From the sequence record PZ445451.1: a DNA stretch of 64,000 nt. One strand, written 5' to 3'. The notes beneath the pieces were generated by a model. It searched no databases and was not told the origin of the DNA. It was given only the letters and a program-made list of their open reading frames with translations. Positions within the stretch are counted from its first letter, which is position 1; each line of letters opens with the position of its first letter. This document shows positions 1 to 64,000 of the stretch, piece by piece. Both the position numbers and the translations under genes were made by a program. This DNA is from a phage.

Positions 1-1
1 T

Positions 2-193
2 GGAATCTCCCAGGTAGTAGCAGTTATCACCGAGAAGAAAGGGGATGATCTTCACTCCTCATTGAATAGCTGGGCGGTCGCTAACTTTGGGCAATGGTCG
101 AGCGTTGAGTACATCGAATCCTACCAGGTGCCAACGATTAGCCTGACCGATCTCAACGTTGATCGTCTGTTATGCCTGGATCAATTAAACTAA
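2..193 (+). CDS. 3' end of an upstream gene (partial, unknown product)
   Basis: Frame open from window edge to TAA at 191-193; visibly GC-richer than the AT-rich region that follows. Confidence 0.3.
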   Translation, partial: GISQVVAVITEKKGDDLHSSLNSWAVANFGQWSSVEYIESYQVPTISLTDLNVDRLLCLDQLN

Positions 194-201
194 AAATAAT
201 A

Positions 202-229
202 TTGACAAGACAACTAAAATTAGTAAAAT
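202..229 (+). promoter_or_regulatory. sigma70-like early promoter (TTGACA-16-TAAAAT)
   Basis: Exact -35 TTGACA at 202-207, 16 bp spacer, -10 TAAAAT at 224-229, directly upstream of gene at 281. Confidence 0.5.
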
Positions 230-239
230 GTAATTCATA

Positions 240-259
240 GGGCGGCAATAGTGCCGCCC
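240..259 (+). repeat. GC-rich stem-loop (GGGCGGCA-ATAG-TGCCGCCC) in 5' leader; member of a recurring hairpin family
   Basis: 8 bp perfect stem between promoter and RBS; near-identical copy at 3478-3497. Confidence 0.55.
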
Positions 260-280
260 CTAGTAAGAGAGATTATCAAA

Positions 281-496
281 ATGGCTAATATCCGCACCTT
301 GTTAAAAAATGCAAAGCAAGTTTTATTTTCAGATGACGAGTATTTCAACAAAGACATTACAGGCGTGAAAAATTTAAAAGACGTGAAGGATGTTATCGGT
401 ATCCGTGGATCTTTACGTAAAGGTGACATATACGGTAACAAGGTGCAATATAAACTGTCAAAAGATTATGATTTTACTTTGACAATTATTTCATAA
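281..496 (+). CDS. hypothetical early protein (72 aa)
   Basis: Track ORF 251-496 trimmed to in-frame ATG 281 preceded by AGAGAG RBS. Confidence 0.55.
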   Translation: MANIRTLLKNAKQVLFSDDEYFNKDITGVKNLKDVKDVIGIRGSLRKGDIYGNKVQYKLSKDYDFTLTIIS

Positions 497-541
497 AACT
501 ACTTGTAAACCTGGTAAAATAAAGTAAACTATATTCATCAA

Positions 542-563
542 GGCGGTGGAATAGCCCACCGCC
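542..563 (+). repeat. GC-rich stem-loop (GGCGGTGG-AATAGC-CCACCGCC) immediately upstream of RBS
   Basis: 8 bp stem, no U-tract, followed by AAGAGAAGAGGA RBS. Confidence 0.5.
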
Positions 564-587
564 TAACAAAGAGAAGAGGAAAACATC

Positions 588-758
588 ATGATCACTTTCA
601 CTACCCGTGAAGCCGCTCGCAACGTTGCACGTAAAGTTAACGCCGCCAACCTGGGCGCTACGCTTAAAGCCCCGGTGAAAGATGAATCAGGAAAATGGAT
701 CTTTCCTGGTCTGCGTCACGCTGATAAGCTGGGAACATTAACGTTAAAAAATAAATAA
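588..758 (+). CDS. small hypothetical protein (56 aa), below the 60-aa track cutoff
   Basis: ATG 588 with strong RBS; hand-translated MITFTTREAARNVARKVNAANLGATLKAPVKDESGKWIFPGLRHADKLGTLTLKNK; stop 756-758. Confidence 0.4.
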   Translation: MITFTTREAARNVARKVNAANLGATLKAPVKDESGKWIFPGLRHADKLGTLTLKNK

Positions 759-765
759 TATCCGC

Positions 766-794
766 TTGACAGTAGCATCGTTTATAAGTAAAGT
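766..794 (+). promoter_or_regulatory. sigma70-like early promoter (TTGACA-17-TAAAGT)
   Basis: Exact TTGACA 766-771, 17 bp spacer, TAAAGT 789-794. Confidence 0.5.
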
Positions 795-803
795 AACAAC
801 AAC

Positions 804-824
804 GGCGGGAAATGGTTTCCCGCC
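804..824 (+). repeat. stem-loop GGCGGGAAA-TGG-TTTCCCGCC in 5' leader (hairpin family)
   Basis: 9 bp perfect stem; same core recurs at 3112, 4847 and 5706. Confidence 0.55.
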
Positions 825-844
825 ATCAATAAAGAGATAAGATT

Positions 845-1204
845 ATGAAATCAGTAAAAGCAATTAAAACTTACATTGTGTCGGCTATTTCTTTTGATGG
901 TACTACAACCGAAAAAGAAAAAATCACCGAACTGATGCGCCGTTTTAACTCTGAATACTGGTATCAATCTAATCGTGATCGTTATAATAACAATATGGTA
1001 CAAGCTGTTAAAAGCTGGTTACAAGGTTTACCGTCAGATATCAATATCGCTTTTAATTATAACGAGATCGATCAATTATTAATTGAATGGAAGTACATAA
1101 AAGAAACAAGCAAAGAAACAACCGTTACCCGTGAGCGGGAAAATTATTGGTTATATATTGCAAGCATGATCGTAACTTTGGCAAAATATCATAACGTAGC
1201 GTAA
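845..1204 (+). CDS. hypothetical early protein (119 aa)
   Basis: Track ORF; AAAGAG RBS; promoter plus leader hairpin upstream. Confidence 0.6.
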   Translation: MKSVKAIKTYIVSAISFDGTTTEKEKITELMRRFNSEYWYQSNRDRYNNNMVQAVKSWLQGLPSDINIAFNYNEIDQLLIEWKYIKETSKETTVTRERENYWLYIASMIVTLAKYHNVA

Positions 1205-1218
1205 TCGAGAGGAAAAAC

Positions 1219-1356
1219 ATGAACGCATCACAGCAGATCGAAAAATTCAACCGCAACAAAGCGAGTAAAGATTGGAACGAAGAGATCACCAAGAAAGGCG
1301 ACAAGCGGAACAAAACAAAAAGAGATCGCAGCAGCAAAAGATACTGGAACGAATAA
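1219..1356 (+). CDS. small basic protein (45 aa), not in track
   Basis: ATG 1219 after GAGAGGAAAAAC RBS; Lys/Arg-rich; followed by terminator. Confidence 0.4.
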   Translation: MNASQQIEKFNRNKASKDWNEEITKKGDKRNKTKRDRSSKRYWNE

Positions 1357-1363
1357 CAAAAAA

Positions 1364-1384
1364 GGGCGCAATAAGCGCCCTTTT
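1364..1384 (+). terminator. rho-independent terminator
   Basis: GGGCGC-AATAA-GCGCCC stem followed by TTTT. Confidence 0.6.
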
Positions 1385-1474
1385 AGCTTATATAGAGGCT
1401 TGTTGCTTATAGGCAAGGGTAACGCCAGGATAAGCCTATAAACCACGTTAGACGGCTTTACAGGAGCTTTAAAA

Positions 1475-1657
1475 ATGAAATTAGAGGAAATAAGCAAGGC
1501 ACTAGCCCAGGGGCAAAGGTTATGCGCCCGATATCGTGATCAATATGGCTTCATAACTAGCGGCGTGATCCTGGGGATGGAAGGCAATAAGATTTTTATT
1601 GACACGTTGAAAAACGTTGTATATAGTGACAATATAATCTCAATAAAACATATATGA
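1475..1657 (+). CDS. hypothetical protein (60 aa)
   Basis: Track ORF; CAGGAG RBS. Confidence 0.5.
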   Translation: MKLEEISKALAQGQRLCARYRDQYGFITSGVILGMEGNKIFIDTLKNVVYSDNIISIKHI

Positions 1658-1665
1658 GGCAAGAA

Positions 1666-2067
1666 ATGAAAAAATTATTGATCGCTGGTTTACTCTCTTT
1701 TGGCATGGTTGGAACATCTAGCGCGGCGATATCCTCCACAGTAGCAGAATTAAGCGCCGTTGATGCAATGGAAAACGTCATGATCATTAATAATGCGATC
1801 CCCGATGAAATCATGGAGGATTCACACATGATCGCTTATGGTGCTGTTACACAACTAACGGCAAAAATAGATAAATCTATTGTTAATGGCTTAAATGAAG
1901 ATGTACCATGTGAAATTATTACCAGTGTGCTCACTACTCAAAATTTTACGCCGTGGCTAAAAAGTATTCAAAAAGTACACAGTACAGCCGCAGATCGTAG
2001 CAATGAAAAACTAGTGTCAGCACTTGCAACGTATACCCTAGCAAAATGCACCGAAATAAAAGATTGA
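1666..2067 (+). CDS. secreted/periplasmic protein with N-terminal signal peptide
   Basis: Track ORF 1654-2067; ATG 1666 has a GAGG RBS; MKKLLIAGLLSFGMVGTSSAA looks like a Sec signal. Confidence 0.5.
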   Translation: MKKLLIAGLLSFGMVGTSSAAISSTVAELSAVDAMENVMIINNAIPDEIMEDSHMIAYGAVTQLTAKIDKSIVNGLNEDVPCEIITSVLTTQNFTPWLKSIQKVHSTAADRSNEKLVSALATYTLAKCTEIKD

Positions 2068-2114
2068 CAACATAGAAAGCACGTTATAAGATACACACAA
2101 CAAAGGAGAACTAC

Positions 2115-2417
2115 ATGAACGGCATAGCTAAAACGTTTTTTCTTTTTTCTGGTGTAAATGATCCATCAATAAAAGTCGATAGCGTAAAAGAAAACAATAC
2201 TATCACCGCTAAATTGTTTCAAGATGAAACAAATAACGTGCTAATCATTAATCTTAAAGAAATAACAAAAGGTTATTATACTATTGCTTACCATGCGATC
2301 TATAATGCTGGTACTAGTGAGGAAGTGCAAACAAGCAACAACGAAAGCGCGGCGCTACCTGGTGATCTGGTGCTGGGCGTTATCAGTTTAATTGTCAATG
2401 ATTTTTTTAAGGAGTAA
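2115..2417 (+). CDS. hypothetical protein (100 aa)
   Basis: Track ORF; AAAGGAGAA RBS. Confidence 0.55.
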   Translation: MNGIAKTFFLFSGVNDPSIKVDSVKENNTITAKLFQDETNNVLIINLKEITKGYYTIAYHAIYNAGTSEEVQTSNNESAALPGDLVLGVISLIVNDFFKE

Positions 2418-2421
2418 AACC

Positions 2422-2517
2422 ATGCCCTATTTACATTTATTTTTCGGTATCTTATTGACAGGATCTTTTTTCTTCTGTATGCTTGTTTCTATTGTAAACC
2501 ACGTTTTAAAACATTAA
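2422..2517 (+). CDS. small hydrophobic peptide (31 aa), not in track
   Basis: ATG 2422 after AAGGAG RBS; single predicted TM helix. Confidence 0.3.
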   Translation: MPYLHLFFGILLTGSFFFCMLVSIVNHVLKH

Positions 2518-2526
2518 GGAAACAGC

Positions 2527-2646
2527 ATGAAAATTATTCCCGTACAGTATAGCGTAATAAATCCAGCATATGAGGAAGGAAGGAAAACAAGCATGGCTTT
2601 ATGTTGTATTGCTACTATAGCCATGTTATTATACACTGTGTTTTAA
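2527..2646 (+). CDS. small membrane protein (39 aa), not in track
   Basis: ATG 2527 after AAGGAAACAGC; hydrophobic C-terminus. Confidence 0.3.
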   Translation: MKIIPVQYSVINPAYEEGRKTSMALCCIATIAMLLYTVF

Positions 2647-2675
2647 TAGGTTTTATAGTTGTACGCTTTAAAGGC

Positions 2676-2703
2676 TTGACAATTTTTTGTTATGCTTTAA
2701 AAT
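2676..2703 (+). promoter_or_regulatory. sigma70-like early promoter (TTGACA-16-TAAAAT)
   Basis: Exact consensus hexamers at 2676-2681 and 2698-2703. Confidence 0.5.
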
Positions 2704-2746
2704 ATATCTTGAAAACGGCAAAGGCCGCAAACAAAAGGGTAAAATT

Positions 2747-3070
2747 ATGAAATCTGTGATCGGTGTTTATTTGGATAATTCTGATTTTTTCTATCATCGC
2801 GCTCGTTTCCTTGATGCTATTGATATGATAGAATCAGGCTTTAAAGAATACCGCCTTGCACATGATGACCTGGAAGCATTACAGGGCAATAGTGTTTTTA
2901 CATTGCAAGCGAAAGCACTATGTAAAAGCCGGATCGACATTGCGAGCAAAAAGATAGAACGCGGCATGTCCTGGTTGCGCACCGCAGAAATCAACATGGG
3001 GCAATGGTACGGCAAAAACTTAGAAAATAAACATACCTTTGTCAATGTAGAAAATATTGAAGATTATTGA
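2747..3070 (+). CDS. hypothetical early protein (107 aa)
   Basis: Track ORF 2687-3070 trimmed to ATG 2747 downstream of the promoter. Confidence 0.55.
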   Translation: MKSVIGVYLDNSDFFYHRARFLDAIDMIESGFKEYRLAHDDLEALQGNSVFTLQAKALCKSRIDIASKKIERGMSWLRTAEINMGQWYGKNLENKHTFVNVENIEDY

Positions 3071-3099
3071 TTGACAGCACATCTAACGAGTAGTATATT
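3071..3099 (+). promoter_or_regulatory. sigma70-like early promoter (TTGACA-17-TATATT)
   Basis: Exact TTGACA 3071-3076; -10 at 3094-3099. Confidence 0.5.
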
Positions 3100-3111
3100 G
3101 TATCTCATAGA

Positions 3112-3132
3112 GCGGGGAAATGGTTTCCCCGC
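3112..3132 (+). repeat. stem-loop GCGGGGAAA-TGG-TTTCCCCGC in 5' leader (hairpin family)
   Basis: 9 bp stem immediately before RBS AAGAGATAAG. Confidence 0.55.
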
Positions 3133-3152
3133 CTTAAAAGAAGAGATAAGCT

Positions 3153-3437
3153 ATGAAGATCACAAAAGCACTTTCCAACTATGCAGCACGTCGCGGATTA
3201 TGCTTATCCGTTGAAAACTTAGGGAAAGAAGATTTTTTGTGTTTTTGGGAGCTTGAAAATGAAAGTGAATGGTTGTTCTCTTATTCTATCTGCGAAGATC
3301 AAAACGGTTGTTTGTTAACCTGGCGCGGTAATATCTATCTACCGGAAGAAATCAAAGAAGAATTGCCAGGCACGATCATGACTGAGAAACAGCTTAAGGA
3401 AGTGATTAATTTTGTAGGGCAAAACATTAAAAAATAA
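3153..3437 (+). CDS. hypothetical early protein (94 aa)
   Basis: Track ORF; promoter, leader hairpin and RBS upstream. Confidence 0.6.
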   Translation: MKITKALSNYAARRGLCLSVENLGKEDFLCFWELENESEWLFSYSICEDQNGCLLTWRGNIYLPEEIKEELPGTIMTEKQLKEVINFVGQNIKK

Positions 3438-3438
3438 T

Positions 3439-3467
3439 TTGACACTAGGCAAACAACGTAGTAAAGT
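3439..3467 (+). promoter_or_regulatory. sigma70-like early promoter (TTGACA-17-TAAAGT)
   Basis: Exact TTGACA 3439-3444. Confidence 0.5.
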
Positions 3468-3477
3468 TTATCACATA

Positions 3478-3497
3478 GGGCGGCAATAGTGCCGCTC
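3478..3497 (+). repeat. stem-loop GGGCGGCA-ATAG-TGCCGCTC (hairpin family, copy of 240-259)
   Basis: Near-identical to the hairpin at 240-259. Confidence 0.55.
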
Positions 3498-3518
3498 ATA
3501 ACAGAAGAGAAACAAATC

Positions 3519-3689
3519 ATGATCCCGACTATGTTTTATGTATCGCGCAAAGGTCACAATATTTTTTGGTCTGAAGATTTAAATGAAGCCATGACGTTTG
3601 CCCGTGATCGTGTTGCTATCGGTGGCGTTAACATTACTGTAACCGATGAAAACGGCATTGAATACTATAACGGCGACGATGAAGAGTAA
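3519..3689 (+). CDS. hypothetical protein (56 aa)
   Basis: Track ORF 3489-3689 trimmed to ATG 3519 after GAAGAGAAACAAATC RBS. Confidence 0.5.
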   Translation: MIPTMFYVSRKGHNIFWSEDLNEAMTFARDRVAIGGVNITVTDENGIEYYNGDDEE

Positions 3690-3696
3690 TTAATAA

Positions 3697-3717
3697 GGCG
3701 GGGGAGTATTCCCCGCC
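3697..3717 (+). repeat. intercistronic GC-rich stem-loop (GGCGGGGGA-GTA-TTCCCCGCC)
   Basis: 9 bp stem between stop of previous gene and RBS of next; no promoter in between. Confidence 0.5.
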
Positions 3718-3736
3718 GTCAATAAAGAGGTAAATC

Positions 3737-4006
3737 ATGAAAATATCTTTGGACGTTGCAATCAAGGCCATCGAATCCGGTTACACCCTGGTAAAAGATG
3801 ATAAGGCTAAAATAGTGCATCATGTTAACAAGGAAACAGGCGAAAGCATGATCACATATAAAGCCGCCTACTTTCTCCAATCAGTAGCAGATCCGCGCGT
3901 ACAACGCCAGGTTACAGCGGCTATTGCTAAAAAATTATGTGCTTTACAGGGCACAAGTTTTAACGAGATCGCCCCGTGTTTTGACTGGTCGAGCTTGAAA
4001 AAATAG
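3737..4006 (+). CDS. hypothetical protein (89 aa)
   Basis: Track ORF; AAAGAGG RBS. Confidence 0.6.
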   Translation: MKISLDVAIKAIESGYTLVKDDKAKIVHHVNKETGESMITYKAAYFLQSVADPRVQRQVTAAIAKKLCALQGTSFNEIAPCFDWSSLKK

Positions 4007-4007
4007 T

Positions 4008-4035
4008 TTGACAATATGCTGTTATCTGGTAAAGT
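4008..4035 (+). promoter_or_regulatory. sigma70-like early promoter (TTGACA-16-TAAAGT)
   Basis: Exact TTGACA 4008-4013. Confidence 0.5.
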
Positions 4036-4088
4036 GTACGACATAGGGCGAGGCAATAAGGCAACGCCCATTAATGAGGGGTAGAATC

Positions 4089-4193
4089 ATGTTAGAGAAA
4101 ATTTTCACGGTTGTAATAGTGGGCCTGGCGTTATCGGTTGGATTGGTTGCAACTATGGCTAACATGATCCTATCTTCCCACGGTATTGGATAA
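4089..4193 (+). CDS. small hydrophobic membrane peptide (34 aa), not in track
   Basis: ATG 4089 after GAGGGGTAGAATC; MLEKIFTVVIVGLALSVGLVATMANMILSSHGIG. Confidence 0.35.
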   Translation: MLEKIFTVVIVGLALSVGLVATMANMILSSHGIG

Positions 4194-4203
4194 GGTGAAT
4201 CAA

Positions 4204-4419
4204 ATGATCACGAATAAGACAGGTAAAACAGAATTTTTACGCAGCTTGCAAATAGGTAAACCTGAGATCTGGCATTGCACTAAATCCGCGCATAATGAAA
4301 TGAAAGATTTTACCGCTACTTTACAACGTGTTAAAATATCTATCACACAGAAAAAAGCCTTGTTAGTAGTAGAAAACGAGATCCCGCAAACCATTATTAT
4401 TGTCGAGCGTACAGCATGA
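4204..4419 (+). CDS. hypothetical protein (71 aa)
   Basis: Track ORF 4186-4419 trimmed to ATG 4204 (AAGGTG RBS). Confidence 0.5.
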   Translation: MITNKTGKTEFLRSLQIGKPEIWHCTKSAHNEMKDFTATLQRVKISITQKKALLVVENEIPQTIIIVERTA

Positions 4420-4802
4420 AAACTGAAATCATTAACGAAATGATCAACGGCTATAAAGAAGCCTTTATTTTTGCCGAACCAGCGACGGATCACAATGGGG
4501 AATATATTGAGAATCTAGACGATTATGATTTTTCTCCTAGCGCCCTGAAACGTATTACCAGCGATGTGACCGCCTTTTGTAGTGCCAATGTTGCCGCTAT
4601 CTCTGAGGCAATGAGCGACGGCGCTACAGCAAACCAGATCGGGAATGATTTACATTTTACCCGTAACGGTCACGGCGTAGGTTTTTGGGATCGCCCTGAA
4701 ATATACACTACTAACACCGCCAACCGTTTAACTGATGCAGCTAAATTAATGCCATTGGTGCATGCTTACATTGGTGAAGATAATTTGATTTATATTGACT
4801 AA
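4416..4802 (+). CDS. hypothetical protein (128 aa)
   Basis: Track ORF; start overlaps upstream stop (ATGA). Confidence 0.6.
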   Translation: MKTEIINEMINGYKEAFIFAEPATDHNGEYIENLDDYDFSPSALKRITSDVTAFCSANVAAISEAMSDGATANQIGNDLHFTRNGHGVGFWDRPEIYTTNTANRLTDAAKLMPLVHAYIGEDNLIYID

Positions 4803-4807
4803 AAGTG

Positions 4808-4836
4808 TTGACACCGATCCCCAATATGTTATTATT
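4808..4836 (+). promoter_or_regulatory. sigma70-like early promoter (TTGACA-17-ATTATT)
   Basis: Exact TTGACA 4808-4813. Confidence 0.45.
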
Positions 4837-4846
4837 TACCACGTAA

Positions 4847-4865
4847 GCGGGAAATGGTTTCCCGC
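4847..4865 (+). repeat. stem-loop GCGGGAAA-TGG-TTTCCCGC in 5' leader (hairpin family)
   Basis: Same core as 804-824 and 5706-5724. Confidence 0.55.
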
Positions 4866-4889
4866 CAGGTAATCAAAAAGGTAAATACT

Positions 4890-5279
4890 ATGCGCAACCT
4901 GGTTTCTGTTTCTAACGTTGAAAAATTTCAATCTTTACAGGGTATCGTTAACAACGTAGCGCCTTTTTTAGTCAACGGCTTGATTGCAAAGATGAAAAAT
5001 AAACATCATGCGGCATGGTCTGCTTACTGCTTTGATAATGATGAAAAAGCGGCTGAAATGATGCTAAATATGCTGTTAGACAGTGTAGAATCATCTTTAC
5101 CGGAAAACATCGCAGAAGAGATCACCTATCGTTATAATATGGCGATCACTTACCAGGAGGTTGCGCAATTTAATATGATGGACGATGACGAACAACAGGA
5201 TCAGGAAATGTTTTGGGAGTATGCTGATCGTCAATCGGCTTTTGATGAAAAATTAGCGATGTATTATAACGAATATTAA
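4890..5279 (+). CDS. hypothetical acidic protein (129 aa)
   Basis: Track ORF 4854-5279 trimmed to ATG 4890 (AAAAAGG RBS). Confidence 0.6.
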   Translation: MRNLVSVSNVEKFQSLQGIVNNVAPFLVNGLIAKMKNKHHAAWSAYCFDNDEKAAEMMLNMLLDSVESSLPENIAEEITYRYNMAITYQEVAQFNMMDDDEQQDQEMFWEYADRQSAFDEKLAMYYNEY

Positions 5280-5296
5280 TACACGGTAAAAGAAAG

Positions 5297-5319
5297 GGGC
5301 GCACTAAGCGCCCTTTTTT
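5297..5319 (+). terminator. rho-independent terminator
   Basis: GGGCGC-ACTAA-GCGCCC stem followed by TTTTTT. Confidence 0.65.
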
Positions 5320-5664
5320 GTATTCTTTTTTCACGATGGAAACAACACGTAAAGAATAGGCGTAAAGGTGGCGTAAAACCATCTAAAACCGACTGTAACC
5401 GCTTAAACAAGGTAGGAATGATTAATCACCTTACCAGGGTGAAAAAGCTGTTATAAAGCTACCTAGAGCGTTTAAAGCACATAGGGAATAATTTGCTTTT
5501 TATCTTGCCTTTTATCCTGCTTTTGATTATTATTATGGAACGGGCGGCACCTGGGGACAGGGGAAGATAATCACCGGAAGATCCCGCTATATATTGATAG
5601 CTAATACCTATTAAACAACAAAACATCAAAGGAATAAACTATCAAATCTTTACAATCCTACCTA

Positions 5665-5693
5665 TTGACACAGGATCACCCTTATACTAATAT
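5665..5693 (+). promoter_or_regulatory. sigma70-like early promoter (TTGACA-17-TAATAT)
   Basis: Exact TTGACA 5665-5670. Confidence 0.5.
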
Positions 5694-5705
5694 GTATCCC
5701 GTAGG

Positions 5706-5724
5706 GCGGGAAATGGTTTCCCGC
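5706..5724 (+). repeat. stem-loop GCGGGAAA-TGG-TTTCCCGC in 5' leader (hairpin family)
   Basis: Identical core to 4847-4865. Confidence 0.55.
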
Positions 5725-5743
5725 TTGATATAGGAATCATACC

Positions 5744-5977
5744 ATGATCGAACAAATTAAAAGCACTACACCAAATGTTAACGGCAATGTTTCACACTTT
5801 ATCGGTGATAATGAAAGGGGCACACCATACGCCGCCGTAACCGTGCAACCTAATGGCGATTATTGGTTTACCGTGTACGGATCATACTCTTTCGGACGCC
5901 CGGCACATGATAAGATCTTGCAAGCGGTTAAACCTGCGGGGAAGAATATCACAGCAGAAAAATTTTATAAAAAATAG
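5744..5977 (+). CDS. hypothetical protein (77 aa)
   Basis: Track ORF; promoter, leader hairpin and RBS upstream. Confidence 0.6.
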   Translation: MIEQIKSTTPNVNGNVSHFIGDNERGTPYAAVTVQPNGDYWFTVYGSYSFGRPAHDKILQAVKPAGKNITAEKFYKK

Positions 5978-6052
5978 CTTGCTTTATTTCTTCTGTTAAC
6001 TTATAGTTATCGCGTAGGGCAAACAATTTTAAACGGTAAACGAGGAATCACC

Positions 6053-6436
6053 ATGAGCAATATCATCAACCTGGCAGCGACTGTAAACGGTAAAGATTTT
6101 AACGGCGCTGTAGACCGTGATCCTATGTGGTGCTTATCAGTGTTTAAAGGCGACCTGGTTGAAGTTAGAACAACCGAAGGCTATAGCGATGATTATAAAT
6201 GCGAGATCCATTTACATAACTGGTACACGGGGAAAACTTATGCGCTGAATCACGCATTTATCGGGAAAATTGAATATCGCGAAATGATCGACGAAGAAAC
6301 GGGGCAAGATTTTAGCGATTATGTTTATATCCGTTCAGAAACATTAGCCGAACGCTTGATCGAGAAAATGAAAGCAAAAAATAAAATTAATTTAGCTCAT
6401 TGGCTTGATATAACAAATGATCCGGCTTACAAGTAA
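6053..6436 (+). CDS. hypothetical protein (127 aa)
   Basis: Track ORF; CGAGGAATCACC RBS. Confidence 0.6.
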   Translation: MSNIINLAATVNGKDFNGAVDRDPMWCLSVFKGDLVEVRTTEGYSDDYKCEIHLHNWYTGKTYALNHAFIGKIEYREMIDEETGQDFSDYVYIRSETLAERLIEKMKAKNKINLAHWLDITNDPAYK

Positions 6437-6451
6437 ATAACATTTCACACC

Positions 6452-6478
6452 AGGGCGCACAAAGCGCCCTTTCTTTTT
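6452..6478 (+). terminator. rho-independent terminator
   Basis: AGGGCGC-ACAAA-GCGCCCT stem followed by TTCTTTTT. Confidence 0.65.
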
Positions 6479-6566
6479 ACCTAAATAAAGATGATAGCTT
6501 TTACCTATCAAAAACGTTCACCGAAAAAAGTGAATAGATCGCGGTATCGAGCTAATCAAGGAGCAG

Positions 6567-6707
6567 ATGAACAACCATACCATGAAGATCATAAGGCGCT
6601 TACAACGTGTTTTAGACCGCTTATTTTTAATTTCTCAATGTAACTATCGGGCAAAAACAGCCTTTTTCTTGTCTTTCCTCTTAAATGATAATCATTCTTA
6701 TTTATAG
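6567..6707 (+). CDS. possible small protein (46 aa), not in track
   Basis: ATG 6567 after CAAGGAGCAG RBS; 3' end overlaps a Fur-box-like repeat. Confidence 0.25.
   Translation: MNNHTMKIIRRLQRVLDRLFLISQCNYRAKTAFFLSFLLNDNHSYL
6684..6700. promoter_or_regulatory. Fur-box-like motif AATGATAATCATTCTTA (direct-repeat copy 1)
   Basis: Matches the core of the enterobacterial Fur consensus GATAATGATAATCATTATC; repeated at 6742-6758. Confidence 0.35.
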
Positions 6708-6739
6708 CTGATTATTTATGCAATAAACTGCATAATGCA

Positions 6740-6757
6740 ATAATGATAATCATTCTT
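6740..6757. promoter_or_regulatory. Fur-box-like motif ATAATGATAATCATT (15/15 to consensus positions 2-16)
   Basis: Exact 15-mer match to the Fur consensus core. Confidence 0.4.
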
Positions 6758-7512
6758 AACTTATGACCATCTAACCTATAAAATAATAAGTTATCTAACT
6801 AAATTAAAACTAATTATCCCACCTTTATTTATAACTTACTTTTACTATCTCATTGATAACCTTATATTAAACAACAATAACCAATATAAATCATTACTAA
6901 GCTAACTATAATCTATCTAACCCTTAAAACTATAACTATAATCTATCGAATTGTTGCACAAAGTAACTATTAAATTGTTAGTAACTTTACTAAATAATTA
7001 ATATCCTATCTATTTATGATCTAATCTTTACCTTACTATCTATTACCTAAATAACCATTTCATACAGAAATTATTTCATACAATAACTATAACAAGAAAT
7101 ATAATTCGCAAGCGTATCATTAGCAGCCTATGCCGGACACATAGGCGGCTAATAATAACGCAACTACACACCCCACATAATAACCATCACCGATAGTTAT
7201 TATTTGTGCTTATGTAGCTTGCAACAATTGCAAGCGCAACAATATACATGGTATATTGTATCCCTTACATTGTTGCGGTGCGTTATTATTAGCTAATGTT
7301 TGGAACATTGGCTATAATATAAGCTACATATAATAAGCTATACAATAATAAACATAATGAATAATGACACTGATGATCATAATGCGCCACCTTCCAGGGG
7401 GCGCTATGTGAACACAAAGAAATCTTTCTTGTCAAGAAAAATATCACCATTATTGCGCAAAATTATTTATATCTGAACAGATGATTTTTCATACTATTGC
7501 CCCCTATAGTAT

Positions 7513-7546
7513 CCCTATTTGTTGTAATGTATTCCCCTATTTGTTG
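7513..7546. repeat. direct repeat CCCTATTTGTTG x2
   Basis: 12-mer at 7513-7524 and again at 7535-7546. Confidence 0.5.
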
Positions 7547-7619
7547 AGCCTACTCTCTTAAAAGCGCAATAAATTAGAATTATCTTGATTTTTAGGTAGT
7601 TTTATAGTATAGAAAATAT

Positions 7620-7638
7620 GCAAATGATAATCATTATC
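7620..7638. promoter_or_regulatory. Fur-box-like motif GCAAATGATAATCATTATC (17/19 to consensus)
   Basis: TGATAATCATTATC is an exact 14-mer match to the 3' part of the Fur consensus. Confidence 0.4.
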
Positions 7639-7805
7639 AGCTATCTTCCACAGGTGGCACTATTTCACGCCAGATCATTTCATTTGGCAAGGTGTATATA
7701 GATGTTTAGAAATGCCAAGCCATTGATTTACTTAGAATTTATCTGTTTTGTTGTGAGTAGTGCCTTTCTTGCTCAGAAAATAATCAAAAGTCTTATAAGT
7801 CATTG

Positions 7806-7833
7806 AATGATAATGCAAATGATAATTATTCTC
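7806..7833. promoter_or_regulatory. overlapping GATAAT-hexamer array (Fur-box-like)
   Basis: AATGATAATGCAAATGATAATTATTCTC; two overlapping partial Fur-like sites. Confidence 0.3.
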
Positions 7834-7955
7834 ATTGATATTTGAGGGGGACGGTCGGCAGAAATCGGGGGCGCTAAAAATCGCGTTAAGCACCTCTCGC
7901 AAGCGAGCAGTATTTTGCGGCAAGTTATTGATATTATTGGCTTTACGCTTATGGA

Positions 7956-8063
7956 AAGGGGGTGTGTCGAAATAAATCGGGTATACCGGAAAATTTTTGT
8001 GGCATAGATATTTATTTGTCTATATTATGTACAAAGGGGTGTGTTAAAAATAATAGGTATATA
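7956..8063. repeat. pair of ~30 bp direct repeats (iteron-like) AAAGGGG(G)TGTGT..AAATAA..GGTATA
   Basis: Copy 1 at 7956-7987, copy 2 at 8033-8063, inside a 1.8 kb AT-rich non-coding region. Confidence 0.45.
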
Positions 8064-8292
8064 TAGAATAATTGATAGGGAAATCCTATACTAATCCCTC
8101 CATTAATGATGTTCCTAGGTTGCTGTTCTTGTAACAGATGAAAAGACGCTGTATGATGTGTGGCATGAGACGTAAATTTATAAGATGCAAATAATGCTTG
8201 CATTGAATAGAAATGTCTGTATAGTGGTTTGCATACCGCGCACGACGCGTTTCCATTTTCAATAAAATGTTAGCATTATGGGGAGGTAGAAA

Positions 8293-8754
8293 ATGAGACA
8301 ACTATCTATACTGGAAGCACATGTGCAATGTGTTGCAGATTATGTCAAAGAACACTCAAGTTTGTTGGATGTAACCTGTGCAGTGCAAAATGATGTAGGT
8401 ATTGTCTGTGTGCGACATATCTTATCTGAAACTCGTTATGAAGTATTTCGTGCCAAGTTGTTTGGATGTGATCAAGTGCATGTAAACTTCTTGGATTCCA
8501 ATTTTCGTTATGCTTTAGAAAATATTGATGATTATCTTCCTTGCTCTCCGACCGGATATGTGATGATAGCAGCAAATGAAGTAACACCAAACAACAGTGA
8601 GCGGGAAACTTTGTTACGGAAGAAAATACGCCAACTGCAAGTGTTGAATGAACTGAAAGAAGAGATTGAAAAAGAACTGAAAGAAGATTTTGGTATGCTT
8701 CCAAAAGACGCTTTGAAATGGTTTGATGAACTAGGAGAGGAAAGTTATGAATAA
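8293..8754 (+). CDS. hypothetical early protein (153 aa); paralog of the 14507-14758 product
   Basis: Track ORF; GGGGAGG RBS; HSSLLDVTCAVQNDVGIVCVRHILSETRYEVF resembles HTSLLKVMVVVKDGIGQVNVQHVLSDTVYNVF. Confidence 0.65.
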   Translation: MRQLSILEAHVQCVADYVKEHSSLLDVTCAVQNDVGIVCVRHILSETRYEVFRAKLFGCDQVHVNFLDSNFRYALENIDDYLPCSPTGYVMIAANEVTPNNSERETLLRKKIRQLQVLNELKEEIEKELKEDFGMLPKDALKWFDELGEESYE

Positions 8755-8923
8755 AGAAACTACTGTGTACTTAGTAACAAAGAATACCCCAGGCTGGAGC
8801 CAATGCAGCACTGTCCCTTACAAGATCTGTGCAACATTAGAACTAGCACAACGTGCAGAAGCAGAAGTGAATGCCATGCAATACAGCTATGGTGAAATCA
8901 TTCCTTTTACTCTTGAACAATAA
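8747..8923 (+). CDS. small hypothetical protein (58 aa), not in track
   Basis: ATG 8747 overlapping upstream stop; GAGAGGAAAG RBS. Confidence 0.4.
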   Translation: MNKETTVYLVTKNTPGWSQCSTVPYKICATLELAQRAEAEVNAMQYSYGEIIPFTLEQ

Positions 8924-8934
8924 GGAGTTGTGTA

Positions 8935-9387
8935 ATGTTTGAAATTGGTAAAGTGTATCGTTTTAAAAACCCATCTTATATCCGTAAGTTTGCTAACGTG
9001 TCTGAGTGCAATAGCAGGATTGCTTCTTTTTTAGGTGATTCATATTTTCGTGTATTAGATGTGGATGATTGGTATGGTGTCACTGCTTTGCAATCCTTAG
9101 CAGGAGAACAAGAAATTATCGCTCAAAATGAAGGAGACTTTCTTCAGTGTTACACGTTGCTTGCAAAAAGTGAGTTTGAGTATTTTGTAGAAGTCTTAGA
9201 GGAAGCACCAAAAAGTAAACACGAAGAGAAATACCTGCTTGTAGTGGATGGAGTTCCGATCATGGAAACCATCTCCCGTGAGGAAGTTGAAAAAGAGGCG
9301 AAACGTTACAAGCTGGATCGTACACAGAGTGTAGTTGAAGTCTATTCTCTTGTTGGTGTTGCAGATATTAGTGTGAACATCGTATAA
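8935..9387 (+). CDS. hypothetical protein (150 aa)
   Basis: Track ORF; AAGGAG RBS. Confidence 0.65.
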   Translation: MFEIGKVYRFKNPSYIRKFANVSECNSRIASFLGDSYFRVLDVDDWYGVTALQSLAGEQEIIAQNEGDFLQCYTLLAKSEFEYFVEVLEEAPKSKHEEKYLLVVDGVPIMETISREEVEKEAKRYKLDRTQSVVEVYSLVGVADISVNIV

Positions 9388-9390
9388 TAT

Positions 9391-9603
9391 ATGTGTAATG
9401 ACAGATACATTCTTCGTGTATCTGATAAGTCTCCTATGTTTGACTGGCGGGGTTGGTGGCTACTAGCTCCGATGCAAGGTCTGACAGACGTGGAAAAGGA
9501 GGCTTATGTGTATACAAAAGAAGAGATAGAAGATAGCCTTTATTTGACAGATAACATTAAGAATGGTATCTTTGAGTGTAAATTGAAAGGAGAGGAAGAA
9601 TGA
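9391..9603 (+). CDS. hypothetical protein (70 aa)
   Basis: Track ORF; tightly packed in operon. Confidence 0.5.
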   Translation: MCNDRYILRVSDKSPMFDWRGWWLLAPMQGLTDVEKEAYVYTKEEIEDSLYLTDNIKNGIFECKLKGEEE

Positions 9604-9899
9604 CTATTACAGAAAAACTGCGCTGTATTGCAAAGCAAAGTGGAGAAGGTTTATGGTTTCCTATTGAGGAAATTATTCAGGACTGTTATGATCAGGCTAA
9701 GACTGGCAAATACTCCAAAGCATTTAAACCATCTGTTTTCGGTTTGGATGACTATCCAAAAAATGAACAAGCAAAGAAACGACAAGTTGATTTGATTGAT
9801 CTTGCTATGGAAGCACTACGAGAGCATGGGCTTAGTAAGGTGTATGCTTTAAACACCAAAGAGGGCTTTGTAGATTCAGTGATCGTAGACTGGTATTAA
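9600..9899 (+). CDS. hypothetical protein (99 aa)
   Basis: Track ORF; ATGA start/stop overlap. Confidence 0.6.
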   Translation: MTITEKLRCIAKQSGEGLWFPIEEIIQDCYDQAKTGKYSKAFKPSVFGLDDYPKNEQAKKRQVDLIDLAMEALREHGLSKVYALNTKEGFVDSVIVDWY

Positions 9900-9908
9900 G
9901 GAGAAGTC

Positions 9909-10277
9909 ATGCAAGAAAATAATAAAGTGTGTAGCATGAAAAGCAGCCCATATTTGCTACAATTTTATGAGTGGTGGTTAGAACAAGAAGATACAAACTT
10001 TAGCAAAAAGCATTATGGTCTTTGCACGTGTCTTGTAGACTTCTTATACAATATTGCTTGGATAAAAGATGTTGAGAATGTATCAAAGCTCCAATCCTCT
10101 GTACGAGAGGAAATGAAGGAACAATTTAAGAAAGCGGGTTTGAACCATTTACATCCGTTTAATACGGATTTCTCGCACTACTTTACGGAAACAGAGCTAG
10201 GCATTGCACACCTTAATAAAGAACGTGTACAATGGGTGATTGATCGTATTCGTGATATGGAGGAATACAATGGTTAA
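9909..10277 (+). CDS. hypothetical protein (122 aa); paralog of the 10901-11485 N-terminal region
   Basis: Shared LLQFY..FSK..LHPFN..HLN.KR..WV motifs. Confidence 0.6.
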   Translation: MQENNKVCSMKSSPYLLQFYEWWLEQEDTNFSKKHYGLCTCLVDFLYNIAWIKDVENVSKLQSSVREEMKEQFKKAGLNHLHPFNTDFSHYFTETELGIAHLNKERVQWVIDRIRDMEEYNG

Positions 10278-10488
10278 GTTTAAAACTTTCTGTGCAATCA
10301 CTGTTTGTCTTATTCTTGCATACGTGTTATTCTCTGGTATCGTTCGTTTAGGTGAGTATATGGCAAGAGAAGCTCGTGAAAGTGCAGCTAAAAAAGAACA
10401 GTGTATTGTGTTCAAGCATCAAAGAGATGCTGAAAAGTTTCTCGCACTTGATTGCAATCGTTATGTATCATATCAAATGTATGAGTAA
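10270..10488 (+). CDS. small membrane-anchored protein (72 aa); paralog of the 14982-15206 product
   Basis: Track ORF 10240-10488 trimmed to ATG 10270; N-terminal TM helix; KEQCIVFKHQRDAEKFL resembles KEKCIILKHKRQAEDFL. Confidence 0.55.
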   Translation: MVKFKTFCAITVCLILAYVLFSGIVRLGEYMAREARESAAKKEQCIVFKHQRDAEKFLALDCNRYVSYQMYE

Positions 10489-10497
10489 GGAGAATTT

Positions 10498-10722
10498 ATG
10501 GTAAAACGTTTGGAATGGGATGCGTGTACTGCTCACGCTTGTCACTGCGATATTGTTGAAGATCCTAATGGAGAAATGGTGTATTATGAAGATTACGAAG
10601 CATTGCACAATGCTGTGATTGCTTTACTGGATGATATTAGCTCACGCTATCCAGGACAACAATTCACGTGTCCACATATCCAACTATTAGCCGAACTTAC
10701 GGAGTATCCAAGTGTTCCATAA
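10498..10722 (+). CDS. hypothetical protein (74 aa); paralog of the 15867-16130 product
   Basis: CDIVEDPNGEMVYYEDYEALHNAVIAL resembles CDIVPDPEGDYVLLADYNKLEERLLAV. Confidence 0.55.
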   Translation: MVKRLEWDACTAHACHCDIVEDPNGEMVYYEDYEALHNAVIALLDDISSRYPGQQFTCPHIQLLAELTEYPSVP

Positions 10723-10723
10723 T

Positions 10724-10891
10724 ATGGGTGTCCCTGAACAACTGCTCTTTATTGTAGGATTAGTAGGCTTATTGGCGGCTGGCGCTAAAGCCGCTTCTCA
10801 CACGCATCACATAATGTTAAGATTTCTATTCCTGCTCCCTTCTATCCTCGTACTACTAGTCATACTGATCGATAACATTTTGCATAATTAA
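10724..10891 (+). CDS. small hydrophobic membrane protein (55 aa), not in track
   Basis: ATG 10724 one base after upstream stop; two hydrophobic segments. Confidence 0.35.
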   Translation: MGVPEQLLFIVGLVGLLAAGAKAASHTHHIMLRFLFLLPSILVLLVILIDNILHN

Positions 10892-10900
10892 GGAGAGGTT

Positions 10901-11485
10901 ATGAGTAAAATTATACCAAGCAGTTATGAATTATTACAGTTTTATGTGTATTATATAGACTGGGTTAGTAGATTGAATGTTAAAGACAATGCGATGTTTA
11001 GTAAAAACATCTGTTTAACAGAAAGTATCTTCCGTTACTGGCACACAGGTAGAAAGTGTACACACAGTGAAGCTATGCGCATTGTAGGAGAATATCTGGA
11101 GCAATTGCAAAAAGCAGAACTTCCTGTCCTTCACCCATTCAATGAATCTAAAGAAGAATTAGAACAAGAATGTAGGGAAGGTAAGTGCCATTTGAATGAA
11201 AAACGTATCGAATGGGTGAGGCAACGTTTAGCCGATGCAGGGAATCCTCCTAGTGACTCTGACTATACGTGGTATGATGTAGAGGGTTTAGTTCAAGGTT
11301 TTGAGGCTTGTGCTATAGGTAATACCAACTTTGCCAAAGTTTTATGCGAGGTTTATGATCTGGCAGATAAAATCCGAAATCACGGATGGAAACAAGAGCA
11401 TAAAGAATCATATGAACGCCTTGACAAGATTTTCAAACAGATCTATTCTAACCACAAAGAGATGTTCCAAATGGAGGATGTGTAA
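10901..11485 (+). CDS. hypothetical protein (194 aa)
   Basis: Track ORF; AAGGAGAGG RBS. Confidence 0.65.
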   Translation: MSKIIPSSYELLQFYVYYIDWVSRLNVKDNAMFSKNICLTESIFRYWHTGRKCTHSEAMRIVGEYLEQLQKAELPVLHPFNESKEELEQECREGKCHLNEKRIEWVRQRLADAGNPPSDSDYTWYDVEGLVQGFEACAIGNTNFAKVLCEVYDLADKIRNHGWKQEHKESYERLDKIFKQIYSNHKEMFQMEDV

Positions 11486-12171
11486 TGAAAGAGATTATGT
11501 TTGAAGGGCATCGTTACGAAGTTCCAGACAATGCAAATTTCATGGCTCGTGATATCACTGGAGATGTGTTCTGGTTTGAAGATGAACCTGTGTTTTCTTC
11601 GAACAAACACTGGTTTTCACAACAATCTTCTTCGGAAAATATGACTTTTGGTTATGTAGAACCTAAAGTACGTTGCAAAGCAGCTTCTTCTTTGGTAAAA
11701 ATTTCCCAAGATGACCAAGAAAATACTCAAGATGTTGTTAGTGCACTACTGAAGTACATTGCAGAACTTGAAAATAAAATTAAAGAAGCAGAAACTAAGG
11801 TGAAAGCACGATCAGCAATCATTGAAGCTATGTCTGAACGTATTTTAGAACTAGAAGATTTGTGTGGAGAGGCTTATCAAGTGGTTGGGGCACTGGCTTG
11901 TGAAGCACAAATGTTTGAAACTTCAGAACAAGTTTCACATATGTTAGATAATTTGAGTGAATGTAAAATGATTCATGATGATGTATTGCCATTTTGTTGC
12001 AATGTTAACAAAACAGAGCAAACAGAAGATTCAGAAACAGTTTATGTTCCGCTAATGTGTGTTCCAGATCATCTGAAAGGTGTATTCTCTTGTAAATGGT
12101 CACTGTTGAGCGTTAATAATTGTGGTGAAAACTATTCTGCTAACATTGAATTGCTAAAACACGTTAAATAA
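11485..12171 (+). CDS. hypothetical protein with central coiled-coil (228 aa)
   Basis: Track ORF; start overlaps upstream stop. Confidence 0.65.
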   Translation: MKEIMFEGHRYEVPDNANFMARDITGDVFWFEDEPVFSSNKHWFSQQSSSENMTFGYVEPKVRCKAASSLVKISQDDQENTQDVVSALLKYIAELENKIKEAETKVKARSAIIEAMSERILELEDLCGEAYQVVGALACEAQMFETSEQVSHMLDNLSECKMIHDDVLPFCCNVNKTEQTEDSETVYVPLMCVPDHLKGVFSCKWSLLSVNNCGENYSANIELLKHVK

Positions 12172-12181
12172 GGAGAGTGAT

Positions 12182-12586
12182 ATGTGGTCTGTTAAAATCA
12201 AATATAATGCGCAGTATTATGGTGGAAAACCTTACGAAGTTGTTATTTGTGATTGTATCTCTGAAGAAGTTGCACAGCTTTGTGGCGCTGGTGTTAGTGA
12301 AGCTATGAACAAAATGCATAACTCGACTGTGCGTTACCTGGATCAAGATATTCCAGAAGATGTAAATGACTATGCTTACGAAGTTATTTATAGTGAAGGT
12401 AAGAAGCTCTCTATTGAAGATGCACTTAAAGCACTACCTGCTATGTGCAACCCGACACCAGAAGCAGTTAAAGAGATTTTACCAGAATCCAACCCCGATG
12501 AATATGCTGCTATGGTTGCTTCAGACATGTGGAATCTCTGTCGAGAAACTATGATTAAAAATCTGGTGGAAATGGCACATGAGTAA
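12182..12586 (+). CDS. hypothetical protein (134 aa)
   Basis: Track ORF; AAGGAGAG RBS. Confidence 0.65.
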   Translation: MWSVKIKYNAQYYGGKPYEVVICDCISEEVAQLCGAGVSEAMNKMHNSTVRYLDQDIPEDVNDYAYEVIYSEGKKLSIEDALKALPAMCNPTPEAVKEILPESNPDEYAAMVASDMWNLCRETMIKNLVEMAHE

Positions 12587-12797
12587 AACGCACTTTATAC
12601 ATCCGTTTGATCCAAGGAACAAGGCGGTTATACACCGCCGTTGGACTGAAACGCGCATTACAAAATGTCCTGTGCCAGCAGCACAGGAATATAACAAAAC
12701 ATATAAAGCAGAATTTGTGGAGTACACCTTTGTAAATAACAAAGGGAAGGAGGTTTATGTTCCAGAATACTGCCTTTGGATAAAATGGGAGGAATAA
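12579..12797 (+). CDS. hypothetical protein (72 aa)
   Basis: Track ORF overlapping its neighbours. Confidence 0.5.
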   Translation: MSKTHFIHPFDPRNKAVIHRRWTETRITKCPVPAAQEYNKTYKAEFVEYTFVNNKGKEVYVPEYCLWIKWEE

Positions 12798-12964
12798 TGC
12801 AAACATTTTTTATCGACAAGTTCAATAAAAATATGAACACGTGGATGGCAACATTCACTATGCAATTTGCATCGTTTAAAGAAGCTCAAGAATGGTGCGA
12901 TCAACACAAGGATTTTGACTTTTACTATCAAATCAATCCGAATCTCTCTCCAGAGGAGAAATAA
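12797..12964 (+). CDS. hypothetical protein (55 aa)
   Basis: Track ORF 12776-12964 trimmed to ATG 12797 (GGAGGAATA RBS). Confidence 0.45.
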   Translation: MQTFFIDKFNKNMNTWMATFTMQFASFKEAQEWCDQHKDFDFYYQINPNLSPEEK

Positions 12965-12965
12965 T

Positions 12966-13310
12966 ATGTTGGCTGATATTGAAATCCTTATGTACCGACA
13001 AGGTATGATCAAAATGTGGCTAGATTCTTTTAGCAACATATACTGCACAGTACGATCAGCAGACGAGCGTAAAACGCTTATTTTATCTGCTATTGTTGAT
13101 AAACAACGTTTCTTCAAAGAAATTTTGCAAACAGGCTTCTCCGATGCAGGAGTAGAGATTGCAACGCTTAGTCTTGGAGTGCTGTCTTACTTGGAATCCG
13201 TTGTTTTATATGTCTTCTCTTTAGAAGAACACTTGCAATTTGAAGCATTAAAACTTATCTTAGATGCTGCAATTGACATAGAACAAAATCGAATTGATTC
13301 TTTTGAATAA
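12966..13310 (+). CDS. hypothetical protein (114 aa)
   Basis: Track ORF 12867-13310 trimmed to ATG 12966. Confidence 0.55.
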   Translation: MLADIEILMYRQGMIKMWLDSFSNIYCTVRSADERKTLILSAIVDKQRFFKEILQTGFSDAGVEIATLSLGVLSYLESVVLYVFSLEEHLQFEALKLILDAAIDIEQNRIDSFE

Positions 13311-13326
13311 AAATAAGGAGGAAACT

Positions 13327-13785
13327 ATGCAAGAGGTTAAACATTATCCACATGGTCGTAGTTTTGTAGCTGTATGGCATGTTCCTGCTCGTAATGAACT
13401 ATTTTGTGCATCTTTTCATTACAAAGATGGACAATATTTCACCTATGACGAGACGATGGATGATTTTATCCCAGAGTGCGATCATGGGTATACACCAATG
13501 TTCTTTAAACGTATGAAAGCTCGTTTCTTCGTTACAGATGTTGATGGTGAACCTACTTGGCACATCGAAGAAGATTGGCAAGATTCTGTGGATATTAAAG
13601 AAGCCCCAGAATGGGCTACATTACTGGTACACGTCAAAACCCCTACTCTTGACGTTATGGCGTGGGTTAATCATGATGATACCCATTACCAATACATAAA
13701 TGGTAGCACAGAGATTTCTGGTGAGATTATTGGTCGTTGGAAGCCTACGAATCAGGTTGCTATTGTCGGGTATAAGACAGTATAA
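13327..13785 (+). CDS. hypothetical protein (152 aa)
   Basis: Track ORF 13294-13785 trimmed to ATG 13327 (AAGGAGGAAACT RBS). Confidence 0.65.
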   Translation: MQEVKHYPHGRSFVAVWHVPARNELFCASFHYKDGQYFTYDETMDDFIPECDHGYTPMFFKRMKARFFVTDVDGEPTWHIEEDWQDSVDIKEAPEWATLLVHVKTPTLDVMAWVNHDDTHYQYINGSTEISGEIIGRWKPTNQVAIVGYKTV

Positions 13786-13786
13786 T

Positions 13787-13981
13787 ATGAAAAAGAGTGT
13801 AGATTGGGATGATTTATCCGATTTTGAAAAATGGTTCTTAGGTAGTGGTTGTTATGCAGATGGGGATCTCGAAAGAGATCCTTCTGGAAACTACACTATG
13901 CCATTAACCCAAGGTTTTTATGAGTGCTGGTGCGCAGCACAAAACAACGTACTGAATAAGGAGACAACACAATGCAATTAA
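13787..13981 (+). CDS. hypothetical protein (64 aa)
   Basis: Track ORF 13700-13981 trimmed to ATG 13787. Confidence 0.5.
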   Translation: MKKSVDWDDLSDFEKWFLGSGCYADGDLERDPSGNYTMPLTQGFYECWCAAQNNVLNKETTQCN

Positions 13982-14211
13982 ACATCGGACAACCAATTTT
14001 TGATGCAGATACTGGTCAATATGCAGTGATTGTTGCTCGTATGAGCGGTGATGACCTTATTGTTTCAGAACTACTCGGATCCGATCCGCAACTGCGCGTA
14101 GTATGTGACCTATATCTTCGAGACGAAAGTGATCGCATTGCACTGAAAGAAGATGGTATGCTCTACTACACCTGGACTAGAGATCCTGGGGTAACGGAGG
14201 TAGAGGTATAA
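13972..14211 (+). CDS. hypothetical protein (79 aa)
   Basis: Track ORF; AAGGAGACAAC RBS. Confidence 0.55.
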   Translation: MQLNIGQPIFDADTGQYAVIVARMSGDDLIVSELLGSDPQLRVVCDLYLRDESDRIALKEDGMLYYTWTRDPGVTEVEV

Positions 14212-14510
14212 TGGTAAGGAATAGGGGTTTACATAAAAGAAGACACCTTACTTACTGGCATCGTAAAGTACATGAACCTGTATCAAAGAAAGAATGGCAA
14301 TATCTGCCTTATGGGAAGGAGCGAAGAAAGTATTTGTTAGCTCATTTAAGGGTACATGGTTCTCTTCCTGTTAACAGTAAGTGGCAATTGCAAACAGCTT
14401 ATGACGAAGATATGAAATATCTGTTAAAGAGAGGCATTATTTGCCTTGTTAAGATTGGACGATGGAAATCTCGTCAATCTTATATCGTACTTAAACAGGA
14501 GAAACGATGA
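14211..14510 (+). CDS. basic protein (99 aa), possibly nucleic-acid binding
   Basis: Track ORF; Lys/Arg-rich. Confidence 0.55.
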   Translation: MVRNRGLHKRRHLTYWHRKVHEPVSKKEWQYLPYGKERRKYLLAHLRVHGSLPVNSKWQLQTAYDEDMKYLLKRGIICLVKIGRWKSRQSYIVLKQEKR

Positions 14511-14758
14511 ATATCAAAGATGTTGTAGCATACGTAGAAGATGAAGTTAAAAACCATACAAGTTTACTGAAAGTAATGGTTGTGGTTAAAGATGGTATTG
14601 GACAAGTAAACGTACAACATGTCTTATCTGACACTGTATATAATGTGTTTGAATGTAAAGAAACACCTCATGGAGTACGTGTGGTTTATATTGATAACAA
14701 TTTCAAAGAATGTGTGAGACATACCTTAGAAAATGAACTAAGGATCACAATCTTATGA
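14507..14758 (+). CDS. hypothetical protein (83 aa); paralog of the 8293-8754 product
   Basis: Track ORF; see paralogy note at 8293. Confidence 0.6.
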   Translation: MNIKDVVAYVEDEVKNHTSLLKVMVVVKDGIGQVNVQHVLSDTVYNVFECKETPHGVRVVYIDNNFKECVRHTLENELRITIL

Positions 14759-14928
14759 GTTATTATGTTGTACCTTATGCCAATAAGTGGAGAGTAAGAG
14801 AAACTTGTTTTCTATTCTCCTGGTGGGCTACGTTCGGAGATGGTTGTGGGAATGATACAGGAAAGCCTGTAGAGTACGACACAAAAGAAGAATGTGAACA
14901 GTGGATAAAATTAACACAAAGATGTTGA
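14755..14928 (+). CDS. small Cys/Trp-rich protein (57 aa), not in track
   Basis: ATG 14755 overlaps upstream stop (ATGA); frame runs to TGA 14926-14928. Confidence 0.4.
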   Translation: MSYYVVPYANKWRVRETCFLFSWWATFGDGCGNDTGKPVEYDTKEECEQWIKLTQRC

Positions 14929-14953
14929 CACGATCTTAACTTCTTGTTAGTAT
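14925..14953 (+). promoter_or_regulatory. sigma70-like promoter (TTGACA-17-TAGTAT)
   Basis: Exact TTGACA 14925-14930. Confidence 0.45.
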
Positions 14954-14981
14954 CAATGTGTACTAACGATAAGGAGGGTTT

Positions 14982-15206
14982 ATGAAGTCTGTAAACAAGT
15001 TGCAACAATTTTTGTTATCAACAGCAATCTTTTTGCTTTTGTTGATTGGTATTCTGTATGGTGCATCTAATTTGTACAATCTACATAATGATGTAGAACA
15101 GAACAAAGAGAAGTGCATCATTCTGAAACACAAGAGACAAGCAGAAGATTTCTTAAAGAATAAGTGTTACAACTACATTGATTATGAGGAGACAAACAAT
15201 GATTAA
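14982..15206 (+). CDS. small membrane-anchored protein (74 aa); paralog of the 10270-10488 product
   Basis: Track ORF; AAGGAGGG RBS; N-terminal TM helix. Confidence 0.6.
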   Translation: MKSVNKLQQFLLSTAIFLLLLIGILYGASNLYNLHNDVEQNKEKCIILKHKRQAEDFLKNKCYNYIDYEETNND

Positions 15207-15441
15207 AGAATTAGGTATGCGAGTATACAGTGAGTGGACTCCAAGCAATGGCCCAGGAGTTGTTGCAGCTAAATGTATCAATGGTCGTATTGAGTACCTG
15301 GAAGGGTATGAAGATAATGAAGAGTTAGTAGATTATGCTAAATCTTTTATTGAAGATGATACAGACTTTATTGTGTTATATGATACAGGAGAGTTAGAGT
15401 ATGGATATGATGGAGATGGGGATATCTTTGAACTTCAATAA
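15199..15441 (+). CDS. acidic hypothetical protein (80 aa)
   Basis: Track ORF 15178-15441 trimmed to ATG 15199. Confidence 0.5.
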   Translation: MIKELGMRVYSEWTPSNGPGVVAAKCINGRIEYLEGYEDNEELVDYAKSFIEDDTDFIVLYDTGELEYGYDGDGDIFELQ

Positions 15442-15648
15442 GAGTAGTAAGTAAGGTATAAAGAGTATATAGTTAGTTATAGAGTTAGTAACATTACATA
15501 TACTCTTTCCATGTATAACATGGAATATTCTCTACCTCGCTATCGCTCGGTATATAAGATTAGGGTAGCATGTTTTTTACGAAAAGTAAAACTGTTTATA
15601 CCGATTGATAGCAGGTTTTTAATAGATTCTATCTATGAGGAGTAGAAA

Positions 15649-15867
15649 GTGTACAAATTATATAAAGGAAAAGATAAGTTTACGGGTAATACATCTGGTT
15701 TCTATGTAACACCACGTGGTGTTGCTGTGTTCGATTGGATCTCTGGTACGCCAGATCGTGAAATGATCTCTCTTGTAAAACTGTCAGAACAAGATTATAC
15801 TTACGGTGACATTACAACATTCTATTCTCGTGCAGAAAATCCAAAACTGATTGCGGAGTGGGAATAA
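15649..15867 (+). CDS. hypothetical protein (72 aa)
   Basis: Track ORF; GAGGAG RBS. Confidence 0.55.
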   Translation: MYKLYKGKDKFTGNTSGFYVTPRGVAVFDWISGTPDREMISLVKLSEQDYTYGDITTFYSRAENPKLIAEWE

Positions 15868-16130
15868 TGGTTACACGATATGATTTAGAGGTGTACAGCC
15901 AAGGTGCTGCTGGTCAATGTGATATTGTACCAGATCCAGAAGGAGACTATGTTCTTCTTGCTGATTACAACAAGCTAGAAGAAAGACTTCTGGCTGTGTA
16001 TGCTAAAGAGAACAAAACAATCTGCCCTTATTGCAATGGAATGGGTTGGGTGGTTGCAGATGTTGGACAAATGTATGAATGTGTACCGTGTAAAACCACA
16101 GGATTTATTGAAAAGGATACTGACAAATGA
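15867..16130 (+). CDS. hypothetical protein (87 aa); paralog of the 10498-10722 product
   Basis: Track ORF 15858-16130 trimmed to ATG 15867. Confidence 0.55.
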   Translation: MVTRYDLEVYSQGAAGQCDIVPDPEGDYVLLADYNKLEERLLAVYAKENKTICPYCNGMGWVVADVGQMYECVPCKTTGFIEKDTDK

Positions 16131-16375
16131 CTGTAGCAGATAAAATGAGAGAACTGGCAGAAAACGCAGAACTTAACAAAGCAAAAGAGAGTTTACAAAG
16201 CATCTACGCGTATATTGAAAGAGCAGCTAAAGATGGAGACAGAGAAGCTGCTATATACACGCTTTATCCAACTTTCGTAAAAGTTAGCTTGGATGCTGAA
16301 GGTTTTTCAACTTTTATTGATACAGAAACATCTCATTACGATGAAAACTTTACTCGAATAGTTATTCGATGGTAA
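16127..16375 (+). CDS. hypothetical protein (82 aa)
   Basis: Track ORF; ATGA overlap. Confidence 0.55.
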   Translation: MTVADKMRELAENAELNKAKESLQSIYAYIERAAKDGDREAAIYTLYPTFVKVSLDAEGFSTFIDTETSHYDENFTRIVIRW

Positions 16376-16390
16376 ATTTCTGATATTTAT

Positions 16391-16449
16391 GCGCCCTGGC
16401 TACCTGGGCGTAATAAATTCAGCTTATATTTGATCCGCGCCTTCGGCGC
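16391..16449 (+). repeat. two GC-rich hairpins in an intergenic spacer (no U-tract)
   Basis: CGCCC...GGGCG (16392-16410) and GCGCC-TTC-GGCGC (16437-16449). Confidence 0.4.
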
Positions 16450-16480
16450 TTAGGCAAAGCCACGCCACACAGGAGAGTTT

Positions 16481-16891
16481 ATGTTCAAATGGTTAAAAGA
16501 GTTTCTAACATCTTTGGCAGAACCTAAGCAAGATGTTATTAAAAGCTCTATCACAGGAAAACCGCTTGTTATAGTTACAGGCGGCTTTGGTCATGGGTTT
16601 TCTCTTAAACAAACAGATATAGGTTTACAGGGATCTTTGATTAGTTTTAGAATCACCCAACTAGGAGATAATAGACAAACAATCTTAGACCTTTTCAATG
16701 GGGAATTTGATGACTATTTATCTAAGAGTGGTAAAGAACGTCTGATCGAGCATATAAAACACCGCTATGAGCATGGTGGTTACTACTTAGATACAAAACG
16801 TAATGCACAAGGTGATCTTGACATAGTTCGTATAGCGTGGGATAATGAATTTAAAACTAAACTTGGTAAACTTCTGGAGGAGTTATGGTAA
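16481..16891 (+). CDS. hypothetical protein (136 aa)
   Basis: Track ORF; CAGGAGAG RBS. Confidence 0.65.
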   Translation: MFKWLKEFLTSLAEPKQDVIKSSITGKPLVIVTGGFGHGFSLKQTDIGLQGSLISFRITQLGDNRQTILDLFNGEFDDYLSKSGKERLIEHIKHRYEHGGYYLDTKRNAQGDLDIVRIAWDNEFKTKLGKLLEELW

Positions 16892-17067
16892 ATATTAAAA
16901 CAGGTGATATTGTACGTCTTGCCAGTGAAGAAATGTTAATGACTGTAATGGTATCTACTTACGATACTTGCGAAGTGGTGTGGTTTGATGTTAATGAGCA
17001 ACTACAGAAAGCTACATTTGATAAACGTATGCTTCGTAAAGTTGAAGAAGTGAAGGAGGAAGAATAA
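16885..17067 (+). CDS. hypothetical protein (60 aa)
   Basis: Track ORF; GGAGGAG RBS. Confidence 0.5.
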   Translation: MVNIKTGDIVRLASEEMLMTVMVSTYDTCEVVWFDVNEQLQKATFDKRMLRKVEEVKEEE

Positions 17068-17068
17068 T

Positions 17069-17281
17069 ATGGGAATGTTGCTTCGTGTTTTTGTGTTTCT
17101 TATGTTCTGGATTATCGTTGGTAACGGTATTGTATTTTTGATTTTTCCTGAAGTGATGACAGGTAATGAAAATAAGGCAGTGCCTTACATTATGCTTATC
17201 GGTTACGGTATTGGTACACTTGGACTACTGTTTGCTGATTGGTTAATCAATACTTTGTTCTCTAAGTACAGGAACAACTAA
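17069..17281 (+). CDS. integral membrane protein (70 aa, two TM helices)
   Basis: Track ORF; hydrophobic throughout. Confidence 0.55.
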   Translation: MGMLLRVFVFLMFWIIVGNGIVFLIFPEVMTGNENKAVPYIMLIGYGIGTLGLLFADWLINTLFSKYRNN

Positions 17282-17282
17282 T

Positions 17283-17555
17283 ATGTCGGAAAACTTACCT
17301 AATGTTTTCTTTTGTTTTGTAGATTGTGTTACACAAGAAATTATAGTTGACGAAGAAGGTATGTTTACTTATTTTGCATCTGAAGAAGAGGCAAAACTAT
17401 CAGTTATGAAATGTATAAGCCAACTATCAGTACCTGCTGTCAACAGGTTCGGTATTGCACAGGTGTATAAAACAGTAACAGAGTTTACACCAGATCGAAA
17501 ACTAACTTTTCTTAACGTTCACTTTGTTTGTAAGTTTAGTGAACTACGACATTAA
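17283..17555 (+). CDS. hypothetical protein (90 aa)
   Basis: Track ORF. Confidence 0.55.
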   Translation: MSENLPNVFFCFVDCVTQEIIVDEEGMFTYFASEEEAKLSVMKCISQLSVPAVNRFGIAQVYKTVTEFTPDRKLTFLNVHFVCKFSELRH

Positions 17556-17568
17556 ATCAGGAGTAAAA

Positions 17569-18168
17569 ATGAAAGAATATTGGAGTGGTGAGAAGGGCTT
17601 ACTAAAGCCAGGAATGCTTTTACGAGTAAAGAACATGTTGATCACACAAGATTACATAATGCCTAATCCTGGAGCATTAGTAGAATTCCTTACTGCGCGA
17701 GATCAACCTGGGATTGGTGAAATGTGGATTGTAACGTGGATATCTCTCGATGGTAAATTGCGCGTTGCTCCTATTGACCCAAAACACTTAGAATCTCCTT
17801 ACGCCAGTATTGATCCTCGGATCATAGATTTGGCTAGAGTTTATAAAGCTCGGACTGGTGTAGAATTAAATGTGGAAATTTTAAATCAATGTATTGACTT
17901 CTTACCGGAAAAAGTGCATAATGCTCAACAAGAAGGTAACGGTTTAGAAGTTGTTCTTCTTAATGATGGGATGTTCTCTGGTTTGGCATCCGTAGATTTT
18001 CCAATAACATTAAGATTGTTACCTGGAGAATATGTACTGGATGAAGATACTATTGCTATATCCTCTAAAATTTTAGAACTCATTCCAGGTGCAAGGTGTG
18101 TTGGTGATACATCTTCCTTGCTGTTTACTCTGAATGAAGAAGCCATTATAGTTAAAAAGGAGAAGTAA
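17569..18168 (+). CDS. hypothetical protein (199 aa)
   Basis: Track ORF 17524-18168 trimmed to ATG 17569 (CAGGAG RBS). Confidence 0.65.
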   Translation: MKEYWSGEKGLLKPGMLLRVKNMLITQDYIMPNPGALVEFLTARDQPGIGEMWIVTWISLDGKLRVAPIDPKHLESPYASIDPRIIDLARVYKARTGVELNVEILNQCIDFLPEKVHNAQQEGNGLEVVLLNDGMFSGLASVDFPITLRLLPGEYVLDEDTIAISSKILELIPGARCVGDTSSLLFTLNEEAIIVKKEK

Positions 18169-18273
18169 ATGATGACGTTTATTGTTGGTGTTGTTGTTGG
18201 TTATTTTGGTCACAAGTACCAAGATGTTATCATCGATAAAGTTGACGAAGTAATCGAAAAATTTAAACACTAA
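18169..18273 (+). CDS. small hydrophobic peptide (34 aa), not in track
   Basis: ATG 18169 right after upstream stop; AAGGAGAAG RBS. Confidence 0.3.
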   Translation: MMTFIVGVVVGYFGHKYQDVIIDKVDEVIEKFKH

Positions 18274-18323
18274 TTTTTAAAAGGCTGTACTGCTGTGCAG
18301 CCTATCTTTCAAAGGAGAGTAAA

Positions 18324-18497
18324 ATGTTCAAAGATACCCATTATAAATGTGTACATTGTGGTAAATCTTTTGGTGATCACAAAGCTAAAACATTCAATTG
18401 TCCACGAAAAGGGCGAGGTAGCTTTAAAGGTTTTAATCCATCCCACGTTTATTCTCCCAACTACGAGAAACCAGAAGAAGAAAAATTTGTAATCTGA
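18324..18497 (+). CDS. small zinc-ribbon protein (57 aa; C-x2-C ... C-x-R-K-G)
   Basis: ATG 18324 after AAAGGAGAG RBS; preferred over the overlapping track ORF 18295-18492, which starts at a GTG inside a hairpin and has no RBS. Confidence 0.45.
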   Translation: MFKDTHYKCVHCGKSFGDHKAKTFNCPRKGRGSFKGFNPSHVYSPNYEKPEEEKFVI

Positions 18498-18506
18498 GGA
18501 GGCAAT

Positions 18507-18794
18507 ATGGAACTAGTGCAAGAAGTTTATGAAAAACTGAAAGAAGAGAATCTTGATTGGCCTGAACATGCTCTTATTGTCGTCAAAGATACTAATGGTG
18601 AAATAAAATTCTCAAGTGTAAGTGAAGATGATGTTGTTTTAAGTCCTACAGGATATTATATGAGAGGTGTTACGTGTCTATTCAACACCAAAGTGTATCC
18701 TGAAATTAAACTTAGTTACGGTGAACCTGATCATCCAGAAATCGTTACACGTAATGAATATGAAAATTATTATTTTGCTCGTGAAAGCAAATAA
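18507..18794 (+). CDS. hypothetical protein (95 aa)
   Basis: Track ORF; GAGGAGG RBS. Confidence 0.6.
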   Translation: MELVQEVYEKLKEENLDWPEHALIVVKDTNGEIKFSSVSEDDVVLSPTGYYMRGVTCLFNTKVYPEIKLSYGEPDHPEIVTRNEYENYYFARESK

Positions 18795-18802
18795 GGAAAA
18801 CT

Positions 18803-19126
18803 ATGCAAAAAATAAACACTGGTTCTCGTCCTAAACAGAAGCAAACAAAAGCAAGGGTATCTTATGTTGACAACTCTTGTTATAATTTCAAAAATGTTAA
18901 AGAAGTTATCATTGATGAAAAAGAAGGTTTGATTCACATTTCATCTGAACGTTTGAAAGGTAGTGTTACTCTTCGTGAGAATGTATCTATACCTATGAAA
19001 TTTGTGGCTACACTCTGTGTTGATAAACCAGATGTTGTTAACTACTATGTGTTCCGTGATAGTTGTATTTCATTACATAATAAGATTTTTAAATCTTCGC
19101 ACGTTAAAACAAAACACATTGTATAA
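18803..19126 (+). CDS. hypothetical protein (107 aa)
   Basis: Track ORF; AAGGAAAAC RBS. Confidence 0.6.
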   Translation: MQKINTGSRPKQKQTKARVSYVDNSCYNFKNVKEVIIDEKEGLIHISSERLKGSVTLRENVSIPMKFVATLCVDKPDVVNYYVFRDSCISLHNKIFKSSHVKTKHIV

Positions 19127-19132
19127 CACATA

Positions 19133-19156
19133 AACCCGCTTCGGCGGGTTTTCTTG
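19133..19156 (+). terminator. rho-independent terminator
   Basis: AACCCGC-TTCG-GCGGGTT stem followed by TTCTTG. Confidence 0.65.
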
Positions 19157-19200
19157 TATATGTGTTTTTATTTGTCTTAGCCTAAATAATAGGAGGTATT

Positions 19201-19422
19201 ATGTCTGTAGTTGTAGAAGGTAGTATTGGTTTCTTAGTAGATAACCCTCACCCTTTCGTGGTTAAGGTTCATATTCAAGAAAAGGTAAGCAACAATACGT
19301 GGTTGTGCTTGTTAGATAGTAAGATACACTCTTATACAGAGGTTTATCTTCATACTTGGCAAATTGGTACGATAACAGCAGAGGATGAATTGATAATTGA
19401 ATTATATGAACGAGATCTATAG
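19201..19422 (+). CDS. hypothetical protein (73 aa)
   Basis: Track ORF; AGGAGG RBS. Confidence 0.6.
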   Translation: MSVVVEGSIGFLVDNPHPFVVKVHIQEKVSNNTWLCLLDSKIHSYTEVYLHTWQIGTITAEDELIIELYERDL

Positions 19423-19502
19423 ATGACTTTACTAGAGAGTATCGTAGTGTTAATCATCTTTATCATTGTTGTCATAGGATATTTTACAGAAGACTAAAAT
19501 AA

Positions 19503-19536
19503 AGCCCCTAGAATCGCTTCTAGGGGCTTTTGTTTG
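19503..19536 (+). terminator. strong rho-independent terminator closing the plus-strand early block
   Basis: 11 bp stem AGCCCCTAGAA / TTCTAGGGGCT, TCGC loop, T-rich tail. Confidence 0.7.
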
Positions 19537-19597
19537 CATTAGATAGGGAAACGTATTACTAAAATAAAAAGTGCGTTAGAATTCGTTACAGGAGGTT

Positions 19598-19855
19598 TTA
19601 GGAATGCATAAAATCTTCTTCAGGGCAGGTTGAGAGATAAGAGATGCACGTTGGGACAACAACAACATTGTCTTTAAGGTTTTCAACCAAGCCTTTTGTA
19701 ATCCCAGCCACTGCCCCGTTAATATCTGCTTGACGGATACCAAAGCCTTGTTGTGCGGATAGATAACAAAATCCCTCACCTTTCTGTTGATTGTTATTGA
19801 AGTAATAAACGTAGTGCATCATAAAATGGTCTTTAACGATTTGTTCTGTGGTCAT
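19598..19855 (-). CDS. hypothetical protein (85 aa)
   Basis: Track ORF; AGGAGA RBS; last gene of the minus-strand block. Confidence 0.55.
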   Translation of the reverse strand: MTTEQIVKDHFMMHYVYYFNNNQQKGEGFCYLSAQQGFGIRQADINGAVAGITKGLVENLKDNVVVVPTCISYLSTCPEEDFMHS

Positions 19856-19870
19856 AATATTCTCCTATAA

Positions 19871-19890
19871 GAAAAGGGGCTTTCGCCCCC
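19871..19890 (-). terminator. GGGGC-TTTC-GCCCC hairpin terminator (minus orientation)
   Basis: Hairpin followed by a U-run on the minus strand, downstream of the Sir2-like gene; same hairpin type recurs at 31162 and 44251. Confidence 0.5.
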
Positions 19891-19899
19891 TTGGTTAAG

Positions 19900-20712
19900 T
19901 TATTTAGTCAAATGATCTTCTATCATTTTTATGAAAGCAGGATTGCTAAAAGCATCTGCGGCCTTTTCTCGATAAACAAAAACTCCTCTATCTTCGTAAA
20001 GAAGAGTTTCTTCGTAATTAATTCCTGGGTTAACAACAATCATTTTTGTACCCATACTAAGTGCAGGGAATAATTCCCAATTAAAATTGATAACTTGGTT
20101 TGAACATCCTACTACAACAACCAAATCTTGCATGGTCAAAGTATCAAACAAGTGAGCCATATCTGCATACAAAGGTGCAGCCTCACCAAAAAATACAACA
20201 TTAGGCTTCACCCAGTTGTAATCATCTATGTTTATACTGTTGTAACCAATATCTACCAGTGTTTTGTAGTCCCCAGGATGCATACGGTAAACTACTTCAG
20301 GAAGATATCCGTGCACGTGGATAACAGAATCCCTGTCTACACCTGCTCGCTCTAGTAGATCATCAACGTTTGTTGTCAAGTTTACTACTTGGTTAGGATA
20401 TTCCTTAAACCACTTTGCTATTTGAATATGTGCAGCATTAGGTTGTACATCTTTAAGCTCAACACGTCTTTTGTTATAAAATTCGTGTGTTTTGGCATAC
20501 AAATCCATACCGTTTTCGTCTACACCACCAACCACTGGAAGATCTGGTGATGTTCTCACACGATAACCTGCTTGGAAAGCTCCAATATCGCAGATCTCTT
20601 CTAAATCCCATTCTTCCCATAGGGCACGACCACTATCTGTGTCTGTTCGGAATGTTCGAATCCCACTGTCTGCACTTAAACCAGCTCCACTAACAAAAAT
20701 TACTCTTCGCAT
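19900..20712 (-). CDS. Sir2-family protein (sirtuin-like NAD+-dependent deacylase / ADP-ribosyltransferase / NADase), no zinc ribbon
   Basis: GAGLSADSGIRTFR matches the sirtuin GAGIS..SGIP.FR NAD-binding motif; TNVDDLLERAG and VIHVHG match the catalytic region; no C-x2-C pairs. Confidence 0.75.
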   Translation of the reverse strand: MRRVIFVSGAGLSADSGIRTFRTDTDSGRALWEEWDLEEICDIGAFQAGYRVRTSPDLPVVGGVDENGMDLYAKTHEFYNKRRVELKDVQPNAAHIQIAKWFKEYPNQVVNLTTNVDDLLERAGVDRDSVIHVHGYLPEVVYRMHPGDYKTLVDIGYNSINIDDYNWVKPNVVFFGEAAPLYADMAHLFDTLTMQDLVVVVGCSNQVINFNWELFPALSMGTKMIVVNPGINYEETLLYEDRGVFVYREKAADAFSNPAFIKMIEDHLTK

Positions 20713-21269
20713 TCAATATCCTCTTCGTAATCATCATCCCAAGAAGATGCGTCGTAACGCTCTTCCTCTTCGAAATCCCAGTTAATTTCTACCCCAAAAT
20801 CTAAAAACAATTTAACAATGTTTTCTGTAGAGTAGTATTTATCATAAGCATTAGCTAGTTCCCAATACTTATCACTCAATTTTTTATAAGTAGGATCATT
20901 ATAGTCATAATCTACTTTATAACTATAGTCATACATCTCTTGTTCAGCTTTAAGCATAGCTTCTGGTGTAAGAAGATTAGGGGACGGACGATTTCTTTCT
21001 TTTAACTTAGAAGCGATCCAGTTTGCAACATTCGCCACTTCACCATCTCGATTATCACCTAAACAACTTGCATAATCTCCATCTTCGTAAGTGCCTAAAT
21101 CCCCATTTACTTCATGTACAATAGATGAATACGATCCACACGTTTCACAATCTGAAAAAGTGTCTACTGTTGTAATATCAATAGATAAAACTGGTAAAGC
21201 CATAGCTTCTTTCACACAAGCCTCCTCATATAATAACATATCATCAAAACCCATATATCCTCCACACAA
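20700..21269 (-). CDS. highly acidic hypothetical protein (189 aa)
   Basis: Track ORF; Asp/Glu/Tyr-rich. Confidence 0.55.
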   Translation of the reverse strand: MCGGYMGFDDMLLYEEACVKEAMALPVLSIDITTVDTFSDCETCGSYSSIVHEVNGDLGTYEDGDYASCLGDNRDGEVANVANWIASKLKERNRPSPNLLTPEAMLKAEQEMYDYSYKVDYDYNDPTYKKLSDKYWELANAYDKYYSTENIVKLFLDFGVEINWDFEEEERYDASSWDDDYEEDIECEE

Positions 21270-21290
21270 ATAAAGCCCCTGATTGGGGCT
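21266..21290 (-). terminator. hairpin terminator (AGCCCC-TGATT-GGGGCT) in minus orientation
   Basis: Downstream of the 21309 gene; U-rich on the minus strand. Confidence 0.45.
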
Positions 21291-21308
21291 TTGGTTAAGT
21301 TTTACGGA

Positions 21309-21917
21309 TTATACCAGACTTTTAAGGTACTTGTCAAGGGCTTCTTGATCACCTTGACAAACATAGCAACGGAAGTCTTGAGCAGAAGGTTCTTTGTCCT
21401 CGTCCCAATCCCAATAAACCGTACCTTTATAACGTGAACCTGGGAACTCGAAATATGCTGTATGAGTAATATGATGTGGGCCACCCCAAAACTGTGTAAA
21501 AGTAAATTGAGGATACGCTGCTTTAACTGTATTTTCAAACCAAGTTTTACGATCTAATGCTTCGTTTATAAAATAAGCATGGCGTTCCATTTCATCCCAG
21601 TTTTTCCAAACGCATTTTTCATCCAGAGAAAAAACAAAATCTTCACTGTTGAATTCATCTGTATCTTCCAAAGTATCATAATCATGTGCACTAGGTATCC
21701 ACCATCCAGCTTCTAATAGTGCTTTCACGGGTACAAAACCTTTTTCAGCATATTGATCAAATTCTTTTACTCTACGTACAGTGCAGTATTCATCTTCACC
21801 ACCAATGTCCAGTAGACAAGCGCCTCTGCGTCTTGCTGCAAGACCATGTGTATCAAAAACTACAACGCTACCTTCACCATCTTCACGATCTACTTGATAT
21901 GCAACTTTTTGAGTCAT
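21309..21917 (-). CDS. hypothetical protein (202 aa)
   Basis: Track ORF; no motif recognised. Confidence 0.6.
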   Translation of the reverse strand: MTQKVAYQVDREDGEGSVVVFDTHGLAARRRGACLLDIGGEDEYCTVRRVKEFDQYAEKGFVPVKALLEAGWWIPSAHDYDTLEDTDEFNSEDFVFSLDEKCVWKNWDEMERHAYFINEALDRKTWFENTVKAAYPQFTFTQFWGGPHHITHTAYFEFPGSRYKGTVYWDWDEDKEPSAQDFRCYVCQGDQEALDKYLKSLV

Positions 21918-22040
21918 ATTACCCCCAATGTATATGGGAAATTACCCAAAAGATAAATTCCCAAAAACACCAACCAAGAAAAGTTAATGGAATTATAAAA
22001 GCTATCAGAGCAGTCTTCCAGCCTTTCCACAATGTTTCCA

Positions 22041-23030
22041 TTATTCCCCCATAGATTTAAGAATATGTGCAATGACAGGTATAGTCCAACCGTTGCCTAA
22101 CATCTTATATGCTTGTGTGTTACTACTCACTTTAAAGTAATCATCTGGAACACCTTGTAAGCGGCAACACTCTTTAACCGTTAACTTTCTATAATGTACG
22201 CCTTCACTCAATTTTTCAAAGGCATCTAGATATTTTCCAGGTGGAATGTAAGCTAGTAGTACGTCTTTAGGCACAGTCGTGAGGCAACGAGTTTTTTCAC
22301 TGTCCTGAACTTCCAAACAATGTACCAAACGATCAGTTTTAGATGTACTACGTTTGCCATTTTCATTAATTCTACGCCCATATATTGCTGCCGGATAAAA
22401 AACCAGTTGTCTGCGACTCTTTTCAAAATACTGTTCTATATTACCACCTTTGGCATAATTTGCATCTATGCAATAAGCCTTATCTCTGTCTACAATACTA
22501 TCATCTTCAATGATATCTTGCAACACTTCATTGGTAATATTCCAAGGTTTTATTTCCCAATTGCACCAGTATAAACGTTGCCTATTCTGTGCAGTGAAAT
22601 CTGCGGAGTTAATGAATACGGGATCAACACCTAAGTAACTTGTGATCACGTTTTCCCACTCCACCTTCATCTTAACGTTCTCAAGCATGAACTTAACATT
22701 AGGGTTAAACTTTTTAATATGTTCAAGAATTTCAACATACTCAAAGAACAGTTTAGATCGCGGATCTTGAAAGTTCAAACCCTTACCAGAAGAAGAGAAG
22801 CCTTGGCACGGGCTACCACCTAACAAAAGATCAATTTCTCCCCACGGGATATTCCATTCTCTCCATTTTGTAACATCACCTAATTGAACAATATCTGGAA
22901 AATTGGCTTGGCTTTCAGCTATGGCAAATTTGTCTAATTCTGAAGCATAATACTTATCTACTTCAATACCTGCGCTTTTTAGTGCAAGCATTCCTCCTGA
23001 CATACCATCAAAAAGACTTAAAACTTTCAT
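22041..23030 (-). CDS. DNA (cytosine-5)-methyltransferase
   Basis: Motif I FDGMSGG, catalytic PC motif GGSPCQGFS, ENV motif (MLENVK). Confidence 0.85.
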   Translation of the reverse strand: MKVLSLFDGMSGGMLALKSAGIEVDKYYASELDKFAIAESQANFPDIVQLGDVTKWREWNIPWGEIDLLLGGSPCQGFSSSGKGLNFQDPRSKLFFEYVEILEHIKKFNPNVKFMLENVKMKVEWENVITSYLGVDPVFINSADFTAQNRQRLYWCNWEIKPWNITNEVLQDIIEDDSIVDRDKAYCIDANYAKGGNIEQYFEKSRRQLVFYPAAIYGRRINENGKRSTSKTDRLVHCLEVQDSEKTRCLTTVPKDVLLAYIPPGKYLDAFEKLSEGVHYRKLTVKECCRLQGVPDDYFKVSSNTQAYKMLGNGWTIPVIAHILKSMGE

Positions 23031-23443
23031 TATTGCTTCTTCTCCTTAACACTAGCTGGTAACTCTACCTTGAGGCAGAAGTTTAAACGGTAAGCCTCAT
23101 TCTCATTTAAAAGTACAGATTCACACGATAACCAGAACAAGAGATCCTCAATACCAGGGCTGTTAAGCCAACAGTGCAGAAGAGAATGTTGTTCTATATC
23201 AATGTAATTTAGTAACAAGGCTTGTAAGGCATAACTAGTTCCTGTCGTTTTTGCTTTTTCAAGGATGATATTGTGTTTACTAACAACTTTCTTCCTAAGA
23301 CCAAACCATTTATTAACAACAACAGTCTCCTCTTGTAGTTGTTTTCTTATTTTCTCACATTCTTTAACTACAATCTGCATCTTATCCACTGCTGATTGAA
23401 GTTGTTCTTTTGTTGGGTTTACAAAATAGTCACTATAGTACAT
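23030..23443 (-). CDS. hypothetical protein (137 aa)
   Basis: Track ORF; start overlaps the methyltransferase gene. Confidence 0.55.
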   Translation of the reverse strand: MYYSDYFVNPTKEQLQSAVDKMQIVVKECEKIRKQLQEETVVVNKWFGLRKKVVSKHNIILEKAKTTGTSYALQALLLNYIDIEQHSLLHCWLNSPGIEDLLFWLSCESVLLNENEAYRLNFCLKVELPASVKEKKQ

Positions 23444-23528
23444 GCTAATCTTCTCCTCTTCTGTTTTTCTGTAGTTTATTTGAAAAAACTGGTCTTGTCA
23501 ACAAAAAACCCGCCGAAGCGGGTTTATA

Positions 23529-23786
23529 TTATTCTACAGGAACTTCTTCACCAAGAGAAACTTCTAAACGGAATGCTTTACTTTCAATACACTCACTACC
23601 TTTTAGAAAATCAAATTGCACTATAGACTGACTTAATAGAATAGATAGAATCACATCGCAATCTTCACTAGGAGCTAGATGTTTGTATTCTTCCTTCAAG
23701 GTAACATCATAAAAACATAAATCCCCTACTCCTAGTTCATCCCATCCTTCCCACGCATCTACAAAGTTAAACTCTAAACCTTTCAT
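23529..23786 (-). CDS. hypothetical protein (85 aa)
   Basis: Track ORF. Confidence 0.5.
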   Translation of the reverse strand: MKGLEFNFVDAWEGWDELGVGDLCFYDVTLKEEYKHLAPSEDCDVILSILLSQSIVQFDFLKGSECIESKAFRLEVSLGEEVPVE

Positions 23787-24307
23787 ACAACCTCCTCGTA
23801 ATTGTTATTGTGTTTTACTGTCTCAACATACAATAAAGATTCCATCTGTAATACATTACCAGAAATAATAAACCCATAAGCCATTTCAGATGTGTCTATA
23901 TCATATGCCCCGTCTTCCGGTTTAGCAAAGTGTAAAACTATTTCATCTGGGTTTTCTTCATCCCATATTTTAGAAATTTTTCGAACCAGAATATTAGCTA
24001 AAATAGTTGACATTCGGGATAAAGCTGTATCCTCGTATCTTTTAAAACCTAACCAATAGAGGTTAAGAATTTCTACTTCTTCTTGTGTTAAGTTTTTGTC
24101 TAAAGTAATCAGATCTGTAGGATACATCGTTTTTGTTGAACCTACTATTACAAAACCTGGAGTGTTATGAAAAACAATCTTAACTTTATCACGTATGAAG
24201 TTTAAACCTTGTGCCTCAACTATATATTGTATTGTAGGTACAATATCGTTTGTTACATCAATAAAGCTATCTTTAATGACGCTTATATTATTTCTGGACA
24301 AGACCAT
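23783..24307 (-). CDS. hypothetical protein (174 aa)
   Basis: Track ORF. Confidence 0.6.
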   Translation of the reverse strand: MVLSRNNISVIKDSFIDVTNDIVPTIQYIVEAQGLNFIRDKVKIVFHNTPGFVIVGSTKTMYPTDLITLDKNLTQEEVEILNLYWLGFKRYEDTALSRMSTILANILVRKISKIWDEENPDEIVLHFAKPEDGAYDIDTSEMAYGFIISGNVLQMESLLYVETVKHNNNYEEVV

Positions 24308-24866
24308 TCTCCTCTAAAATAGGTTTAATAAATTCGAAGATTTGTTTTTTACTTTTACCTCGAATATTAAAACAAGGAACATTAAACTTTTTAGCCAACA
24401 TCCAAGCTGTTCTTGTACCACCTAAAGGATCTCCATTTTTATCTGTATTTGCACAAGCTAAAAGAAAACAAGATGGTTTTGGATTCTCAAGATCTCTGCC
24501 AAGAACTTGGTGGATATTTCTTTGATGTAATTTTTTAGCACCTTGAGATAATCTGTCCCAAGCTGGATGCAATTCTTTTGCATATTGCAAGGTTAGAGCA
24601 TAGTTTACACTATCTGGTCTGTCAAGAACAATAACCTCTCCTTCTATCTCATTACCTTTAAACGAAGGCCAAGGAATGTATATTTCTTTCTTTGTATTGT
24701 TTCCACTATCATATACCCCGCATTCAAATGCGGAATCTGCACCTTCTGCTTTACCAGATCGCAAAATGAACCATGTAGATAACCATTTTGCAACAGCTAC
24801 CATAGTGTCCCATTCTTCGTCTGTAATATCTCTGCTACCAACACCTGTGTAGAATAAATCGCTCAT
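24288..24866 (-). CDS. SLOG/DprA(Smf)-like Rossmann-fold protein (possible nucleotide-binding)
   Basis: Track ORF 24288-24983 trimmed to Met40 (GGAGAA RBS); GVGSRD ... RSGKAEGADSAFECG resembles the DprA/SLOG glycine-rich motif. Confidence 0.45.
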   Translation of the reverse strand: MSDLFYTGVGSRDITDEEWDTMVAVAKWLSTWFILRSGKAEGADSAFECGVYDSGNNTKKEIYIPWPSFKGNEIEGEVIVLDRPDSVNYALTLQYAKELHPAWDRLSQGAKKLHQRNIHQVLGRDLENPKPSCFLLACANTDKNGDPLGGTRTAWMLAKKFNVPCFNIRGKSKKQIFEFIKPILEENGLVQK

Positions 24867-24876
24867 GGTTTTCTCC

Positions 24877-25197
24877 TTAACAAGTAATATTGGGAATAAT
24901 ACTGGGAGTAACAATTGGAGTAATAGGGTACGTAAACCAAGGGCTTCCAATTTCCCAAGGACTATAAGGTGTACGAGGATCAAATGGAGGCGTTACTTGA
25001 GGCTTTTTCCAAATCTCCGCTAGTTGTTTCTTCCATTTATCCCTTGCTGTATCGTTATCTTCATCCAACTGTTCGTCATTATCTTTTATTTCTGATTTTG
25101 GAAATAAAAGCTCTTTGACTAACTCAACGTCTTCCGTTTCAATAGTAGTTTCTTTCGTAATATTCCCTACCGTCTCTTTAATTGTGACTTTATACAT
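24877..25197 (-). CDS. hypothetical protein with Pro-rich C-terminus (106 aa)
   Basis: Track ORF. Confidence 0.5.
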   Translation of the reverse strand: MYKVTIKETVGNITKETTIETEDVELVKELLFPKSEIKDNDEQLDEDNDTARDKWKKQLAEIWKKPQVTPPFDPRTPYSPWEIGSPWFTYPITPIVTPSIIPNITC

Positions 25198-25943
25198 TAG
25201 TCCTCCTCTAAAGTAGAATAAAATTGTAACGTATTTGAATCATCAAAATATGCAAAGGTTAAATTACCATTGAAGCAAGATCCTGTATCCATATATACCC
25301 TATTACTGCTAATTACAGGTTTAGGAACATAAGAATGCCCGTGAAATACATAATCTACTCCTGAAACTCTAGGAAGAAGAATCCCTTCAAGGGCGCAATC
25401 TATCATATCACGATCCCACATTAAAGATTCTGTGAATCGAGATACTTGCTCTTTATTCATATTCAAACAAAATGGCAAAACTTCTGTCACTGGTAAATGT
25501 TCCAAAACTGAAGGATACCCACCGTGAATAAAGCCTAGTTTCATATCACGATAATTGACAACAAGTACAACAGGTAAATCTTCTAGCATCAAAGCAAGAG
25601 CAGTTGCACCCTCTTCTCCACACTCGTCTAGAACTGTATGGCCTCCGTTCTGAAACCAACATTCGTAATATCGTCTATCACCTTCTAGCAACCCTTTAAT
25701 CATCATATCTTCATGATTTCCACGAATACCATAACGATTTAGCTTTCTGGTGAATTCAACAACACAACGAAAATTCTGCTTGCCGCGATCTGTAAGATCT
25801 CCTAAAGATACAACAACATCTTGATCTCGGATACCTAAAGTATTAACACCTTTCTGGTACAAATCAAAGCAACCATGTAAATCACCAATAATAAACAGGT
25901 CTTGATCATCTTTTACACTAATTTCTTGATATACTAGCATCAA
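25197..25943 (-). CDS. Ser/Thr protein phosphatase (calcineurin-like metallophosphoesterase, lambda-PPase type)
   Basis: GDLHGC, GDLTDRG and GNHED metallophosphatase motifs. Confidence 0.8.
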   Translation of the reverse strand: MMLVYQEISVKDDQDLFIIGDLHGCFDLYQKGVNTLGIRDQDVVVSLGDLTDRGKQNFRCVVEFTRKLNRYGIRGNHEDMMIKGLLEGDRRYYECWFQNGGHTVLDECGEEGATALALMLEDLPVVLVVNYRDMKLGFIHGGYPSVLEHLPVTEVLPFCLNMNKEQVSRFTESLMWDRDMIDCALEGILLPRVSGVDYVFHGHSYVPKPVISSNRVYMDTGSCFNGNLTFAYFDDSNTLQFYSTLEED

Positions 25944-26266
25944 CTCTCCTCAAAATCCATAAGTATAAAGATATTAACTTTACCTTCTATATTATGTTCT
26001 ACAACAAGATCTGCAAATTCTTTGTAGGCTTTTTCTTCTATTTGTTCAATGTGAGACGCTACATCTTTGTATATAGCGTCACCATCTACTTTAACAAGGA
26101 GGAATAGAGATCTTACTTCAATCTCTTTATTTTTACGGGGTAGAAAATCGACGGCTTCTTGTATACGCCAGCCGAGATACCCTGGAGTCCTTTGAATATC
26201 CTCCAAATGACTTTCTAAGATTTCCCTTCCTTTGTCTATTAAAGCCTGTTCTGTCGTTATTTTCAT
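25940..26266 (-). CDS. hypothetical protein (108 aa)
   Basis: Track ORF; ATGA overlap. Confidence 0.55.
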   Translation of the reverse strand: MKITTEQALIDKGREILESHLEDIQRTPGYLGWRIQEAVDFLPRKNKEIEVRSLFLLVKVDGDAIYKDVASHIEQIEEKAYKEFADLVVEHNIEGKVNIFILMDFEES

Positions 26267-26276
26267 CCCCTTCTCC

Positions 26277-26849
26277 TTAATGTGTTAATGAAACTGCATA
26301 ACTAAACACAGGTTCAGATATTACATCGGCTACAGTAATAAAAACGTCCTCGTCTTGCGTTGTTTCTACACGACATACAGTTACACCATTTACCACGAAT
26401 TCAACGCAATGTGGAATATCTTCACAAACGAAGGTAGTGTAAGTAACACCCAAAGCATCATACAAAGATTTAACAGTGTTTGCAAGTGCCGCAGTTTCTT
26501 CTTTTTCTGAGACAATGAATGCTGTAACAATAAGATTGTTTGCATAGTTTAGACTGTCCTCTATAGCCAATGATTTACAAGGTAGTAATGCAAAATATTT
26601 ACCTGGTTTAATCAGACCTGCTTCCCATTGATTCAAAATTGCCTGGGATGGTTTAGTAATATAAAATAGATTTTCACTTGGGTTATCAATATTACTTCTG
26701 GCGATACAACGTGAAGGATTATTAATATCAAATACATGATCAAAATCTACACAAACAGGTAAACTGAAAGGTGTAAATTTTTTACCTAATAATCCTATGG
26801 CTGATAATATGTTTGCTGTGCTTATCTTCCCGTTAAAAGCTAAACGCAT
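26277..26849 (-). CDS. hypothetical protein (190 aa)
   Basis: Track ORF. Confidence 0.6.
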   Translation of the reverse strand: MRLAFNGKISTANILSAIGLLGKKFTPFSLPVCVDFDHVFDINNPSRCIARSNIDNPSENLFYITKPSQAILNQWEAGLIKPGKYFALLPCKSLAIEDSLNYANNLIVTAFIVSEKEETAALANTVKSLYDALGVTYTTFVCEDIPHCVEFVVNGVTVCRVETTQDEDVFITVADVISEPVFSYAVSLTH

Positions 26850-26860
26850 ATTTAACTCCT

Positions 26861-27064
26861 TTAACTAGCGACCGTAACTTCCGAACTTTCTTCTTTCGTA
26901 CTGTCTACGATATGCCTGGTGGCAATATACGAGACTTGCCAGTTACCATCTGGTGTAGTCTCAATAAGTACCCTATCTACTTCGAGAAAATGCAAAAATT
27001 CCACCATCGCTCGCTTCGATAGGAATTGTTTTTTAACAGTCTCCTCAAAAGATTGAACTGCCAT
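26861..27064 (-). CDS. hypothetical protein (67 aa)
   Basis: Track ORF. Confidence 0.5.
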   Translation of the reverse strand: MAVQSFEETVKKQFLSKRAMVEFLHFLEVDRVLIETTPDGNWQVSYIATRHIVDSTKEESSEVTVAS

Positions 27065-27073
27065 GTTTCCTCC

Positions 27074-27736
27074 TTATTTAATATTCAATTTTGCACAAAG
27101 ACGTTGTACCGCTTTGGCATCGAACAAACTCCCACGAATAGTTCTCTTTCCTGATTCATTCAGATGCTTTGCAATCGTCATATATGGCGTTTTACAAGCT
27201 CTGTATGCAACTAAAGAATCTTTTAAAGAAAGCGCAAACTCTCTTGAGCGTTTTGCTTCTTCCGTTTTCGTATAGTCTGTTCTTTTGTATTTAGGGTTTG
27301 CTGCACCAAGAAGCGTTCCCTTCGCTTTTGCTACCTTAAGGCTCTTCTTAACACGATCAGATATTGCACGAGCCTCTTCTTCTGCCAGAACTGCTAAAAT
27401 ATTTATTATCATATTTTCAGCGGAGGGCATAGTTGCTATTCGTACATTAATCATCTCTAACAAGGTTGCAACAGAAGCTGTGTTACGTCCAAGACGGTCA
27501 ACCTTAGCAACAACAAGTGTAGCACCTGTTTCTTTGCAAAGATTAACAGCTTTTACAAGCTCTCTACGTTGCTTCCAATCGCCTTTACCCGAATAAAACT
27601 CTGCAAAGCTACCTACAATAGTATAATTTTCTTGTGAATCCAGGAAGCGTTGAATATCTGCTTCCTGTGATTCTATACCATACTGGTTGCCTTGTTGTTT
27701 CTTCTTAGAAAGTCGATGATATAGTACAAACTTCAT
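27074..27736 (-). CDS. serine recombinase (resolvase/invertase family)
   Basis: N-terminal YHRLS..Q catalytic-Ser region, VAKVDRLGRN resolvase motif, C-terminal HTH-like tail. Confidence 0.7.
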   Translation of the reverse strand: MKFVLYHRLSKKKQQGNQYGIESQEADIQRFLDSQENYTIVGSFAEFYSGKGDWKQRRELVKAVNLCKETGATLVVAKVDRLGRNTASVATLLEMINVRIATMPSAENMIINILAVLAEEEARAISDRVKKSLKVAKAKGTLLGAANPKYKRTDYTKTEEAKRSREFALSLKDSLVAYRACKTPYMTIAKHLNESGKRTIRGSLFDAKAVQRLCAKLNIK

Positions 27737-27793
27737 AATACCCTCCTGTTCTGTTACAGGAAGTATGCACTACCTTAATGTTAAAGTCAACAG

Positions 27794-28009
27794 TTAAGTA
27801 GTGGTAATATCATCCTCTTGAATACCAGGGTCAACTTCTGCAAAGATAGCCTCTACAGGAATTTCTTCACCTGCTATTCTAGAAAGAAGCACTGAACCAA
27901 TAGCTTTTGCGTGTTCTTCGGATTCCGCATAAACATTAGTTCCTGTGTCTTTTTTCTTAGTTTCGTTAAAATATACCAGATAGTAATTGTATGCCATTAT
28001 TCTTCCCAA
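27794..28009 (-). CDS. hypothetical protein (71 aa)
   Basis: Track ORF. Confidence 0.5.
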   Translation of the reverse strand: MGRIMAYNYYLVYFNETKKKDTGTNVYAESEEHAKAIGSVLLSRIAGEEIPVEAIFAEVDPGIQEDDITTT

Positions 28010-28248
28010 TCGTTGTTACGAGCACTTTCAAGAACCTTGACAACTTCTGCATACTCTACAGCTAAACCAGCACACACTTCAGCTTGTTTTGCAATTGCTT
28101 GTTTAAAGAACATAGCGATTGCAACACTCTGTGTTGTGTGAATGTTATCTGCTTTAGTTGATACATGAAGATCAAAATCTTCTTCATCAAAGGTGAGTTC
28201 CATAGTAACAATAAATTTCTCGGTCATAAAAATGCTCCTCTTAAACAA
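27997..28248 (-). CDS. hypothetical protein (83 aa)
   Basis: Track ORF. Confidence 0.5.
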   Translation of the reverse strand: MFKRSIFMTEKFIVTMELTFDEEDFDLHVSTKADNIHTTQSVAIAMFFKQAIAKQAEVCAGLAVEYAEVVKVLESARNNDWEE

Positions 28249-28750
28249 AATAGAAAGGTTGAGTTAAACCCAGCCTGTTTTTTGGGTCGTAGACGTACCA
28301 AGCATATGCTGTCTTATCAGTACCACCTGCAACAAAAGATGGTCGTTCAGCAAGAACAATCAAATTTGTTGGTGGATTCTGTTTATGGAATTCCCTTCGT
28401 TTAATAGACTCTAGGAACCCAAGACGCAACAAGTATATGCAAACGTCTGCTTCTTTTAAGCTCTTTTGCAAGAACTCAAGTGCAAGTCTGAATGGTGGAT
28501 TTGTGATTATAATATCCGGCTTAGTATGCCATTCGTGGTTAAAATAATCCTTCCCTTCTTCTAACTCACAATATTCTGATCCTTCTGGAAAATGTTGATA
28601 AATTGCAGCAGCAGCGCCTTTACACGGTTCTGCAAAAATAAAACCTTCTTCTTTAAGGTTATTAAAATCTATTACACTAAATAATGCATTTATACATTTT
28701 TGTGGAGTAGGATAGTAATCAGTTGGTGGACGATCATACTTATTTGCCAC
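28241..28750 (-). CDS. small DNA N6-adenine methyltransferase (phage Dam-like, NPPF motif)
   Basis: DYYPTP near N-terminus and IIITNPPF catalytic motif. Confidence 0.6.
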   Translation of the reverse strand: MANKYDRPPTDYYPTPQKCINALFSVIDFNNLKEEGFIFAEPCKGAAAAIYQHFPEGSEYCELEEGKDYFNHEWHTKPDIIITNPPFRLALEFLQKSLKEADVCIYLLRLGFLESIKRREFHKQNPPTNLIVLAERPSFVAGGTDKTAYAWYVYDPKNRLGLTQPFYFV

Positions 28751-29168
28751 TATTTAAAATCTCCTCTTTTGTGATTTCAGGGTTTTCTTCAAAAACCATA
28801 ATATCTCTTAAGAACGTTAATTCTTCCATAGATACTGGTATTGTATCTTCTTCTGTTTTTCGTTTACATAAATCGTCAAGAAAGTTTTTAACGCTTTCTG
28901 ACACATCGTAAAATTTCAACAGTTGATAATCACAGGAGAAGATCCTATCTAGTTCTAACATTCTTTCTAAGATATTTTCTGTGTTGCCGTACAACACACG
29001 AACCTCTCCGAAAGGGTTGACTAAATATTGTGAATTTCTGAACCATCCCTTTTTAGATACAGTGTAACGCTGTTCTGCTAAACTTTCAATAAAATTTTTA
29101 GCCCTTTTACAGTTTTGTTCTAAAGAGTAGTAGGCTTTTTCTACAAAGATTACAGGTACTGGTAACAT
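28740..29168 (-). CDS. hypothetical protein (142 aa)
   Basis: Track ORF. Confidence 0.55.
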   Translation of the reverse strand: MLPVPVIFVEKAYYSLEQNCKRAKNFIESLAEQRYTVSKKGWFRNSQYLVNPFGEVRVLYGNTENILERMLELDRIFSCDYQLLKFYDVSESVKNFLDDLCKRKTEEDTIPVSMEELTFLRDIMVFEENPEITKEEILNSGK

Positions 29169-29208
29169 ATCTCCTCCTAATAACCCCCGTGAGGGGGTTT
29201 ATGTTAGA

Positions 29209-29862
29209 TTAATTATCAGAGGATACTTTATCAAGTTTTTCAGAGACTGTCAATACTTTTTCTTGTGATTCTTTCATTTCTGCTAAAATACTTTCAGCTT
29301 CATCACTATCAGGATCACCAGTCAACAGCATACTAATTAGTTGCTCCTTGCTGAAGTTCAGAATATCTTCCGCTGTTAGCTCCAGTTGTTCTTCAATCTC
29401 TTCGACAAAAGTTTCACCGCCTGAAAAAGCATCTCGTAGTTTTGCAACTTCCATCGCTTCTTCTGGGGTTGCCCCAGCGTCTAAAGCTGCTAAAGCAAAA
29501 TCTGCCCCACTACCAACAGCATAGTAATCTTCAGTTAAAGGATATGCTCGCGTTGGATTATTACCCTCGTGCATATAAATTTTACCGTCTGGGTGAACAA
29601 CCAATGCCACAAACTCTTCATCTTCTTTATCAGGATCTGACTGGATCACCAAACCTGGGATTGTCTCTTGTGCTGCCTGGCACTGTAAGTTTTGTTCGAA
29701 CCAAGAAAAGAAAGTCAGGATAGAAGACAGACGTCCTGCACCACCAACAAGGTAATCCCCAATTTTACGCACTTTCTTAAAATTTAAAGTGTCTACTCGA
29801 TTACCTACTGTTACTTTACCGTCAGATAGAATTTTGTTATGTGTTGCAATAATTGTTGTCAT
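29209..29862 (-). CDS. HslV/proteasome beta-subunit-like Ntn-hydrolase peptidase with acidic C-terminal extension
   Basis: MTTIIA start (Thr nucleophile after Met removal), KKVRKIGD, GGAG and YAVGSGADFALAAL resemble E. coli HslV. Confidence 0.6.
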   Translation of the reverse strand: MTTIIATHNKILSDGKVTVGNRVDTLNFKKVRKIGDYLVGGAGRLSSILTFFSWFEQNLQCQAAQETIPGLVIQSDPDKEDEEFVALVVHPDGKIYMHEGNNPTRAYPLTEDYYAVGSGADFALAALDAGATPEEAMEVAKLRDAFSGGETFVEEIEEQLELTAEDILNFSKEQLISMLLTGDPDSDEAESILAEMKESQEKVLTVSEKLDKVSSDN

Positions 29863-30353
29863 TGTACTTCCTCCTGTAGTGTTTTAAGGACTGCTTTACC
29901 ACCGCTTACATACTTACGGAGGTAATCAATAGCTCTTAGTGTTTCTTTATCCACAAGAATTTTATTAGTTCTTGTCAATGGATGATTCAGTAAGTCACTG
30001 CAATTTCTTACTAACATAGATTTCTTGTGAAAGATACTGCTAAGAAAAAGAAGTTTAGAATCTTCTTCATCAATCAGGAGTAATTCTGAATTAGACCCAG
30101 CTACATTTATTATACACTCAAACAAGCCTTCTTGACTATCAGATAATTCCTGGTAATATTTAGTTAGCCAATCCTCTCCTTTTAACCAACTAAAAAACAT
30201 CTGAACTTTTTGCAAAGTTGTCATGTTCTCTAAACGAAGAGATATTTCTTTTTCAATCTTGTCAATATAAATCTGTCTAAACTCATTCGGCTTAACTAAG
30301 CCAGCTTGATAGCATTCATCAATACCATTGCGATCAATCTCAATTAGCGTCAT
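29859..30353 (-). CDS. hypothetical protein (164 aa)
   Basis: Track ORF; ATGA overlap with the HslV-like gene. Confidence 0.55.
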   Translation of the reverse strand: MTLIEIDRNGIDECYQAGLVKPNEFRQIYIDKIEKEISLRLENMTTLQKVQMFFSWLKGEDWLTKYYQELSDSQEGLFECIINVAGSNSELLLIDEEDSKLLFLSSIFHKKSMLVRNCSDLLNHPLTRTNKILVDKETLRAIDYLRKYVSGGKAVLKTLQEEVQ

Positions 30354-30389
30354 TTAACCTCCATAATAGGCATCCTTGCCTTGTAATTA

Positions 30390-31142
30390 TTAATATACTT
30401 CCGTGATGAACTGAGACAAACGGGAACGTTGGTTATCAGCAGTTGTCATTTCAACATAACCAATAAAATCTACAATAGCTTCCCTTTCTCCTTCTTCGTT
30501 AATAGGAACAACACGATCTAACAAATCACCTAACCCGTTAGCTCTTCGTTTAATTGCATATGTTTGATTAACATCGCCCATAATGACAATACGTGTATTA
30601 AGACCTGCTCGCTCAAGGAGAAGTTTTACTGTGTTTGGTGACATAAGTTGAACTTCATCAATAAGAATAATGCTGTTATCCCACGTAGCACCTAGTGCAT
30701 AGTTCGGAATATTAAGTTCAATTTTGCCACTTGCAATATCGTTTTCCAATTTATTTGCAGTCATAAACTGTTGGAAAATTCTTTTAGTTGACTCGTAGTG
30801 TGCTGCTAGTTTATCAGTCTTATCTCCAGATAAGAAACCGATTTGGTCATCACCTACTTCTGTCGGGTTTTTAAGGAAAATCAACTTTCTGAAGTCACCA
30901 GCTTTAAGCATTTGCAATGCTTTCCATAGTGCTGTTGTCGTTTTTCCTGTTCCTGCTGGGGCATTAACAATGGTTAAATCATTCCAAACCATGCTTCTTA
31001 CAATAGCTTCTTGATTCCCAACAGGGGTAAATTCATCAAGACGGTAATCATCATTTCCTACTGCTTTAGCCGCATAACGACTGGCACGTTTGTCATCATT
31101 GGCTGCTGATTGACGACGAGCCTTTGCGGTTTTATTTCCCAT
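30390..31142 (-). CDS. phoH: PhoH-like ATPase
   Basis: Walker A GTGKTT and PhoH-type length and motifs. Confidence 0.8.
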   Translation of the reverse strand: MGNKTAKARRQSAANDDKRASRYAAKAVGNDDYRLDEFTPVGNQEAIVRSMVWNDLTIVNAPAGTGKTTTALWKALQMLKAGDFRKLIFLKNPTEVGDDQIGFLSGDKTDKLAAHYESTKRIFQQFMTANKLENDIASGKIELNIPNYALGATWDNSIILIDEVQLMSPNTVKLLLERAGLNTRIVIMGDVNQTYAIKRRANGLGDLLDRVVPINEEGEREAIVDFIGYVEMTTADNQRSRLSQFITEVY

Positions 31143-31154
31143 GTTTGCACTCCT

Positions 31155-31175
31155 TATAAAAGGGGCTTTCGCCCC
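31155..31175 (-). terminator. GGGGC-TTTC-GCCCC hairpin terminator (works in both orientations)
   Basis: Palindromic hairpin flanked by A-run and T-run. Confidence 0.5.
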
Positions 31176-31180
31176 TTTGT

Positions 31181-31681
31181 TTAGTTATAAGCGTCTAATG
31201 TTCCAGTTTTAAGCACCTGAATTACACGCTCTGCGCGATTAGGCGTTTGGCGATACCATTTACTTTTACGTAAATTTATAGAGGCTTGAGTATAATATGA
31301 ATTACTCACTAAAGTCAAGCTATTTTTGAAAGATTCTGCACCTTTCAATCCCATTTGAAATACCATATTAATAATAGCCATTTTACGATTAGAACTTACT
31401 TTATCGTAAATAGGAGATAATATGGTGCTTGAATGGATTTGTTGTATCGCTTTCTTTACGTCACTCTCAAAGATTCTTCTAGCTTCCGCTTCAGTAATAA
31501 CTCCATTGGTTTTTCTACCTACTAAGTTATCAAGAATGCGTATAGCTTCTGCTTTATCTTTGAGTTTTGTCAGAAGGTGTCCAATACCAACTGTCCAATA
31601 CCCTTCGGTATCAGGATATACAGTTAGCTTTAGTCCTTCATCAAAACGTAACATATCAAACACATCAACTACTTTAGCCAT
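31181..31681 (-). CDS. T4-type lysozyme (endolysin)
   Basis: MLRFDEGLKLTVYPDTEGYWTVGIGHLLTK closely matches T4 lysozyme (catalytic Glu, Asp and Thr context). Confidence 0.9.
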   Translation of the reverse strand: MAKVVDVFDMLRFDEGLKLTVYPDTEGYWTVGIGHLLTKLKDKAEAIRILDNLVGRKTNGVITEAEARRIFESDVKKAIQQIHSSTILSPIYDKVSSNRKMAIINMVFQMGLKGAESFKNSLTLVSNSYYTQASINLRKSKWYRQTPNRAERVIQVLKTGTLDAYN

Positions 31682-31693
31682 GTTTTCCTTATA

Positions 31694-31837
31694 TTAGTCG
31701 CCATCCCCATGATCTAGCTCTTGAAACAGTAGGTGTTCAGGAGACATTTCACGTTTAGGCTTCGTCTTTTTAGTTTGGGACTTAAGCTCTGTTGCCAAAG
31801 CACGAGAAAAGATCTTACGTTTCTGTTTACCTTTCAT
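31694..31837 (-). CDS. small basic protein (47 aa), not in track
   Basis: ATG at 31837 (minus) after GGAG RBS; Lys/Arg-rich. Confidence 0.35.
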   Translation of the reverse strand: MKGKQKRKIFSRALATELKSQTKKTKPKREMSPEHLLFQELDHGDGD

Positions 31838-31841
31838 ATTG

Positions 31842-32108
31842 TTACTCCGCAATCTGAGCCATGAATTCACGTAGTTCAGAAAAACCTCCTACGTGGGTTA
31901 GCTGTTCACCATCTTCCACAAAAATCTGAGGAAATGTGCGTGGTAGAACACCTGTTTTCTCTAAAACCAGATTCTGAATCTGATCTAAAGAATAGTCTTC
32001 ATCTAAGGTAAGGTATTTAAAATCCTGTTCACGCTGTTCCAGTAGAATCTTAGCGTTAGTGCAGAAAGGACAATTTGGTTTACCGTAGATAATAAAATTC
32101 ATTTTCAC
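31842..32108 (-). CDS. glutaredoxin-like protein (redoxin for ribonucleotide reductase)
   Basis: CPFC active site near N-terminus; 88 aa; sits in the RNR neighbourhood. Confidence 0.8.
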   Translation of the reverse strand: MKMNFIIYGKPNCPFCTNAKILLEQREQDFKYLTLDEDYSLDQIQNLVLEKTGVLPRTFPQIFVEDGEQLTHVGGFSELREFMAQIAE

Positions 32109-32935
32109 TCCTTGTTTAAAAGTATAGTTAAAGTTCTTACAATACCGCTATCAACACTTCGCGGATTTAAAGTAGGATCTGTTTTTAAATAAGATGTTGC
32201 TGGTCTGACTGCTTTGGAATTATAGGTTGAAGCAGATACAGGATTAACTGTAACAGACAAATCTATAACAAGAAATATCTTTCGTGCAAAATCATACCAA
32301 GAAATATAATCTGCACCTGCATAGTGTACAATTTTACTATTTACACCATCTTTTACAAGTTTAAAAATTGTTTCTGCAAGATCAGGTGCATAAGTAGGAC
32401 ATGATAAATGATCACATACTACATTAAATTCTTTTTGACCACCGTTGTAGCGTTCCAACATAGTTTTCAAAAAGTTATGTCCAAATTCACTATAAACAGA
32501 AGCTGTTCTGATAATAAGTGCTGTAGGACAAACTGCTTGTACTAAAGTTTCACCTAATTGTTTACTGTAACCGTAGGTGTTCAAGGGGTTTGTTTTACTC
32601 TCTTCTGTGCCAGCAACATGTCCATCAAAAACATAGTCTGTTGAAATATGTACAAACTGTATCAGTAAATCATTACATGCTTTGGCAATGTTTGTTGCAC
32701 CGTATGCATTAACATTTATACAGGTGTTAACATCTTCTTCAGCTTTATCTACTGCCGTGTAAGCCGCACAATTCACAACAACATCAGGCACGTGCTGTAC
32801 AAGACTATTCATAACATCTTTAAAGTTGGTAATGTCTATATCACTTGCTTCAATCAAAATAACATCTTCGGGCGCAACTTTTGCCAAAGACTGTCCTAAT
32901 TGACCTTTTGAACCAAAGACTAAAAATTTTGTCAA
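32105..32935 (-). CDS. rmlD: dTDP-4-dehydrorhamnose reductase
   Basis: N-terminal GSKGQLG Rossmann motif; last gene of an rmlBACD-order cluster. Confidence 0.8.
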   Translation of the reverse strand: MTKFLVFGSKGQLGQSLAKVAPEDVILIEASDIDITNFKDVMNSLVQHVPDVVVNCAAYTAVDKAEEDVNTCINVNAYGATNIAKACNDLLIQFVHISTDYVFDGHVAGTEESKTNPLNTYGYSKQLGETLVQAVCPTALIIRTASVYSEFGHNFLKTMLERYNGGQKEFNVVCDHLSCPTYAPDLAETIFKLVKDGVNSKIVHYAGADYISWYDFARKIFLVIDLSVTVNPVSASTYNSKAVRPATSYLKTDPTLNPRSVDSGIVRTLTILLNKE

Positions 32936-33486
32936 AATATGATCTCCTTTAGTGTTTTGGCTTCCTGATCTTTTTGTGACAAGATAGGTTTAAAATTAAT
33001 ATCATTAAAGATTAAATCAAAACCCCAATCTATATTGATATCTGGATCATTCCACGCAAGACTACACTCTGAAGTCGGATCGTAATATTCCGTACATTTG
33101 TATTCAAAATCAGCAATATCACTAATCACAACAAAACCATGAGCGAAACCAGGAGGAATCCAAAATTGTGTTTTATTCTTTTCAGATAAGAGAACACCTA
33201 CCCATTCTCCAAATGTTGGACTACCAACTCTAATATCTACAGCAACATCATAAACTTCACCACGAACACAACGTACTAACTTCCCTTGTGGGTTTTTCTT
33301 TTGAAAATGAAGCCCACGTAGAACTCCTCGGATAGAACGTGAATGGTTATCTTGGACAAAGTTTTGTTTACCTATGTATTGATCATATAAAGCCTGATTA
33401 AAACTTTCTAAGAAAAAGCCACGTTCATCTCCGTAAACGTCAGGTTGAATGATCAACAAATCTTCGATTTTTGTTGCTTGAATCAT
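32932..33486 (-). CDS. rmlC: dTDP-4-dehydrorhamnose 3,5-epimerase
   Basis: RGLHFQ cupin motif; ~184 aa. Confidence 0.85.
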   Translation of the reverse strand: MIQATKIEDLLIIQPDVYGDERGFFLESFNQALYDQYIGKQNFVQDNHSRSIRGVLRGLHFQKKNPQGKLVRCVRGEVYDVAVDIRVGSPTFGEWVGVLLSEKNKTQFWIPPGFAHGFVVISDIADFEYKCTEYYDPTSECSLAWNDPDINIDWGFDLIFNDINFKPILSQKDQEAKTLKEIIF

Positions 33487-33498
33487 TTAATTCCCCCT

Positions 33499-34368
33499 TT
33501 ATTTTAATTTAAGTAAATACTTACCGTAGTCTGTTTTACTTAAAACCTCTCCAGAACTTTTTACAGAGTCTAAAGTAATCCATTCATTTTTAAAAGCAAT
33601 CTCTTCCAGGCATGCAACCTTCATACCTTGTTGCTTCTCTATTGCATGAACAAATTGAGATGCTTCCATAAGACTTTCATGTGTTCCTGTATCCAGCCAA
33701 GTGAAACCTCTTCCTAGTTTACAGACACGTAAAGTCTTTTCTTTCCAGTACATCTCATTTATATCCGTAATCTCTAACTCCCCTCTAGCAGAAGGTTTAA
33801 CGCTCTTAGCTTTCTGTATAACAGAATTATCGTAAAAGTACAAGCCTGTGATTGCGTAGTTGCTTTTTGGTGTTTTTGGTTTTTCTTCAATACTCACCAC
33901 TGTACCTTCAGAATCAAACTCAACAACACCAAATCTTTCAGGATCATTTACGTGATACCCAAAAATATTAGCTCCACCATTCTTTTCAATATGTTCTTTA
34001 GCAGAATCTAAAATGCTACCAAAACTCTGACCAAAGAACAAATTATCACCTAGAACAAGTGCTACAGAATCTTCACCAATAAAGTTCTCACCAATAATAA
34101 ATGCTTCTGCTAAACCTTTTGGGCTGTTCTGTACTGCATACTGTAGGGAAATACCAAAAGAAGAACCATCACCTAAAAGATTTACAAAATTAATTTGATC
34201 TTCTGGTGTTGTAATTATTAGTATTTCCCTAATTCCAGAAAGCATTAGGACAGAGAGTGGATAATAAATCATAGGCTTATCGTAAATTGGTAATAGTTGT
34301 TTACTAACCCCTTTAGTAACTGGGTAAAGTCTTGTTCCGCTACCACCTGCTAAGATAATACCTTTCAT
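33499..34368 (-). CDS. rmlA: glucose-1-phosphate thymidylyltransferase
   Basis: [18 protein letters not shown] nucleotidyltransferase signature. Confidence 0.9.
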
Positions 34369-34376
34369 ACTCCTCC

Positions 34377-35366
34377 TTAAACTTTATTTTCCCACCACTC
34401 TTTGTTATCTACATACCAATCAATGGTTGAATAAAGTTTTTCTTCAAATGTGCCTTTAGCTTTCCACCCTAATTCCTTTTCAATCTTATAAGGATTCACT
34501 TCATATCTTAGATCATGTCCAGGTCTATCTGTAACCATCTCAATTAGGCTACAAGCATCTGTTTCAGATGGATACACCGCATCCATATAATCACAAATCA
34601 TATAGATTACATCAATATTAGTTCTAGGGTTTCTGCTCCCAATATTATATGTTTCTCCAGATTTGCCTTTAGTTACTACTAGGTGTAATGCTTCTGCGTG
34701 ATCGTCAACGTATAACCAGTCTCTTACTTGAAGACCATTGCCATAAACAGGGATTGGTTTATTCATCAAGATATTTGTTATCGTTTTAGGTATCAGTTTT
34801 TCTGGATGATGATATGCTCCAAAATTATTTGAACAATTTGTTATAACTGTCGGAATACCATAAGTACGATGCCACGCTCTTACCAAATGATCGCTTGCTG
34901 CCTTAGATGCAGCATATGGACTACTTGGCTTATAAGGATTCTGTTCTGTAAACGGATAATCCCCTTCTTCCATATCACCATACACTTCATCTGTTGAAAT
35001 ATGATGAAACATTTTAAGATTTGATTTATCTCCCATTAAACGAACAGCTTCTAGAAGATTAAATGTTCCAACAATATTTGAATTTATAAAAACACTCGGT
35101 GATGCTATTGAATTATCTACGTGACTTTCTGCTGCAAGATGCATTATATAATCTGGGTTAACATCTGCCACAATCTTAGCAGTTAACTGAGCATTTGTCA
35201 AGTCAACACGACAAAACTTTACATTAGGTGTTTCTGATAAATTTCTAGGGTCTGAAGCGTAACCCCATTTATCTATAACGTAAATATCATTCTTAGTATT
35301 TTTAGCCAGGAAACGAACTACTGCACTTCCAATAAAGCCTAAACCACCTGTTACTAAGTATTTCAT
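34377..35366 (-). CDS. rmlB: dTDP-glucose 4,6-dehydratase
   Basis: GGLGFIGS Rossmann motif, YAASKAA catalytic YxxxK, SDR-extended length. Confidence 0.9.
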
Positions 35367-35560
35367 TTAGTCTCCTTCCAATTATTCCCTTCAGTAAAAA
35401 TAATACCTTCATAAAACAACCATCTGGAACCTTTTTCAACAGGAACAGGAATCTCTTCTTCAGTAAAGTTATAAACCTCTCTAGCATCTTCTAAAAGTGA
35501 TGCAAATGTTTTTGGACTTACTGTTACGCGAGGAGCATTGATCAGTTGATCTAGCATCAT
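35363..35560 (-). CDS. hypothetical protein (65 aa)
   Basis: Track ORF 35363-35653 trimmed to Met32 to remove overlap. Confidence 0.4.
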   Translation of the reverse strand: MMLDQLINAPRVTVSPKTFASLLEDAREVYNFTEEEIPVPVEKGSRWLFYEGIIFTEGNNWKETK

Positions 35561-35573
35561 TCTACTATCCTCC

Positions 35574-35900
35574 TTACCAAACGTGTTGAGAAATAATAGT
35601 TTCCGTTTCAATGTTATATTTTTCAAGAAGTTGTGCGTAGGCTTCTTTTGCATTCTTATTTAGTTGCTCAAGATCTACAGCTATACTTCCTTCGCCACCT
35701 TCTAAATAAATGCCATATATGCAATAAGATTCATCAGCATCATAGAAAGGAGAGATACGGCTTAAATCAAGACCTTCTTGTAAGAACCAATTAAAATCTC
35801 CATCAAATTCTTCTTCAATTCTAGGATCTTCTCCTACAGCCTCTTCCCATTTATTAAAAGGTGCACCCTGTAACATACGCCATTCAGTGGCAACTCCCAT
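35574..35900 (-). CDS. hypothetical acidic protein (108 aa)
   Basis: Track ORF. Confidence 0.55.
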   Translation of the reverse strand: MGVATEWRMLQGAPFNKWEEAVGEDPRIEEEFDGDFNWFLQEGLDLSRISPFYDADESYCIYGIYLEGGEGSIAVDLEQLNKNAKEAYAQLLEKYNIETETIISQHVW

Positions 35901-36036
35901 TATCTTCCTCCTCTTCTTTTTCTTCCGTGTGAACGAAGCCTAAACCGTTACAATTCCAACACGGAATAAATTGTTCCATACTAACAATAAAATTCCCAGT
36001 ACCACCGCAGATAGGACAAATACTTACATCATCCAT
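35884..36036 (-). CDS. DnaJ-type zinc-finger micro-protein (50 aa; CPICGGTG ... CWNCNGLG), not in track
   Basis: Two C-x2-C-x-G-x-G repeats; ATG at 36036 (minus); stop overlaps the next start. Confidence 0.4.
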   Translation of the reverse strand: MDDVSICPICGGTGNFIVSMEQFIPCWNCNGLGFVHTEEKEEEEDNGSCH

Positions 36037-36038
36037 TA

Positions 36039-36245
36039 TTAAAGCTCCTCAATCTTTTCTAACATCTGTTTTAACTCATTCTCTGTTAACAGAATTTCTG
36101 TGATACCATCATAAGTTTCTACCATCAGAGTAAAACATTTTTCTCCATCTGAACACACAAAAGCACCACCTTCATCTTCTGTTAAGTCAGAATTAATATC
36201 CACATCAACAAAATCAATCATCTTTTTCTCCTTTGATAATTTCAA
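36039..36245 (-). CDS. hypothetical acidic protein (68 aa)
   Basis: Track ORF. Confidence 0.5.
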   Translation of the reverse strand: MKLSKEKKMIDFVDVDINSDLTEDEGGAFVCSDGEKCFTLMVETYDGITEILLTENELKQMLEKIEEL

Positions 36246-36432
36246 ACTTGGCTACACCATTAACTATAATGTGACCGCAAGACATAACTCCTAGCCAATG
36301 ATCACCATTCTTTTTTAAACGTTTACCGTAAACATCACAGAAACCATTCTGTAATTCGGAAGCCTCATAAGAGGCTCCCTTTTCGAAAACGTCTTTGAAG
36401 TCAGAAATTAATCCAACACAAAGTAGTTTCAT
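36214..36432 (-). CDS. hypothetical protein (72 aa)
   Basis: Track ORF. Confidence 0.5.
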   Translation of the reverse strand: MKLLCVGLISDFKDVFEKGASYEASELQNGFCDVYGKRLKKNGDHWLGVMSCGHIIVNGVAKFEIIKGEKDD

Positions 36433-37517
36433 TAGAAGTCTAACTCCTCGTCATCACTTACATCTTTATTTGCTGAATTCAGTTTGTAAGCTGTAATTTG
36501 GATCTCCTGTGCTGCTGCTTGAATTTGATCTGGATTTAACCAAACATCCATCCAAGGCAGTGGACTTTTCTTCGGTGCACGGAATTTGTGTTTCATTTTC
36601 AGTCTGCGATAGATAGGCGCGGCATTGAAGTAAACCCAAAGTTTGAACAACTCTGCGTTACCACCAACGATAACCCTTCCTTCACTAAACAGATAGTCAC
36701 ACCAATCTTCCTCTTGTCCAACTACCGTATCAAGAATTTCTGTCAGAACGTCGATATTATCTTCGTATACTTTTCTCCAGACAGGATCTTTCAGCAGTGC
36801 ATCAATAATAGCATAATCCATTTTAACGTGCAATAGTTCATCCAACATAATTTTTTGAATAAGTTTAGCTGCACCTACAAACAGTTGCTGCTCTGCTAAG
36901 GCAAATGTTGCAGCAAAAGATGATATGAATTGAATGCCTTCCAGACCGATAAGTGCAATCATTCCTTTCAGAATCAGTAGACGAAGGTTATCATCCTTCT
37001 CAATCAGACCTAGAGCATATTTATGTCCTGCCTCTGCCAGATCACTCATTATCTCTTCAACTATACCCATCCTCTGGAAGATTCTTTCGTTCTCCATAAT
37101 CTGATCGATAACTTCATTTGGATTAGGGATACACTGACGAATAATTTCAGAATATGTCAAAGCGTGTAAAACTTCCATTTCTGATTGCTTCATCATCATT
37201 GCACATGCTTCGTTGTTGCTTAAAAATGGTGCAAACAAAGTGATGATTGATTTAGCAAGTGAATCATTTTCCCACTGGAAAGATAGGTTTTTGATCATAA
37301 CATCATAGTTGCTTTTAGAACAAGCTACGAAATCTTTTCGTGTCTGATCTAAGTTTACTTCGTTTTCATCCCAATCTTGCTGTTTTTGTAGTTTGTACAG
37401 GCGATGCATTTCTGGGTATGTTACGTTAATAGAATCAAAAATACCTAACTGTTCGCCCAAAAATACAGGGTAGAAACCTTCTTTGTAAGTGTCGTTGTAT
37501 AAATTAATTGCTGCCAT
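36432..37517 (-). CDS. nrdB: ribonucleotide reductase class Ia small (beta) subunit
   Basis: Ferritin-like di-iron protein with E..H motifs; immediately downstream of nrdA. Confidence 0.85.
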   Translation of the reverse strand: MAAINLYNDTYKEGFYPVFLGEQLGIFDSINVTYPEMHRLYKLQKQQDWDENEVNLDQTRKDFVACSKSNYDVMIKNLSFQWENDSLAKSIITLFAPFLSNNEACAMMMKQSEMEVLHALTYSEIIRQCIPNPNEVIDQIMENERIFQRMGIVEEIMSDLAEAGHKYALGLIEKDDNLRLLILKGMIALIGLEGIQFISSFAATFALAEQQLFVGAAKLIQKIMLDELLHVKMDYAIIDALLKDPVWRKVYEDNIDVLTEILDTVVGQEEDWCDYLFSEGRVIVGGNAELFKLWVYFNAAPIYRRLKMKHKFRAPKKSPLPWMDVWLNPDQIQAAAQEIQITAYKLNSANKDVSDDEELDF

Positions 37518-37839
37518 TTAAATCCTCCACAATATCACACATTGCTTTTATTGTATCAATGTGTTCTCTCTCCATACCATTCTCTATGTAAGCCTTCTCT
37601 AATGCGTTCCATACACTCTTTGTGAGTAGTACAGTAACCTCTCCCTCATATCTTGCCCTGGTTAAAGCATACCAGGTAGCTTCGGGATCATTGGAAGCCC
37701 ATATTTCAACACTGGAAAATTGAAAACCTGCAATATGATGACAACACCAATCGAATGTAAAATCTTTACTATCTACCAGTGTATAATTGCCCCAACGCCT
37801 TTGTGGTGTTGCCCCAGGTAATACAACTAATGTAGGCAT
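37504..37839 (-). CDS. hypothetical protein (111 aa)
   Basis: Track ORF 37504-37881 trimmed to Met15 (AAGGAGG RBS). Confidence 0.5.
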   Translation of the reverse strand: MPTLVVLPGATPQRRWGNYTLVDSKDFTFDWCCHHIAGFQFSSVEIWASNDPEATWYALTRARYEGEVTVLLTKSVWNALEKAYIENGMEREHIDTIKAMCDIVEDLNGSN

Positions 37840-37880
37840 ATTCCTCCTTAAGAAATGGGGGACAAAGCCCCCTAGCTTCA

Positions 37881-40142
37881 TTACATCTTACAAGACTCAC
37901 AACCGGATTCTTCATCCTCTTGAGCGAGTGAGGTTGCTGATTTTGTTCGACTATTTAGATAGTACAAAGATTTACCACCAAGTTTTGCAAACTGAAGGAT
38001 ATATTGCATTTCTGATTTAATGGATAAACGACCACCTTCCATCTTAGAATAGTCAATCCACTTGTCACATGATGCACCTTGATCTAAGAATTTAGTCAAC
38101 AGTCCATATGCTTCAGCCATATCTTTATCTGGCGTATCCCAAGCCGATTGGTAAATATCTTTTAGTTTATCGTAATCTGGCACAATAAACAAGACATTAC
38201 CTTTTTGGCTTTGTTTATAAACTATAGTATCACGTACAGGATACACAGAGTTAGTCGTATTACTTACAAGACTACTGGACTCATTCGGAGCAATAGCTGC
38301 TAATACACTATTTCGGATACCACCTTGTGCAATTATATCTTGTCGTAAACCTTCCCAATCCATTTTAAGTTTAAAATTGCCAATATCGTCTACAGCTTTA
38401 GCGTAGGTATCAATAGGCAACCATCCTTCAGGCCATTTGGTTTTATGCATCCATTCTGCATTACCTTTCTCTTTTGCCAAACGAAGAGAAGCTCTTGCTA
38501 ACCAGTAATAATGTATTTCTGCTAATTCGTGAATTAGTTTTTTGCCGTAAGGATCTGAATAAGTAACAAAATTACTTGCCAGATAATGTGCAAGGTTTGT
38601 AATACCTACACCGATAGACCTACGTGCTTTAGCAGTGATTTCGTTATGTTTAAACGGATACTGCATTGTTTCAATCACATTATCAATAGTTAGAACGGTA
38701 TAATATGCAACATCTTCATATTCTTCTGGTGTAACACGACCAGCTACAATAGAAGACAGGAAGCATAATGCCAATTCTTGGTCTTCTGTATTCTCACCTG
38801 TGAAAAGATCAGTCATATTGTGAAATGCTTTCGTAGGTAAGAAAATTTCTTGGCACAAGTTTGACTGGTAAATAACATCCTTAAACGGAGTATGCTTATT
38901 AACATTATCCGCAAAGAACATATAAATACGTCCTGTTTCTGCTCTTTGTGTAATAATTTCTGCCAGAAGATCTCGTGCTTTTACAAACTTCTTCTTAATT
39001 CGTTTGCGACTAACTTTTTCATATACTTCTTCAAACTCTTCCTCGCTTTTATAAAGCGCCTCATAGAGTTCTGGTGCTTCGTCATAACTGACTAGCATCC
39101 AATCTTTACCTTTTGCTGCACGGCGCAGGAAAGCATTGTTTACTACAATAGAGTAATCAAGTTTATCTACTCGTTTTTCACTAACAGTAGTTGGATTTTT
39201 CAAACGTACCAGATCTTCAAAATCAGGTTCCAATATTGTAAACGTTACTGTTGCACTTCCACCACGGCTTGCTTGTTTTGATGCTCCAACACTTGTTTCC
39301 ATCCATTTCAGATATGGTAAAAGACCACCGTGAACTATACGGTTGTTCTTAACACCTTGTCCTGTAGCACGGGTTTGGAGGTTAACACCAATACCTGCAT
39401 TATTCAATGTATATTCATGAGCAAGATAGTTAGCAATTGCTAAAGATTCTGCTGTATCATCTGCTCTAAACAGACAACAAGAAGCACTACCTTTAATCTT
39501 AGTACGCAAAGTTGTTAAATAAGGTGATGGTAAATTAATCTTAAGATCACTTACGTAGGTATATAGACGTTTAATGTCTTCTACTCTGCGATCTTTTGGT
39601 TGAATTTCCATTACCTTCATTGCTACACCAATGAATAAAAACTGTGGTGATTCAAAAACCACATCATTGATCGCATCTTTCACAAGATACTTATCAACCA
39701 TCTGGCGCAGTACGGAATAACCATAAGTTAGGTTTTTATCATGATTGATAATTTTACCAATCTCAATAATTTCTTCTTCTGTATAATCCATTTTCCCCCA
39801 ATAGCCTTTACTTACAGACATATTGTAGAAATCCAGGAGGGAGGGGATATTGTGATATCCCCCATGAGCCTGTTTATAGATCATACCAAGAAGTAACCGA
39901 CCTGCCATATCACTATATGCCTGATCTTTCTTATCAATACATGCTGCTATCATAGCTTTATGTAAATCACGAGTAGGCACACCGTCGTAACAACGTTTAA
40001 CAGCTTCGAGTTCAATTTCAGACCAATTTAATTTACCAGCAGCAAACTCTGACCATTTACGAAGTTTTTCTGGATTAAATTCTTCTTTCTTGCCGTTTGT
40101 TTTTGTTACATAACGGATAGATTTGCTTAGATACTGAGTCAC
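37881..40142 (-). CDS. nrdA: ribonucleotide reductase class Ia large (alpha) subunit with N-terminal ATP-cone
   Basis: 753 aa; ATP-cone-like N-terminus; catalytic Cys/Asn/Glu region; C-terminal CxxC tail. Confidence 0.9.
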   Translation of the reverse strand: MTQYLSKSIRYVTKTNGKKEEFNPEKLRKWSEFAAGKLNWSEIELEAVKRCYDGVPTRDLHKAMIAACIDKKDQAYSDMAGRLLLGMIYKQAHGGYHNIPSLLDFYNMSVSKGYWGKMDYTEEEIIEIGKIINHDKNLTYGYSVLRQMVDKYLVKDAINDVVFESPQFLFIGVAMKVMEIQPKDRRVEDIKRLYTYVSDLKINLPSPYLTTLRTKIKGSASCCLFRADDTAESLAIANYLAHEYTLNNAGIGVNLQTRATGQGVKNNRIVHGGLLPYLKWMETSVGASKQASRGGSATVTFTILEPDFEDLVRLKNPTTVSEKRVDKLDYSIVVNNAFLRRAAKGKDWMLVSYDEAPELYEALYKSEEEFEEVYEKVSRKRIKKKFVKARDLLAEIITQRAETGRIYMFFADNVNKHTPFKDVIYQSNLCQEIFLPTKAFHNMTDLFTGENTEDQELALCFLSSIVAGRVTPEEYEDVAYYTVLTIDNVIETMQYPFKHNEITAKARRSIGVGITNLAHYLASNFVTYSDPYGKKLIHELAEIHYYWLARASLRLAKEKGNAEWMHKTKWPEGWLPIDTYAKAVDDIGNFKLKMDWEGLRQDIIAQGGIRNSVLAAIAPNESSSLVSNTTNSVYPVRDTIVYKQSQKGNVLFIVPDYDKLKDIYQSAWDTPDKDMAEAYGLLTKFLDQGASCDKWIDYSKMEGGRLSIKSEMQYILQFAKLGGKSLYYLNSRTKSATSLAQEDEESGCESCKM

Positions 40143-40153
40143 TTCCTCTCCTA

Positions 40154-40414
40154 TTAATTGTGCATGTTTAGAACATCTACATCATAACCGCCACGCATCT
40201 CATTATATAAGCCATTTGCGTATAGAAAACCTTCAAAATGATCTATACCTTCAAAACCTTTTGCCTTTGCTTTGCGGTCTGCTTCTTGTCTTTTTGGGGA
40301 TAATCTTTTAGATGTATCAAGGATAACTGTTACATTGCAACCTAATGTTTCATCAAAATAGACTTCAATTTCACAGCCTTCATATTTATTACTTTCTGTC
40401 ATTTGGCCTCTCAA
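40154..40414 (-). CDS. hypothetical protein (86 aa)
   Basis: Track ORF. Confidence 0.5.
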   Translation of the reverse strand: MRGQMTESNKYEGCEIEVYFDETLGCNVTVILDTSKRLSPKRQEADRKAKAKGFEGIDHFEGFLYANGLYNEMRGGYDVDVLNMHN

Positions 40415-40825
40415 TTAGAATTCAGAATCATCATCTCGTGATGGATCATGTTCATTTCCGAAGTCTTCCATTTTGATATGAGAGCTACCCCAACCTGTAA
40501 AATCTTCTTCTCCAAAGTGCAAAATATCTACACCTTGATAGATTCGCTTATATTTATAGTCTTGTCGAACTGGGAAAGTATACAATGTAGTATTTGCAAA
40601 CACCACACGTCGATTGTTGTTACTACGAATATTAACACCACGTTCTACTGTATAATGTCCATCGGTAGACATACCAAGCATTACTAATGCTGCTCGCAAT
40701 GTAGTGTTATGATACTCGTGAGGAATTTTTCCTCCGTGTTTTTTAGCCATTTCTTTCCAGATCGGTGTAGCCTTAATGGTAGACATACTTACGGTCGCCC
40801 AAACGGTTGTATTAATTAGTGACAT
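40415..40825 (-). CDS. hypothetical protein (136 aa)
   Basis: Track ORF. Confidence 0.55.
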   Translation of the reverse strand: MSLINTTVWATVSMSTIKATPIWKEMAKKHGGKIPHEYHNTTLRAALVMLGMSTDGHYTVERGVNIRSNNNRRVVFANTTLYTFPVRQDYKYKRIYQGVDILHFGEEDFTGWGSSHIKMEDFGNEHDPSRDDDSEF

Positions 40826-40923
40826 AAATTCTCCTTCTCTCTTTTTAAGGAGAGCTACGCTCTCCTAACGTTAGCCTATACTACACGAATCTCAATTAAA
40901 AGTCAACTATAATTTTAAGTTGA

Positions 40924-41895
40924 TCACCATTTTGTATGGTTAGTCAAAAGTTGACGATGTTGAATCCAACCACAGAAGTTTCCACTCCACAAACGATGTT
41001 TACGATCCATATGTGTAATACCTTCTTCCCAAGAGGTAGGGAACGGAGGAATATTAATACCACCTTTCTGTTGTTTTAATCCTGACAAATCCATTTCTTT
41101 CATTGGCGTTGCCTGGTGTTCAAACGGAGATGCATGTACCTTTTGTCCAGACAGCAAACGAGAATAGATATCCAATGCTTTATCTTTGGTATCATTCAAT
41201 TTACGATAACTTACCTGAGCGCAACAAGAAGCTGAAATAGCTTTTGCTTCCTCTTCTGTCAACATTTTCTCGTTGGAGAAGGTTTCACCCAAGAAATAAC
41301 GGATCATACCAGTTTCTGGATCTCGATCACGATTAACGTAAGGTGTATGCCATTCCCCTGGGAAAAGAAGATATGGTTCAGAAGATTCATACAGTTTTTT
41401 AATTTCTTTAGCAAGAGCCTCAATAGTAGGATCTGCATCAGCATCTACGCGCAACCACAAGAAGTTTTCTAGCTCTGTAGTGGTTACTACAGTCTTCATA
41501 CGCTGGAATGGTTCTAGTAGGCGGTTTGCAACCTGTTTATGATAACCAGCAAGGGCAAACTCTTCTGCAAAACGTGCAGCACTTAGCGCAGCCAAGTCCC
41601 ACCATTCTTTTGCAGTGTAACCTGCATCAATCAGGGCATCGTGATCTGTGCCTTTATCTTGCATACCTGGTTGGTTAGCACCAAAACGATAAGGACGTGC
41701 TGGAGATTGCCGTACCATTTCAATTAGAGTTTTAACAGGGATAGCTCGACTTGATGCGGCATTACGAGAAAACAAACGATGCGTCATCAATTCAGAGTGA
41801 ATGATTCGAGGATATTCAAGTTCAAAGGTAACAATATCCTTACCTTCAGATGTTTGAGAGTGTGCAATAATTTTTGCTGAAATAGAGTTTGTCAT
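40924..41895 (-). CDS. thyX: flavin-dependent thymidylate synthase
   Basis: ThyX signature RHR..S.....S.R (HRLFSRNAASSRAIP). Confidence 0.85.
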   Translation of the reverse strand: MTNSISAKIIAHSQTSEGKDIVTFELEYPRIIHSELMTHRLFSRNAASSRAIPVKTLIEMVRQSPARPYRFGANQPGMQDKGTDHDALIDAGYTAKEWWDLAALSAARFAEEFALAGYHKQVANRLLEPFQRMKTVVTTTELENFLWLRVDADADPTIEALAKEIKKLYESSEPYLLFPGEWHTPYVNRDRDPETGMIRYFLGETFSNEKMLTEEEAKAISASCCAQVSYRKLNDTKDKALDIYSRLLSGQKVHASPFEHQATPMKEMDLSGLKQQKGGINIPPFPTSWEEGITHMDRKHRLWSGNFCGWIQHRQLLTNHTKW

Positions 41896-41904
41896 TATTT
41901 CTCC

Positions 41905-42495
41905 TTAAGGTAGTAAAATACTTTCAATTTCTTCCCACTGATTATCTAAACCAGTGATAATTACATTAGGAAGTTTCTTTAACTTTTCCAAGTATGGATC
42001 TTCGTAAATAGTGTTGAAATATATTTTCAACGTTTCATCTGGAAATAGGACAAGATTTTCAGCCCTATCGTCAATAGTTACGTCGCAAGGTAATAAGTAT
42101 TTTTCTTTTGTTGCGAAAAAGCCATTACCAGATGTTCTACTAAAGTCCACTTTATCTAAAGATCGTGTTACGTGTCTATATTTAGAACTAAGGTGTCCAC
42201 CCTTAGTGTGGCTTGCTATAGATATATTAGCTCCATTTGCAATTATACGATGAACAACATCTGTACTATTAGGTACTACTCCCATAGTATCATATAGATG
42301 TTGGTTATCCCAAAAAGAGTAAGGATCTACACCAAATTGCTTTTTAAAATCAGGAAAATATTTCGTAATATCATAATGCACAGTCTTATGTGCCTTATCA
42401 AATTTGATATTAGATCTACTTACCGCATTTAACCAACTCAACCATTCTACATCGGCAGGAGCTATTACTAAATCCCAATCACATACTAGACGCAT
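41905..42495 (-). CDS. hypothetical protein in the nucleotide-metabolism cluster (197 aa)
   Basis: Track ORF 41905-42609 trimmed to Met39 (GGAG RBS) to limit overlap with tdk. Confidence 0.5.
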   Translation of the reverse strand: MRLVCDWDLVIAPADVEWLSWLNAVSRSNIKFDKAHKTVHYDITKYFPDFKKQFGVDPYSFWDNQHLYDTMGVVPNSTDVVHRIIANGANISIASHTKGGHLSSKYRHVTRSLDKVDFSRTSGNGFFATKEKYLLPCDVTIDDRAENLVLFPDETLKIYFNTIYEDPYLEKLKKLPNVIITGLDNQWEEIESILLP

Positions 42496-43042
42496 TATTT
42501 CTCCTGTTATAACATTTTCTACACATTGTTTCGTAAATGTCTTCTCCTCCAATAACAATCTGTTCTTTAGAGTCGATAAGTCTAGCATTGAAAATAGCTT
42601 TTCTTCCACATTTACAAATGCTTTTCAATTCTGTAATTGAATCTGCTATGGCTAATAACCGTTCAGAACCTTCAAACAATTCTGTAGCAAAATCTGTTTT
42701 AAGCCCATAACAGAATACAGGAATATCGTAATTATCTACCACATCTCCAAGAATGTCAACCATATCTTTAGTTAGGAATTGTGATTCGTCCACAAATACT
42801 GCATCTACTGGATTTTCTTTAAGTTGTGTATAAATTTCCAGCATATCTTCTTTTGTTTTAACTGGTTTTGCTTCCTCTTTAATACCTATCCTAGAAGCAA
42901 TAGCACAACCAGACCTGGTATCTAAAGCTGAAGTTAAAAGAAGAACTTTCATATTTCTTTCTTTATAGTTCCAAGCTGTTTGTAGCAGATGTGTGCTTTT
43001 ACCACTGTTCATCGGACTATATCGGAAATAAAGTTTAGCCAT
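42479..43042 (-). CDS. tdk: thymidine kinase
   Basis: P-loop MNSGKST and C-terminal zinc-ribbon Cys pairs typical of type II thymidine kinases. Confidence 0.85.
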   Translation of the reverse strand: MAKLYFRYSPMNSGKSTHLLQTAWNYKERNMKVLLLTSALDTRSGCAIASRIGIKEEAKPVKTKEDMLEIYTQLKENPVDAVFVDESQFLTKDMVDILGDVVDNYDIPVFCYGLKTDFATELFEGSERLLAIADSITELKSICKCGRKAIFNARLIDSKEQIVIGGEDIYETMCRKCYNRRNNASSM

Positions 43043-43087
43043 ATTTTCTCCTCTAACGCTCCCATTTGTGGGAGCGATAATACTTTA

Positions 43088-43663
43088 TTATTTCTCTTCG
43101 TCAAGAAGAATTTTTACTATTTGTTTTCTTCGCTTACTTACTGTACTTTCTGGTGAAATTCCGCGCTTCGTTAGCCAATTTTTATCCTTTTTAGACTGGC
43201 ATAAAGCTATCGCTTCCTTCTCCGCTTTTGCTTCCCTGAATGTCATATCGTGCTTGTCAGCATAAGCCAGGATAGCGTTACACTGCTTACAAACTACACG
43301 CAGGTCGTCTTCTGTTACGTACAATAAGCGTAAAACAAAACTTGGAATATCTTCATAACAGGTTAATGTACCTGCTGCATTAATATGGTCTACTTGAAAG
43401 TCTTTCATACCTCCTGTATGTCCACACAATTCACATTTACAATTCCAAACCTGTTTCGGTTTGCCTGTTTTCTTATCTAAGACTATATTTCCATCTTTAT
43501 CCAACCTATCAGCTTTAAACCGTACAGATTGGATCTTTTTTATCTTATTCGGGTGTCGCACCCATGCTTTCCTTAAGCAACCCCTTAAATATGTATAAAA
43601 GGCTGCTTGAGTTTTCCAAGGTGTTCCATCTCCCCAAATAACTTTAGGTTCTTTATTTTCCAA
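43088..43663 (-). CDS. HNH-family endonuclease (probable homing endonuclease)
   Basis: CELCGH ... DHI ... CKQCN HNH-like zinc/His motif; free-standing inside the nucleotide-metabolism block. Confidence 0.55.
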   Translation of the reverse strand: MENKEPKVIWGDGTPWKTQAAFYTYLRGCLRKAWVRHPNKIKKIQSVRFKADRLDKDGNIVLDKKTGKPKQVWNCKCELCGHTGGMKDFQVDHINAAGTLTCYEDIPSFVLRLLYVTEDDLRVVCKQCNAILAYADKHDMTFREAKAEKEAIALCQSKKDKNWLTKRGISPESTVSKRRKQIVKILLDEEK

Positions 43664-43847
43664 TAGTGCTCACCTTTTTAGCTACATAATCTCCAGGTGG
43701 AATGTTATATTTAAAGAAAAGCATACGGTCTAAACCAGCCTTACACATGTTCTCTGGGATTGTGATTGTATATAAGAGTTTATCTCCACGTTTATTGTAT
43801 ATTTTATATACTTCACCCTCTCCGTATTGTTTACCGTGAGAAGCCAT
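43653..43847 (-). CDS. hypothetical protein (64 aa)
   Basis: Track ORF. Confidence 0.5.
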   Translation of the reverse strand: MASHGKQYGEGEVYKIYNKRGDKLLYTITIPENMCKAGLDRMLFFKYNIPPGDYVAKKVSTIGK

Positions 43848-44232
43848 CTACACTCTCCTTCAATGTTTCAATAGCATCTGCTGCTTCAATATACTTACCT
43901 TTGTACATTGCTTTTAAAGCCTTACGAACAAGATCATCGTCTGTGTATAAATCAATTAGCTGATTAGCTAACTCAATTTTTACAGGATTTTTTAAGTTAG
44001 GGTAGGCTTCATACAACATATTGTAATACTTATCACTTAATTCTTTTTCAATATGAATAACGTGAATCGCTTTGTTTAGGTTGATCACACGATCACCTTT
44101 GTTTCGACAAGCATACTTAGCTAACTTAGTGAAACAAGGAGTTGCACCAATTAGATATGCAAGTTCCAAAGGTTGCATACGCATACGTTTGTAGTGATCA
44201 CCATCAATTTGAATATCCAGTGCTGTAGTCAT
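43831..44232 (-). CDS. hypothetical protein (133 aa), possibly DUF3310-like
   Basis: Track ORF; weak resemblance recalled from memory. Confidence 0.5.
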   Translation of the reverse strand: MTTALDIQIDGDHYKRMRMQPLELAYLIGATPCFTKLAKYACRNKGDRVINLNKAIHVIHIEKELSDKYYNMLYEAYPNLKNPVKIELANQLIDLYTDDDLVRKALKAMYKGKYIEAADAIETLKESVDGFSR

Positions 44233-44241
44233 AAATCCTCC

Positions 44242-44270
44242 AAAAATAAAGGGGCTTTCGCCCCTTTTTA
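44242..44270. terminator. GGGGC-TTTC-GCCCC hairpin (bidirectional terminator type)
   Basis: Hairpin 44251-44264 flanked by A-run and T-run. Confidence 0.5.
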
Positions 44271-45233
44271 TTAAATTCCAATAACAGTGTTTACACGCTT
44301 CTCTTTGCTACGCAAATTAACACGTCCACGAGACAGGCTATTACATGATGTGCATCTTAGCACTTGGAATGTACTAACCGCTGTTGTGTAAACCTTACCA
44401 GGAACAACTTCAAGGTGCTCTTTACCGCAACGAGGACAACGAAGTTTTTCATCGTCATAGAATGCAGATACGTTAGGATGTTGTGGAATCCATGCACGAA
44501 GTTTGATGTAAAGATCTCTAAGAGAAACAACATCACCATCGTTGTATGTTTGCATACGGAAGAAGGCATGTCTATCCCCTTCACAACATGCTTTCCACAA
44601 AGGAAAACCTTCATTATCAAGTTTAAAGTTTTCTGTATCAAAATACAAACACATTTCTTTAAGCGCATTAGAAGGTAGTGCAAACTGCTTCTTAGCTGCC
44701 TTGAGTGTATCAATTACAACATAGTGTGATGGTGGCTCCATACCGTGAAAAGCAAAACGTTGGTTAATATAAGCCTTATCAAACTTAATACCATTGTGTG
44801 CGATCACAATATCTGCATCGTCAAGCAAGTGCCAGAGATCTTGACATAATTCCCAATCATCTGTATGATCTATGTCAAACAAAGGGTAATTGCTAAGGTT
44901 CTTACCTTCTACTTCCCCTGTTTCTAAATCAGCAGATGAATAGGAAAGCAAGTAACCTCGACGAATAACTTGTTCAGGTGCAATAAAGGCTTTGAAACGT
45001 GAGAAGCTATACACAATCTCCGGTGCTGTCTCTACGTCAATAATTTTAATTACTGGCCCACCTTTATCTTGCGGAGCACCTCGATGTGGTGAATTTACAC
45101 GAGCTAAGTAATCATTTACTGTGCTCTTCTTAGTAGAACTTCCCAACACCTCTTGTGCAATCTTACGCGAAGAATAACCTTGTGCTTTCATAGATACAAT
45201 CAAGGCTTTCTGTTCGTCTGTTAATTTACTCAA
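44271..45233 (-). CDS. DEDD-family 3'-5' exonuclease with N-terminal HTH and C-terminal zinc ribbon
   Basis: VIAHNGIKFDKAYINQRF exonuclease motif; C-terminal RCPRCG ... CTSCNS. Confidence 0.55.
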   Translation of the reverse strand: MSKLTDEQKALIVSMKAQGYSSRKIAQEVLGSSTKKSTVNDYLARVNSPHRGAPQDKGGPVIKIIDVETAPEIVYSFSRFKAFIAPEQVIRRGYLLSYSSADLETGEVEGKNLSNYPLFDIDHTDDWELCQDLWHLLDDADIVIAHNGIKFDKAYINQRFAFHGMEPPSHYVVIDTLKAAKKQFALPSNALKEMCLYFDTENFKLDNEGFPLWKACCEGDRHAFFRMQTYNDGDVVSLRDLYIKLRAWIPQHPNVSAFYDDEKLRCPRCGKEHLEVVPGKVYTTAVSTFQVLRCTSCNSLSRGRVNLRSKEKRVNTVIGI

Positions 45234-46264
45234 TGTTCCTCCTGCTCTGAAATATATGCTTGTAGCATACTTTCAAAAGTTGTTTCATCATTCGCCCAAC
45301 GTTTCATATATACCAACTGAAAAATTGTCTCTATCCATTCATCAGTTGTCATTTCTACTTCTTCACCATCCCAAGAAGTAAATTTAACGCCATCTGGGAA
45401 CCATTCATAATACTGATCTTTAACTGTCTGAAAAAGTTCAGCCTGTGTTTTACATTTGGAAATAAGATTAAAGCAAGTAATATCTCCAAACTTAACATCG
45501 AAATCTTGGTAAGGTCGAATACTATCTGTCTTATCGCCCATTAGCATTTGATAAGCTAACCAGTAACTACCCCAACCCTTAACTTCTTTTTTCTTACCTT
45601 TTTCTACGATCCAGATATCACCAATAGATTCATCAATCAGAATAACACAAGGATTTTTATAAACACCATCCTCTTTATAAAAGTTAAAGAGTAAACTTGG
45701 TGTGTGTAAGCTATCTTTGTCGATAGATGCTACAATATGAGAAAACTTACCAGTTTCCTTGTAGGCTTTATACCCTGCATATCCATAGATTTCTAAAGCA
45801 TCATCTGCCTCAATACCAGTAACAACGTCACCGTTATGTTTTTCAACTAGATAATCTTTAGTATCTGATAATTGGATTGGTCTTAAATCTGATCGTTCTG
45901 ATTTATATTCTTTTGGCATTTTGAAAGAATGCCGGAATGTTTTTCCTACCCCGATGACACCGCAATACTTTTGAAGTTTTAGGTGATCCACCATCTGGGT
46001 TATTTTTGTCTTTGCAGCTTGAAACGTAAAAGAAATATTCTCTGGGACTATTTGAACATCTTTTATTTCAAAATCTTCCTTGGAGAACAACTTCTTACCA
46101 GCAGCTTCGCGTTGCGCGTTAAGTGCTCCTAACCATCCTCCAATATTTTTTGAAGATTTACCCCAAAAATCTGTTCTTGTTTCAAACTCTTTTACATTAC
46201 CGGAAGCCTTGTGTACAGCGTGGATTTTTCTTTGTTCTAAAGCTGAAGACGCTTGGAACGCCAC
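45230..46264 (-). CDS. 5'-3' exonuclease / flap endonuclease (T4 RNase H / T5 D15-like)
   Basis: GIEADDALEIYGYAGY matches the G-x-EADD motif of FEN/5'-nuclease domains. Confidence 0.6.
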   Translation of the reverse strand: MAFQASSALEQRKIHAVHKASGNVKEFETRTDFWGKSSKNIGGWLGALNAQREAAGKKLFSKEDFEIKDVQIVPENISFTFQAAKTKITQMVDHLKLQKYCGVIGVGKTFRHSFKMPKEYKSERSDLRPIQLSDTKDYLVEKHNGDVVTGIEADDALEIYGYAGYKAYKETGKFSHIVASIDKDSLHTPSLLFNFYKEDGVYKNPCVILIDESIGDIWIVEKGKKKEVKGWGSYWLAYQMLMGDKTDSIRPYQDFDVKFGDITCFNLISKCKTQAELFQTVKDQYYEWFPDGVKFTSWDGEEVEMTTDEWIETIFQLVYMKRWANDETTFESMLQAYISEQEEH

Positions 46265-46356
46265 TTGATCGTAGTCTATTGCAAGAATTGTGTTCTCGTC
46301 AACATATTTGTGCAGGTCTTCCGGTTGGATTAAAATGTAACCGCTAATATTACCTC

Positions 46357-46569
46357 CTATTCATCATCTGAACTCTCTGTTGAGAATGTTCGTGTGTAGG
46401 GACACTGACGACTTGCAGAAACCTCTATAACCTTGTCGTACATACCGTTAGAGTAAAAACAGTATTTTGTACTTCCAGAAACTTGTTCTCCAGAATTAAT
46501 TAAAGTTATTTGACCAGCATAAGAATAAGAACTGATTACTAAAAGTAAACCGACAAGAAGTTTTTTCAT
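46357..46569 (-). CDS. small secreted protein with signal peptide (70 aa)
   Basis: MKKLLVGLLLVISSYSYA signal peptide. Confidence 0.55.
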   Translation of the reverse strand: MKKLLVGLLLVISSYSYAGQITLINSGEQVSGSTKYCFYSNGMYDKVIEVSASRQCPYTRTFSTESSDDE

Positions 46570-46644
46570 TGGTGTGTCTCCTTAAAAGCCCACCTAACTA
46601 AGTAGGTAGGCATATTAACACATATTAAATTAGTAAGTCAAGTA

Positions 46645-47529
46645 TTATTTTTGAATAGTTGACTTAATAAGGTCTTGCATAATACCACGGATTTCATTAA
46701 AGCACAGAAGGACAGATGCTTCAAAAGATCCTTCTTCGTCGTTAAAGTATTTAGGGAATTTAATGCCACTTAACTTAAATTCTTTATCAACAATAAAGTT
46801 AACGAAACCGTCATATTCCAGACCAATGGCAACAACGTGCTTACCATCTTCCATAAGTTCTACTGCACGAGATTCGTAAAGGGATTCTTTACTCCATACA
46901 ACCACACCTTCAGAATCTTCAAGTTTAATATAATTACCCAGGGTCAGTCGTTCAGCCTCATGTTCTTCTAAGATGGTATCAAAACCTTTAATAATGGCTT
47001 CTTCGTGTACACTAAACGGCAGAACTGGGAAAGTACCCAACACCTCACGAAGAAATACAGCAATATCTTCACTAATTTTCTTAGAACCATTAAGAACATA
47101 GGTAATACTGTTTTCCGTGTCTACAACAACATAGTTATAGAAGTCATCTGCCTCTGTTTCTGGAAGCAGAGAAAACACGATATCAGCCTCAATTGCTTTT
47201 TTACTTTCTTTGTCCAAGAAAAACTCTTTAGTAGGATTTGCAGCAATAAACTCTTGTTCCATCTCCTGGAGTTTTTCATTAAGAATGCGTTTAACTTTCT
47301 TCTTGTTAACTTTCTTAACAGACTGCCCTACTTTAATAACCTCTAAACCAGAGAACACTTTTACATAGGAACCATCATCTTCAAAACGAACAAGACCAAT
47401 GGTATGTGCTTGTTGCCCCTGTGCCACAACAAAATCCAGCGGTTTGTCTGTTACTGTGTTCAGTGCTGAAATAGACAGACCATCACCAGAAATCAGGGTT
47501 ACGCAAGATTTGAAATTTTTAGCAAACAT
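46645..47529 (-). CDS. RdgC-like recombination-associated protein
   Basis: Track ORF 46645-47550 trimmed to Met8 (GAGGAG RBS); SLLP ... DT.N ... PV.P.S pattern aligns with E. coli RdgC as recalled. Confidence 0.5.
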   Translation of the reverse strand: MFAKNFKSCVTLISGDGLSISALNTVTDKPLDFVVAQGQQAHTIGLVRFEDDGSYVKVFSGLEVIKVGQSVKKVNKKKVKRILNEKLQEMEQEFIAANPTKEFFLDKESKKAIEADIVFSLLPETEADDFYNYVVVDTENSITYVLNGSKKISEDIAVFLREVLGTFPVLPFSVHEEAIIKGFDTILEEHEAERLTLGNYIKLEDSEGVVVWSKESLYESRAVELMEDGKHVVAIGLEYDGFVNFIVDKEFKLSGIKFPKYFNDEEGSFEASVLLCFNEIRGIMQDLIKSTIQK

Positions 47530-47539
47530 AGTTTTCTCC

Positions 47540-47818
47540 TCAAATAACAACTACAAAATATTTTACACCATCATATTCGACAATATGATCAGGATATTTA
47601 AATCCTTTATAAGATTTACCAAACAGACTAACAGCCTCATTAGCTTTGTTTTGCGGATTACTCAACCACTGTTCTTCTGTGTAAAACTTAAATTCTGTTC
47701 TCTTACCTTCTTTTTCTAAACCAACAATTTCCTGTGTGATATCTTCAATACCTGCATTCTTCAAGGATTTGATTACCTGACGCAAACCGTGTTTAAAGAT
47801 ATCTTCTGCTGTTAACAT
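47540..47818 (-). CDS. hypothetical protein (92 aa)
   Basis: Track ORF. Confidence 0.55.
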   Translation of the reverse strand: MLTAEDIFKHGLRQVIKSLKNAGIEDITQEIVGLEKEGKRTEFKFYTEEQWLSNPQNKANEAVSLFGKSYKGFKYPDHIVEYDGVKYFVVVI

Positions 47819-47854
47819 AATACCTCCAATAAGCCCCCGAAGGGGCTTTATTTC

Positions 47855-48577
47855 TTAAGCAATGATTGCTGCGATATTAGGTTTAACAAAGGTAGATGGC
47901 TTCATAATTTTACCTTTGTCATCAAAGAATACATATACCTTTTGAACTTCGTTATATACAGCATGTACCCCAGTATAAGAACCTTCTGCACGATCTTTGC
48001 TTCGCATCTCGATAGCATCACACTCTTTTTCAAGAGCTTCAACAATATCTTTAGTTTCCCAAATAGCCAGGAGTTGCTTCTTGGTAGGATACTTGGACTC
48101 ATTGCTATTCAACACTTCACGCATAACCTTCTTCTCGTTATAAACAGAACGTACCAAAGTATCTCGTGCCATGCGTGTAAGTGTAAGAGACATTAGGGCA
48201 AATTGCAAGTCATTTTCTACCATTTTATCAAATTCAATGATAACATCGTAAATGTTTTCTGCCAGAACATCTCCTGTCGGCATTTCCAGAGCTTTATCAA
48301 CACCTTCTTTACCAAAGAACATAAATGCCAGGTAGGATGCTACCACAAAAATATCTGCTGCTGCATCAAGTAATTCAACGTGATCATTTTCCTGTGCTGC
48401 TGCTTGGAACTCTTTAAGTTCTTCTCGTACAAAAGAAAGTTGAGCTTCAAACATCTCTTGAGTAAATTCTGGAGTTACTCCACCACGTGCCTTAGCATTC
48501 CAAGCAACAATTTGATCGGCAGCTTTGATAAAGAAGCTATTGTCCACTTTTACTTGTTTGAAAAAATTCTCGATCAT
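47855..48577 (-). CDS. putative all-alpha NTP pyrophosphohydrolase (MazG-like)
   Basis: EELKEFQAA ... ELLDAAADIF acidic helices reminiscent of MazG; weak. Confidence 0.35.
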   Translation of the reverse strand: MIENFFKQVKVDNSFFIKAADQIVAWNAKARGGVTPEFTQEMFEAQLSFVREELKEFQAAAQENDHVELLDAAADIFVVASYLAFMFFGKEGVDKALEMPTGDVLAENIYDVIIEFDKMVENDLQFALMSLTLTRMARDTLVRSVYNEKKVMREVLNSNESKYPTKKQLLAIWETKDIVEALEKECDAIEMRSKDRAEGSYTGVHAVYNEVQKVYVFFDDKGKIMKPSTFVKPNIAAIIA

Positions 48578-48586
48578 TGTTTCTCC

Positions 48587-48778
48587 TTATTTAAAATATT
48601 GTTTTGTAAATTCCACCAGATATACAACAACTGCACCCATTTGTACACCTGTTGCACCGTAGACAATCATCAGACTAGCCTTCTGCCACCATGTTGGGTG
48701 AGGGAAAGTTGATGCGACAATTATACCACAAGCAACGATAGAAAGCAACACAAGAATCAAAATAACTTCAATGCTCAC
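48587..48778 (-). CDS. small integral membrane protein (63 aa)
   Basis: Two hydrophobic helices. Confidence 0.5.
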   Translation of the reverse strand: MSIEVILILVLLSIVACGIIVASTFPHPTWWQKASLMIVYGATGVQMGAVVVYLVEFTKQYFK

Positions 48779-48789
48779 TGCAACCTCCT

Positions 48790-49419
48790 TTATGTTTTAA
48801 TCTTGCCAAAATACAATACTTCAGCTTCCTGTCTTGCTGATATAGCATCTTCAATATCAATAAATGCTCCAAGACGGATATCTTTTCCTTGATAGGATAT
48901 ACGAGCAATCCATCTTTTTTCTTTCTCGCTCCACACAACACCTGTTTTACCAGAAGTGTTATTTTTCTGTTTTCGTGTATTGTATGACTGGACAGACCTT
49001 GTAGCCCAGCGACAATTTTCTTTACTGTAATCTTTTTCCGAGTCTATTCTGTCAAGAGATAAACCTTTAGGTCTATCTCCCATATCCTCAAAGAATGCAG
49101 AGAATGAATTTCTCCAAGCATCACAAACCTTAATACCACGACCACCGTAGTATTCAAAGTGAGTATTGTTTTTGTTATAGCATCTCCCTAACATAGCTTC
49201 CCACGATTTGTATGCTCCTGTTTGTGTTGTTTTCGGTCTACACTTGGAACAATAAGAACTTCTATTCTTCCTAAGTGTTTCCATAGTTACCGTGCAAATA
49301 TTACCACAATCACAAGAACAAGTAAAACGTCTTTTGCCATGTTTGTCCCTTTCAATCTCTTCTAAGACAGTATAACAACCGCATTTCTTACCTACAAGGT
49401 CTACTCTCTTGGCTCCCAT
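48790..49419 (-). CDS. HNH homing endonuclease with C-terminal AP2 DNA-binding domain
   Basis: LDRIDSEKDYSKENCRWATRSVQ (HNH_3-type) plus AP2-like GVVWSEKEKRWIARISYQGKDIRLGAF. Confidence 0.75.
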   Translation of the reverse strand: MGAKRVDLVGKKCGCYTVLEEIERDKHGKRRFTCSCDCGNICTVTMETLRKNRSSYCSKCRPKTTQTGAYKSWEAMLGRCYNKNNTHFEYYGGRGIKVCDAWRNSFSAFFEDMGDRPKGLSLDRIDSEKDYSKENCRWATRSVQSYNTRKQKNNTSGKTGVVWSEKEKRWIARISYQGKDIRLGAFIDIEDAISARQEAEVLYFGKIKT

Positions 49420-50516
49420 GTTCCCTCCACCATTTCCCGTAAACGGACACCTGTTGGTTTCGTAGGTATTCCACCATCGGAAAACTCTTCATACTCAATC
49501 TCAACAAATTTACCAATTAACATTTCGGCATTTTCTGCTTTACGATAGTTAATGGTTTCATCTGAATCCTTACGCATCAGGAATTCGACTACTTTACCAT
49601 TTTCCATCTCGCCTGTCAATACCCCGTCACCATTTTTATCACGCTTTGCACTTACCACTTTAACTTCAAGAGTCTGCCGTGGTTTACGTTTAATAACATC
49701 ATAAGAACGTTTATCAAACTCGTAAACACCTTGTGCGTTACGATACACCACACCTTCCGCTTTTTCACGTAGAGCTTTTGCATAGAATTCATCAAACTGC
49801 TCTTGGTTTTCAATGTATTCTGTATGTACTACACAAATAAGTTCATCTAAACCTTTATCTTCAACAACTTCTTTTAGAGCAGCTAAAACTTGAACCCTCT
49901 TCTCAAATGGTACAGATGGCACAGGAACATCATATACATAGTATTTAAGAAGCGGAGTGTTAGCATTATGCTTTTTCCACGCACTATTAATTTGTTGAAG
50001 GCTAAGGACACCCAAGCCAGCAAAAACTTCACCGTCAAGAGGATGACCAACTACTTCTTTAATGAAGGTTGGAATTTCTTTCCAGTGAGGTGGAAGTTTA
50101 TATACCTCCCCAGCTTTAGATAAACATTCACCTTGCATGTTAATCATTGAACGTAAACCATTCAATTTATATTGTGCATAACCTGGGAACAAAACACGAT
50201 CAGCATAATCTTTATAATCCTGACATTTCATGGGTGTGGAAGGAACATGGTTTTCAGCTTCCTCTTTTGTTTTATAATACCCATTCTTAAGTTGCTTTGT
50301 CCATTTGGCAAGAGCTTCTATTTCAGCTTGTTCTTCTGCTGTTGTTTCATTTGAGCGACCAACATTTTTAGGTTCTGCTGTATAAGATTTGCTAGTAATC
50401 TTTCCACCTAATTGACCATGAGCAACAGTTACAACACTACCTTCGGTATAGACTGACCACTGTTTAATTTTACCTGTAGAAGTTTTACCATATAATGTAG
50501 GATTAGTTTGTTTCAT
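49401..50516 (-). CDS. putative polynucleotide ligase (covalent nucleotidyltransferase, K-x-N-G-x-R motif)
   Basis: Track ORF 49401-50564 trimmed to Met17 (GGAGG RBS); YKLNGLR resembles ligase motif I KxDGxR. Confidence 0.45.
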   Translation of the reverse strand: MKQTNPTLYGKTSTGKIKQWSVYTEGSVVTVAHGQLGGKITSKSYTAEPKNVGRSNETTAEEQAEIEALAKWTKQLKNGYYKTKEEAENHVPSTPMKCQDYKDYADRVLFPGYAQYKLNGLRSMINMQGECLSKAGEVYKLPPHWKEIPTFIKEVVGHPLDGEVFAGLGVLSLQQINSAWKKHNANTPLLKYYVYDVPVPSVPFEKRVQVLAALKEVVEDKGLDELICVVHTEYIENQEQFDEFYAKALREKAEGVVYRNAQGVYEFDKRSYDVIKRKPRQTLEVKVVSAKRDKNGDGVLTGEMENGKVVEFLMRKDSDETINYRKAENAEMLIGKFVEIEYEEFSDGGIPTKPTGVRLREMVEGTWEPRE

Positions 50517-50706
50517 CTTTAACCTCCAGTTGCGAAAGAACCCATTTAGCCATTTCAATTTCACCGTGTAGTCTGCCTAGTTCATAGGCATCATCAATAT
50601 TACCACCAGTGTAATCATCCACCATAAAGTAAGGATCTTCGCTACTATTAGGTGCGTTTGCAATTCTCGTTAGTTCTTCAATAAATGTCATAGTTACCCT
50701 TACCAA
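50503..50706 (-). CDS. hypothetical protein (67 aa)
   Basis: Track ORF. Confidence 0.5.
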   Translation of the reverse strand: MVRVTMTFIEELTRIANAPNSSEDPYFMVDDYTGGNIDDAYELGRLHGEIEMAKWVLSQLEVKDETN

Positions 50707-50924
50707 TTATACACAAGAGTTTGAATCTCTTCCATCAAATCTTCAAGATCTGTATCAACGTATTCAGAAGATGTTGCCATAAAGTATGTAATCATTGTGA
50801 ACCCTTCCGAAGAAAGAGCATCAAGAATATCATTAAACATATCTTCCATTTCAGTATTCTCACCAAATGAGAATAACATTTGTTGATCTTCGCTTACACC
50901 TTTAACATAGATAGCTGTACTCAT
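50700..50924 (-). CDS. hypothetical acidic protein (74 aa)
   Basis: Track ORF. Confidence 0.5.
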   Translation of the reverse strand: MSTAIYVKGVSEDQQMLFSFGENTEMEDMFNDILDALSSEGFTMITYFMATSSEYVDTDLEDLMEEIQTLVYNW

Positions 50925-50927
50925 ATA

Positions 50928-51248
50928 TTAATCCTTAAGACGTTCATTTAAATCTGCAATAACATCACCTAAATCTTCACATTCCAGTGTTAACTCTGAA
51001 ACTTGTCCACTCAAATAACAAACTTCTTCATTTAGATCTGAAATAATGTTTTCTAATGAATCTACTTGATCCTCATATGAACGTTTTGTTTCTTCAAGTT
51101 CTTCCGTAAGATCATTAATCAAACGGAGCAAAGATAAGATATAGCCGTCTCCTGTCTCGTTCCTCCACTCACTTCCGTAGCGATAAATAATAATTTCACC
51201 ATTATCGACTACTGTAAAATACTTGCCTTCACCAGAATAAATTTCCAT
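50928..51248 (-). CDS. hypothetical coiled-coil protein (106 aa)
   Basis: Track ORF. Confidence 0.55.
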   Translation of the reverse strand: MEIYSGEGKYFTVVDNGEIIIYRYGSEWRNETGDGYILSLLRLINDLTEELEETKRSYEDQVDSLENIISDLNEEVCYLSGQVSELTLECEDLGDVIADLNERLKD

Positions 51249-51257
51249 ACACTCTCC

Positions 51258-51662
51258 TTATTGTAGCTTAAGTGAACTGCGAAGACGTTTCTCTTGCTGA
51301 TCACGAATATGTTGTGGAACCTCATGAATTGAGTCGTTACCGTGCCTATTTTCAACAACTAAAGAGATAACTTGATAACCAAACTCTTCAGCAAGAGTTA
51401 AATAAGGTTTAAGTTCTTTCTCTGTGGTTGAAGTGTTAGAGACAATAATCTTTTTAGTATTAGATGCCATAGCATCACGAACAATACTCTGACACCATGC
51501 GTGTGCTTTACCTACATTCTCTGGCTTCCAATCGTAAACACCACTTTCTGTGTAATGATATTGATCTGCCTCACAGATAGGCCAATAACCTTCAGAAATA
51601 ATTTCTGCTACTGTAGATTTACCTGCACCTGAAACACCACGTAAAATGATAAGTTGTTTCAT
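51258..51662 (-). CDS. polynucleotide 5'-kinase (T4 Pnk kinase-domain-like P-loop protein)
   Basis: MKQLIILRGVSGAGKSTVAEII resembles the T4 Pnkp N-terminus ([23 protein letters not shown]); IIVSNT matches the downstream motif. Confidence 0.65.
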   Translation of the reverse strand: MKQLIILRGVSGAGKSTVAEIISEGYWPICEADQYHYTESGVYDWKPENVGKAHAWCQSIVRDAMASNTKKIIVSNTSTTEKELKPYLTLAEEFGYQVISLVVENRHGNDSIHEVPQHIRDQQEKRLRSSLKLQ

Positions 51663-52595
51663 TTAGCCTCCAAAGAAGTTTTCTATTTCTTTACGTCGCT
51701 CTTGTGGATCTAGAGCAGCCCATTGAACCTTCGTAAAGTTATTTCGAAGCCATTCTAGCAAAGTATAATATTCTTCGTCAACAATTTGTTTAGCATTGTT
51801 TGGGTTGTCCCAAATCATATCCCACTTCTTATTGCCACCACGCATAAGGAACTTCTTAGCAAGATAGTATGGTGACTTAATCTTTAAGAGTAAGTTAAAC
51901 GGATAGTTTGTTTCACGAACAACAAAGCCTTCGTGTCTACAATGTTTAGACATTTCAACAACATCTGAAAATTTAATCATCGGATAAACTTCAGGACGTT
52001 TAAATTTTGTAATAGATGCAATCCCATCAAGAACACCTTCAGGTAACATGAAACTTGTCCCATCAAGATTTTGAATTCTTGCTCCAATTAAGTATGCACC
52101 TGGTTCTTCTTCGACAATATGTGGATCAGAAGGATCACAGATTTCAAAAAGAAAAGTTGCTTTTGCACTTTCTGTCCACTTAATGAAATACTCTATGTCG
52201 TCACACTCGGAAACAATACGGTTCTTTGCCATAATTGCAAAATCTGATTCTAGGCTCCCTGTTGTTGATACAACAAGTTGCCCTTTGTACACACCTACAG
52301 ATGCCATAAAACCGTTTACTTTACGGACAGCATCTACAAGTTCGTCTGCTGGAAGATCTGTACCATTCTCAAAACGATTAAAGATTTTAGTAAAAGGCCA
52401 AATAACAACATTGTCTTCTGAGTCAACAACCAACCCACGGCAATCTAGAAGTCGTTTGTCAACGTTCCACAAATTATCCCAGAATACATTGTTTTTGTAT
52501 TTAAGTACAGCAAGACCAGCATACTCTCCAGATTTAACTTCTTTTTTATGCACTAAACCTTTTGCAATCAGGTCATCACAATTGAACTTAGCCAC
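51663..52595 (-). CDS. RNA ligase (T4 Rnl1-like nucleotidyltransferase)
   Basis: LLDCRGLVV ... PFTKIFNRFEN parallels T4 Rnl1 LECRGIMF ... PMEKFFNLNEN; lysine motif KVNG; stop/start contiguous with the kinase gene. Confidence 0.6.
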   Translation of the reverse strand: MAKFNCDDLIAKGLVHKKEVKSGEYAGLAVLKYKNNVFWDNLWNVDKRLLDCRGLVVDSEDNVVIWPFTKIFNRFENGTDLPADELVDAVRKVNGFMASVGVYKGQLVVSTTGSLESDFAIMAKNRIVSECDDIEYFIKWTESAKATFLFEICDPSDPHIVEEEPGAYLIGARIQNLDGTSFMLPEGVLDGIASITKFKRPEVYPMIKFSDVVEMSKHCRHEGFVVRETNYPFNLLLKIKSPYYLAKKFLMRGGNKKWDMIWDNPNNAKQIVDEEYYTLLEWLRNNFTKVQWAALDPQERRKEIENFFGG

Positions 52596-52596
52596 C

Positions 52597-53148
52597 TTAA
52601 TCTCCTTTGATTATCTTATGATGGTCTACAACAACAATATCACGCTTATCCATAATAGAGATGATTTCGTCAAAATGCAAGATTTTTCCGTGTGCATCCC
52701 AACCAACATCCAACATCTTCCCATACAAATGATCAGGGAATGATCCGTGAGAGTGTCCGTGTAGCATGATTGATCCATGCCCTTGTTTATTCCAGGCAGC
52801 CATAGGGTAATGGCTTAAGACGAAAAACAGCTTCTGATATTTCACTTCGTCATAATAAACCACTTCTCCATACTCTGCAAGCACTTTTCTGTGTTTACTG
52901 TAATCATGGTTCCCAACACAGTAAGTAATATTCCCTTGGAGACGGGAAGCAATCTTACGGGTATCTTCTTCAGTCCCGAAACAGAAGTCCCCAAGATGGT
53001 ACATCTTTACTCCTGGTGTTGTGGCACATTTATTCCATGCTTCGATCAGTGCTTCTGTCATATGCTCCATATTTTCCCACGGGCGATATTCAGGAGCAAA
53101 TTCTCGGATACGTTTGTGCATAAAATGCAAATCACTTGTAATAAACAT
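52597..53148 (-). CDS. calcineurin-like metallophosphoesterase (candidate RNA 3'-phosphatase / 2',3'-cyclic phosphodiesterase)
   Basis: DLHF, GDFCFG and GNHDY metallophosphatase motifs; stop/start contiguous with the RNA ligase gene. Confidence 0.7.
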   Translation of the reverse strand: MFITSDLHFMHKRIREFAPEYRPWENMEHMTEALIEAWNKCATTPGVKMYHLGDFCFGTEEDTRKIASRLQGNITYCVGNHDYSKHRKVLAEYGEVVYYDEVKYQKLFFVLSHYPMAAWNKQGHGSIMLHGHSHGSFPDHLYGKMLDVGWDAHGKILHFDEIISIMDKRDIVVVDHHKIIKGD

Positions 53149-53507
53149 TAGTATAATCCCTCGCTGAATAGTTCACTATCGTGACCATTTCTTTCATAAT
53201 TAATTTGTTTGGCGTTATCTGCAATGATATAAGCATCTTTGCGACTCCACCAGTTATAATACTGATCAATAAACCCTTGATTATCAGGTAAGCAAAACAG
53301 TTTATCAATCAATCCTGCATCTTTTAAAACATTAAGTTGTGCAGATAGTACAGGATTTGCATGCCTAACACAAGGAATAATTAACTCTTCGCCATTGTTG
53401 AGCATATACTTATTCGCAGCGCAGACTATAACACGTTGAGCATAGTGATCCTCACCAATCCAAGTAAGAGGTTGGTAACAAATATCATGTTGATTAGTAG
53501 CGCACAT
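53148..53507 (-). CDS. hypothetical protein (119 aa)
   Basis: Track ORF 53148-53510 (TTG) trimmed to the adjacent ATG. Confidence 0.55.
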   Translation of the reverse strand: MCATNQHDICYQPLTWIGEDHYAQRVIVCAANKYMLNNGEELIIPCVRHANPVLSAQLNVLKDAGLIDKLFCLPDNQGFIDQYYNWWSRKDAYIIADNAKQINYERNGHDSELFSEGLY

Positions 53508-53653
53508 CAATTTTCTTCATACTCTTCGTCTGTATGTATATCGTAAAAGCAATCTTCAAAAGTTGCAAGTGCTTTTTCTACATCGGGCCAATGGTTAGTG
53601 TGTTTGTATATATAAAACCCATCCCCTTCATCTACCCAAATAACATAAAGCAT
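53507..53653 (-). CDS. small acidic protein (48 aa), not in track
   Basis: ATG at 53653 (minus) after GGAGGTG RBS; stop overlaps the next start (TGATG). Confidence 0.4.
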   Translation of the reverse strand: MLYVIWVDEGDGFYIYKHTNHWPDVEKALATFEDCFYDIHTDEEYEEN

Positions 53654-53662
53654 AACACCTCC

Positions 53663-54037
53663 TTAATAGTTAACACGTTTAATTTCAACACCATAGGATG
53701 AAATAAAATTTTCCTTAGCTAACATATATTTACCAGCAGCAGAAGGGTTTGATGTATGGACATAGATAGTTTTAAGAGCATCCCATTCACCCGCATACAA
53801 CATACATTCTACGTCTAAGAATGCATGATATCCTTCCTGATCTTCTCCAAGATCATTATCGAAGTGTATCTCTGAGATATTATTGAAATTATCTTCATCT
53901 GAAACAAAAGATAACCAATCCTCAAAAGATTTTAACCAAATGGCATCCTCATAACCATAATCTTTAGGATCTCTTAAATCGTCTAACCAAAGAATTTTAG
54001 CCACTATCAACCCCCTTCCTGTTTCTCTTCTTTCCAA
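53663..54037 (-). CDS. hypothetical protein (124 aa)
   Basis: Track ORF. Confidence 0.55.
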   Translation of the reverse strand: MERRETGRGLIVAKILWLDDLRDPKDYGYEDAIWLKSFEDWLSFVSDEDNFNNISEIHFDNDLGEDQEGYHAFLDVECMLYAGEWDALKTIYVHTSNPSAAGKYMLAKENFISSYGVEIKRVNY

Positions 54038-54198
54038 GTTTTACCATTATCTACCAACTTCTTAGAAACAGCAAATCTTTCTCCATTGATATAAAACAAA
54101 TAAAGAATAAAGGATTTTCCTATAGTTACAATATCTACTACTTCTACACGCTTCACACCTTGCATGTATTTGGCTTTACCTGAATAAATAAGGAACAT
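54007..54198 (-). CDS. hypothetical protein (63 aa)
   Basis: Track ORF. Confidence 0.45.
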   Translation of the reverse strand: MFLIYSGKAKYMQGVKRVEVVDIVTIGKSFILYLFYINGERFAVSKKLVDNGKTWKEEKQEGG

Positions 54199-54476
54199 TA
54201 TTTATTCCTTTTGTTGTTGATCACATCTAAAGCTGTGTAAGGTTTGTTTGTACCGCTGTATTCAAGAATAATTGGTGCATGTTCATAGACAAACTCAAAA
54301 GTACCATATACAGAATCTGCAACTGAAATAAGCATTTCAGTGCCTTCATCGTTCTTAATTAATGAAAACCTTGCCCCTGGTTTATTGAGCACTTCATATT
54401 TCTTACCTGCTGTCAGCAAACCTGAATACCATTCATTTTGCACAACAGACAAACACTTCAGATAGGTTTTTCTCAT
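54198..54476 (-). CDS. hypothetical protein (92 aa)
   Basis: Track ORF. Confidence 0.55.
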   Translation of the reverse strand: MRKTYLKCLSVVQNEWYSGLLTAGKKYEVLNKPGARFSLIKNDEGTEMLISVADSVYGTFEFVYEHAPIILEYSGTNKPYTALDVINNKRNK

Positions 54477-54814
54477 TTCTTTTTGCTCCTTCTTTTAGGC
54501 TTCTCGTATAAACCTAACACAGCAGACTCTTTTGCACAGATAGGAACTGACTTCATTCCTCGTTTTTTGGCTTCTGGTAGATTCAAAACCCACCAGCCAA
54601 ACCAATACAATTCATCTTCTGTGAAAGGATCTGCCATAGGATCTGCATCACGTTCTTCAAATCTAGCAAGAGCTTCTTCTATCTTCTCTATTGGAGTATC
54701 AAAGACAAAAGCCTCTGTATCAAATTTTTGTTTCTTAGGAGCGGCTTTTGCCGCCCCATCTTTAGATGCGTGCTTTGTTACGGATCGCTTCTTCGGTGTT
54801 TTCGCCATCAACAA
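54473..54814 (-). CDS. hypothetical protein with basic Lys-rich N- and C-termini (113 aa)
   Basis: Track ORF. Confidence 0.5.
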   Translation of the reverse strand: MLMAKTPKKRSVTKHASKDGAAKAAPKKQKFDTEAFVFDTPIEKIEEALARFEERDADPMADPFTEDELYWFGWWVLNLPEAKKRGMKSVPICAKESAVLGLYEKPKRRSKKK

Positions 54815-55001
54815 CCTCCATGCGGTGTAAGAAATCTTGCTGGAATCGCCAATACTGTTGACCAGTCCTTACATCTTCGTAGATCACAACAGGATCAAAT
54901 ACTTTAGATACACCTGCTGGTTTAGGGAAGCCAACTACACGATATAAACCACCTTTGCTAATACAAGAATATGTTACATCAGTTAAAATTTCTTTTTTCA
55001 T
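54762..55001 (-). CDS. hypothetical protein (79 aa)
   Basis: Track ORF. Confidence 0.5.
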   Translation of the reverse strand: MKKEILTDVTYSCISKGGLYRVVGFPKPAGVSKVFDPVVIYEDVRTGQQYWRFQQDFLHRMEVVDGENTEEAIRNKARI

Positions 55002-55195
55002 TTCTTAATAAACTCCAATACAGGTACGTGATCAGCAGTCAAAGTTACACAATTGTAACTTACCTTTTCAACTTCAGAGAATGCTTCAACCCAAAGTAAG
55101 AAATTCTCTTTAGCTTCTTCATAATTCAATGTTGACTTAACAACATGGAACTCACCAAGAATTACTCTATAGATTGTTTGCATAGTTTGATTCAT
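54998..55195 (-). CDS. hypothetical protein (65 aa)
   Basis: Track ORF. Confidence 0.5.
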   Translation of the reverse strand: MNQTMQTIYRVILGEFHVVKSTLNYEEAKENFLLWVEAFSEVEKVSYNCVTLTADHVPVLEFIKK

Positions 55196-55261
55196 TTATT
55201 TTTCCTTTGTTTAAAATGTGTTAAACAATCGCAAATGCTTGTGACGCACTTTGTGACCCCA

Positions 55262-55630
55262 CTAATTAACGTCAGCACTATGATTGTTGAGAGTATAGGA
55301 TACTCCATCGCCCAAGTCAACATGAATCTCAACTCCTAACTGTCTTTCTAATGGTAAACGTTTTGAGAATTGATAATTACAAAGTTTACAATCTAAGTCA
55401 AGCAACTCATGTTTGCTTAAGCCTGGAATGATAACTTTGCTTCCCACTGTCCACTCAATACCTTCAAAGTTATCTCTTCTTTTCAAAATGTCAAGTAAGA
55501 AGATGATTTGTTGCCATTCCGTAGACAAGTCTTCTTCATAGAACGCAGAACAAAAAGTTTTATCATCGTAGAAAGCATACATTATGCCTCCATCTATTGT
55601 TTCACTTCTAACGTACCGTGTGACCCTCAT
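55262..55630 (-). CDS. hypothetical protein (122 aa); first gene of the minus-strand block
   Basis: Track ORF; GGAGGGAATAATG RBS. Confidence 0.6.
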   Translation of the reverse strand: MRVTRYVRSETIDGGIMYAFYDDKTFCSAFYEEDLSTEWQQIIFLLDILKRRDNFEGIEWTVGSKVIIPGLSKHELLDLDCKLCNYQFSKRLPLERQLGVEIHVDLGDGVSYTLNNHSADVN

Positions 55631-56040
55631 TATTCCCTCCTATACGGCTCTGTAACGAGCTAATGGCCTTTAAGATATGCAATCACCTTACCTCACAGTA
55701 AAACTCGTTACAATCGTTTTTAGGAGGTTCAGGTTGTACTTAAAAATAATCCAAAAAGGTGTTGACAAACGCAAAAAAGTATGCTACCCTAACCCCCGAA
55801 AAACGCCGAGCGCAGCGAGTGGGGTGTTATCTAATCTTGTGATACATGATCTAACAGACAACTGAGTAGTCTACATATAGCACTATGTTATGTCTCTAAT
55901 ACTAACACACATACTCTATACTAACAATAGATTCTTTATTAATTTTATTATTAATTAAATAATAAATATCTATTGACTTTAGATCTATCTGTAGGTAGAG
56001 TAGAGAACATAAAGTCCTAACTCAACTAAGGAGATAAAGA

Positions 56041-56934
56041 ATGAAAGTTAGTATTCTACATGGTGTTGATTGCTATGTTACTGATGTAGACGTTAAAGTG
56101 TTTACATTCTCTGGTGGAGAACAACATGTTCAATTAGATACGAATCTATCAGGTTTCAATCATGCTACAGACAGAATCTTACTCTCTTTAGAAGTAAGAT
56201 CTGCTAAAGACTTGATGACTTTGGTTATGACTAAGAATGCATTGGACAATATGCTATATCATAAACCATATTGTGTTGATTTGCTCATGTTGTATGTGCC
56301 ATATGCACGACAAGACAGAGTGTGTGAACCTGGGGAAGCATTCGGAGTTAAAGCATTTGCTTCTATAATTAATTCATTAAATTTCTCACGTGTTATAGTT
56401 GCTGATCCACATAGTGATGTTACTCCAGCAGTGTTTGACAGACTCTGTGTAATACCTCAAGAAGAGATTGCTTACGAAACTTTAAAGTGGAAGTTACGTA
56501 TGGAGAATTTTGCTCTTGTTAGTCCTGATGGTGGTGCTCTTAAGAAAATATTTAAATTATCTAAGAAAATGTCTTTAGATGTGTTCTGTGCAGAGAAGGT
56601 TAGAGATACTGCAACAGGTGCTATTGTTCGTACAGACATTTCTGTACAGGATTTCAATAAGCGTAACCTAATGATCGTAGATGATATCTGTGACGGCGGT
56701 AGAACTTTTATTGAATTGGCTAAAGTGCTACGTGCTCGTAACGCAGGTAAGATTGAGTTATATGTTACACACGGTATCTTTTCTAAAGGTCTTAAAGAGT
56801 TAAGTGAGCACTTTGACTGCATTCATTCTCTTAATGTGTGGGAAGATAACATCCAAGAAGATTCCGGTGTTCTTGTTAAGAATCAGTCGGATTTGCAACA
56901 ACAAATTGTATCTCCATACGTGTGGAATTTTTAA
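56041..56934 (+). CDS. ribose-phosphate pyrophosphokinase family protein (PRPP synthetase or Adps-type ADP-ribose pyrophosphate synthetase)
   Basis: YVPYARQDR, VSPDGG and MIVDDICDGGRT match the Prs ribose-5-P loop and PRPP-binding motif. Confidence 0.85.
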   Translation: MKVSILHGVDCYVTDVDVKVFTFSGGEQHVQLDTNLSGFNHATDRILLSLEVRSAKDLMTLVMTKNALDNMLYHKPYCVDLLMLYVPYARQDRVCEPGEAFGVKAFASIINSLNFSRVIVADPHSDVTPAVFDRLCVIPQEEIAYETLKWKLRMENFALVSPDGGALKKIFKLSKKMSLDVFCAEKVRDTATGAIVRTDISVQDFNKRNLMIVDDICDGGRTFIELAKVLRARNAGKIELYVTHGIFSKGLKELSEHFDCIHSLNVWEDNIQEDSGVLVKNQSDLQQQIVSPYVWNF

Positions 56935-57005
56935 ATAATACGTGTTGACAATAGGGAGTATGCTTAGTAAGATACTCCCACACTAACAAACAAGGAGACA
57001 TAACT

Positions 57006-58739
57006 ATGAATATTTTTGCACCTTTTGCTACTGATTGGTATAAACCTGGTCACAAGCAGATGTACAACCAAAATACAAAACTCATTTTCTCTAACTTAAC
57101 TCCTCGTAATGATAAAAACTTTGCAAACTACGCAGAACGTGAAGCACGTGGTGTAATTGTTTTAGGTATTCGTCGAGCAGTTACTGATGCTCTTGTAACT
57201 ATGTGGGATAGCTTCTTTAAAATGTCTCGTAGTGCAGCAGTAAATAAGTTTTATCGTATGTCTAAAAATGCATTAGGTGCTTCTGCTCCTTCTGCTGAAT
57301 GTTGGGGAGAATTGCACGATTTAGGTTATCTTCCGCTGGAAGTTCGATCTCTGCCAGAAGGTGTTTTGTGTCCTATTGGTGTTCCTGTGTTTACTGTGCA
57401 TAATACTTTAGAAAAATTCTTTTGGTTAACTAACTATGTGGAAACACTATTGTCAGATGAAACTTGGAAGACAATGACTAATGCTACAGCAGCTTTTCAG
57501 TATAAGCGTATTGCTATGGCATATGCGATGGCAACGTGTGATAATATTGATCACGTTAACTTCCAGTGTCATGATTTTAGCCTACGTGGTTTAAGTAATA
57601 TCGAAGATGGTTATAAGAGTGGTATCGCTCATTTGGCATCTTTCACAGGAACAGATAACATTCTGGCTATTGAGACTGTGCATGATTATTATGGTATTGA
57701 TTATGATCAGTTTGTTGCAGGTTCTATTCCGGCAACAGAACATTCAGTAGCAACGACTAACATTGGAGCTATTGTTGAAGATCTGAAGAAACATTTCCCA
57801 CATCTTAAAGATGATGTTGATGGGCTTCGTTATGTAGCAGAGAAAGAGTTTCTTCGCCGCTATATTGAAGAAATTGTTCCAGAAGGTTTTTGTTCATATG
57901 TAGCAGATTCTTATGATTACTGGGCTGTCTTGACTCGCATTCTGGTAGAATTGAAAGAATCCATTATGTCACGAAATGGTCGTCTTGTTATTCGTCCAGA
58001 TTCAGGAGATCCGGTTAAAGTTGTTGCAGGATACAATGTTGAATCTTTTGCTAACTATGAAGACCTTTTAAATAATGGTATTGCTACAGCCACTGAAGTA
58101 GTTCATTTGGTTGATGTTAATAAATATTACAATGTTCTTCAGGATTGCAGTGTTGCTGATTGTATTGATGAAACTTATGAGATTCCTTATTGTGAAGCAG
58201 TAGGTTCTATTCAAATCCTTTGGGAAGTGTTTGGTGGTACTATCAACCGAAAAGGCTACAAGGTTCTTGATCAGCACATCGGTATGATTTATGGTGATTC
58301 TATTACTGTTGAACGAGAACACGAGATCTTACGCCGACTGAAGAAGAAAGGTTTTGCAGCTTCCAATATTGTATTTGGTGTTGGTAGTTATACTTATCAG
58401 TTCAATACACGAGATACTTTTGGTTTTGCTGTTAAAGCAACAGGTAGTATCATCGGTGAACACGAAATTTTGGTAAGTAAGGAGCCTAAAACTGATCCTG
58501 GTAAACGATCTGCAAAAGGTTTTATTAAGGTTGTTAAGGATACAAATGGTAAACTTTCTCTTGTGGATAATCTTTCTTTTAAAGATATCCAAGATGAAGA
58601 CAATGAGTTAAAAGTTATCTTCAGGGATGGTACGGTTATTACACCACAAGTAGAAGGACGTGATGAAACATTTACTGATATCCGTAACCGTGTTGATGTA
58701 GAGGTTCTTCGTACTATGGGAACCATCCAGGTTGACTAA
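57006..58739 (+). CDS. nicotinamide phosphoribosyltransferase family protein (NadV/NAMPT or Namat-type)
   Basis: TDWYKPGH, PEGVLCPIGVPVFTVHNT, FWLTNYVETLL, HDFSLRGLSN and FTGTDNILA align with conserved NAMPT blocks. Confidence 0.85.
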   Translation: MNIFAPFATDWYKPGHKQMYNQNTKLIFSNLTPRNDKNFANYAEREARGVIVLGIRRAVTDALVTMWDSFFKMSRSAAVNKFYRMSKNALGASAPSAECWGELHDLGYLPLEVRSLPEGVLCPIGVPVFTVHNTLEKFFWLTNYVETLLSDETWKTMTNATAAFQYKRIAMAYAMATCDNIDHVNFQCHDFSLRGLSNIEDGYKSGIAHLASFTGTDNILAIETVHDYYGIDYDQFVAGSIPATEHSVATTNIGAIVEDLKKHFPHLKDDVDGLRYVAEKEFLRRYIEEIVPEGFCSYVADSYDYWAVLTRILVELKESIMSRNGRLVIRPDSGDPVKVVAGYNVESFANYEDLLNNGIATATEVVHLVDVNKYYNVLQDCSVADCIDETYEIPYCEAVGSIQILWEVFGGTINRKGYKVLDQHIGMIYGDSITVEREHEILRRLKKKGFAASNIVFGVGSYTYQFNTRDTFGFAVKATGSIIGEHEILVSKEPKTDPGKRSAKGFIKVVKDTNGKLSLVDNLSFKDIQDEDNELKVIFRDGTVITPQVEGRDETFTDIRNRVDVEVLRTMGTIQVD

Positions 58740-58810
58740 ATAAAAACTTCGTGATAAGATTAAGGTAAGGAGAGCCTGCAACTGCCCTGGATGGGCTTCA
58801 CGAAGGATTT

Positions 58811-59032
58811 ATGAAACAACATAATTTTTATTTTCGTTGCCGAGCCTGTAACAGACACTTGACTAATCACTCCCGTAGAGACAGGAATGGTAATATTCAA
58901 GAGTCGGATCTATGCTCAATTTGTACAAGTTTGGCATTCGACGACAGTCCCGAAAGGGTTTATCAACATCAAAGTGTAACTGATCTTCTTCTAAATTACA
59001 CAGCACCAGAGGAGGAATTAGATTTCACATAA
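58811..59032 (+). CDS. small zinc-ribbon protein (73 aa)
   Basis: Track ORF; CRAC ... CSIC Cys pairs. Confidence 0.5.
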   Translation: MKQHNFYFRCRACNRHLTNHSRRDRNGNIQESDLCSICTSLAFDDSPERVYQHQSVTDLLLNYTAPEEELDFT

Positions 59033-59045
59033 TTAAGGAAACAGT

Positions 59046-59156
59046 ATGTCTACAGAAATTATTTTTGGCTTATCTGTTTTTATTGCTATTGTATCTTTTG
59101 TATGCGGTTATACACTAGGTTACAGATCAAGAAAAAATATTGTAAAAACTAGTTGA
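59046..59156 (+). CDS. small hydrophobic peptide (36 aa), not in track
   Basis: ATG 59046 after AAGGAAACAGT; single TM helix. Confidence 0.3.
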   Translation: MSTEIIFGLSVFIAIVSFVCGYTLGYRSRKNIVKTS

Positions 59157-59211
59157 CAACATAGCTAGTTATTTGCTAAGATAAGCACAAGTTAAACAAA
59201 AGGAGAAAACT

Positions 59212-59478
59212 ATGACAGAAAAGACTTATGGTAAAGAATTGATTGAGAAGCACGTATTGATTGATAATAAAGGTGGAGCAATCTTTATTTTTGAACCTGA
59301 ATCAGTTCTTACTGAAAACGAAAATGGTAGCGTTAGCCTTAAAACAGAAAGTTTGGTAATTGACTTCCTTGCTCTTCTGGATGAAATGGGGCTTCCTCAC
59401 GAAGAAGAAGCAGCTATTGCTTTGATTGCAGTTCTTCTGGAGAAACGCGAAGCTGGTGAAATGACCCAGTATGCTTAA
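59212..59478 (+). CDS. hypothetical acidic protein (88 aa)
   Basis: Track ORF; AAAGGAGAAAAC RBS; promoter-like TTGACA at 59153. Confidence 0.6.
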   Translation: MTEKTYGKELIEKHVLIDNKGGAIFIFEPESVLTENENGSVSLKTESLVIDFLALLDEMGLPHEEEAAIALIAVLLEKREAGEMTQYA

Positions 59479-59485
59479 TATTCAA

Positions 59486-59561
59486 GGTTCCATAGCTCAC
59501 TGACGAGAGCGAACACCTCATAAGTGTCGAGGGCAGGGATTGTAACCCTGGGGAACCACCA
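59486..59561 (+). tRNA. tRNA-Met/Ile2 (anticodon CAT), atypical T-loop
   Basis: Hand-folded cloverleaf: 6/7 acceptor pairs, D-stem GCTC/GAGC, anticodon loop CTCATAA, T-stem CAGGG/CCCTG, loop ATTGTAA (non-canonical), CCA encoded. Confidence 0.5.
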
Positions 59562-59592
59562 TTTAAAAGGAGGTGTTATGCATCTCCTATAT

Positions 59593-59678
59593 GCAAGTGT
59601 GGTGGAATTGGTGATACACATTGTGCTTAAAACGCAACGCTTAAATGATTGAGGGTTCGAATCCCTCCACTTGCACCA
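59593..59678 (+). tRNA. tRNA-Leu (anticodon TAA), type II
   Basis: Acceptor GCAAGTG/CACTTGC, anticodon loop CTTAAAA, 13-nt variable arm, T-arm GAGGG-TTCGAAT-CCCTC, A73, CCA encoded. Confidence 0.75.
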
Positions 59679-59680
59679 AC

Positions 59681-59786
59681 GCCTAGTAGGGTATTTGGTA
59701 ATTCCGAGGCCATCAAAGCCTGAAAAATATGTTAGACCGCTTTGTCTAACTAAATACGAAATATGGTTCGATTCCATAACTAGGCT
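59681..59786 (+). ncRNA. aberrant tRNA-like element (~105 nt; perfect acceptor plus canonical T-arm but no standard D/anticodon arms)
   Basis: GCCTAGT (59681-87) pairs perfectly with ACTAGGC (59779-85); T-arm TATGG-TTCGATT-CCATA; internal hairpin GTTAGAC-CGCTTT-GTCTAAC. Confidence 0.3.
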
Positions 59787-59860
59787 TCAATTTAAATAGT
59801 AATTTTAGTAAAAAATATCTTGACATTTACTTAGTTTTTTTGTTATAGTCGTTATGAAAA

Positions 59861-59942
59861 CGGGGTGTATCTCACCTGACTTCTAATCAGGCGTTAACCG
59901 AGTAATTGGAGTATGCAGGTTCGAATCCTGTCACCCCGGCCA
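59861..59942 (+). tRNA. tRNA-Arg(TCT)-like RNA lacking a D-arm
   Basis: 7 bp acceptor, canonical anticodon arm CCTGA-CTTCTAA-TCAGG, canonical T-arm GCAGG-TTCGAAT-CCTGT, CCA encoded; only 7 nt between acceptor and anticodon stem and a 23-nt insert before the T-arm; TTGACA promoter at 59820. Confidence 0.45.
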
Positions 59943-60005
59943 AAAAGTTTTAAAAACTGCTTGACAAGCAAGATAGTTTTATGTTAGATTTAAAGTATGA
60001 TAACT

Positions 60006-60095
60006 GGAAGGTAGGGCGCAGCGGTGCGCAACCAGGTTTGAACCCTGGCCCATTGTAGCGATACGGTGATGGTTCGACTCCATTATCTTCCTCCA
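60006..60095 (+). tRNA. tRNA-Ser (anticodon TGA), type II
   Basis: Acceptor GGAAGGT, 3 bp D-stem, anticodon arm CCAGG-TTTGAAC-CCTGG, 19-nt variable arm, T-arm GATGG-TTCGACT-CCATT, CCA encoded. Confidence 0.7.
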
Positions 60096-60101
60096 AATTC
60101 A

Positions 60102-60266
60102 ATGAGTGATTTTATGAATTATAAAACTATTGGACAGGTTGTTACCGGAGTTAAGATTGTAAATAATAAAGTTGTTTATGAGTATTCTAATCTTCAACAA
60201 TCTGAAGATGGTAAGAATATTCGTATGGTAAAAGCAGAACAAAAAGATTCCGGTTGTTTTGAATAA
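60102..60266 (+). CDS. small protein embedded in the tRNA cluster (54 aa)
   Basis: Track ORF 60066-60266 trimmed to the first ATG beyond tRNA-Ser; weak RBS. Confidence 0.35.
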   Translation: MSDFMNYKTIGQVVTGVKIVNNKVVYEYSNLQQSEDGKNIRMVKAEQKDSGCFE

Positions 60267-60274
60267 TTAAGAAC

Positions 60275-60360
60275 GGTAGATTGGTGAAATGGTAGCCACA
60301 ACAGTTTGCTAAACTGTCGTCGGAAACGGCGTGTAGGTTCAAGTCCTACATCTACCGCCA
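60275..60360 (+). tRNA. tRNA-Ser (anticodon GCT), type II
   Basis: Acceptor GGTAGAT/ATCTACC, anticodon arm ACAGT-TTGCTAA-ACTGT, 15-nt variable arm, T-arm GTAGG-TTCAAGT-CCTAC, G73, CCA. Confidence 0.75.
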
Positions 60361-60495
60361 AGTTATCTTTAATGTAGCTTGTAATCTTACTTTAGCAGAG
60401 TAAATCTTCGGCAAGTGGCGGTAACCACTTTACCGATACCCCAATACTTCATAGCTAAGTGCCGCAAACACTGGCTATTTTAAAGATAATTTTAT

Positions 60496-60570
60496 ACATC
60501 GTTAGCCAAGCGGTAAGGCACTTGACTTTTAATCAAGGGAGCGAAGGTTCGAATCCTTCACGATGTACCA
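60496..60570 (+). tRNA. tRNA-Lys (anticodon TTT)
   Basis: Acceptor ACATCGT/ACGATGT, anticodon arm CTTGA-CTTTTAA-TCAAG, T-arm GAAGG-TTCGAAT-CCTTC, CCA. Confidence 0.7.
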
Positions 60571-60575
60571 AACAC

Positions 60576-60662
60576 GTAGGTATCGCATAGCGGCAATTGC
60601 TGGAGACTGTAAATCTCCTGCCCTTCGGGGCTTCGTTGGTTCGAGTCCAACTACCTGCACCA
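60576..60662 (+). tRNA. tRNA-Tyr (anticodon GTA), type II
   Basis: Acceptor GTAGGTA/TACCTGC, anticodon arm GGAGA-CTGTAAA-TCTCC, 16-nt variable arm, T-arm GTTGG-TTCGAGT-CCAAC, A73, CCA. Confidence 0.75.
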
Positions 60663-60669
60663 AATTAAA

Positions 60670-60754
60670 GATGGATTGGCCTAGTGGTTGGGCGACGGAC
60701 TGTTAATCCGTGAACGAAAGTTCTAGCAAGGTTCAAATCCTTGATCCATCGCCA
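60670..60754 (+). tRNA. type II (Ser-like scaffold, G73) tRNA carrying an Asn anticodon GTT
   Basis: Acceptor GATGGAT/ATCCATC, 3 bp D-stem, anticodon arm ACGGA-CTGTTAA-TCCGT, 15-nt variable arm GAACGAAAGTTCTAG, T-arm CAAGG-TTCAAAT-CCTTG, G73, CCA. Confidence 0.6.
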
Positions 60755-60833
60755 AATAGTGCTTGTAGAGTTAATAGAAACCTCTAGAATTTTCTAGAAT
60801 TGTAGGTATCAAATCCTACCAAGCAAATATTTT

Positions 60834-60908
60834 GCTCCTATCGTATAACGGCTATTACGGTTGCCTTGTAAGCAACTTATCAGGGTTCGAGTCCTTGTGG
60901 GAGCACCA
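60834..60908 (+). tRNA. tRNA-Thr (anticodon TGT)
   Basis: Acceptor GCTCCTA/TGGGAGC, anticodon arm GTTGC-CTTGTAA-GCAAC, T-arm CAGGG-TTCGAGT-CCTTG, CCA. Confidence 0.7.
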
Positions 60909-60925
60909 ATTTTAACTCTAAAGGA

Positions 60926-61255
60926 GTGTATGTGACAGAAAAAGAGTTAGAGAAATATTTTAATATCAATGTTTTCGATGGTTTTGATGATATCGAAGAT
61001 GTTGAAAGATATTATGAAGTAGAGTTAGATAAGGATAACATTGTAATTCTTTCTGCCACTTATGATTGTGCATATTATGAAGGCGAATCTCACGTTTATT
61101 TTTATGATATGAAAACATCTTTGTTTTATGAAGTACACGCATATCATTGTTCTTGTTATGGTTTAGAAGGTCAGTGGGAACCTGAAGAAATAGGTGATTT
61201 GGATTTTACTATTGCATATCTAAACAGACGTGGTGCATCTACTATTTTAAAATAA
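60926..61255 (+). CDS. hypothetical acidic protein (109 aa) inside the tRNA cluster
   Basis: Track ORF (GTG start) with AAGGAG RBS. Confidence 0.6.
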   Translation: MYVTEKELEKYFNINVFDGFDDIEDVERYYEVELDKDNIVILSATYDCAYYEGESHVYFYDMKTSLFYEVHAYHCSCYGLEGQWEPEEIGDLDFTIAYLNRRGASTILK

Positions 61256-61310
61256 ATATCAAAAGCCTCTTGACAAAGGGGCTAATAATATGTTAGAGTA
61301 ATATTGTTAA

Positions 61311-61385
61311 GCGGGTATAGTGTTAATGGTAGCATATGAGGTTTCCACCCTCCAGGTGCAGGTTCAAGTCCTGTTACTCGCTCCA
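61311..61385 (+). tRNA. tRNA-Gly (anticodon TCC)
   Basis: Acceptor GCGGGTA/TACTCGC, anticodon loop TTTCCAC, T-arm GCAGG-TTCAAGT-CCTGT, CCA; TTGACA promoter at 61270. Confidence 0.65.
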
Positions 61386-61484
61386 AGATTATTTAAATGG
61401 AATCGCTAGAGAAAATTTCTCTTTTCGCTCATGGTTTTCTCCTTCAAACTCTAGCGGTTCTTTTTAAATGATTTTTTAGTTTAT

Positions 61485-61559
61485 TGGAGATTAGCCTAGT
61501 GGGAAGGCAACGGCCTTTGAAGTCGTGATGACTAGGTTCGATTCCTAGATCTCCAGCCA
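61485..61559 (+). tRNA. tRNA-Gln (anticodon TTG)
   Basis: Acceptor TGGAGAT/ATCTCCA, anticodon arm ACGGC-CTTTGAA-GTCGT, T-arm CTAGG-TTCGATT-CCTAG, G73, CCA. Confidence 0.7.
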
Positions 61560-61566
61560 ATATTTA

Positions 61567-61642
61567 CAGTGCGTAGCGCAGTTGGTAGCGTGGGAGCTTT
61601 GGATGCTTCGGGTCGCAGGTTCGAGTCCTGCCGCACTGACCA
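61567..61642 (+). tRNA. tRNA-Pro (anticodon TGG)
   Basis: C1-G72 acceptor (typical of bacterial tRNA-Pro), anticodon arm GGAGC-TTTGGAT-GCTTC, T-arm GCAGG-TTCGAGT-CCTGC, A73, CCA. Confidence 0.75.
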
Positions 61643-61647
61643 AATTT

Positions 61648-61722
61648 GCAGAGATAGCTGAGACGGATTAGTGCTACCCTGAAAAGGTAGAAAGGATGGA
61701 TCGTTACCATCTCTCTGCACCA
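61648..61722 (+). tRNA. tRNA-Phe (anticodon GAA), atypical T-loop and weak D-stem
   Basis: Perfect 7 bp acceptor GCAGAGA/TCTCTGC, anticodon arm CTACC-CTGAAAA-GGTAG, T-stem GATGG/CCATC with loop ATCGTTA, CCA. Confidence 0.55.
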
Positions 61723-61799
61723 AATAACACCATCCAAGGAGTAGACTTGGTTAACTGTCAATATCACATTGAGGCTTCTTACAGTGGTGTACTTATTAT

Positions 61800-61884
61800 G
61801 GCTAAGTGGTGGAATGGTATACACGATACGCTTAGAACGTATTGCCCCAAGGGATTGTGAGTTCGAGTCTCACCTTAGCTACCA
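61800..61884 (+). tRNA. tRNA-Leu (anticodon TAG), type II
   Basis: Anticodon arm ATACG-CTTAGAA-CGTAT, 14-nt variable arm with CCC/GGG stem, T-arm GTGAG-TTCGAGT-CTCAC, A73, CCA. Confidence 0.7.
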
Positions 61885-61899
61885 AATTATTACAGATTG

Positions 61900-61978
61900 T
61901 GCGGGATAGAGGAGTCTGGTCGTCCTCGCCAGTTTCATATGCTGGAGATCATCGGTTCAAATCCGATTCCCGCCTCCA
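61900..61978 (+). tRNA. tRNA-Met or Ile2 (anticodon CAT) with 1:72 mismatch and 11-nt D-loop
   Basis: Acceptor TGCGGGA/TCCCGCC (U1xC72), D-stem GAGG/CCTC, anticodon arm CCAGT-TTCATAT-GCTGG, T-arm ATCGG-TTCAAAT-CCGAT, CCA. Confidence 0.6.
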
Positions 61979-62045
61979 ATAAATACCTCCCTTCTGGTGT
62001 AATGATTAAGTTACATTGACACTTCAAGGAACTCATAGCCGGGTA

Positions 62046-62119
62046 GATTTAAAAGAGTATGGTACTCAATATGGCTCCAAACCATAGATCAAGGGGTTCG
62101 ATTCCTCACCTTGCTGCCA
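62046..62119 (+). pseudogene. tRNA-Trp(CCA)-like element with unpaired acceptor stem (probable pseudo-tRNA)
   Basis: Good anticodon arm TATGG-CTCCAAA-CCATA and T-arm-like GGGG-TTCGATT-CCTC ending in CCA, but 5'/3' acceptor strands do not pair. Confidence 0.3.
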
Positions 62120-62124
62120 ATTAT

Positions 62125-62200
62125 TGTGGTATCGTACAGATGGTTAGTACACTCGACCGATAATCGAGAAACAACGGTTCGACTCCGTTTACCACGACCA
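62125..62200 (+). tRNA. tRNA-Ile (anticodon GAT)
   Basis: Acceptor TGTGGTA/TACCACG, D-stem GTAC/GTAC, anticodon arm CTCGA-CCGATAA-TCGAG, T-arm AACGG-TTCGACT-CCGTT, A73, CCA. Confidence 0.7.
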
Positions 62201-62311
62201 AACTCCGTGCCAGCGGTGTCTTCGAAGAACAAGCCTAGTTCCTTCTGAGATGGAGGGGTGCGACTCCTTAACGCACATACTACTACTACTAAATACTTAT
62301 CAGGAGATATT

Positions 62312-62581
62312 ATGTATACTTTAAAAGTAATTCGCAAGTTTCCTCAAGAAGAGGAAGTAAGAATTTATAACACTGTACCATTCGTAGTAAATGAAGAAGA
62401 ATTCTTTTATTGCTTAGAAGATGAAGTAATTATTCAATATCATTGGGAAGGTTACGACAGACAAGATGGTGTTGTAGCTTCTGTGCTTGCTGGTGATAGA
62501 GTGTTATTCATTCACAAAACTGAATCAGCATATTTAATGAATGATAAAGGACAAACTGTTAAAGTAATTAACAGACCATAA
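62312..62581 (+). CDS. hypothetical protein (89 aa)
   Basis: Track ORF 62258-62581 trimmed to ATG 62312 (CAGGAGAT RBS), which clears the tRNA region. Confidence 0.55.
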   Translation: MYTLKVIRKFPQEEEVRIYNTVPFVVNEEEFFYCLEDEVIIQYHWEGYDRQDGVVASVLAGDRVLFIHKTESAYLMNDKGQTVKVINRP

Positions 62582-62596
62582 AGAATTTTATAAAAG

Positions 62597-62617
62597 CCTC
62601 CTTTTTGGAGGTTTTTT
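62597..62617 (+). terminator. rho-independent terminator
   Basis: CCTCC-TTTTT-GGAGG stem followed by TTTTTT. Confidence 0.6.
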
Positions 62618-62687
62618 ATTATCTATAAAATAAAGATCTTTACAAAACGTATAAAATATGTTATCCTTAAGTAAGGAGGTGCATATT

Positions 62688-62978
62688 ATGCCTAAATTGA
62701 AAAGAGGTCGAGGTAGACCTACAGCCGAAATGCAACAGATTTATGCTATGGATGCTGCACAGGCGCAAGTAAAAGAAATTTTTGCTGGTCGTTATTTAGA
62801 TGCTATGCGTTACATTGCAGATCTTGTTGTAGATGAAAAGGCTTCTGCTAATATTAAGTTGACTGCTTCTAAGATCATCAAAGAACAAGTAGAAGAATGG
62901 CTGGAAGAACATTATGAATCTATGGAAGAAGAAGATATTCTTCCAGAAAATTCTCCCCCTCAAAAAATCGTTATCTAA
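62688..62978 (+). CDS. AT-hook-like DNA-binding protein (KRGRGRP motif), acidic C-terminus
   Basis: Track ORF 62658-62978 trimmed to ATG 62688 (AAGGAGG RBS). Confidence 0.5.
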   Translation: MPKLKRGRGRPTAEMQQIYAMDAAQAQVKEIFAGRYLDAMRYIADLVVDEKASANIKLTASKIIKEQVEEWLEEHYESMEEEDILPENSPPQKIVI

Positions 62979-63024
62979 TTCTCCTCTCTTGGGAACTTTG
63001 TTCCCCCTCTCCTTGTTAATTAAC

Positions 63025-63056
63025 ACCCCTTTCCGAAAGGTTAGGGGGTTTTTTAT
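63025..63056 (+). terminator. rho-independent terminator
   Basis: CCCCT ... AGGGGG stem followed by TTTTTTATTTT. Confidence 0.55.
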
Positions 63057-63116
63057 TTTATACCTATTGCTTTTATATATGTTTTTATGATATGATTAAT
63101 ACAGGAGGACTATAAA

Positions 63117-63290
63117 ATGAGAAACTATGTAGCTAAACACGATTTTAATAGGGCTTCTTATCACAGAAATAAGAAGAACAGTTATTCGCGTAAATGGGAT
63201 CTGGAGGAAGAGTTAGACTATGATTACAGAAGAACAATGGAAGGAGATTTTGGAGAATGCACAACCGATGGTAGTGAAGAAGATAGTTAA
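63117..63290 (+). CDS. small hypothetical protein (57 aa), not in track
   Basis: ATG 63117 after ACAGGAGGAC RBS; a competing ORF (63220-63366, GGAGGAAGAG RBS) overlaps in another frame. Confidence 0.35.
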   Translation: MRNYVAKHDFNRASYHRNKKNSYSRKWDLEEELDYDYRRTMEGDFGECTTDGSEEDS

Positions 63291-63325
63291 TAATTCACCA
63301 AATCTGCCTAAAGTAAAATTTAAAG

Positions 63326-63757
63326 ATGATGATACTGACTATGTTAATAAACCTACTGAAGAATAAATGGGTTAGGTATTTTGTTCTTATTATAGCACTG
63401 TTTGGTGGTTTGTATGTTGGTTTAAACAAATTACACGATGACGTGTATGCACAAGGCTACAACGCAGGTATTGCTAAACAAGAACAAATATTACAACAAA
63501 ACCAAATTAAAGCAAAACAGCAATTCGATATCTTACAAGCAAAAGCAGATTCAGAAAGATCTAAATTGAATGAAAAAATTCATTCATTAACGAAACAAAG
63601 AAATGATCTTCTTACACAACTGGATAAGAAGAGTAATAACATAACACAAGAGAGAATAGATTATGCGAAAACATCTTCTGGCGCTATGTCTTGTTTTAGC
63701 CCTAATGATGACGGGTTGCGCATCATCAACAACAGCTTCCCAGCCTCTATTGATTGA
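63326..63757 (+). CDS. i-spanin-like protein (Rz-like: N-terminal TM helix plus coiled-coil periplasmic domain)
   Basis: Hydrophobic WVRYFVLIIALFGGLYVGL followed by Gln/Lys-rich coiled coil; start codon uncertain. Confidence 0.45.
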   Translation: MMILTMLINLLKNKWVRYFVLIIALFGGLYVGLNKLHDDVYAQGYNAGIAKQEQILQQNQIKAKQQFDILQAKADSERSKLNEKIHSLTKQRNDLLTQLDKKSNNITQERIDYAKTSSGAMSCFSPNDDGLRIINNSFPASID

Positions 63758-63992
63758 GCAGTGTAAAGCTGTAGCAACACAACAAATAAAAGCCCCTGAT
63801 TCTGTCAGTATGGAAAAACCATCTACCCCTGTTTTATATACTCCCAATCAAATAAAGAAAGGGGTTACAAGATCAGAGGTAGTGGATAATCAAACTTTAA
63901 ACAACGCTTTGTGGGAAAAAGATAGGATAAAACTTATCAGTTTACAAAACTATATTAAAACATTACAAAGTGAAGGAATAATTTCTAATTAG
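63663..63992 (+). CDS. o-spanin-like outer-membrane lipoprotein (Rz1-like), start embedded in the i-spanin gene in another frame
   Basis: MRKHLLALCLVLALMMTGC signal peptide with lipobox L-M-M-T-G-C. Confidence 0.5.
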   Translation: MRKHLLALCLVLALMMTGCASSTTASQPLLIEQCKAVATQQIKAPDSVSMEKPSTPVLYTPNQIKKGVTRSEVVDNQTLNNALWEKDRIKLISLQNYIKTLQSEGIISN

Positions 63993-64000
63993 GAGGAGAT

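What the first reader, a model, noticed from the sequence alone, without database searches (positions are those of the whole stretch)
19900..20712. Phage-encoded Sir2-family protein without a zinc ribbon, in a genome that also carries an NAD+ salvage/reconstitution module
The protein has the sirtuin NAD+-binding signature (GAGLSADSGIRTFR, TNVDDLLERAG, HG) but no Cys-x2-Cys zinc-ribbon pairs, as in defence-associated SIR2 NADases rather than CobB-type deacetylases. In a phage it could deacylate or ADP-ribosylate host targets, or consume NAD+. Having both an NAD+-using enzyme and NAD+-rebuilding genes in one phage is notable. It has its own hairpin terminator immediately downstream.
Basis: partly seen in the sequence, partly recalled or inferred. 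Interest (0 to 1): 0.6.

Follow-up and report, generated by a model that had tools for sequence, protein, structure and literature searches.

The report
Phage CobB-like sirtuin, zinc ligands lost
This is an already annotated gene of coliphage PaulScherrer for a canonical, CobB/SIRT5-like sirtuin whose zinc-binding cysteines have decayed; it belongs to a widespread phage family whose real substrate (acylated proteins or damaged RNA ends) has not, as far as I could find, been tested.

Summary
Window 19900-20712 (-) encodes a 270-aa Sir2-family protein with the quoted motifs and only two cysteines, neither in a CxxC pair. A conserved hairpin follows it, and an NAD+ module lies 36 kb away. The window is Escherichia phage PaulScherrer (Bas60), where the gene is already annotated as 'sirtuin family protein'.

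The reading 'like defence-associated SIR2 NADases rather than CobB' is not supported.
- Profile searches hit only Pfam SIR2 (PF02146). PADLOC gives nothing significant.
- The class III Tyr-x-x-Arg motif, the catalytic His and the acyl-lysine tunnel residues are conserved.
- Relatives at 35-40% identity carry an intact four-Cys ribbon around the same 'DIGY' motif. So this protein has a degenerate zinc ribbon, not a ribbon-less architecture.

The NAD+ module is NARP1 (Adps + Namat).

Function is untested. Most likely it is an NAD+-dependent lysine deacylase (about 0.45). The main rival is the published prediction of a KptA-like RNA 2'-phosphate remover, supported by operons in related phages (about 0.3).

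Zinc-less phage sirtuins alongside NAD+ salvage genes were described in 2016 and 2022. Interest is low to moderate.

The parts
19900..20712 (-). Sir2-family (class III/CobB-like) sirtuin gene, 270 aa, bas60_0185
   Evidence: ORF. Pfam PF02146 E=2.8e-22. PHROG 2162. Best solved relative is CobB 1s5p. AF2 model pLDDT 95. Annotated 'sirtuin family protein' in MZ501100.1.
19873..19892 (-). Conserved GC-rich hairpin with GAAA tetraloop, 8 nt after the Sir2 stop codon; weak U-tract; partial terminator or RNA-stabilising element
   Evidence: Terminator scan. RNAfold -15 kcal/mol, z -2.6. Stem conserved with loop variants GAAA/TTCG/TACG in phAPEC8 and IMG/VR relatives.
19598..19855 (-). Last gene of the unit, bas60_0184, 85 aa, PHROG 15991, function unknown
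   Evidence: A homologous gene follows Sir2 in phAPEC8.
19501..19530 (.). Strong bidirectional terminator hairpin where the leftward and rightward gene blocks converge; real end of the Sir2 transcription unit
   Evidence: 13-bp stem found on both strands. -22.1 kcal/mol, z -5.3.
20700..21254 (-). Upstream gene bas60_0186: acidic 184-aa protein, PHROG 9509, stop overlaps the Sir2 start by 13 nt (likely translational coupling), function unknown
   Evidence: No credible Pfam, NCBIfam or PDB match. Restricted to Stephanstirmvirinae. Same arrangement in phAPEC8.
21308..21337 (-). Perfect sigma-70 consensus promoter (TTGACA-18-TATAAT with TG) upstream of bas60_0186 and Sir2
   Evidence: It is the only perfect match in the 64-kb window. 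Conserved with one mismatch in relatives.
56041..56934 (+). Adps (PRPP-synthetase-like ADP-ribose pyrophosphokinase), first gene of NARP1
   Evidence: TIGR01251 118.8 bits, PHROG 619. Listed as the PaulScherrer Adps MZ501100_00239 in the supplement of Osterman et al..
57006..58739 (+). Namat (Nampt-like nicotinamide ADP-ribose transferase), second gene of NARP1
   Evidence: NF006629 461 bits, PHROG 448. Listed as 'Adps-associated' MZ501100_00240 in the supplement of Osterman et al..
51258..54004 (-). RNA-repair cluster: kinase 51258-51662, RNA ligase 51663-52595, calcineurin-like phosphoesterase 52597-53148, cREC 53663-54004. It would partner Sir2 only under the rival RNA-repair hypothesis. 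In this genome it lies about 31 kb from Sir2.
   Evidence: Annotation. Pfam. phmmer matches to the cREC and kinase genes that flank Sir2 in phages AlexBoehm and KPP-1.

Best explanation
The gene encodes a catalytically competent canonical sirtuin descended from the bacterial class III (CobB/SIRT5) branch.

Proposed mechanism:
- It binds NAD+ in the Rossmann cleft.
- An acyl-lysine side chain enters the hydrophobic tunnel, and its distal negative charge is held by Tyr79 and Arg82.
- The acyl oxygen attacks C1' of the nicotinamide ribose and nicotinamide is released.
- His134 activates the ribose hydroxyl, giving the free lysine plus 2'-O-acyl-ADP-ribose.

On this view it is a phage-supplied NAD+-dependent protein lysine deacylase (deacetylase or desuccinylase type). 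It is expressed early from a strong host-type promoter and resets acylation on host or phage proteins during infection.

The four zinc-ligand cysteines of the ancestral ribbon have been replaced, mostly by aromatic and polar residues, without loss of the module's fold.

The nicotinamide and ADP-ribose-derived products could be turned back into NAD+ by the phage's NARP1 enzymes.

Shown here: family, fold, conservation of catalytic and pocket residues, degenerate ribbon, operon layout. Inferred: the activity, the substrate and the link to NARP1.
For: Family:
- Pfam SIR2 is the only family hit.
- The best NCBIfam hits are all NAD-dependent protein deacylase models.
- The best solved relatives by sequence are E. 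coli CobB (E=6e-18), then Sir2Af2, Sir2Tm and SIRT5.

Fold:
- The AF2 model has pLDDT 95 and pTM 0.91.
- Foldseek's top hits are CobB (TM 0.85 on the target), Sir2Af1 and SIRT5.

Residues:
- Invariant or nearly invariant across 149 sequences: G9-A10-G11, S16, F21, R22, Y79, R82, R83, N115, D117, H134, G135, F175.
- Y79/R82 align with CobB Y92/R95, the class III acidic-acyl motif. F175, V172 and V207 align with the CobB tunnel residues F190, V187 and V219. C41 aligns with the small residue A76.

Zinc module: relatives carry an intact CxxC...DIGY...CPxC module, so the module here is homologous.

Expression: a consensus promoter lies upstream.
Against: - No biochemical data were found for any member of this phage clade.
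- The protein falls far below the curated cut-offs of every CobB equivalog model, for example 84 against 320 bits.
- In the enterobacterial-phage clade the substrate-binding 'V-x-P' loop is replaced by a strictly conserved VINFNWE. The cofactor loop carries a conserved four-residue insertion (TDTxSG), and the TQNID Gln is replaced by Thr. These changes suggest a specialised, possibly non-peptide substrate.
- In Vequintavirus, Mydovirus, T5-like phages and a megaphage, the orthologue sits in tight operons with RNA ligase, cREC, kinase or HAD_SAK_2 genes. That favours an RNA-end-processing role.
Confidence: 0.45

Rival explanations
1. RNA-repair sirtuin, the prediction of Iyer, Burroughs, Anantharaman and Aravind 2022. 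The enzyme would act like KptA/Tpt1. A 2'-phosphate on a cleaved or re-ligated RNA (tRNA) attacks NAD+ and nicotinamide leaves. His134 then promotes transesterification, giving 2'-OH RNA plus ADP-ribose 1''-2'' cyclic phosphate. cREC and phosphoesterases would process that product further. Tyr79/Arg82 would hold a phosphate instead of a carboxylate.
For: - The prediction is published for exactly this clade, naming phage V5, Mydo and SP15 neighbourhoods (PMC9503650).
- Checked here independently. In AlexBoehm the order is RNA ligase, cREC, Sir2, MazG-like, with overlaps or gaps of at most 14 nt. In KPP-1 it is RNA ligase, cREC, kinase, one small ORF, Sir2, DNA ligase. T5-like phages have Sir2 followed by HAD_SAK_2.
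- A four-Cys relative lies 1.2 kb from a T4 Rnl1-type ligase in a 607-kb contig.
- An RNA-repair gene lies within 6 kb in 9 of 29 representative IMG/VR loci.
- DT57C lost Sir2 and HAD_SAK in one deletion.
- The clade-specific conserved VINFNWE loop and cofactor-loop insertion fit a changed substrate.
- PaulScherrer has the kinase, ligase, phosphoesterase and cREC genes and many tRNA genes.
Against: - In this genome and in phAPEC8 the gene is not in the RNA-repair cluster. It lies about 31 kb away, in its own promoter-to-terminator unit with unrelated small genes.
- 20 of 29 representative loci show no RNA-repair neighbour at the sensitivity used.
- The hydrophobic lysine-sized tunnel residues are conserved.
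- The protein is acidic, with pI 4.8 and net charge -15.
- No sirtuin acting on RNA turned up in my literature searches, and no experiment on this one was found.
Confidence: 0.3
2. Protein or nucleic-acid mono-ADP-ribosyltransferase. The sirtuin transfers ADP-ribose from NAD+ onto a host target, as SirTM or SIRT6/SIRT4 side activities do, to redirect host functions.
Against: - It is closer to deacylases than to SirTM in both sequence and structure.
- No macrodomain or lipoyl-carrier partner was detected among the three flanking genes scanned, bas60_0184, 0186 and 0187.
- The YxxR acidic-acyl motif and the catalytic His are fully conserved, as in deacylases.
Confidence: 0.08
3. NAD+ glycohydrolase. 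The enzyme simply destroys NAD+, for example for host shut-off or superinfection exclusion.
For: It lacks zinc ligands, as defence SIR2 domains do. The NAD+ site is intact.
Against: - There is no match to SIR2_2 or to PADLOC defence models.
- It has no sensor or partner domain.
- The zinc loss is secondary within a ribbon-bearing family.
- The acyl-substrate pocket is conserved.
- NAD+ destruction would oppose the phage's own NARP1 pathway, which rebuilds NAD+ from ADPR and nicotinamide at the cost of ATP.
Confidence: 0.07

Closest known systems
E. coli CobB and the class III sirtuins (SIRT5)
   Same: Best sequence and structure match. The NAD+ motifs, catalytic His, FGE loop, Tyr-x-x-Arg acidic-acyl motif and a small residue at the A76 position are shared. 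It is single-domain and of similar size.
   Different: Only about 27% identical. It falls below all curated CobB model cut-offs. All zinc-ligand cysteines are lost. TQNID is changed to TTNVD, and V-x-P to VINFNWE. There is a four-residue insertion in the cofactor loop and a 22-residue insertion at residues 50-71. It is encoded by a virulent phage.
Phage sirtuin clade (PHROG 2162; the Sir2-like genes of T5, rV5, phi92 and Mydo, and more distantly KVP40/phiSt2/phiGrn1 'Sir2/CobB')
   Same: It is a member: 47-68% identical to the Vequintavirus, Mydovirus, T5-like and phAPEC8 proteins and 38-41% to the Vibrio phage proteins. The lack of zinc ligands and the co-occurrence with NAD+ salvage genes were already described for phiSt2 and KVP40 (PMC5107563).
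   Different: In Stephanstirmvirinae the gene has left the RNA-ligase/cREC operon. It sits in its own unit behind a lineage-specific acidic protein. This genome carries NARP1 rather than the NARP2 of KVP40.
Defence-associated SIR2 NADases (ThsA, DSR1/2, SIR2-HerA, SIR2-APAZ, Avs5)
   Same: Sirtuin-type Rossmann fold that uses NAD+, with no zinc ligands.
KptA/Tpt1 RNA 2'-phosphotransferase
   Same: It would be a functional analogue under the rival hypothesis. Both reactions are two-step and NAD+-dependent, releasing nicotinamide and passing through a ribose-linked intermediate. The gene neighbourhoods in related phages are comparable (PMC9503650).
   Different: Unrelated fold (ART superfamily against sirtuin Rossmann fold). 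No activity on RNA has been shown for this protein.

Membership tests
Sir2 family (Pfam PF02146, canonical sirtuins) | Profile match above the curated threshold | tested here: met
   80 bits against a cut-off of 24, E=2.8e-22.
Sir2 family (Pfam PF02146, canonical sirtuins) | NAD+-binding motifs (GAGxS, FR, xNxD) and the catalytic His | tested here: met
   G9-A10-G11, S16, F21, R22, N115, D117 and H134 are invariant or at least 90% conserved in 149 sequences.
Sir2 family (Pfam PF02146, canonical sirtuins) | Rossmann domain plus small helical/ribbon domain fold | tested here: met
Sir2 family (Pfam PF02146, canonical sirtuins) | Four-Cys structural zinc site | tested here: not met
   There are no Cys in residues 130-178. 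54 of 95 more distant relatives have four Cys at homologous positions.
Sir2 family (Pfam PF02146, canonical sirtuins) | NAD+-dependent deacylase activity | not testable with these tools
   Needs enzyme assays.
Class III sirtuins (CobB/SIRT5) | Tyr-x-x-Arg motif that binds acidic acyl groups | tested here: met
   Y79/R82 align with CobB Y92/R95. Y79 is invariant and R82 is present in 146 of 149 sequences.
Class III sirtuins (CobB/SIRT5) | Score above the curated CobB equivalog or subfamily cut-offs (NCBIfam) | tested here: not met
   Best scores are 104.6 bits against 243 (NF001753) and 84.3 against 320 (NF040867).
Defence-associated SIR2 NADases | Match to SIR2_2 (PF13289) or to PADLOC defence-system models | tested here: not met
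   Pfam at E<=1 returns only PF02146. The best PADLOC hit is 13.8 bits over 37 residues.
Defence-associated SIR2 NADases | Fusion or operon with a sensor or partner (SLOG, TIR, HerA, pAgo, STAND, DSR C-terminal domains) | tested here: not met
   Single-domain 270-aa protein. The three flanking genes scanned (bas60_0184, 0186, 0187) have no significant domain match.
Defence-associated SIR2 NADases | Closest structural neighbours are defence SIR2 domains | tested here: not met
Phage 'RNA-repair' sirtuin clade (Iyer et al. 2022) | Sequence membership in the clade typified by the phage V5, Mydo and T5-like/SP15 sirtuins | tested here: met
   47% identical to the Vequintavirus protein, 56% to Mydovirus and 51% to Tequintavirus over the full length. 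Shared clade-specific motifs.
Phage 'RNA-repair' sirtuin clade (Iyer et al. 2022) | Gene neighbourhood with RNA ligase, cREC, kinase, MazG, HAD or 2H genes | tested here: not met
   This is the result for this genome. The cluster exists at 47.9-54.0 kb, but Sir2 is at 19.9-20.7 kb in a separate unit. The feature is met in AlexBoehm, KPP-1 and T5-like phages.
Phage 'RNA-repair' sirtuin clade (Iyer et al. 2022) | NAD+-dependent removal of RNA 2'-phosphate | not testable with these tools
   This is a computational prediction only. No experimental paper was found.
NARP1 (the genome's NAD+ module) | Adjacent PRPS-like Adps and Nampt-like Namat of the Adps-associated clade, with no Nmnat partner required | tested here: met
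   Adjacent genes at 56041-56934 and 57006-58739. Both are listed for MZ501100 in the supplementary tables of Osterman et al., with Namat marked 'Adps-associated'.

The most novel reading that the evidence does not exclude
This phage sirtuin may not be a protein deacylase at all. It could be an enzyme acting on nucleic acid, using NAD+ to strip 2'-phosphates from broken or re-ligated tRNA/RNA (a sirtuin analogue of Tpt1/KptA). Its class III Tyr/Arg pair would be repurposed to hold phosphate. The ADP-ribose and nicotinamide by-products would go back into NAD+ through NARP1, so the phage would run a closed NAD+ cycle for RNA repair. This extends a published prediction. My evidence neither confirms nor excludes it.
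Probability: 0.28. Interest if true: 0.75.

Novelty: already known. Interest (0 to 1): 0.3.

Why it matters
About 2% of sequenced phage genomes carry this sirtuin (983 of 50,697 records). These include the T5-like, rV5-like, phi92-like and KVP40-like groups, some of which are used in phage therapy. I found no test of its activity.

It sits where two active topics meet: NAD+ warfare between phages and bacteria, and phage RNA repair against anticodon nucleases. Showing which substrate it uses would either add a viral regulator of host protein acylation or reveal a new chemistry for the sirtuin fold.

As a genome-scan finding, however, the gene, its missing zinc ligands and its co-occurrence with NAD+ salvage genes are all already annotated and discussed in print. 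The specific 'defence-like NADase' reading is wrong.

Tried and rejected
- Single-sequence AlphaFold run gave pLDDT 41 and was unusable. It was replaced by a 149-sequence alignment.
- PADLOC scan for defence relatives found nothing meaningful.
- Reading the NAD+ module as classical Prs + Nampt salvage or NARP2 was rejected. The genes are listed as Adps and Adps-associated Namat (NARP1) by Osterman et al., who found no phage with both pathways.
- I tested whether the upstream gene bas60_0186 explains Sir2's function. It has no Pfam, NCBIfam or PDB relative. It is not a paralogue of bas60_0197, the other gene labelled 'aminoacyl-tRNA synthetase'. It is confined to one phage subfamily. Its role stays unknown.
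- Literature searches for any experiment on a phage sirtuin or on a sirtuin acting as a 2'-phosphotransferase found only computational papers.
- I checked whether Sir2 and NAD+ rebuilding genes are obligatorily linked. They are within 6 kb in 6 of 29 representative loci. Namat/Nampt homologues occur in 2031 phage records, many from host genera (Staphylococcus, Pseudomonas, Mycobacterium, Bacillus, Listeria) that are not among the ten genera named in the Sir2 tally. So the linkage is not obligatory.
- Model coordinates could not be read, so the tunnel width and the electrostatics of the active site were not analysed. Only the whole-protein pI was computed.
Full report
**What is there**

The minus-strand ORF at 19900..20712 starts with ATG and encodes 270 aa. 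It contains GAGLSADSGIRTFR at residues 9-22, TNVDDLLERAG at 114-124 and HVHG at 132-135. It has only two cysteines, C41 and C203, and neither is part of a CxxC pair.

The window is 100% identical to Escherichia phage PaulScherrer (BASEL Bas60, MZ501100.1, Justusliebigvirus, Stephanstirmvirinae). Window position equals record position minus 87100. The last 675 bases wrap to the start of the record.

The gene is bas60_0185, already annotated as 'sirtuin family protein'. Its orthologues in phi92 and dozens of related phages carry Sir2, CobB or deacetylase labels.

**Which kind of sirtuin**

Sequence evidence:
- At E<=1 the only Pfam family hit is the canonical SIR2 family PF02146, at 80 bits against a cut-off of 24. 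The defence-type SIR2_2 family is not hit.
- PADLOC gives only a 13.8-bit fragment.
- PHROG 2162, 'Sir2 (NAD-dependent deacetylase)', matches end to end with E=7e-104.
- All NCBIfam hits are NAD-dependent protein deacylase models. All are far below their curated cut-offs, so this is a diverged relative and not a CobB orthologue.
- Among solved structures the best sequence matches are E. coli CobB (1s5p, E=6e-18). Sir2Af2, Sir2Tm and SIRT5 follow.

Structure evidence:
- An AlphaFold model built on 149 homologues is confident, with pLDDT 95 and pTM 0.91.
- Foldseek ranks CobB first (TM 0.85 normalised on CobB), then Sir2Af1 and SIRT5. No defence SIR2 appears in the top 50.

**The missing zinc site**

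I aligned the protein with 148 homologues from two searches. Residues 135-172 read VVYRMHPGDYKTLVDIGYNSINIDDYNWVKPNVV.

This segment is homologous to a classical zinc ribbon in relatives that are 35-40% identical. One example is MRCEACGKVWDIGYTEFKAGEDTCPKCGSKKGVKPNVV. Of these 95 more distant sequences, 54 have exactly four Cys in the segment. Of the 54 closer sequences (mostly enterobacterial-phage type), 38 have none.

The 'DIGY' motif between the two Cys pairs is conserved in both groups. The model keeps three strands there (135-143, 151-154, 167-172), and pLDDT block means across residues 131-180 are 96-98.

This is a degenerate zinc ribbon, not an architecture that never had one. Skliros et al. 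2016 made the same point for the Vibrio phage phiSt2 and KVP40 Sir2/CobB proteins, and listed T5 and other phages as carrying the gene (PMC5107563).

**Active site**

Invariant or at least 90% conserved across the 149 sequences:
- G9-A10-G11, S16, G17, F21, R22, W32
- F78, Y79, N80, R82, R83
- P91, N92, H95
- T113, N115, D117
- H134, G135, P170, F174, F175, G202, N228

Against E. coli CobB:
- Y79/R82 align with Y92/R95. This is the Tyr-x-x-Arg pair that defines class III sirtuins and binds the carboxylate of succinyl- or malonyl-lysine (established knowledge of SIRT5 and CobB).
- H134 aligns with the catalytic H147.
- F175, V172 and V207 align with the tunnel residues F190, V187 and V219.
- C41 aligns with A76, the small residue.

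The enterobacterial-phage clade also has its own strictly conserved changes:
- a four-residue insertion T-D-T-x-S-G in the flexible cofactor loop (residues 23-28);
- TTNVD in place of TQNID;
- G-C-S in place of G-T-S;
- V-I-N-F-N-W-E (207-213) in place of the V-x-P substrate-binding loop.

In addition, a 22-residue insertion (50-71) is found only in some lineages, including this one.

The catalytic machinery and the anion-binding pocket are thus intact, but the substrate-binding surface has been remodelled.

**Local genomic context**

The gene lies near the end of a short leftward transcription unit, in this order:
- A perfect extended sigma-70 promoter, TTGACA-18-TATAAT, at 21308..21337. It is the only perfect match in the 64-kb window.
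- bas60_0186, an acidic 184-aa protein of PHROG 9509.
- Sir2, whose start overlaps the 0186 stop by 13 nt.
- The hairpin at 19873..19892.
- bas60_0184.
- A strong bidirectional terminator at 19501..19530, at -22 kcal/mol.

The same layout occurs in phAPEC8, a different genus whose Sir2 is 68% identical. The promoter and the hairpin are both conserved there. The hairpin keeps its stem and swaps stable tetraloops among GAAA, TTCG and TACG.

The hairpin is therefore a real conserved element. With a weak U-tract and a downstream gene, it looks like an attenuating terminator or an RNA-stability element rather than the gene's 'own' terminator.

**Context in related phages**

- In Vequintavirus AlexBoehm the orthologue (47% identity) lies in the tight run RNA ligase, cREC (PF20274), Sir2, MazG-like. 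A polynucleotide kinase and a phosphoesterase are transcribed divergently next to it.
- In Mydovirus KPP-1 the order is RNA ligase, cREC, kinase, a small ORF, Sir2, DNA ligase. The Prs-like and Nampt-like pair lies about 5 kb upstream.
- In a T5-like phage Sir2 is followed by a HAD_SAK_2 'Swiss-army-knife RNA repair' phosphatase.
- In a jumbo coliphage Sir2 overlaps a Nudix gene.
- In a 607-kb metagenomic phage contig, a four-Cys relative lies 1.2 kb from a T4 Rnl1-type ligase.

I took 29 representative IMG/VR loci (clustered at about 62% identity) and scanned the five nearest genes of each against Pfam. The recurrent families were:
- DNA ligase (4)
- RNA_lig_T4_1 (3)
- HAD_SAK_2 (3)
- AAA_33 kinase (3)
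- NrdD (3)
- NAPRTase/NAMPT (2)
- cREC (2)

Iterated HMM searches over +/-6 kb found an RNA-repair gene in 9 of 29 loci and an Adps or Namat/Nampt gene in 6 of 29.

PaulScherrer has the same repair genes: MazG-like at 47855-48577, DNA ligase at 49401-50516, kinase at 51258-51662, RNA ligase at 51663-52595, phosphoesterase at 52597-53148 and cREC at 53663-54004. They lie 27-33 kb from Sir2.

These results reproduce the gene neighbourhoods from which Iyer et al. 2022 predicted that most viral sirtuins form a distinct clade acting like KptA in RNA repair (PMC9503650). They also show that the linkage is absent in this particular lineage.

**The NAD+ module**

The genes at 56041-56934 and 57006-58739 are PRPP-synthetase-like and Nampt-like. 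The supplementary tables of Osterman et al. list them for MZ501100 as Adps and 'Adps-associated' Namat. That makes them NARP1, which rebuilds NAD+ from ADP-ribose, nicotinamide and ATP. It was shown experimentally in Bas63 to defeat NAD+-depleting defences (bioRxiv 10.1101/2024.02.11.579819).

It is not obligatory:
- Namat/Nampt homologues occur in 2031 phage records. Many come from Staphylococcus, Pseudomonas, Mycobacterium, Bacillus and Listeria phages.
- The sirtuin occurs in 983 records, dominated by Escherichia, Salmonella, Klebsiella and Vibrio phages.

A coupling between sirtuin and Nampt through nicotinamide recycling was already proposed for phiSt2 and KVP40.

**Dispensability**

The T5-like phage DT57C carries only a 90-aa remnant, which its record labels 'defective' by reference to T5. 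The remnant fuses a Sir2 fragment to the C-terminus of the HAD_SAK protein, so a single deletion removed both genes. The gene is accessory.

**Mechanism**

The fold-level claim is a canonical, catalytically competent, class III-derived sirtuin that consumes one NAD+ per turnover and releases nicotinamide. I hold this with high confidence, about 0.9. The substrate is not settled.

- **Protein lysine deacylase (0.45).** I rank this first. Every catalytic and tunnel residue of CobB and SIRT5 is kept, including the narrow hydrophobic tunnel suited to a lysine side chain and the acidic-acyl Tyr/Arg pair.
- **KptA-like removal of RNA 2'-phosphate (0.30).** This is the main rival. It rests on operon evidence that recurs in several divergent lineages with different repair partners, and on the remodelled substrate loop. 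Against it are the conserved lysine tunnel, the acidic protein (pI 4.8), the absence of the linkage in this genome, and the lack of any reported sirtuin acting on RNA that I could find.
- **Protein or nucleic-acid ADP-ribosyltransferase (0.08).**
- **Plain NADase (0.07).** This is the least compatible with the data, and it would fight the phage's own NARP1.

Under either leading model, the by-products (nicotinamide plus an ADP-ribose derivative) could plausibly be recycled by NARP1 after removal of the acyl or phosphate group. That step is inference only.

**Novelty**

The gene is annotated, and the family is a named PHROG. The zinc-less feature and the link to NAD+ salvage were published in 2016. 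The clade and a specific functional prediction were published in 2022.

I found no experimental characterisation in the searchable literature, so the function remains an open and testable question.

Noticed in passing
window 21272..21337 (-): The only perfect extended sigma-70 consensus promoter in the 64-kb window lies here. A GC-rich hairpin (21272..21292) follows immediately, at about +9 to +29 of the predicted transcript. The hairpin may terminate the upstream gene bas60_0187, stabilise the 5' end of the 0186-Sir2 mRNA, or both. The promoter is conserved with one mismatch in other genera of the subfamily.
   Followed up: partly
window 20700..21254 (-) and 26277..26849 (-): Both genes are labelled 'putative aminoacyl-tRNA synthetase' in the record. 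For bas60_0186 the only support is a sub-threshold PhetRS_B1 hit (E=0.023). It is a very acidic, fast-evolving protein, 36% identical between genera where Sir2 is 68%, and almost confined to Stephanstirmvirinae, with a few weak hits in Erwinia jumbo phages. The two proteins are not paralogues. bas60_0197 matches PHROG 4806, 'histidyl tRNA synthetase'.
   Followed up: partly
window 21309..21917 (-); loci L056 and L057: Homologues of bas60_0187 (202 aa, PHROG 8514, no domain hit) also sit 200-600 nt from the sirtuin gene in two other representative IMG/VR phage lineages. It may be a recurrent unknown partner.
   Followed up: no
L093 (Escherichia phage DT57C) 2468..2740, compared with L004 6001..7499: The annotated 'sir2' of DT57C is a 90-aa chimera of a Sir2 fragment (about residues 171-233) and the last 41 residues of the HAD_SAK RNA-repair phosphatase. 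One deletion removed both genes. PHROG 18062, labelled 'Sir2', is really built on this HAD_SAK C-terminus.
   Followed up: yes
window 63326..64000: The window runs past the end of the linear GenBank record and continues with its first 675 bases (spanin genes). The source was therefore treated as circular.
   Followed up: yes
phage records MG065689.1, MG065656.1, MG065650.1, MG065666.1: Records named 'Campylobacter phage' (A110a, C3, B15, A12a) match genes of these coliphage groups: about 99% identity for Sir2 in A110a and 95% for bas60_0186 in C3, but only 36% and 47% in B15 and A12a. They share the roughly 135-150 kb genome size. They are probably mislabelled or contaminants.
   Followed up: no
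window 32105..35366 (-): A complete rmlABCD-like dTDP-rhamnose pathway (glucose-1-phosphate thymidylyltransferase, 4,6-dehydratase, 3,5-epimerase, reductase) is encoded by a virulent phage. Its purpose was not examined.
   Followed up: no
L012 / L083 (607-kb metagenomic phage contig) 2597..5723: A relative of this sirtuin with an intact four-Cys zinc ribbon lies in a run of T4 Rnl1-type RNA ligase, arginase-family protein, small ORF and sirtuin. The arginase-family neighbour is unexplained.
   Followed up: no

Follow-up and report, generated by a model that had tools for sequence, protein, structure and literature searches.

The window, by which we mean the whole stretch of 64,000 nucleotides that was analysed, derives from Escherichia phage PaulScherrer (Bas60), a phi92-like Justusliebigvirus with a whole genome of 150,425 bp. 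It carries bas60_0199, the orthologue of phi92 gp053, whose product begins with MKFVLYHRLSKKKQ and holds Ser10 within a Y-x-R-x-S motif. The open reading frame, the resolvase-type catalytic N-terminus and the VAKVDRLGRN motif described in the earlier note were confirmed, and the features of the locus are as follows.

27074-27736, minus strand: recombinase coding sequence, 220 aa plus stop (bas60_0199)
27302-27736, minus strand: catalytic domain and E-helix, residues 1 to ~145 (PF00239, alignments, AF2 model)
27707-27709, minus strand: predicted nucleophile codon, Ser10 (TCT) (sequence and alignments to solved resolvases)
27482-27511, minus strand: VAKVDRLGRN motif, residues 76-85, carrying the D80/R81/R84 active-site cluster
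27074-27301, minus strand: linker and C-terminal four-helix DNA-binding module, residues ~146-220 (alignment, AF2)
27762-27790, minus strand: sigma-70-type promoter, TTGACT (27790-27785), 17-nt spacer, CATACT (27767-27762) (promoter scan)
27745-27760, minus strand: inverted repeat CCTGT-N6-ACAGG, chance-level, overlapping the ribosome-binding site

The recombinase open reading frame has a 100% match in MZ501100.1, where it is labelled 'putative site-specific recombinase', and phi92 gene_053 is annotated as 'DNA invertase'. The gene is thus already annotated in public records. The neighbours of bas60_0199 are phage genes (N6-methyltransferase, HslV-like, PhoH, phosphatase) with no transposase among them, and the gene does not lie in a transposon or plasmid backbone. 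The gap upstream of the gene measures 57 bp and is occupied by the promoter, while the downstream gap measures 9 bp. As the earlier note had stated, tail-fibre genes are not nearby: their cluster is found at 19-38 kb of the genome record and bas60_0199 at 114 kb.

The Pfam Resolvase family (PF00239) matched residues 4-141 with an E-value of 8e-22 and 78.3 bits against a cut-off of 23.3. Alignment of 32 homologues, down to about 30% identity, revealed Y6, R8, S10, Q24, R57, D80, R81, R84, E121 and R128 as invariant or nearly so, and these residues align to Y6, R8, S10, Q19, R45, D67, R68, R71, E118 and R125 of the Tn3/gamma-delta resolvases. The catalytic serine, on which the earlier note had made its assignment depend, is present as Ser10 on alignment to solved resolvases. 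In the AF2 model (mean pLDDT 88.6) a long E-helix is formed by residues 108-138, and the fold matches of the model include Sin, gamma-delta resolvase and, as the best of them, Bxb1 integrase. The catalytic domain is under strong purifying selection, with dN/dS of about 0.03-0.1, and its pN stays at 0.04-0.09 even though synonymous sites are saturated. Moreover, in 153 of the 162 phage records with a tblastn match, one match alone covers 80% or more of the protein, and among the matches listed the copies of Justusliebigvirus and Phapecoctavirus align at full length with the exception of Schickermooser, the one record with a broken copy. A pseudogene common to phAPEC8 and Schickermooser was considered and rejected, since the phAPEC8 copy is intact and Schickermooser alone is broken. 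Judged from its sequence, bas60_0199 encodes a genuine small serine recombinase that is apparently catalytically competent. Its description as a small enzyme rather than a large integrase is borne out by the length of 220 aa, the full set of catalytic motifs, the long E-helix and a helical tail of about 75 aa.

The tail itself, which had been taken for a short C-terminal DNA-binding tail, is indeed there, but it differs in type from the HTH_7 domain of invertases and resolvases. HTH_7 (PF02796) was detected neither in the window protein (E up to 0.1) nor in any of its 32 relatives (E up to 1), whereas the 'Recombinase' domain PF07508 is matched by 21 of the 32 relatives with a best E-value of 3e-7, over the first part of the domain only. 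The window protein gave no match to PF07508 at E up to 1. The module has the motif IAxxLNxxGxxTxRG......VxRL, and its helices were modelled at residues 162-170, 172-180, 185-194 and 207-216. It therefore seems to resemble the opening part of the 'Recombinase' domain of large serine recombinases and not HTH_7. The enzyme belongs to a large-serine-recombinase-like lineage, in which the catalytic domain and E-helix are followed by a truncated 'Recombinase'-type helix-turn-helix.

Comparison with the large serine recombinases (Bxb1, phiC31, A118, CcrB) is in accordance with this placement: besides Bxb1 as best fold match, CcrB is the best NCBIfam match, the N-terminal YxRxSxxxQ...SxxxQ and the IAxxLNxxG..T..G..W....V that opens the 'Recombinase' domain are common to both, and a five-residue insertion after the nucleophile motif is typical of large serine recombinases and unlike Tn3-type resolvases. 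However, large serine recombinases comprise 400-700 aa, whereas bas60_0199 has only about 75 aa after the E-helix and lacks most of the 'Recombinase' domain, the zinc ribbon and the coiled coil. The catalytic domain and E-helix of bas60_0199 also align at full length to a profile of the Tn3/gamma-delta and Sin/beta resolvase family (E 1e-24 to 1e-19), but bas60_0199 differs from Tn3-type resolvases in having no HTH_7, no res region and no transposon or plasmid context. The invertases Gin, Hin, Cin and Pin (phage Mu, Salmonella, P1, e14) likewise have about 190-220 aa and agree with bas60_0199 in catalytic fold and residues, and Gin and Cin are phage-encoded too; however, the match to Gin and Hin is remote (phmmer E about 1e-3) and their C-terminus is an HTH_7.

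The two modules differ in their evolution. Compared with the catalytic domain, the DNA-binding module evolves 4-10 times faster, with dN/dS of 0.18-0.73; within Phapecoctavirus the values are 0.03 for the catalytic domain versus 0.73 for the DNA-binding module. C-terminal identity is 10-50% where catalytic identity is 50-70%, and it falls as low as 37% between proteins with at least 95% identity in the catalytic domain.

The sigma-70-type promoter seen upstream of bas60_0199 has counterparts in most lineages checked, and in four lineages it lies directly upstream of the gene. In Klebsiella phage phi1_175008 it is conserved as TTGACA-N17-CATACT, and the orthologues of Phapecoctavirus and of a Vibrio phage are preceded by TTGACA-N17-TAAAGT or TAAGAT. 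Since a predicted promoter of this type suggests early expression, the recombinase is probably made early, by the host RNA polymerase.

The same upstream region holds the inverted repeat to which the earlier note had drawn attention at 27740-27765. It is present upstream of the start, reading CCTGT-AACAGA-ACAGG on the coding strand (27760-27745), but its significance as a site could not be upheld. In the 64-kb window there are 121 perfect 5-bp inverted repeats with a 6-nt spacer and 1027 with spacers of 3-10 nt; the right arm overlaps the Shine-Dalgarno sequence AGGAGG (27747-27742), the left arm is situated downstream of the -10 hexamer and ahead of the predicted transcription start, and the repeat is not conserved in phi1_175008, the recombinase of which is 78% identical. 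The genome-wide search for a further copy that had been proposed gave none of the 16-mer at up to 2 mismatches in 150,425 bp, and at 3 mismatches 2 other matches were seen as compared to 0-3 in shuffles. A second copy of any part of the upstream region above 13 nt does not occur in the genome. The upstream inverted repeat is not the site of the recombinase, and given its chance frequency, lack of conservation and single copy it was rejected both as a recombination site and as an operator.

Resolvases commonly autoregulate, and the recombinase promoter of phi1_175008 has a near-perfect palindrome of 29 bp overlapping its -10 hexamer. Both would suit a DNA-binding regulator that no longer recombines and instead represses, e.g., its own promoter or other early ones. 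However, the palindrome is not conserved in PaulScherrer, and homologues with as little as about 30% identity keep all catalytic residues, including the nucleophile. Constraint on the catalytic domain far exceeds that on the DNA-binding module, the opposite of what is expected for a pure regulator, and such a role is scarcely credible.

The search for a DNA target was extended to the gene neighbourhood and to the whole genome. No inverted repeats of 17 bp or more involve the gene neighbourhood, and no multi-subsite res region of about 100-130 bp was found adjoining the gene. To a distance of about 600 bp from the gene, PaulScherrer, KP13-16, phiWec190 and the Vibrio phage had no dyad sites (arms of 12 bp, at most 2 mismatches), and no dyad site near the gene was common to the six lineages compared. 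Inside the open reading frame, the 5' part of which would hold a Fis-dependent recombinational enhancer in a Gin/Hin-type invertase gene, neither a run of conserved codons nor a conserved nucleotide element was detected across genera. Genome-wide, direct and inverted repeats comprised terminator hairpins and early-gene leader hairpins only, and inverted-repeat pairs were at chance level, terminator hairpins apart.

These results bear on the proposal that the enzyme is a DNA invertase flipping a phage segment, in the manner of Gin, Cin and Hin or of Mpi, for which the label 'DNA invertase' of PHROG 125 could be adduced. Gin/Hin invertases adjoin an invertible segment with inverted crossover sites of about 26 bp, and none were found at bas60_0199. 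Moreover, in about 56 near-identical genomes collinearity extends over the 25 kb around the gene, with no orientation isomers, and over the whole tail-fibre cluster; tail-fibre switching was likewise discarded, the apparent split in phage J-01 being explained by gene order. The Gin/Cin-type switching entertained in the earlier note thus found no support, and the enzyme is not a Gin/Cin-type invertase. No invertible segment was found elsewhere either. The one inversion polymorphism is at 76,892-78,048 of the record, 36 kb from the recombinase: a block of three small genes and a divergent promoter region that occurs in either orientation in Justusliebigvirus genomes sharing about 97% identity and is also inverted relative to Phapecoctavirus. 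However, its ends carry no inverted repeats above chance, and its junctions coincide with the borders of genes; each end has an insertion of unrelated DNA, and one side shows a gene fusion. Identity of the segment is 93% across the orientation groups as compared to 97-98% within a group, which fits an old one-off rearrangement persisting as two alleles. Mpi-like switching might concern this promoter-bearing block. The master invertase Mpi of Bacteroides fragilis, which acts in trans on distant sites, has about 200 aa, and residues 6-196 of bas60_0199 align to positions 5-197 of the 203 of the model. Yet the score against the Mpi family NF009949 of NCBIfam was 32.6 bits versus a cut-off of 272, and the phage genome showed nothing like the Mpi-type array in which promoter segments have inverted repeats on either side. 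Taken with the lack of HTH_7 and the remote match to Gin and Hin, inversion of any phage segment by this enzyme is very unlikely.

The recombinase is an accessory gene of the Stephanstirmvirinae. In Justusliebigvirus and phi1_175008 it occupies what we call locus A, between the orthologues of bas60_0200 and bas60_0198. In Phapecoctavirus locus A is a precise empty site (L014, 8666-8710) and the recombinase lies about 14 kb away in the other strand block, the backbone being otherwise collinear. No conserved partner gene, such as a directionality factor, was found, and the neighbours, which have no known function, do not travel with the recombinase. The filled and precisely empty states of locus A, the lack of a partner and the broken copy of Schickermooser would agree with a mobile cassette of selfish or relic nature, a gene that survives and now and then changes its place but contributes nothing to the replication of the phage; the inteins and free-standing homing endonuclease genes of these phages are comparable. 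However, across more than 150 genomes the gene occurs at only two or three positions and always as a single copy, and comparison of filled and empty sites gave no terminal repeats or target duplications. The recombinase is 57% identical between genera as compared to a backbone median of 61%, and this match implies that relocation is rare and inheritance vertical. Additionally, catalysis is under strong purifying selection, and the domain order is opposite to that of IS607-type serine transposases, in which a MerR-like helix-turn-helix precedes the catalytic domain, whereas bas60_0199 has its catalytic domain from residue 4 onwards and its DNA-binding module at the C-terminus. We regard a selfish cassette as improbable.

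Large serine recombinases integrate, whereas no prophage copies of bas60_0199 were found: window positions 26001-29000 had no megablast match in 5,426 complete E. coli genomes, and integration or lysogeny was rejected on this basis. Screens of therapeutic phages often take 'recombinase' or 'invertase' genes as a sign of lysogeny; the results here, including thousands of E. coli genomes without an integrated copy, indicate that the recombinase is regularly inherited in a subfamily of strictly lytic phages.

As to what the enzyme does, our best guess, made with low confidence, is resolvase-type action at one putative site in the phage genome, in the manner of a plasmid multimer resolvase or Cre/loxP. 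A recombinase dimer would bind this specific site, and where replicating multimeric or terminally redundant phage DNA carries the site twice in direct orientation, a tetramer would synapse the two copies. Ser10 would then cleave all four strands, one half of the tetramer would rotate by 180 degrees and the ends would be rejoined, yielding unit-length circles. The proposed deletion between direct repeats is alike in the Tn3/gamma-delta and Sin/beta resolvases. Since deletion or cyclisation needs one site per genome only, this reading fits the absence of a repeated or inverted site, and a lone resolution site per genome is not recognisable from sequence alone. The absence of lysogens was also counted in its favour. 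Furthermore, small plasmids encode the nearest cellular relatives at full length, proteins of about 215 aa with about 35% identity. These 'recombinase family proteins', e.g., of Phaeobacter pP18_i and Synechococcus pIITB3_2, have the same length and two-module architecture as bas60_0199 and belong to a very large family, with 2,562 representative clusters (E up to 1e-10), most of them of 210-245 aa. On pP18_i (7.3 kb) the relative adjoins ParA, a ribbon-helix-helix gene and the replication initiator. The plasmid relatives are located beside ParA/Rep, whereas early and metabolic genes surround the phage gene in a strictly lytic phage, and the function of the plasmid proteins is inferred from their neighbours only. 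Cre/loxP of P1 offers a functional analogy only: it is a phage recombinase that acts at a single site, cyclises terminally redundant DNA and resolves multimers, but Cre is a tyrosine recombinase of a temperate phage-plasmid, and a lox-like site was not found here. The literature searched contained no experimental work on this recombinase gene; one speculative sentence is the sole published opinion and offers, without data, the same resolvase-type guess (PMC10282059).

Several observations speak against resolvase-type action. In four of the six lineages, no res-like or dyad-symmetric site was found up to about 600 bp from the gene, and the 57-bp upstream gap is filled by the promoter. The gene is present at different loci in sister genera, so that a gene-adjacent site would have had to move along with it. 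For a housekeeping enzyme that depends on a single conserved site, a fast-evolving DNA-binding module is unusual. Moreover, concatemers are the packaging substrate, and resolving them late in infection would thus be counterproductive. If resolvase-type action were true, large lytic phages would use a Cre-like shortcut for making or maintaining unit-length circular templates, a modest addition to the knowledge of their replication.

Another explanation is that the enzyme acts on non-phage DNA, i.e., a host chromosomal element, prophage, satellite, plasmid or co-infecting phage, and rearranges or breaks this target site-specifically in early host takeover, anti-defence or competition. No substrate is visible in the phage genome, the sigma-70-type promoter suggests early expression, and the gene behaves as an accessory at a variable locus. 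In addition, constrained catalysis combined with a diversifying DNA-binding module is the pattern of retargeting or an arms race. In the conflict between ICP1 and its satellites, a serine recombinase and its att site are at the centre (PMC9638900). On the other hand, no candidate target was found and PADLOC gave no match for bas60_0199. We know of no precedent for a small serine recombinase as a weapon on foreign DNA. The DNA-binding domains of large serine recombinases are poorly conserved too, and the fast C-terminal evolution, usual in those enzymes and shared by bas60_0199, is for this reason not specific evidence for an external target. Action on non-phage DNA is accordingly rather unlikely; its particular form of an early effector used as a weapon against other DNA in the cell, with the core fixed and the fast DNA-binding module tracking changing targets, is to be rated as unlikely in its own right. 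If true, an external target would represent a new use of site-specific recombination in conflicts of the phage with its host or with rivals.

The genome ends were also considered as a clue. Direct terminal repeats are reported for Stephanstirmvirinae genomes (PMC12695924). A 148-bp repeat closes the phiWec190 record at either end; it could equally be an assembly overlap and gave no usable clue. Finally, an apparent 'inverton' at window positions 7148-7293, where a 15-bp inverted repeat flanks 116 bp, was rejected as such on account of its orientation, which is fixed in 133 genomes; compensatory changes in its nested stems point instead to a structured RNA or single-stranded DNA element.

The window was 100% identical to MZ501100.1, the record of Escherichia phage PaulScherrer (Bas60, 150,425 bp), one of the phi92-like phages of the genus Justusliebigvirus (Stephanstirmvirinae); window coordinates are record coordinates minus 87,100, the final 675 window bases wrapping round to the record start, and genome-wide searches were run on the complete PaulScherrer genome reassembled from record segments and the window. 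The recombinase gene is not new: it is annotated in GenBank as bas60_0199, 'putative site-specific recombinase', and labelled phi92 gp053, 'DNA invertase', 'resolvase' or 'hypothetical protein' in other records. What remains of interest is a conserved recombinase in a lytic phage with no visible substrate.

Features of the recombinase locus and of the wider record
Window 27074-27736, minus strand: recombinase open reading frame, 220 aa (from the ORF list)
Window 27760-27745, minus (coding) strand: inverted repeat CCTGT-AACAGA-ACAGG (from the sequence)
Window 27790-27762, minus strand: sigma-70-type promoter TTGACT-N17-CATACT, in the 57-bp upstream gap
Record 76,892-78,048 (record segment L006:26892-28048), outside the window: block of 1.16 kb seen in both orientations among Justusliebigvirus genomes, with three small genes and a divergent promoter region
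Record 41,715-45,029 (record segment L005:41715-45029) and 68,293-71,067 (L006:18293-21067): selfish elements

The view of the earlier note that the gene encodes a small serine recombinase was borne out: the 220-aa product carries conserved catalytic residues and the Resolvase catalytic domain, its sole Pfam match (residues 4-141, E 8e-22), and both signatures named there are in the reading frame, namely a resolvase N-terminus (MKFVLYHRLSKKKQ, with Ser10 in a Y-x-R-x-S motif) and VAKVDRLGRN at residues 76-85. Across 32 aligned homologues, the most distant at ~30% identity, Q24, R81, R84, E121 and R128 were invariant, and Y6, R8, S10 and D80 nearly so. [quoted passage not shown] In a confident AlphaFold model (pLDDT 88.6), a mixed alpha/beta core is joined by a long E-helix (residues 108-138), four short helices at the C-terminus and a linker that is disordered; among solved structures Bxb1, a large serine recombinase, matched best (247 columns), ahead of Sin and gamma-delta resolvase. 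The C-terminal motif IAxxLNxxGxxTxRG......VxRL is the one with which the 'Recombinase' domain of large serine recombinases begins. PF07508 was matched by 21 of the 32 relatives and HTH_7 by none. These comparisons place the protein in the lineage related to large serine recombinases, not with the Gin/Hin or Tn3 groups. NCBIfam gave no above-threshold match, with CcrB, Mpi and YneB below threshold. By its defining features it does not qualify as a Gin/Hin invertase, a Tn3/Sin resolvase, a large serine integrase, an Mpi or an IS607 transposase, and it is best filed with the abundant, uncharacterised 'recombinase family proteins' of ~215 aa; the family is very large, with 2,562 representative clusters at E <=1e-10 that are mostly 210-245 aa long and align end to end.

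The inverted repeat pointed out upstream of the gene is present, yet it is a chance-level feature, as 121 perfect 5-bp inverted repeats with a 6-nt spacer occur in the 64-kb window. It overlaps the ribosome-binding site AGGAGG with its right arm, and the left arm is placed upstream of the predicted transcription start, after the -10 hexamer, which means that not even an mRNA hairpin would form. The repeat is missing in Klebsiella phage phi1_175008, whose recombinase is 78% identical, and the search proposed for a second copy found none in the full PaulScherrer genome with up to 2 mismatches allowed.

Inversion of a phage segment by the enzyme, also suggested in the earlier note, found no inverted sites in its favour, and we consider it very improbable. 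Full-genome self-comparison returned terminator hairpins and early-gene leader hairpins only, none in the neighbourhood of the recombinase. Counting inverted repeats with arms of 11 nt or more and no more than 5 kb apart gave 317 pairs in the genome versus 229-251 in shuffles, the sole outlier being two identical terminators. Identical 23-nt terminator hairpins with a TTCG loop stand in inverted orientation at window 19130-19152 and 23505-23527, and the 4.35 kb between them, with genes for a sirtuin-like protein and a Dcm-like methyltransferase, is collinear in all relatives. The 25 kb round the recombinase keeps its gene order in all ~56 Justusliebigvirus genomes, as does the tail-fibre cluster. 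One inversion polymorphism does exist at record 76,892-78,048, where the block is flipped in VEcB, PD114, about eight more Justusliebigvirus and Phapecoctavirus relative to PaulScherrer, phi92 and others, Justusliebigvirus genomes of opposite orientation being ~97% identical to each other. The block ends at gene boundaries, unrelated DNA is present at both junctions (PaulScherrer, 226 and 202 bp; PD114, 64 and 425 bp), one of these junctions generated the fused ORF bas60_0105, its ends carry no above-chance inverted repeats, and block identity is 93% across orientation groups versus 97-98% inside a group; for these reasons it looks like an old rearrangement held as two alleles rather than a switch. 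Some recombinase may have made this inversion once.

By tblastn, the gene was found in 162 phage records, at 99-100% identity in 56 of 56 Justusliebigvirus, 78% in Klebsiella relatives and 57% in Phapecoctavirus, with more distant carriers among 110-150-kb Vibrio phages and others; every carrier has one copy. The backbone of PaulScherrer is collinear with that of Phapecoctavirus iGC_PHA_EC001 across the two-thirds of the latter compared, with a median protein identity of 61% (recombinase 57%), and the recombinase is one of very few displaced genes. In Justusliebigvirus and phi1_175008 the bas60_0200 and bas60_0198 orthologues flank it on either side; in Phapecoctavirus these are neighbours, 45 bp with a terminator hairpin in between, and the recombinase is ~14 kb off in a plus-strand early block, while KP13-16 shows a third, rearranged arrangement. 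The small neighbour genes, which are without known function, did not travel with it across the compared lineages. That the gene is a selfish or relic cassette is, in our estimation, distinctly unlikely. In Schickermooser (NC_048196.1, segment L017:2870-3560) the first 260 nt of the orthologue contain six small deletions (1, 1, 7, 1, 2 and 7 nt), the remainder being 99.5% identical to the intact phAPEC8 gene, and this is either true inactivation or sequencing error. These genomes also contain other selfish elements: an HNH endonuclease gene (L014:16450-17106, a Phapecoctavirus segment) is non-syntenic between the two genera, and inteins are annotated in the PaulScherrer DNA polymerase and UvrD-like helicase.

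Synonymous sites are saturated between recombinase lineages (pS 0.63-0.78). Between close lineages, non-synonymous change in the catalytic domain is 0.04-0.09 (dN/dS 0.03-0.1), whereas the C-terminal module changes 4-10 times faster (dN/dS 0.18-0.73). In a set of 70 homologues, pairs whose catalytic domains are 50-70% identical reach only 10-50% identity in the C-terminus, and some with at least 95% catalytic identity have C-termini just 37% identical; between iGC_PHA_EC001 and phiWec190, nucleotide similarity ends at about codon 145, the domain boundary. The low catalytic dN/dS and fast C-terminal change argue that catalysis is kept by selection and that the recognition of DNA is drifting or undergoing retargeting; a non-catalytic regulator is hardly to be expected here. 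The fast-evolving DNA-binding module, together with the accessory behaviour of the gene, would suit a target outside the phage genome, which we nevertheless regard as unlikely.

These comparisons show an intact serine recombinase under selection for catalysis, in strictly lytic phages and without inverted or repeated sites. The locus had no match in 5,426 complete E. coli genomes, hence no integrated forms. The likeliest mechanism, which we propose tentatively, is that the enzyme acts at one site per genome, on directly repeated copies carried by replicating DNA that is multimeric or terminally redundant. The PaulScherrer promoter is kept in the Klebsiella phage, the orthologues of Phapecoctavirus and one Vibrio phage have TTGACA-N17 promoters in front of them, and most of the lineages checked have a sigma-70-type promoter upstream; phiWec190 differs, its gene lying 10 bp behind the upstream ORF. 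From these promoters we infer early transcription by host RNA polymerase. Recombinase dimers would bind directly repeated copies of the single site and synapse as a tetramer, Ser10 would attack the four strands leaving 2-nt 3' overhangs, and one half would rotate by 180 degrees before religation, dimer binding, tetramer synapsis, serine cleavage, rotation and religation being the established pathway of serine recombinases. Small plasmids of Alphaproteobacteria, Bacteroidota and cyanobacteria often carry full-length homologues (~35% identity); on Phaeobacter pP18_i (7.3 kb) the homologue lies beside ParA, a ribbon-helix-helix gene and a replication initiator, and a ParA/replication-initiator neighbourhood is the usual setting of multimer-resolution systems. 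The sole published comment found is a guess that the enzyme keeps concatemers as single genomes (PMC10282059).

Further elements were observed in these genomes. The most notable, a non-coding element of ~178 nt (window 7116-7293, record 94,216-94,393) inside a 1.6-kb non-coding stretch, keeps ~80% identity in all Stephanstirmvirinae genera amid divergent AT-rich DNA. It folds into one hairpin and a 15-bp long-range stem (7148-7162/7279-7293) around three hairpins, RNAalifold on five sequences gave 50 pairs, 11 with compensatory double changes, and Rfam had no match at E<1. Its orientation is the same in 133 genomes, and many records place it no further than ~1 kb from their ends; the element is a candidate for a new phage ncRNA or a structured origin element. 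The same early-region stretch holds all four copies of the palindrome AATGATAAT(C/T)ATT (6684-6696, 6742-6754, 7623-7635, 7818-7830; 0.04 expected by chance), which is similar to the E. coli Fur-box consensus. Near-identical GC-rich hairpins (CACATAGGGCGGGAAATGGTTTCCCGCC or GGGCGGCAATAGTGCCGC) at window 221-272, 792-840, 3101-3149, 3459-3510, 3685-3733, 4834-4882 and 5693-5741, some sharing 40-42 nt at 100% identity, stand 15-25 nt ahead of small early ORF start codons without a following T-tract and may serve in leader processing or regulation. The phiWec190 record LC739539.1 begins and ends with the same 148 bp (segments L016:4600-4747 and L020:1-148); from its length and its position in the middle of the early-gene block, this repeat seems to be an assembly overlap, not a physical direct terminal repeat. 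Finally, four phages labelled as infecting Campylobacter jejuni, A150, A145, C3 and A110a (MG065639, MG065645, MG065656, MG065689), are ~98% identical to these coliphages in every region compared, a similarity that probably reflects a mislabelled host or else contaminant isolates.

Follow-up and report, generated by a model that had tools for sequence, protein, structure and literature searches.

A compact PPH-type proteasome-like Ntn hydrolase predicted in Escherichia phage PaulScherrer (Bas60)

Proteasome-like subunits encompass several described groups, of which HslV (ClpQ), the β-subunits of the 20S proteasome together with BPH and Anbu, and the small PPH and RPC proteins are the closest to the phage protein analysed here. 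HslV, the peptidase component of bacterial HslUV, displays a Met-Thr-Thr N-terminus, the Thr, Asp, Lys and Gly-Ser-Gly motifs and an α-β-β-α Ntn sandwich with four flanking helices, and forms a dodecamer in which two hexameric rings are stacked; its AAA+ unfoldase is HslU. The C-terminus of its partner HslU is accommodated in a pocket formed by Phe54, Phe57 and Gln114, to which Ala79 and Lys80 of helix H2 also contribute (PMC6429459). PPH proteins, which comprise about 140 residues, were described in Caudovirales and prophage remnants; both PPH and RPC are devoid of helix H2, and RPC is in addition extended at its C-terminus (Fuchs, Alva and Lupas, 2021; PMC8665760). In the same study the known distribution of RPC was restricted to Proteobacteria, and the C-terminal appendage was suggested to be a site of interaction (PMC8665760). 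The viral proteasome homologues are a recognised class, but one that is experimentally untouched: the searchable literature yielded no biochemical or genetic study of a PPH or of a phage protein resembling HslV, and phage functional-genomics preprints made no mention of the PPH gene or of phi92-type phages.

The window considered here, the whole 64,000-nucleotide stretch of DNA that was analysed, shows 100% DNA identity to Escherichia phage PaulScherrer (Bas60, MZ501100.1), a phi92-like member of the genus Justusliebigvirus within the Stephanstirmvirinae. Base 1 of the window corresponds to base 87101 of the record, and positions 63326–64000 correspond to bases 1–675 (i-spanin and o-spanin); the window crosses the end of the linear record and was therefore cut from a circularised copy. 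The gene under study is a complete open reading frame with an ATG start (Table 1), in agreement with the preliminary description, which had located it but had given no strand. It corresponds to bas60_0204, annotated as 'putative proteasome component', and to phi92 gp058, whose product is 98.6% identical and is annotated as 'peptidase HslV family / putative 20S proteasome'; under these names, the exact sequence is found on at least 227 public contigs. The ribosome-binding site that precedes the start codon is annotated as such in phi92. The gene was therefore already annotated and falls in a published, experimentally uncharacterised branch of phage proteasome homologues, and in this respect represents known biology. 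Its current annotation is right in outline, although the label 'HslV' claims more than is known.

Table 1. Positions of the PPH gene, its parts and the neighbouring elements in the window.
Feature	Position	Strand	Remarks
PPH-type proteasome-like Ntn hydrolase	29209..29862	-	217 aa + stop; complete ORF; bas60_0204, phi92 gp058
Ntn-hydrolase core, residues 1–155	29398..29862	-	AF2 model, Foldseek, residue conservation
Acidic C-terminal extension, residues 156–217	29212..29397	-	AF2 model; no Pfam match
Conserved motif LELTAEDILNFSKEQLISMLLTG, residues 161–183	29314..29382	-	alignments of relatives
Ribosome-binding site AGGAGG	29870..29875	-	7 nt upstream of the ATG, within the 3' end of the upstream gene
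Upstream gene, phi92 gp059 homologue	29859..30353	-	164 aa; stop overlaps the PPH start (ATGA)
PhoH-like P-loop ATPase	30390..31142	-	250 aa; Pfam PF02562, E = 1.4e-35
Terminator-like hairpin AAAGGGGC-GAAA-GCCCCTTTT	31159..31178	-	between the endolysin gene and PhoH; upstream edge of the block
GC-rich hairpin AACCCCC-TCAC-GGGGGTT	29182..29199	-	10 nt past the PPH stop codon; downstream edge of the block

The PPH protein matches the PHROG 1040 profile ('peptidase HslV family') over residues 1–212, and hence over practically its full length, with E = 1.5e-62, and narrowly exceeds the gathering score of the Pfam Proteasome family (PF00227; 24.4 bits for a cut-off of 22.4). HslV chains were the best relatives of solved structure in the PDB, with E values of 2e-7 when the sequence alone was searched and 1.6e-12 with the profile of the family, and the similarity to the HslV/proteasome family, as judged from these comparisons, is far beyond chance. 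An AF2 model of the monomer was built from 25 homologues (mean pLDDT 82), and a Foldseek search of the PDB with this model returned HslV, archaeal and eukaryotic 20S β-subunits and BPH as the top matches (probability 1.0, E of about 1e-10). By its predicted fold, the product of bas60_0204 is therefore a proteasome-β/HslV-type Ntn hydrolase, as had been proposed from the letters of the DNA. The modelled core contains helices H1 (residues 45–67), H3 (120–128) and H4 (133–143), with a coil or loop at residues 68–83, where helix H2 would sit. Folds of the proteasome type are frequent among phage proteins: among the phage models of BFVD, 46 entries match the fold at E < 1e-3, including a 'proteasome subunit beta' of a Caulobacter phage.

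The four motifs on which the original proposal was based are all present in the translation, namely MTTIIA (residues 1–6), KKVRKIGD (29–36), GGAG (40–43) and YAVGSGADFALAAL (113–126), and the HslV-type catalytic residues (Thr after Met, Asp17, Lys33 and Gly-Ser-Gly) have their counterparts in the PPH protein. The complete set of catalytic equivalents consists of Thr2 (Thr1 after removal of Met), Asp14, Lys30, Gly43, Ser118, Asp144 and Ser147, corresponding in this order to Thr1, Asp17, Lys33, Gly47, Ser129, Asp166 and Ser169 of the proteasome. Conservation was assessed in the 150 best representative clusters, mutually no more than 50% identical, that were obtained by searching 1.84 billion proteins. 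Thr2 is retained in 142 of 143 of these, Asp14 in 146 of 147, Lys30 in 149 of 149 and Gly43 in 150 of 150, while Ser or Thr is found at position 118 in 148/150, Asp at 144 in 142/150 and Ser or Thr at 147 in 142/150; an MTT start is displayed by 129 of the 150. In an alignment extending down to about 27% BLASTP identity, Met1, Thr2, Thr3, Asp14, Lys30, Gly41, Gly43 and Gly117-Ser118-Gly119 are invariant. The methionine aminopeptidase of E. coli cleaves Met when it precedes Thr, and the nucleophile of HslV is exposed in this way. The threonine that directly follows the initiator methionine had been put forward as the candidate nucleophile, and the complete and strongly conserved catalytic set upholds this assignment. 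Since this set is near-invariant in 150 diverged relatives, it is very likely that the phage encodes an active N-terminal-threonine peptidase. As a separate observation, the position of Trp54 in helix H1 is occupied by Trp in 125 of the 150 PPH-like clusters and by Leu in E. coli HslV, and constitutes a signature of the family.

The PPH protein matches the phage-specific PPH/RPC branch, in which it was placed by the published description rather than by comparison with the reference sequences of PPH (WP_042125023.1) and RPC (WP_140207863). In common with the members of this branch, it is of the compact group-I Ntn hydrolase type, is devoid of a propeptide and, in the AF2 model, of helix H2, and bears a C-terminal appendage directed away from the presumed ring. 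The family profile scores 85–100 bits against MTT-starting mini-proteins of 137–155 residues and 40–51 bits against the HslVs of the PDB, the score for phage mini-proteins of about 140 residues thus being approximately twice that for HslV. As is characteristic of the PPH group, which is borne by tailed phages, the protein is phage-encoded, and relatives were found in 167 phage records and 31 IMG/VR loci. A search of 185,579 species genomes of bacteria and archaea yielded only one match, on a 425-bp contig; the extended subfamily is essentially phage-only, whereas RPC as published is confined to Proteobacteria. The arrangement of a core followed by a C-terminal extension of no assigned fold corresponds to that of RPC, with 62 residues here and appendages of 30–220 residues in the relatives. 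On the other hand, the protein differs from PPH as described in its size (217 residues with a core of about 155, versus the approximately 140 quoted), in the site of H2, which is occupied by a 16-residue acidic loop rather than being deleted, and in the possession of the 62-residue extension with its conserved helical motif. With the 20S β-subunits, BPH and Anbu it shares the fold and the full catalytic set, including the equivalents of Asp166 and Ser169 (Asp144 and Ser147), but it is much smaller than these proteins and lacks a propeptide, an α-type partner, helix H2 and the C-terminal S12/H5 elements.

An acidic C-terminal extension of about 60 residues had been noted previously, and the 62 residues beyond the end of the core at about position 155 bear this out: residues 156–217 include 17 Asp/Glu, five Lys and no Arg, with a net charge of −12. 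The extension is predicted by AF2 to be helical, with low confidence from about residue 198 and pLDDT values below 50 for residues 209–217. Its first part harbours the motif LELTAEDILNFSKEQLISMLLTG, for which the family consensus is [LP]T.E-x5-7-[ST]KE[EQ]L[LI]..[LIF][LF].G and which is common to relatives in Klebsiella, Vibrio and Aeromonas phages and to metagenomic ones, including the contig L027. Beyond the motif the sequence is variable, and some relatives carry domains of 100–220 residues, of which one contains a Cys-rich element; Pfam searches with six diverse C-terminal tails yielded nothing below E = 0.03. The tail that follows the core is shorter than 15 residues in 69 of the 150 representatives and longer than 120 in 26 of them, and in view of this wide variation the C-terminus is to be regarded as a modular appendage. 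Aeromonas phage 4L372D (locus L006) contains two tandem proteasome-like genes, at 3432–3983 and 4001–4885. The first encodes a 183-residue protein with an H2-like insert and an annotated TTG start (given as L) followed by TCIIA, while the second is of the extended PPH type; the presence of two differing tandem genes makes hetero-oligomers possible in some phages.

The gene is part of an extended non-structural block on the minus strand, which includes the genes for thymidylate synthase, ribonucleotide reductase, dTDP-rhamnose synthesis, glutaredoxin, endolysin, PhoH, methyltransferases, a resolvase and a phosphatase. Immediately upstream is the homologue of phi92 gp059, an all-α orphan protein (pLDDT 93) that is confined to Stephanstirmvirinae-like phages and is kept together with PPH in these; a search with its model found no informative structural neighbour. 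The statement that no HslU-like ATPase is adjacent is literally correct, but a PhoH-like P-loop ATPase is encoded two genes upstream. The only two strong GC-rich hairpins in the window between 23.5 and 40.8 kb (about 17 kb) bracket exactly the PhoH–gp059–PPH genes, and the position of the upstream one is conserved in several diverged relatives. PADLOC returned no defence-system match for PPH, gp059 or gp057.

The explanation that we consider highly probable as a whole is that the gene encodes a compact, propeptide-less PPH-type Ntn peptidase that acts in the infected cell and does not dock HslU in the manner of HslV. Met1 would be removed by the host methionine aminopeptidase, leaving a threonine that would serve both as N-terminal amine and as nucleophile and would work with Asp14, Lys30, Gly43, Ser118, Asp144 and Ser147 in the hydrolysis of peptide bonds. 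PPH is the last gene of the PhoH–gp059–PPH cassette and is translationally coupled to gp059. The location in a non-structural early/middle block, in the company of genes for nucleotide metabolism and host takeover, makes it most likely that the targets of the enzyme are certain proteins of the host or the phage within the infected cell, and that it has no part in virion maturation; the processing of phage or host proteins, as envisaged in the preliminary description, seems a reasonable idea. The C-termini of proteasome-like subunits point away from the ring, and the conserved helical motif, together with the variable acidic tail, may form a module for recruitment or assembly. The role of such a self-contained threonine peptidase of phages could reveal a new strategy of host takeover or anti-defence, and would also bear on how a proteasome fold can function when helix H2, and perhaps also a ring or an unfoldase, is missing.

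The fresh lead that emerges from this locus is only the recurrent pairing of PPH with the PhoH gene of phages, which is just as enigmatic. PPH and the co-encoded PhoH-like ATPase, possibly bridged by gp059, might constitute a phage-specific machine of two or three components in which the C-terminal motif serves for docking, a reading to which we assign a low probability. In every Stephanstirmvirinae-like locus PhoH precedes PPH by 0.1–3 kb in the same orientation, the order being PhoH–gp059–PPH; phages of Vibrio, Aeromonas and Shewanella likewise have it upstream and co-oriented, and it directly adjoins PPH in Shewanella phage 1/4 and in the loci L026 and L048. In two Vibrio phages the pair has been kept despite an inserted mobile gene; the insertions are a TnpB-like ORF annotated as 'coil containing protein' in Vibrio phage 1.193.O (L005, 2767–3867) and an HNH endonuclease in Vibrio phage VnaP (L044, 2147–2761). 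On the 84-kb contig L027, which has an unrelated layout with a portal gene nearby and neither RNR nor lysozyme, the order is inverted (PPH, an 89-residue ORF, PhoH), and PPH and PhoH are the only gene families that it has in common with the other loci. In 11 mini-PPH loci without the C-terminal motif, PhoH was not found within 8 kb. The bracketing of the three genes by the two hairpins and the ATGA overlap between gp059 and PPH are likewise consistent with a joint function. However, most of the cases in which PhoH and PPH occur together go back to a single inherited syntenic block, in one relative with the motif PhoH is absent within 2.5–3.4 kb, and PhoH proteins resemble helicase-type nucleic-acid ATPases rather than unfoldases. 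The recurrent pairing is thus a lead and not proof, and a functional partnership between PhoH and PPH is, in our estimation, rather improbable.

In its most specific form, the idea is that the extended PPH protein would be the proteolytic part of a machine in which its motif docks PhoH, a non-AAA+ ATPase, with gp059 acting as an adaptor in phi92-like phages, and which would degrade a specific host factor, for example a stress or defence protein, in an ATP-dependent manner; this, too, we hold to be improbable. If it were true, PhoH, whose gene is among the commonest phage genes of unassigned role, would gain its first biochemical partner. PaulScherrer belongs to the BASEL collection of phages of E. 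coli K-12, which makes the PhoH lead testable.

A second ATPase of the same phage, bas60_0109 (PF00004, PHROG 2376; record 79408–80535, outside the window), which was the only AAA protein found in the covered parts of the genome, was considered as a specific partner and rejected. The PHROG 2376 family occurs in 380 phage records, mostly of Enterococcus, Bacillus, Staphylococcus and Lactococcus phages that are devoid of PPH, and the C-terminus of bas60_0109 (…LASVF) is neither HbYX-like nor HslU-like. Its annotation as an 'FtsH-like protease' (L004, 29408–30535) looks overstated, since it matches Pfam AAA alone and contains no peptidase domain.

The similarity to HslV led to the earlier suggestion that the phage might hijack host HslU. 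In this reading, the protein would be a functional analogue of HslV, forming a double ring that recruits host HslU and redirects ATP-dependent proteolysis during infection. HslV is indeed the top solved family in terms of both sequence and fold, and the PPH protein has the same MTT N-terminus as E. coli HslV. The resemblance that had been pointed out therefore stands as regards the fold, this N-terminus and the catalytic motifs, but does not extend to HslV (ClpQ) in the strict sense: an orthologous relationship was rejected, as the NCBIfam HslV equivalogs NF003964 and TIGR03692 gave 34.5 and 32.2 bits for cut-offs of 137 and 157.75, respectively, at least 100 bits short in both cases. The two proteins share only about 21–27% identity, and the first hairpin of the PPH protein is four residues shorter; it also differs from HslV in the extra acidic C-terminal tail and in having no hslU partner gene. 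Within the covered stretches of the 150-kb genome, which are those outside record positions 128,963–150,425 (the last third of the window, from about position 41,860 to its end), there is no annotated HslU.

In helix H1 of the PPH protein, Leu49 and Phe52 align with Phe54 and Phe57 of the HslV pocket, and these positions are hydrophobic, which is compatible with a docking function. Helix H2, on the other hand, is absent from the AF2 monomer, in which the loop IPGLVIQSDPDKEDEE takes its place; the pLDDT of this loop is about 68, and the absence of the helix is deduced from the model, of moderate confidence at this point, together with the Pro and Gly content of the segment. IPGLVIQSDPDKEDEE contains six acidic residues and one basic residue, and HMMER aligned it with H2 of E. 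coli HslV (…KAAVELAKDWRTDRMLRK…), a basic stretch with six Lys/Arg (Lys73, Lys80, Arg83, Arg86, Arg89 and Lys90) versus three Asp/Glu. In the relatives of about 140 residues, the segment equivalent to H2 is deleted altogether. Since Ala79 and Lys80 belong to H2, which is missing from the model, half of the pocket for the HslU tail would be missing or remodelled, and the loss of H2 together with the acidic surface in its place argues against docking of HslU in the manner of HslV; host HslU is probably not bound in this way.

The Escherichia, Klebsiella, Vibrio, Aeromonas and Shewanella hosts known for the extended subfamily are all gammaproteobacterial. These genera carry HslU/HslUV, and the host distribution is therefore compatible with the use of HslU. 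To our knowledge, however, the actinobacterial lineage is generally devoid of HslU. PPH also occurs in Actinobacteria (PMC8665760, Table 1). In view of the HslV equivalog scores, the modelled loss of H2 and the acidic character of a segment that is basic in HslV, the hijacking of host HslU is not supported, and we regard a functional analogue of HslV as very unlikely.

That the protein is instead a protease of virion or prohead maturation, or a catalytically dead structural remnant, is most improbable: phages commonly encode maturation proteases, and the Pfam score is barely above its threshold, but the phage has a dedicated prohead protease, whose gene adjoins those for portal, scaffold and capsid at a distance of about 40 kb from PPH on the circular map, which makes a role of PPH in capsid maturation unlikely, PPH itself lies among nucleotide-metabolism and early/middle genes, and the strong conservation of all seven catalytic positions in the 150 diverged clusters argues against a dead enzyme.

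Other elements of the window were observed alongside the cassette. The 20-nucleotide hairpin AAAGGGGCTTTCGCCCCTTT occurs twice in identical form, at 31159–31178 and 44248–44267. Near-identical hairpins (GCGGGAAATGGTTTCCCGC and variants) are present at positions 804–824, 3112–3132, 4847–4865 and 5706–5724, in a region of small ORFs at the start of the window, and may represent repeated terminators or regulatory elements of an early region. A complete dTDP-rhamnose pathway, with homologues of RmlA, RmlB, RmlC and RmlD, is encoded at 32105–32935 of the window and upstream of it (record 119205–122466); the BASEL study refers to it as putative dTDP glycosylation machinery (PMC8594841).
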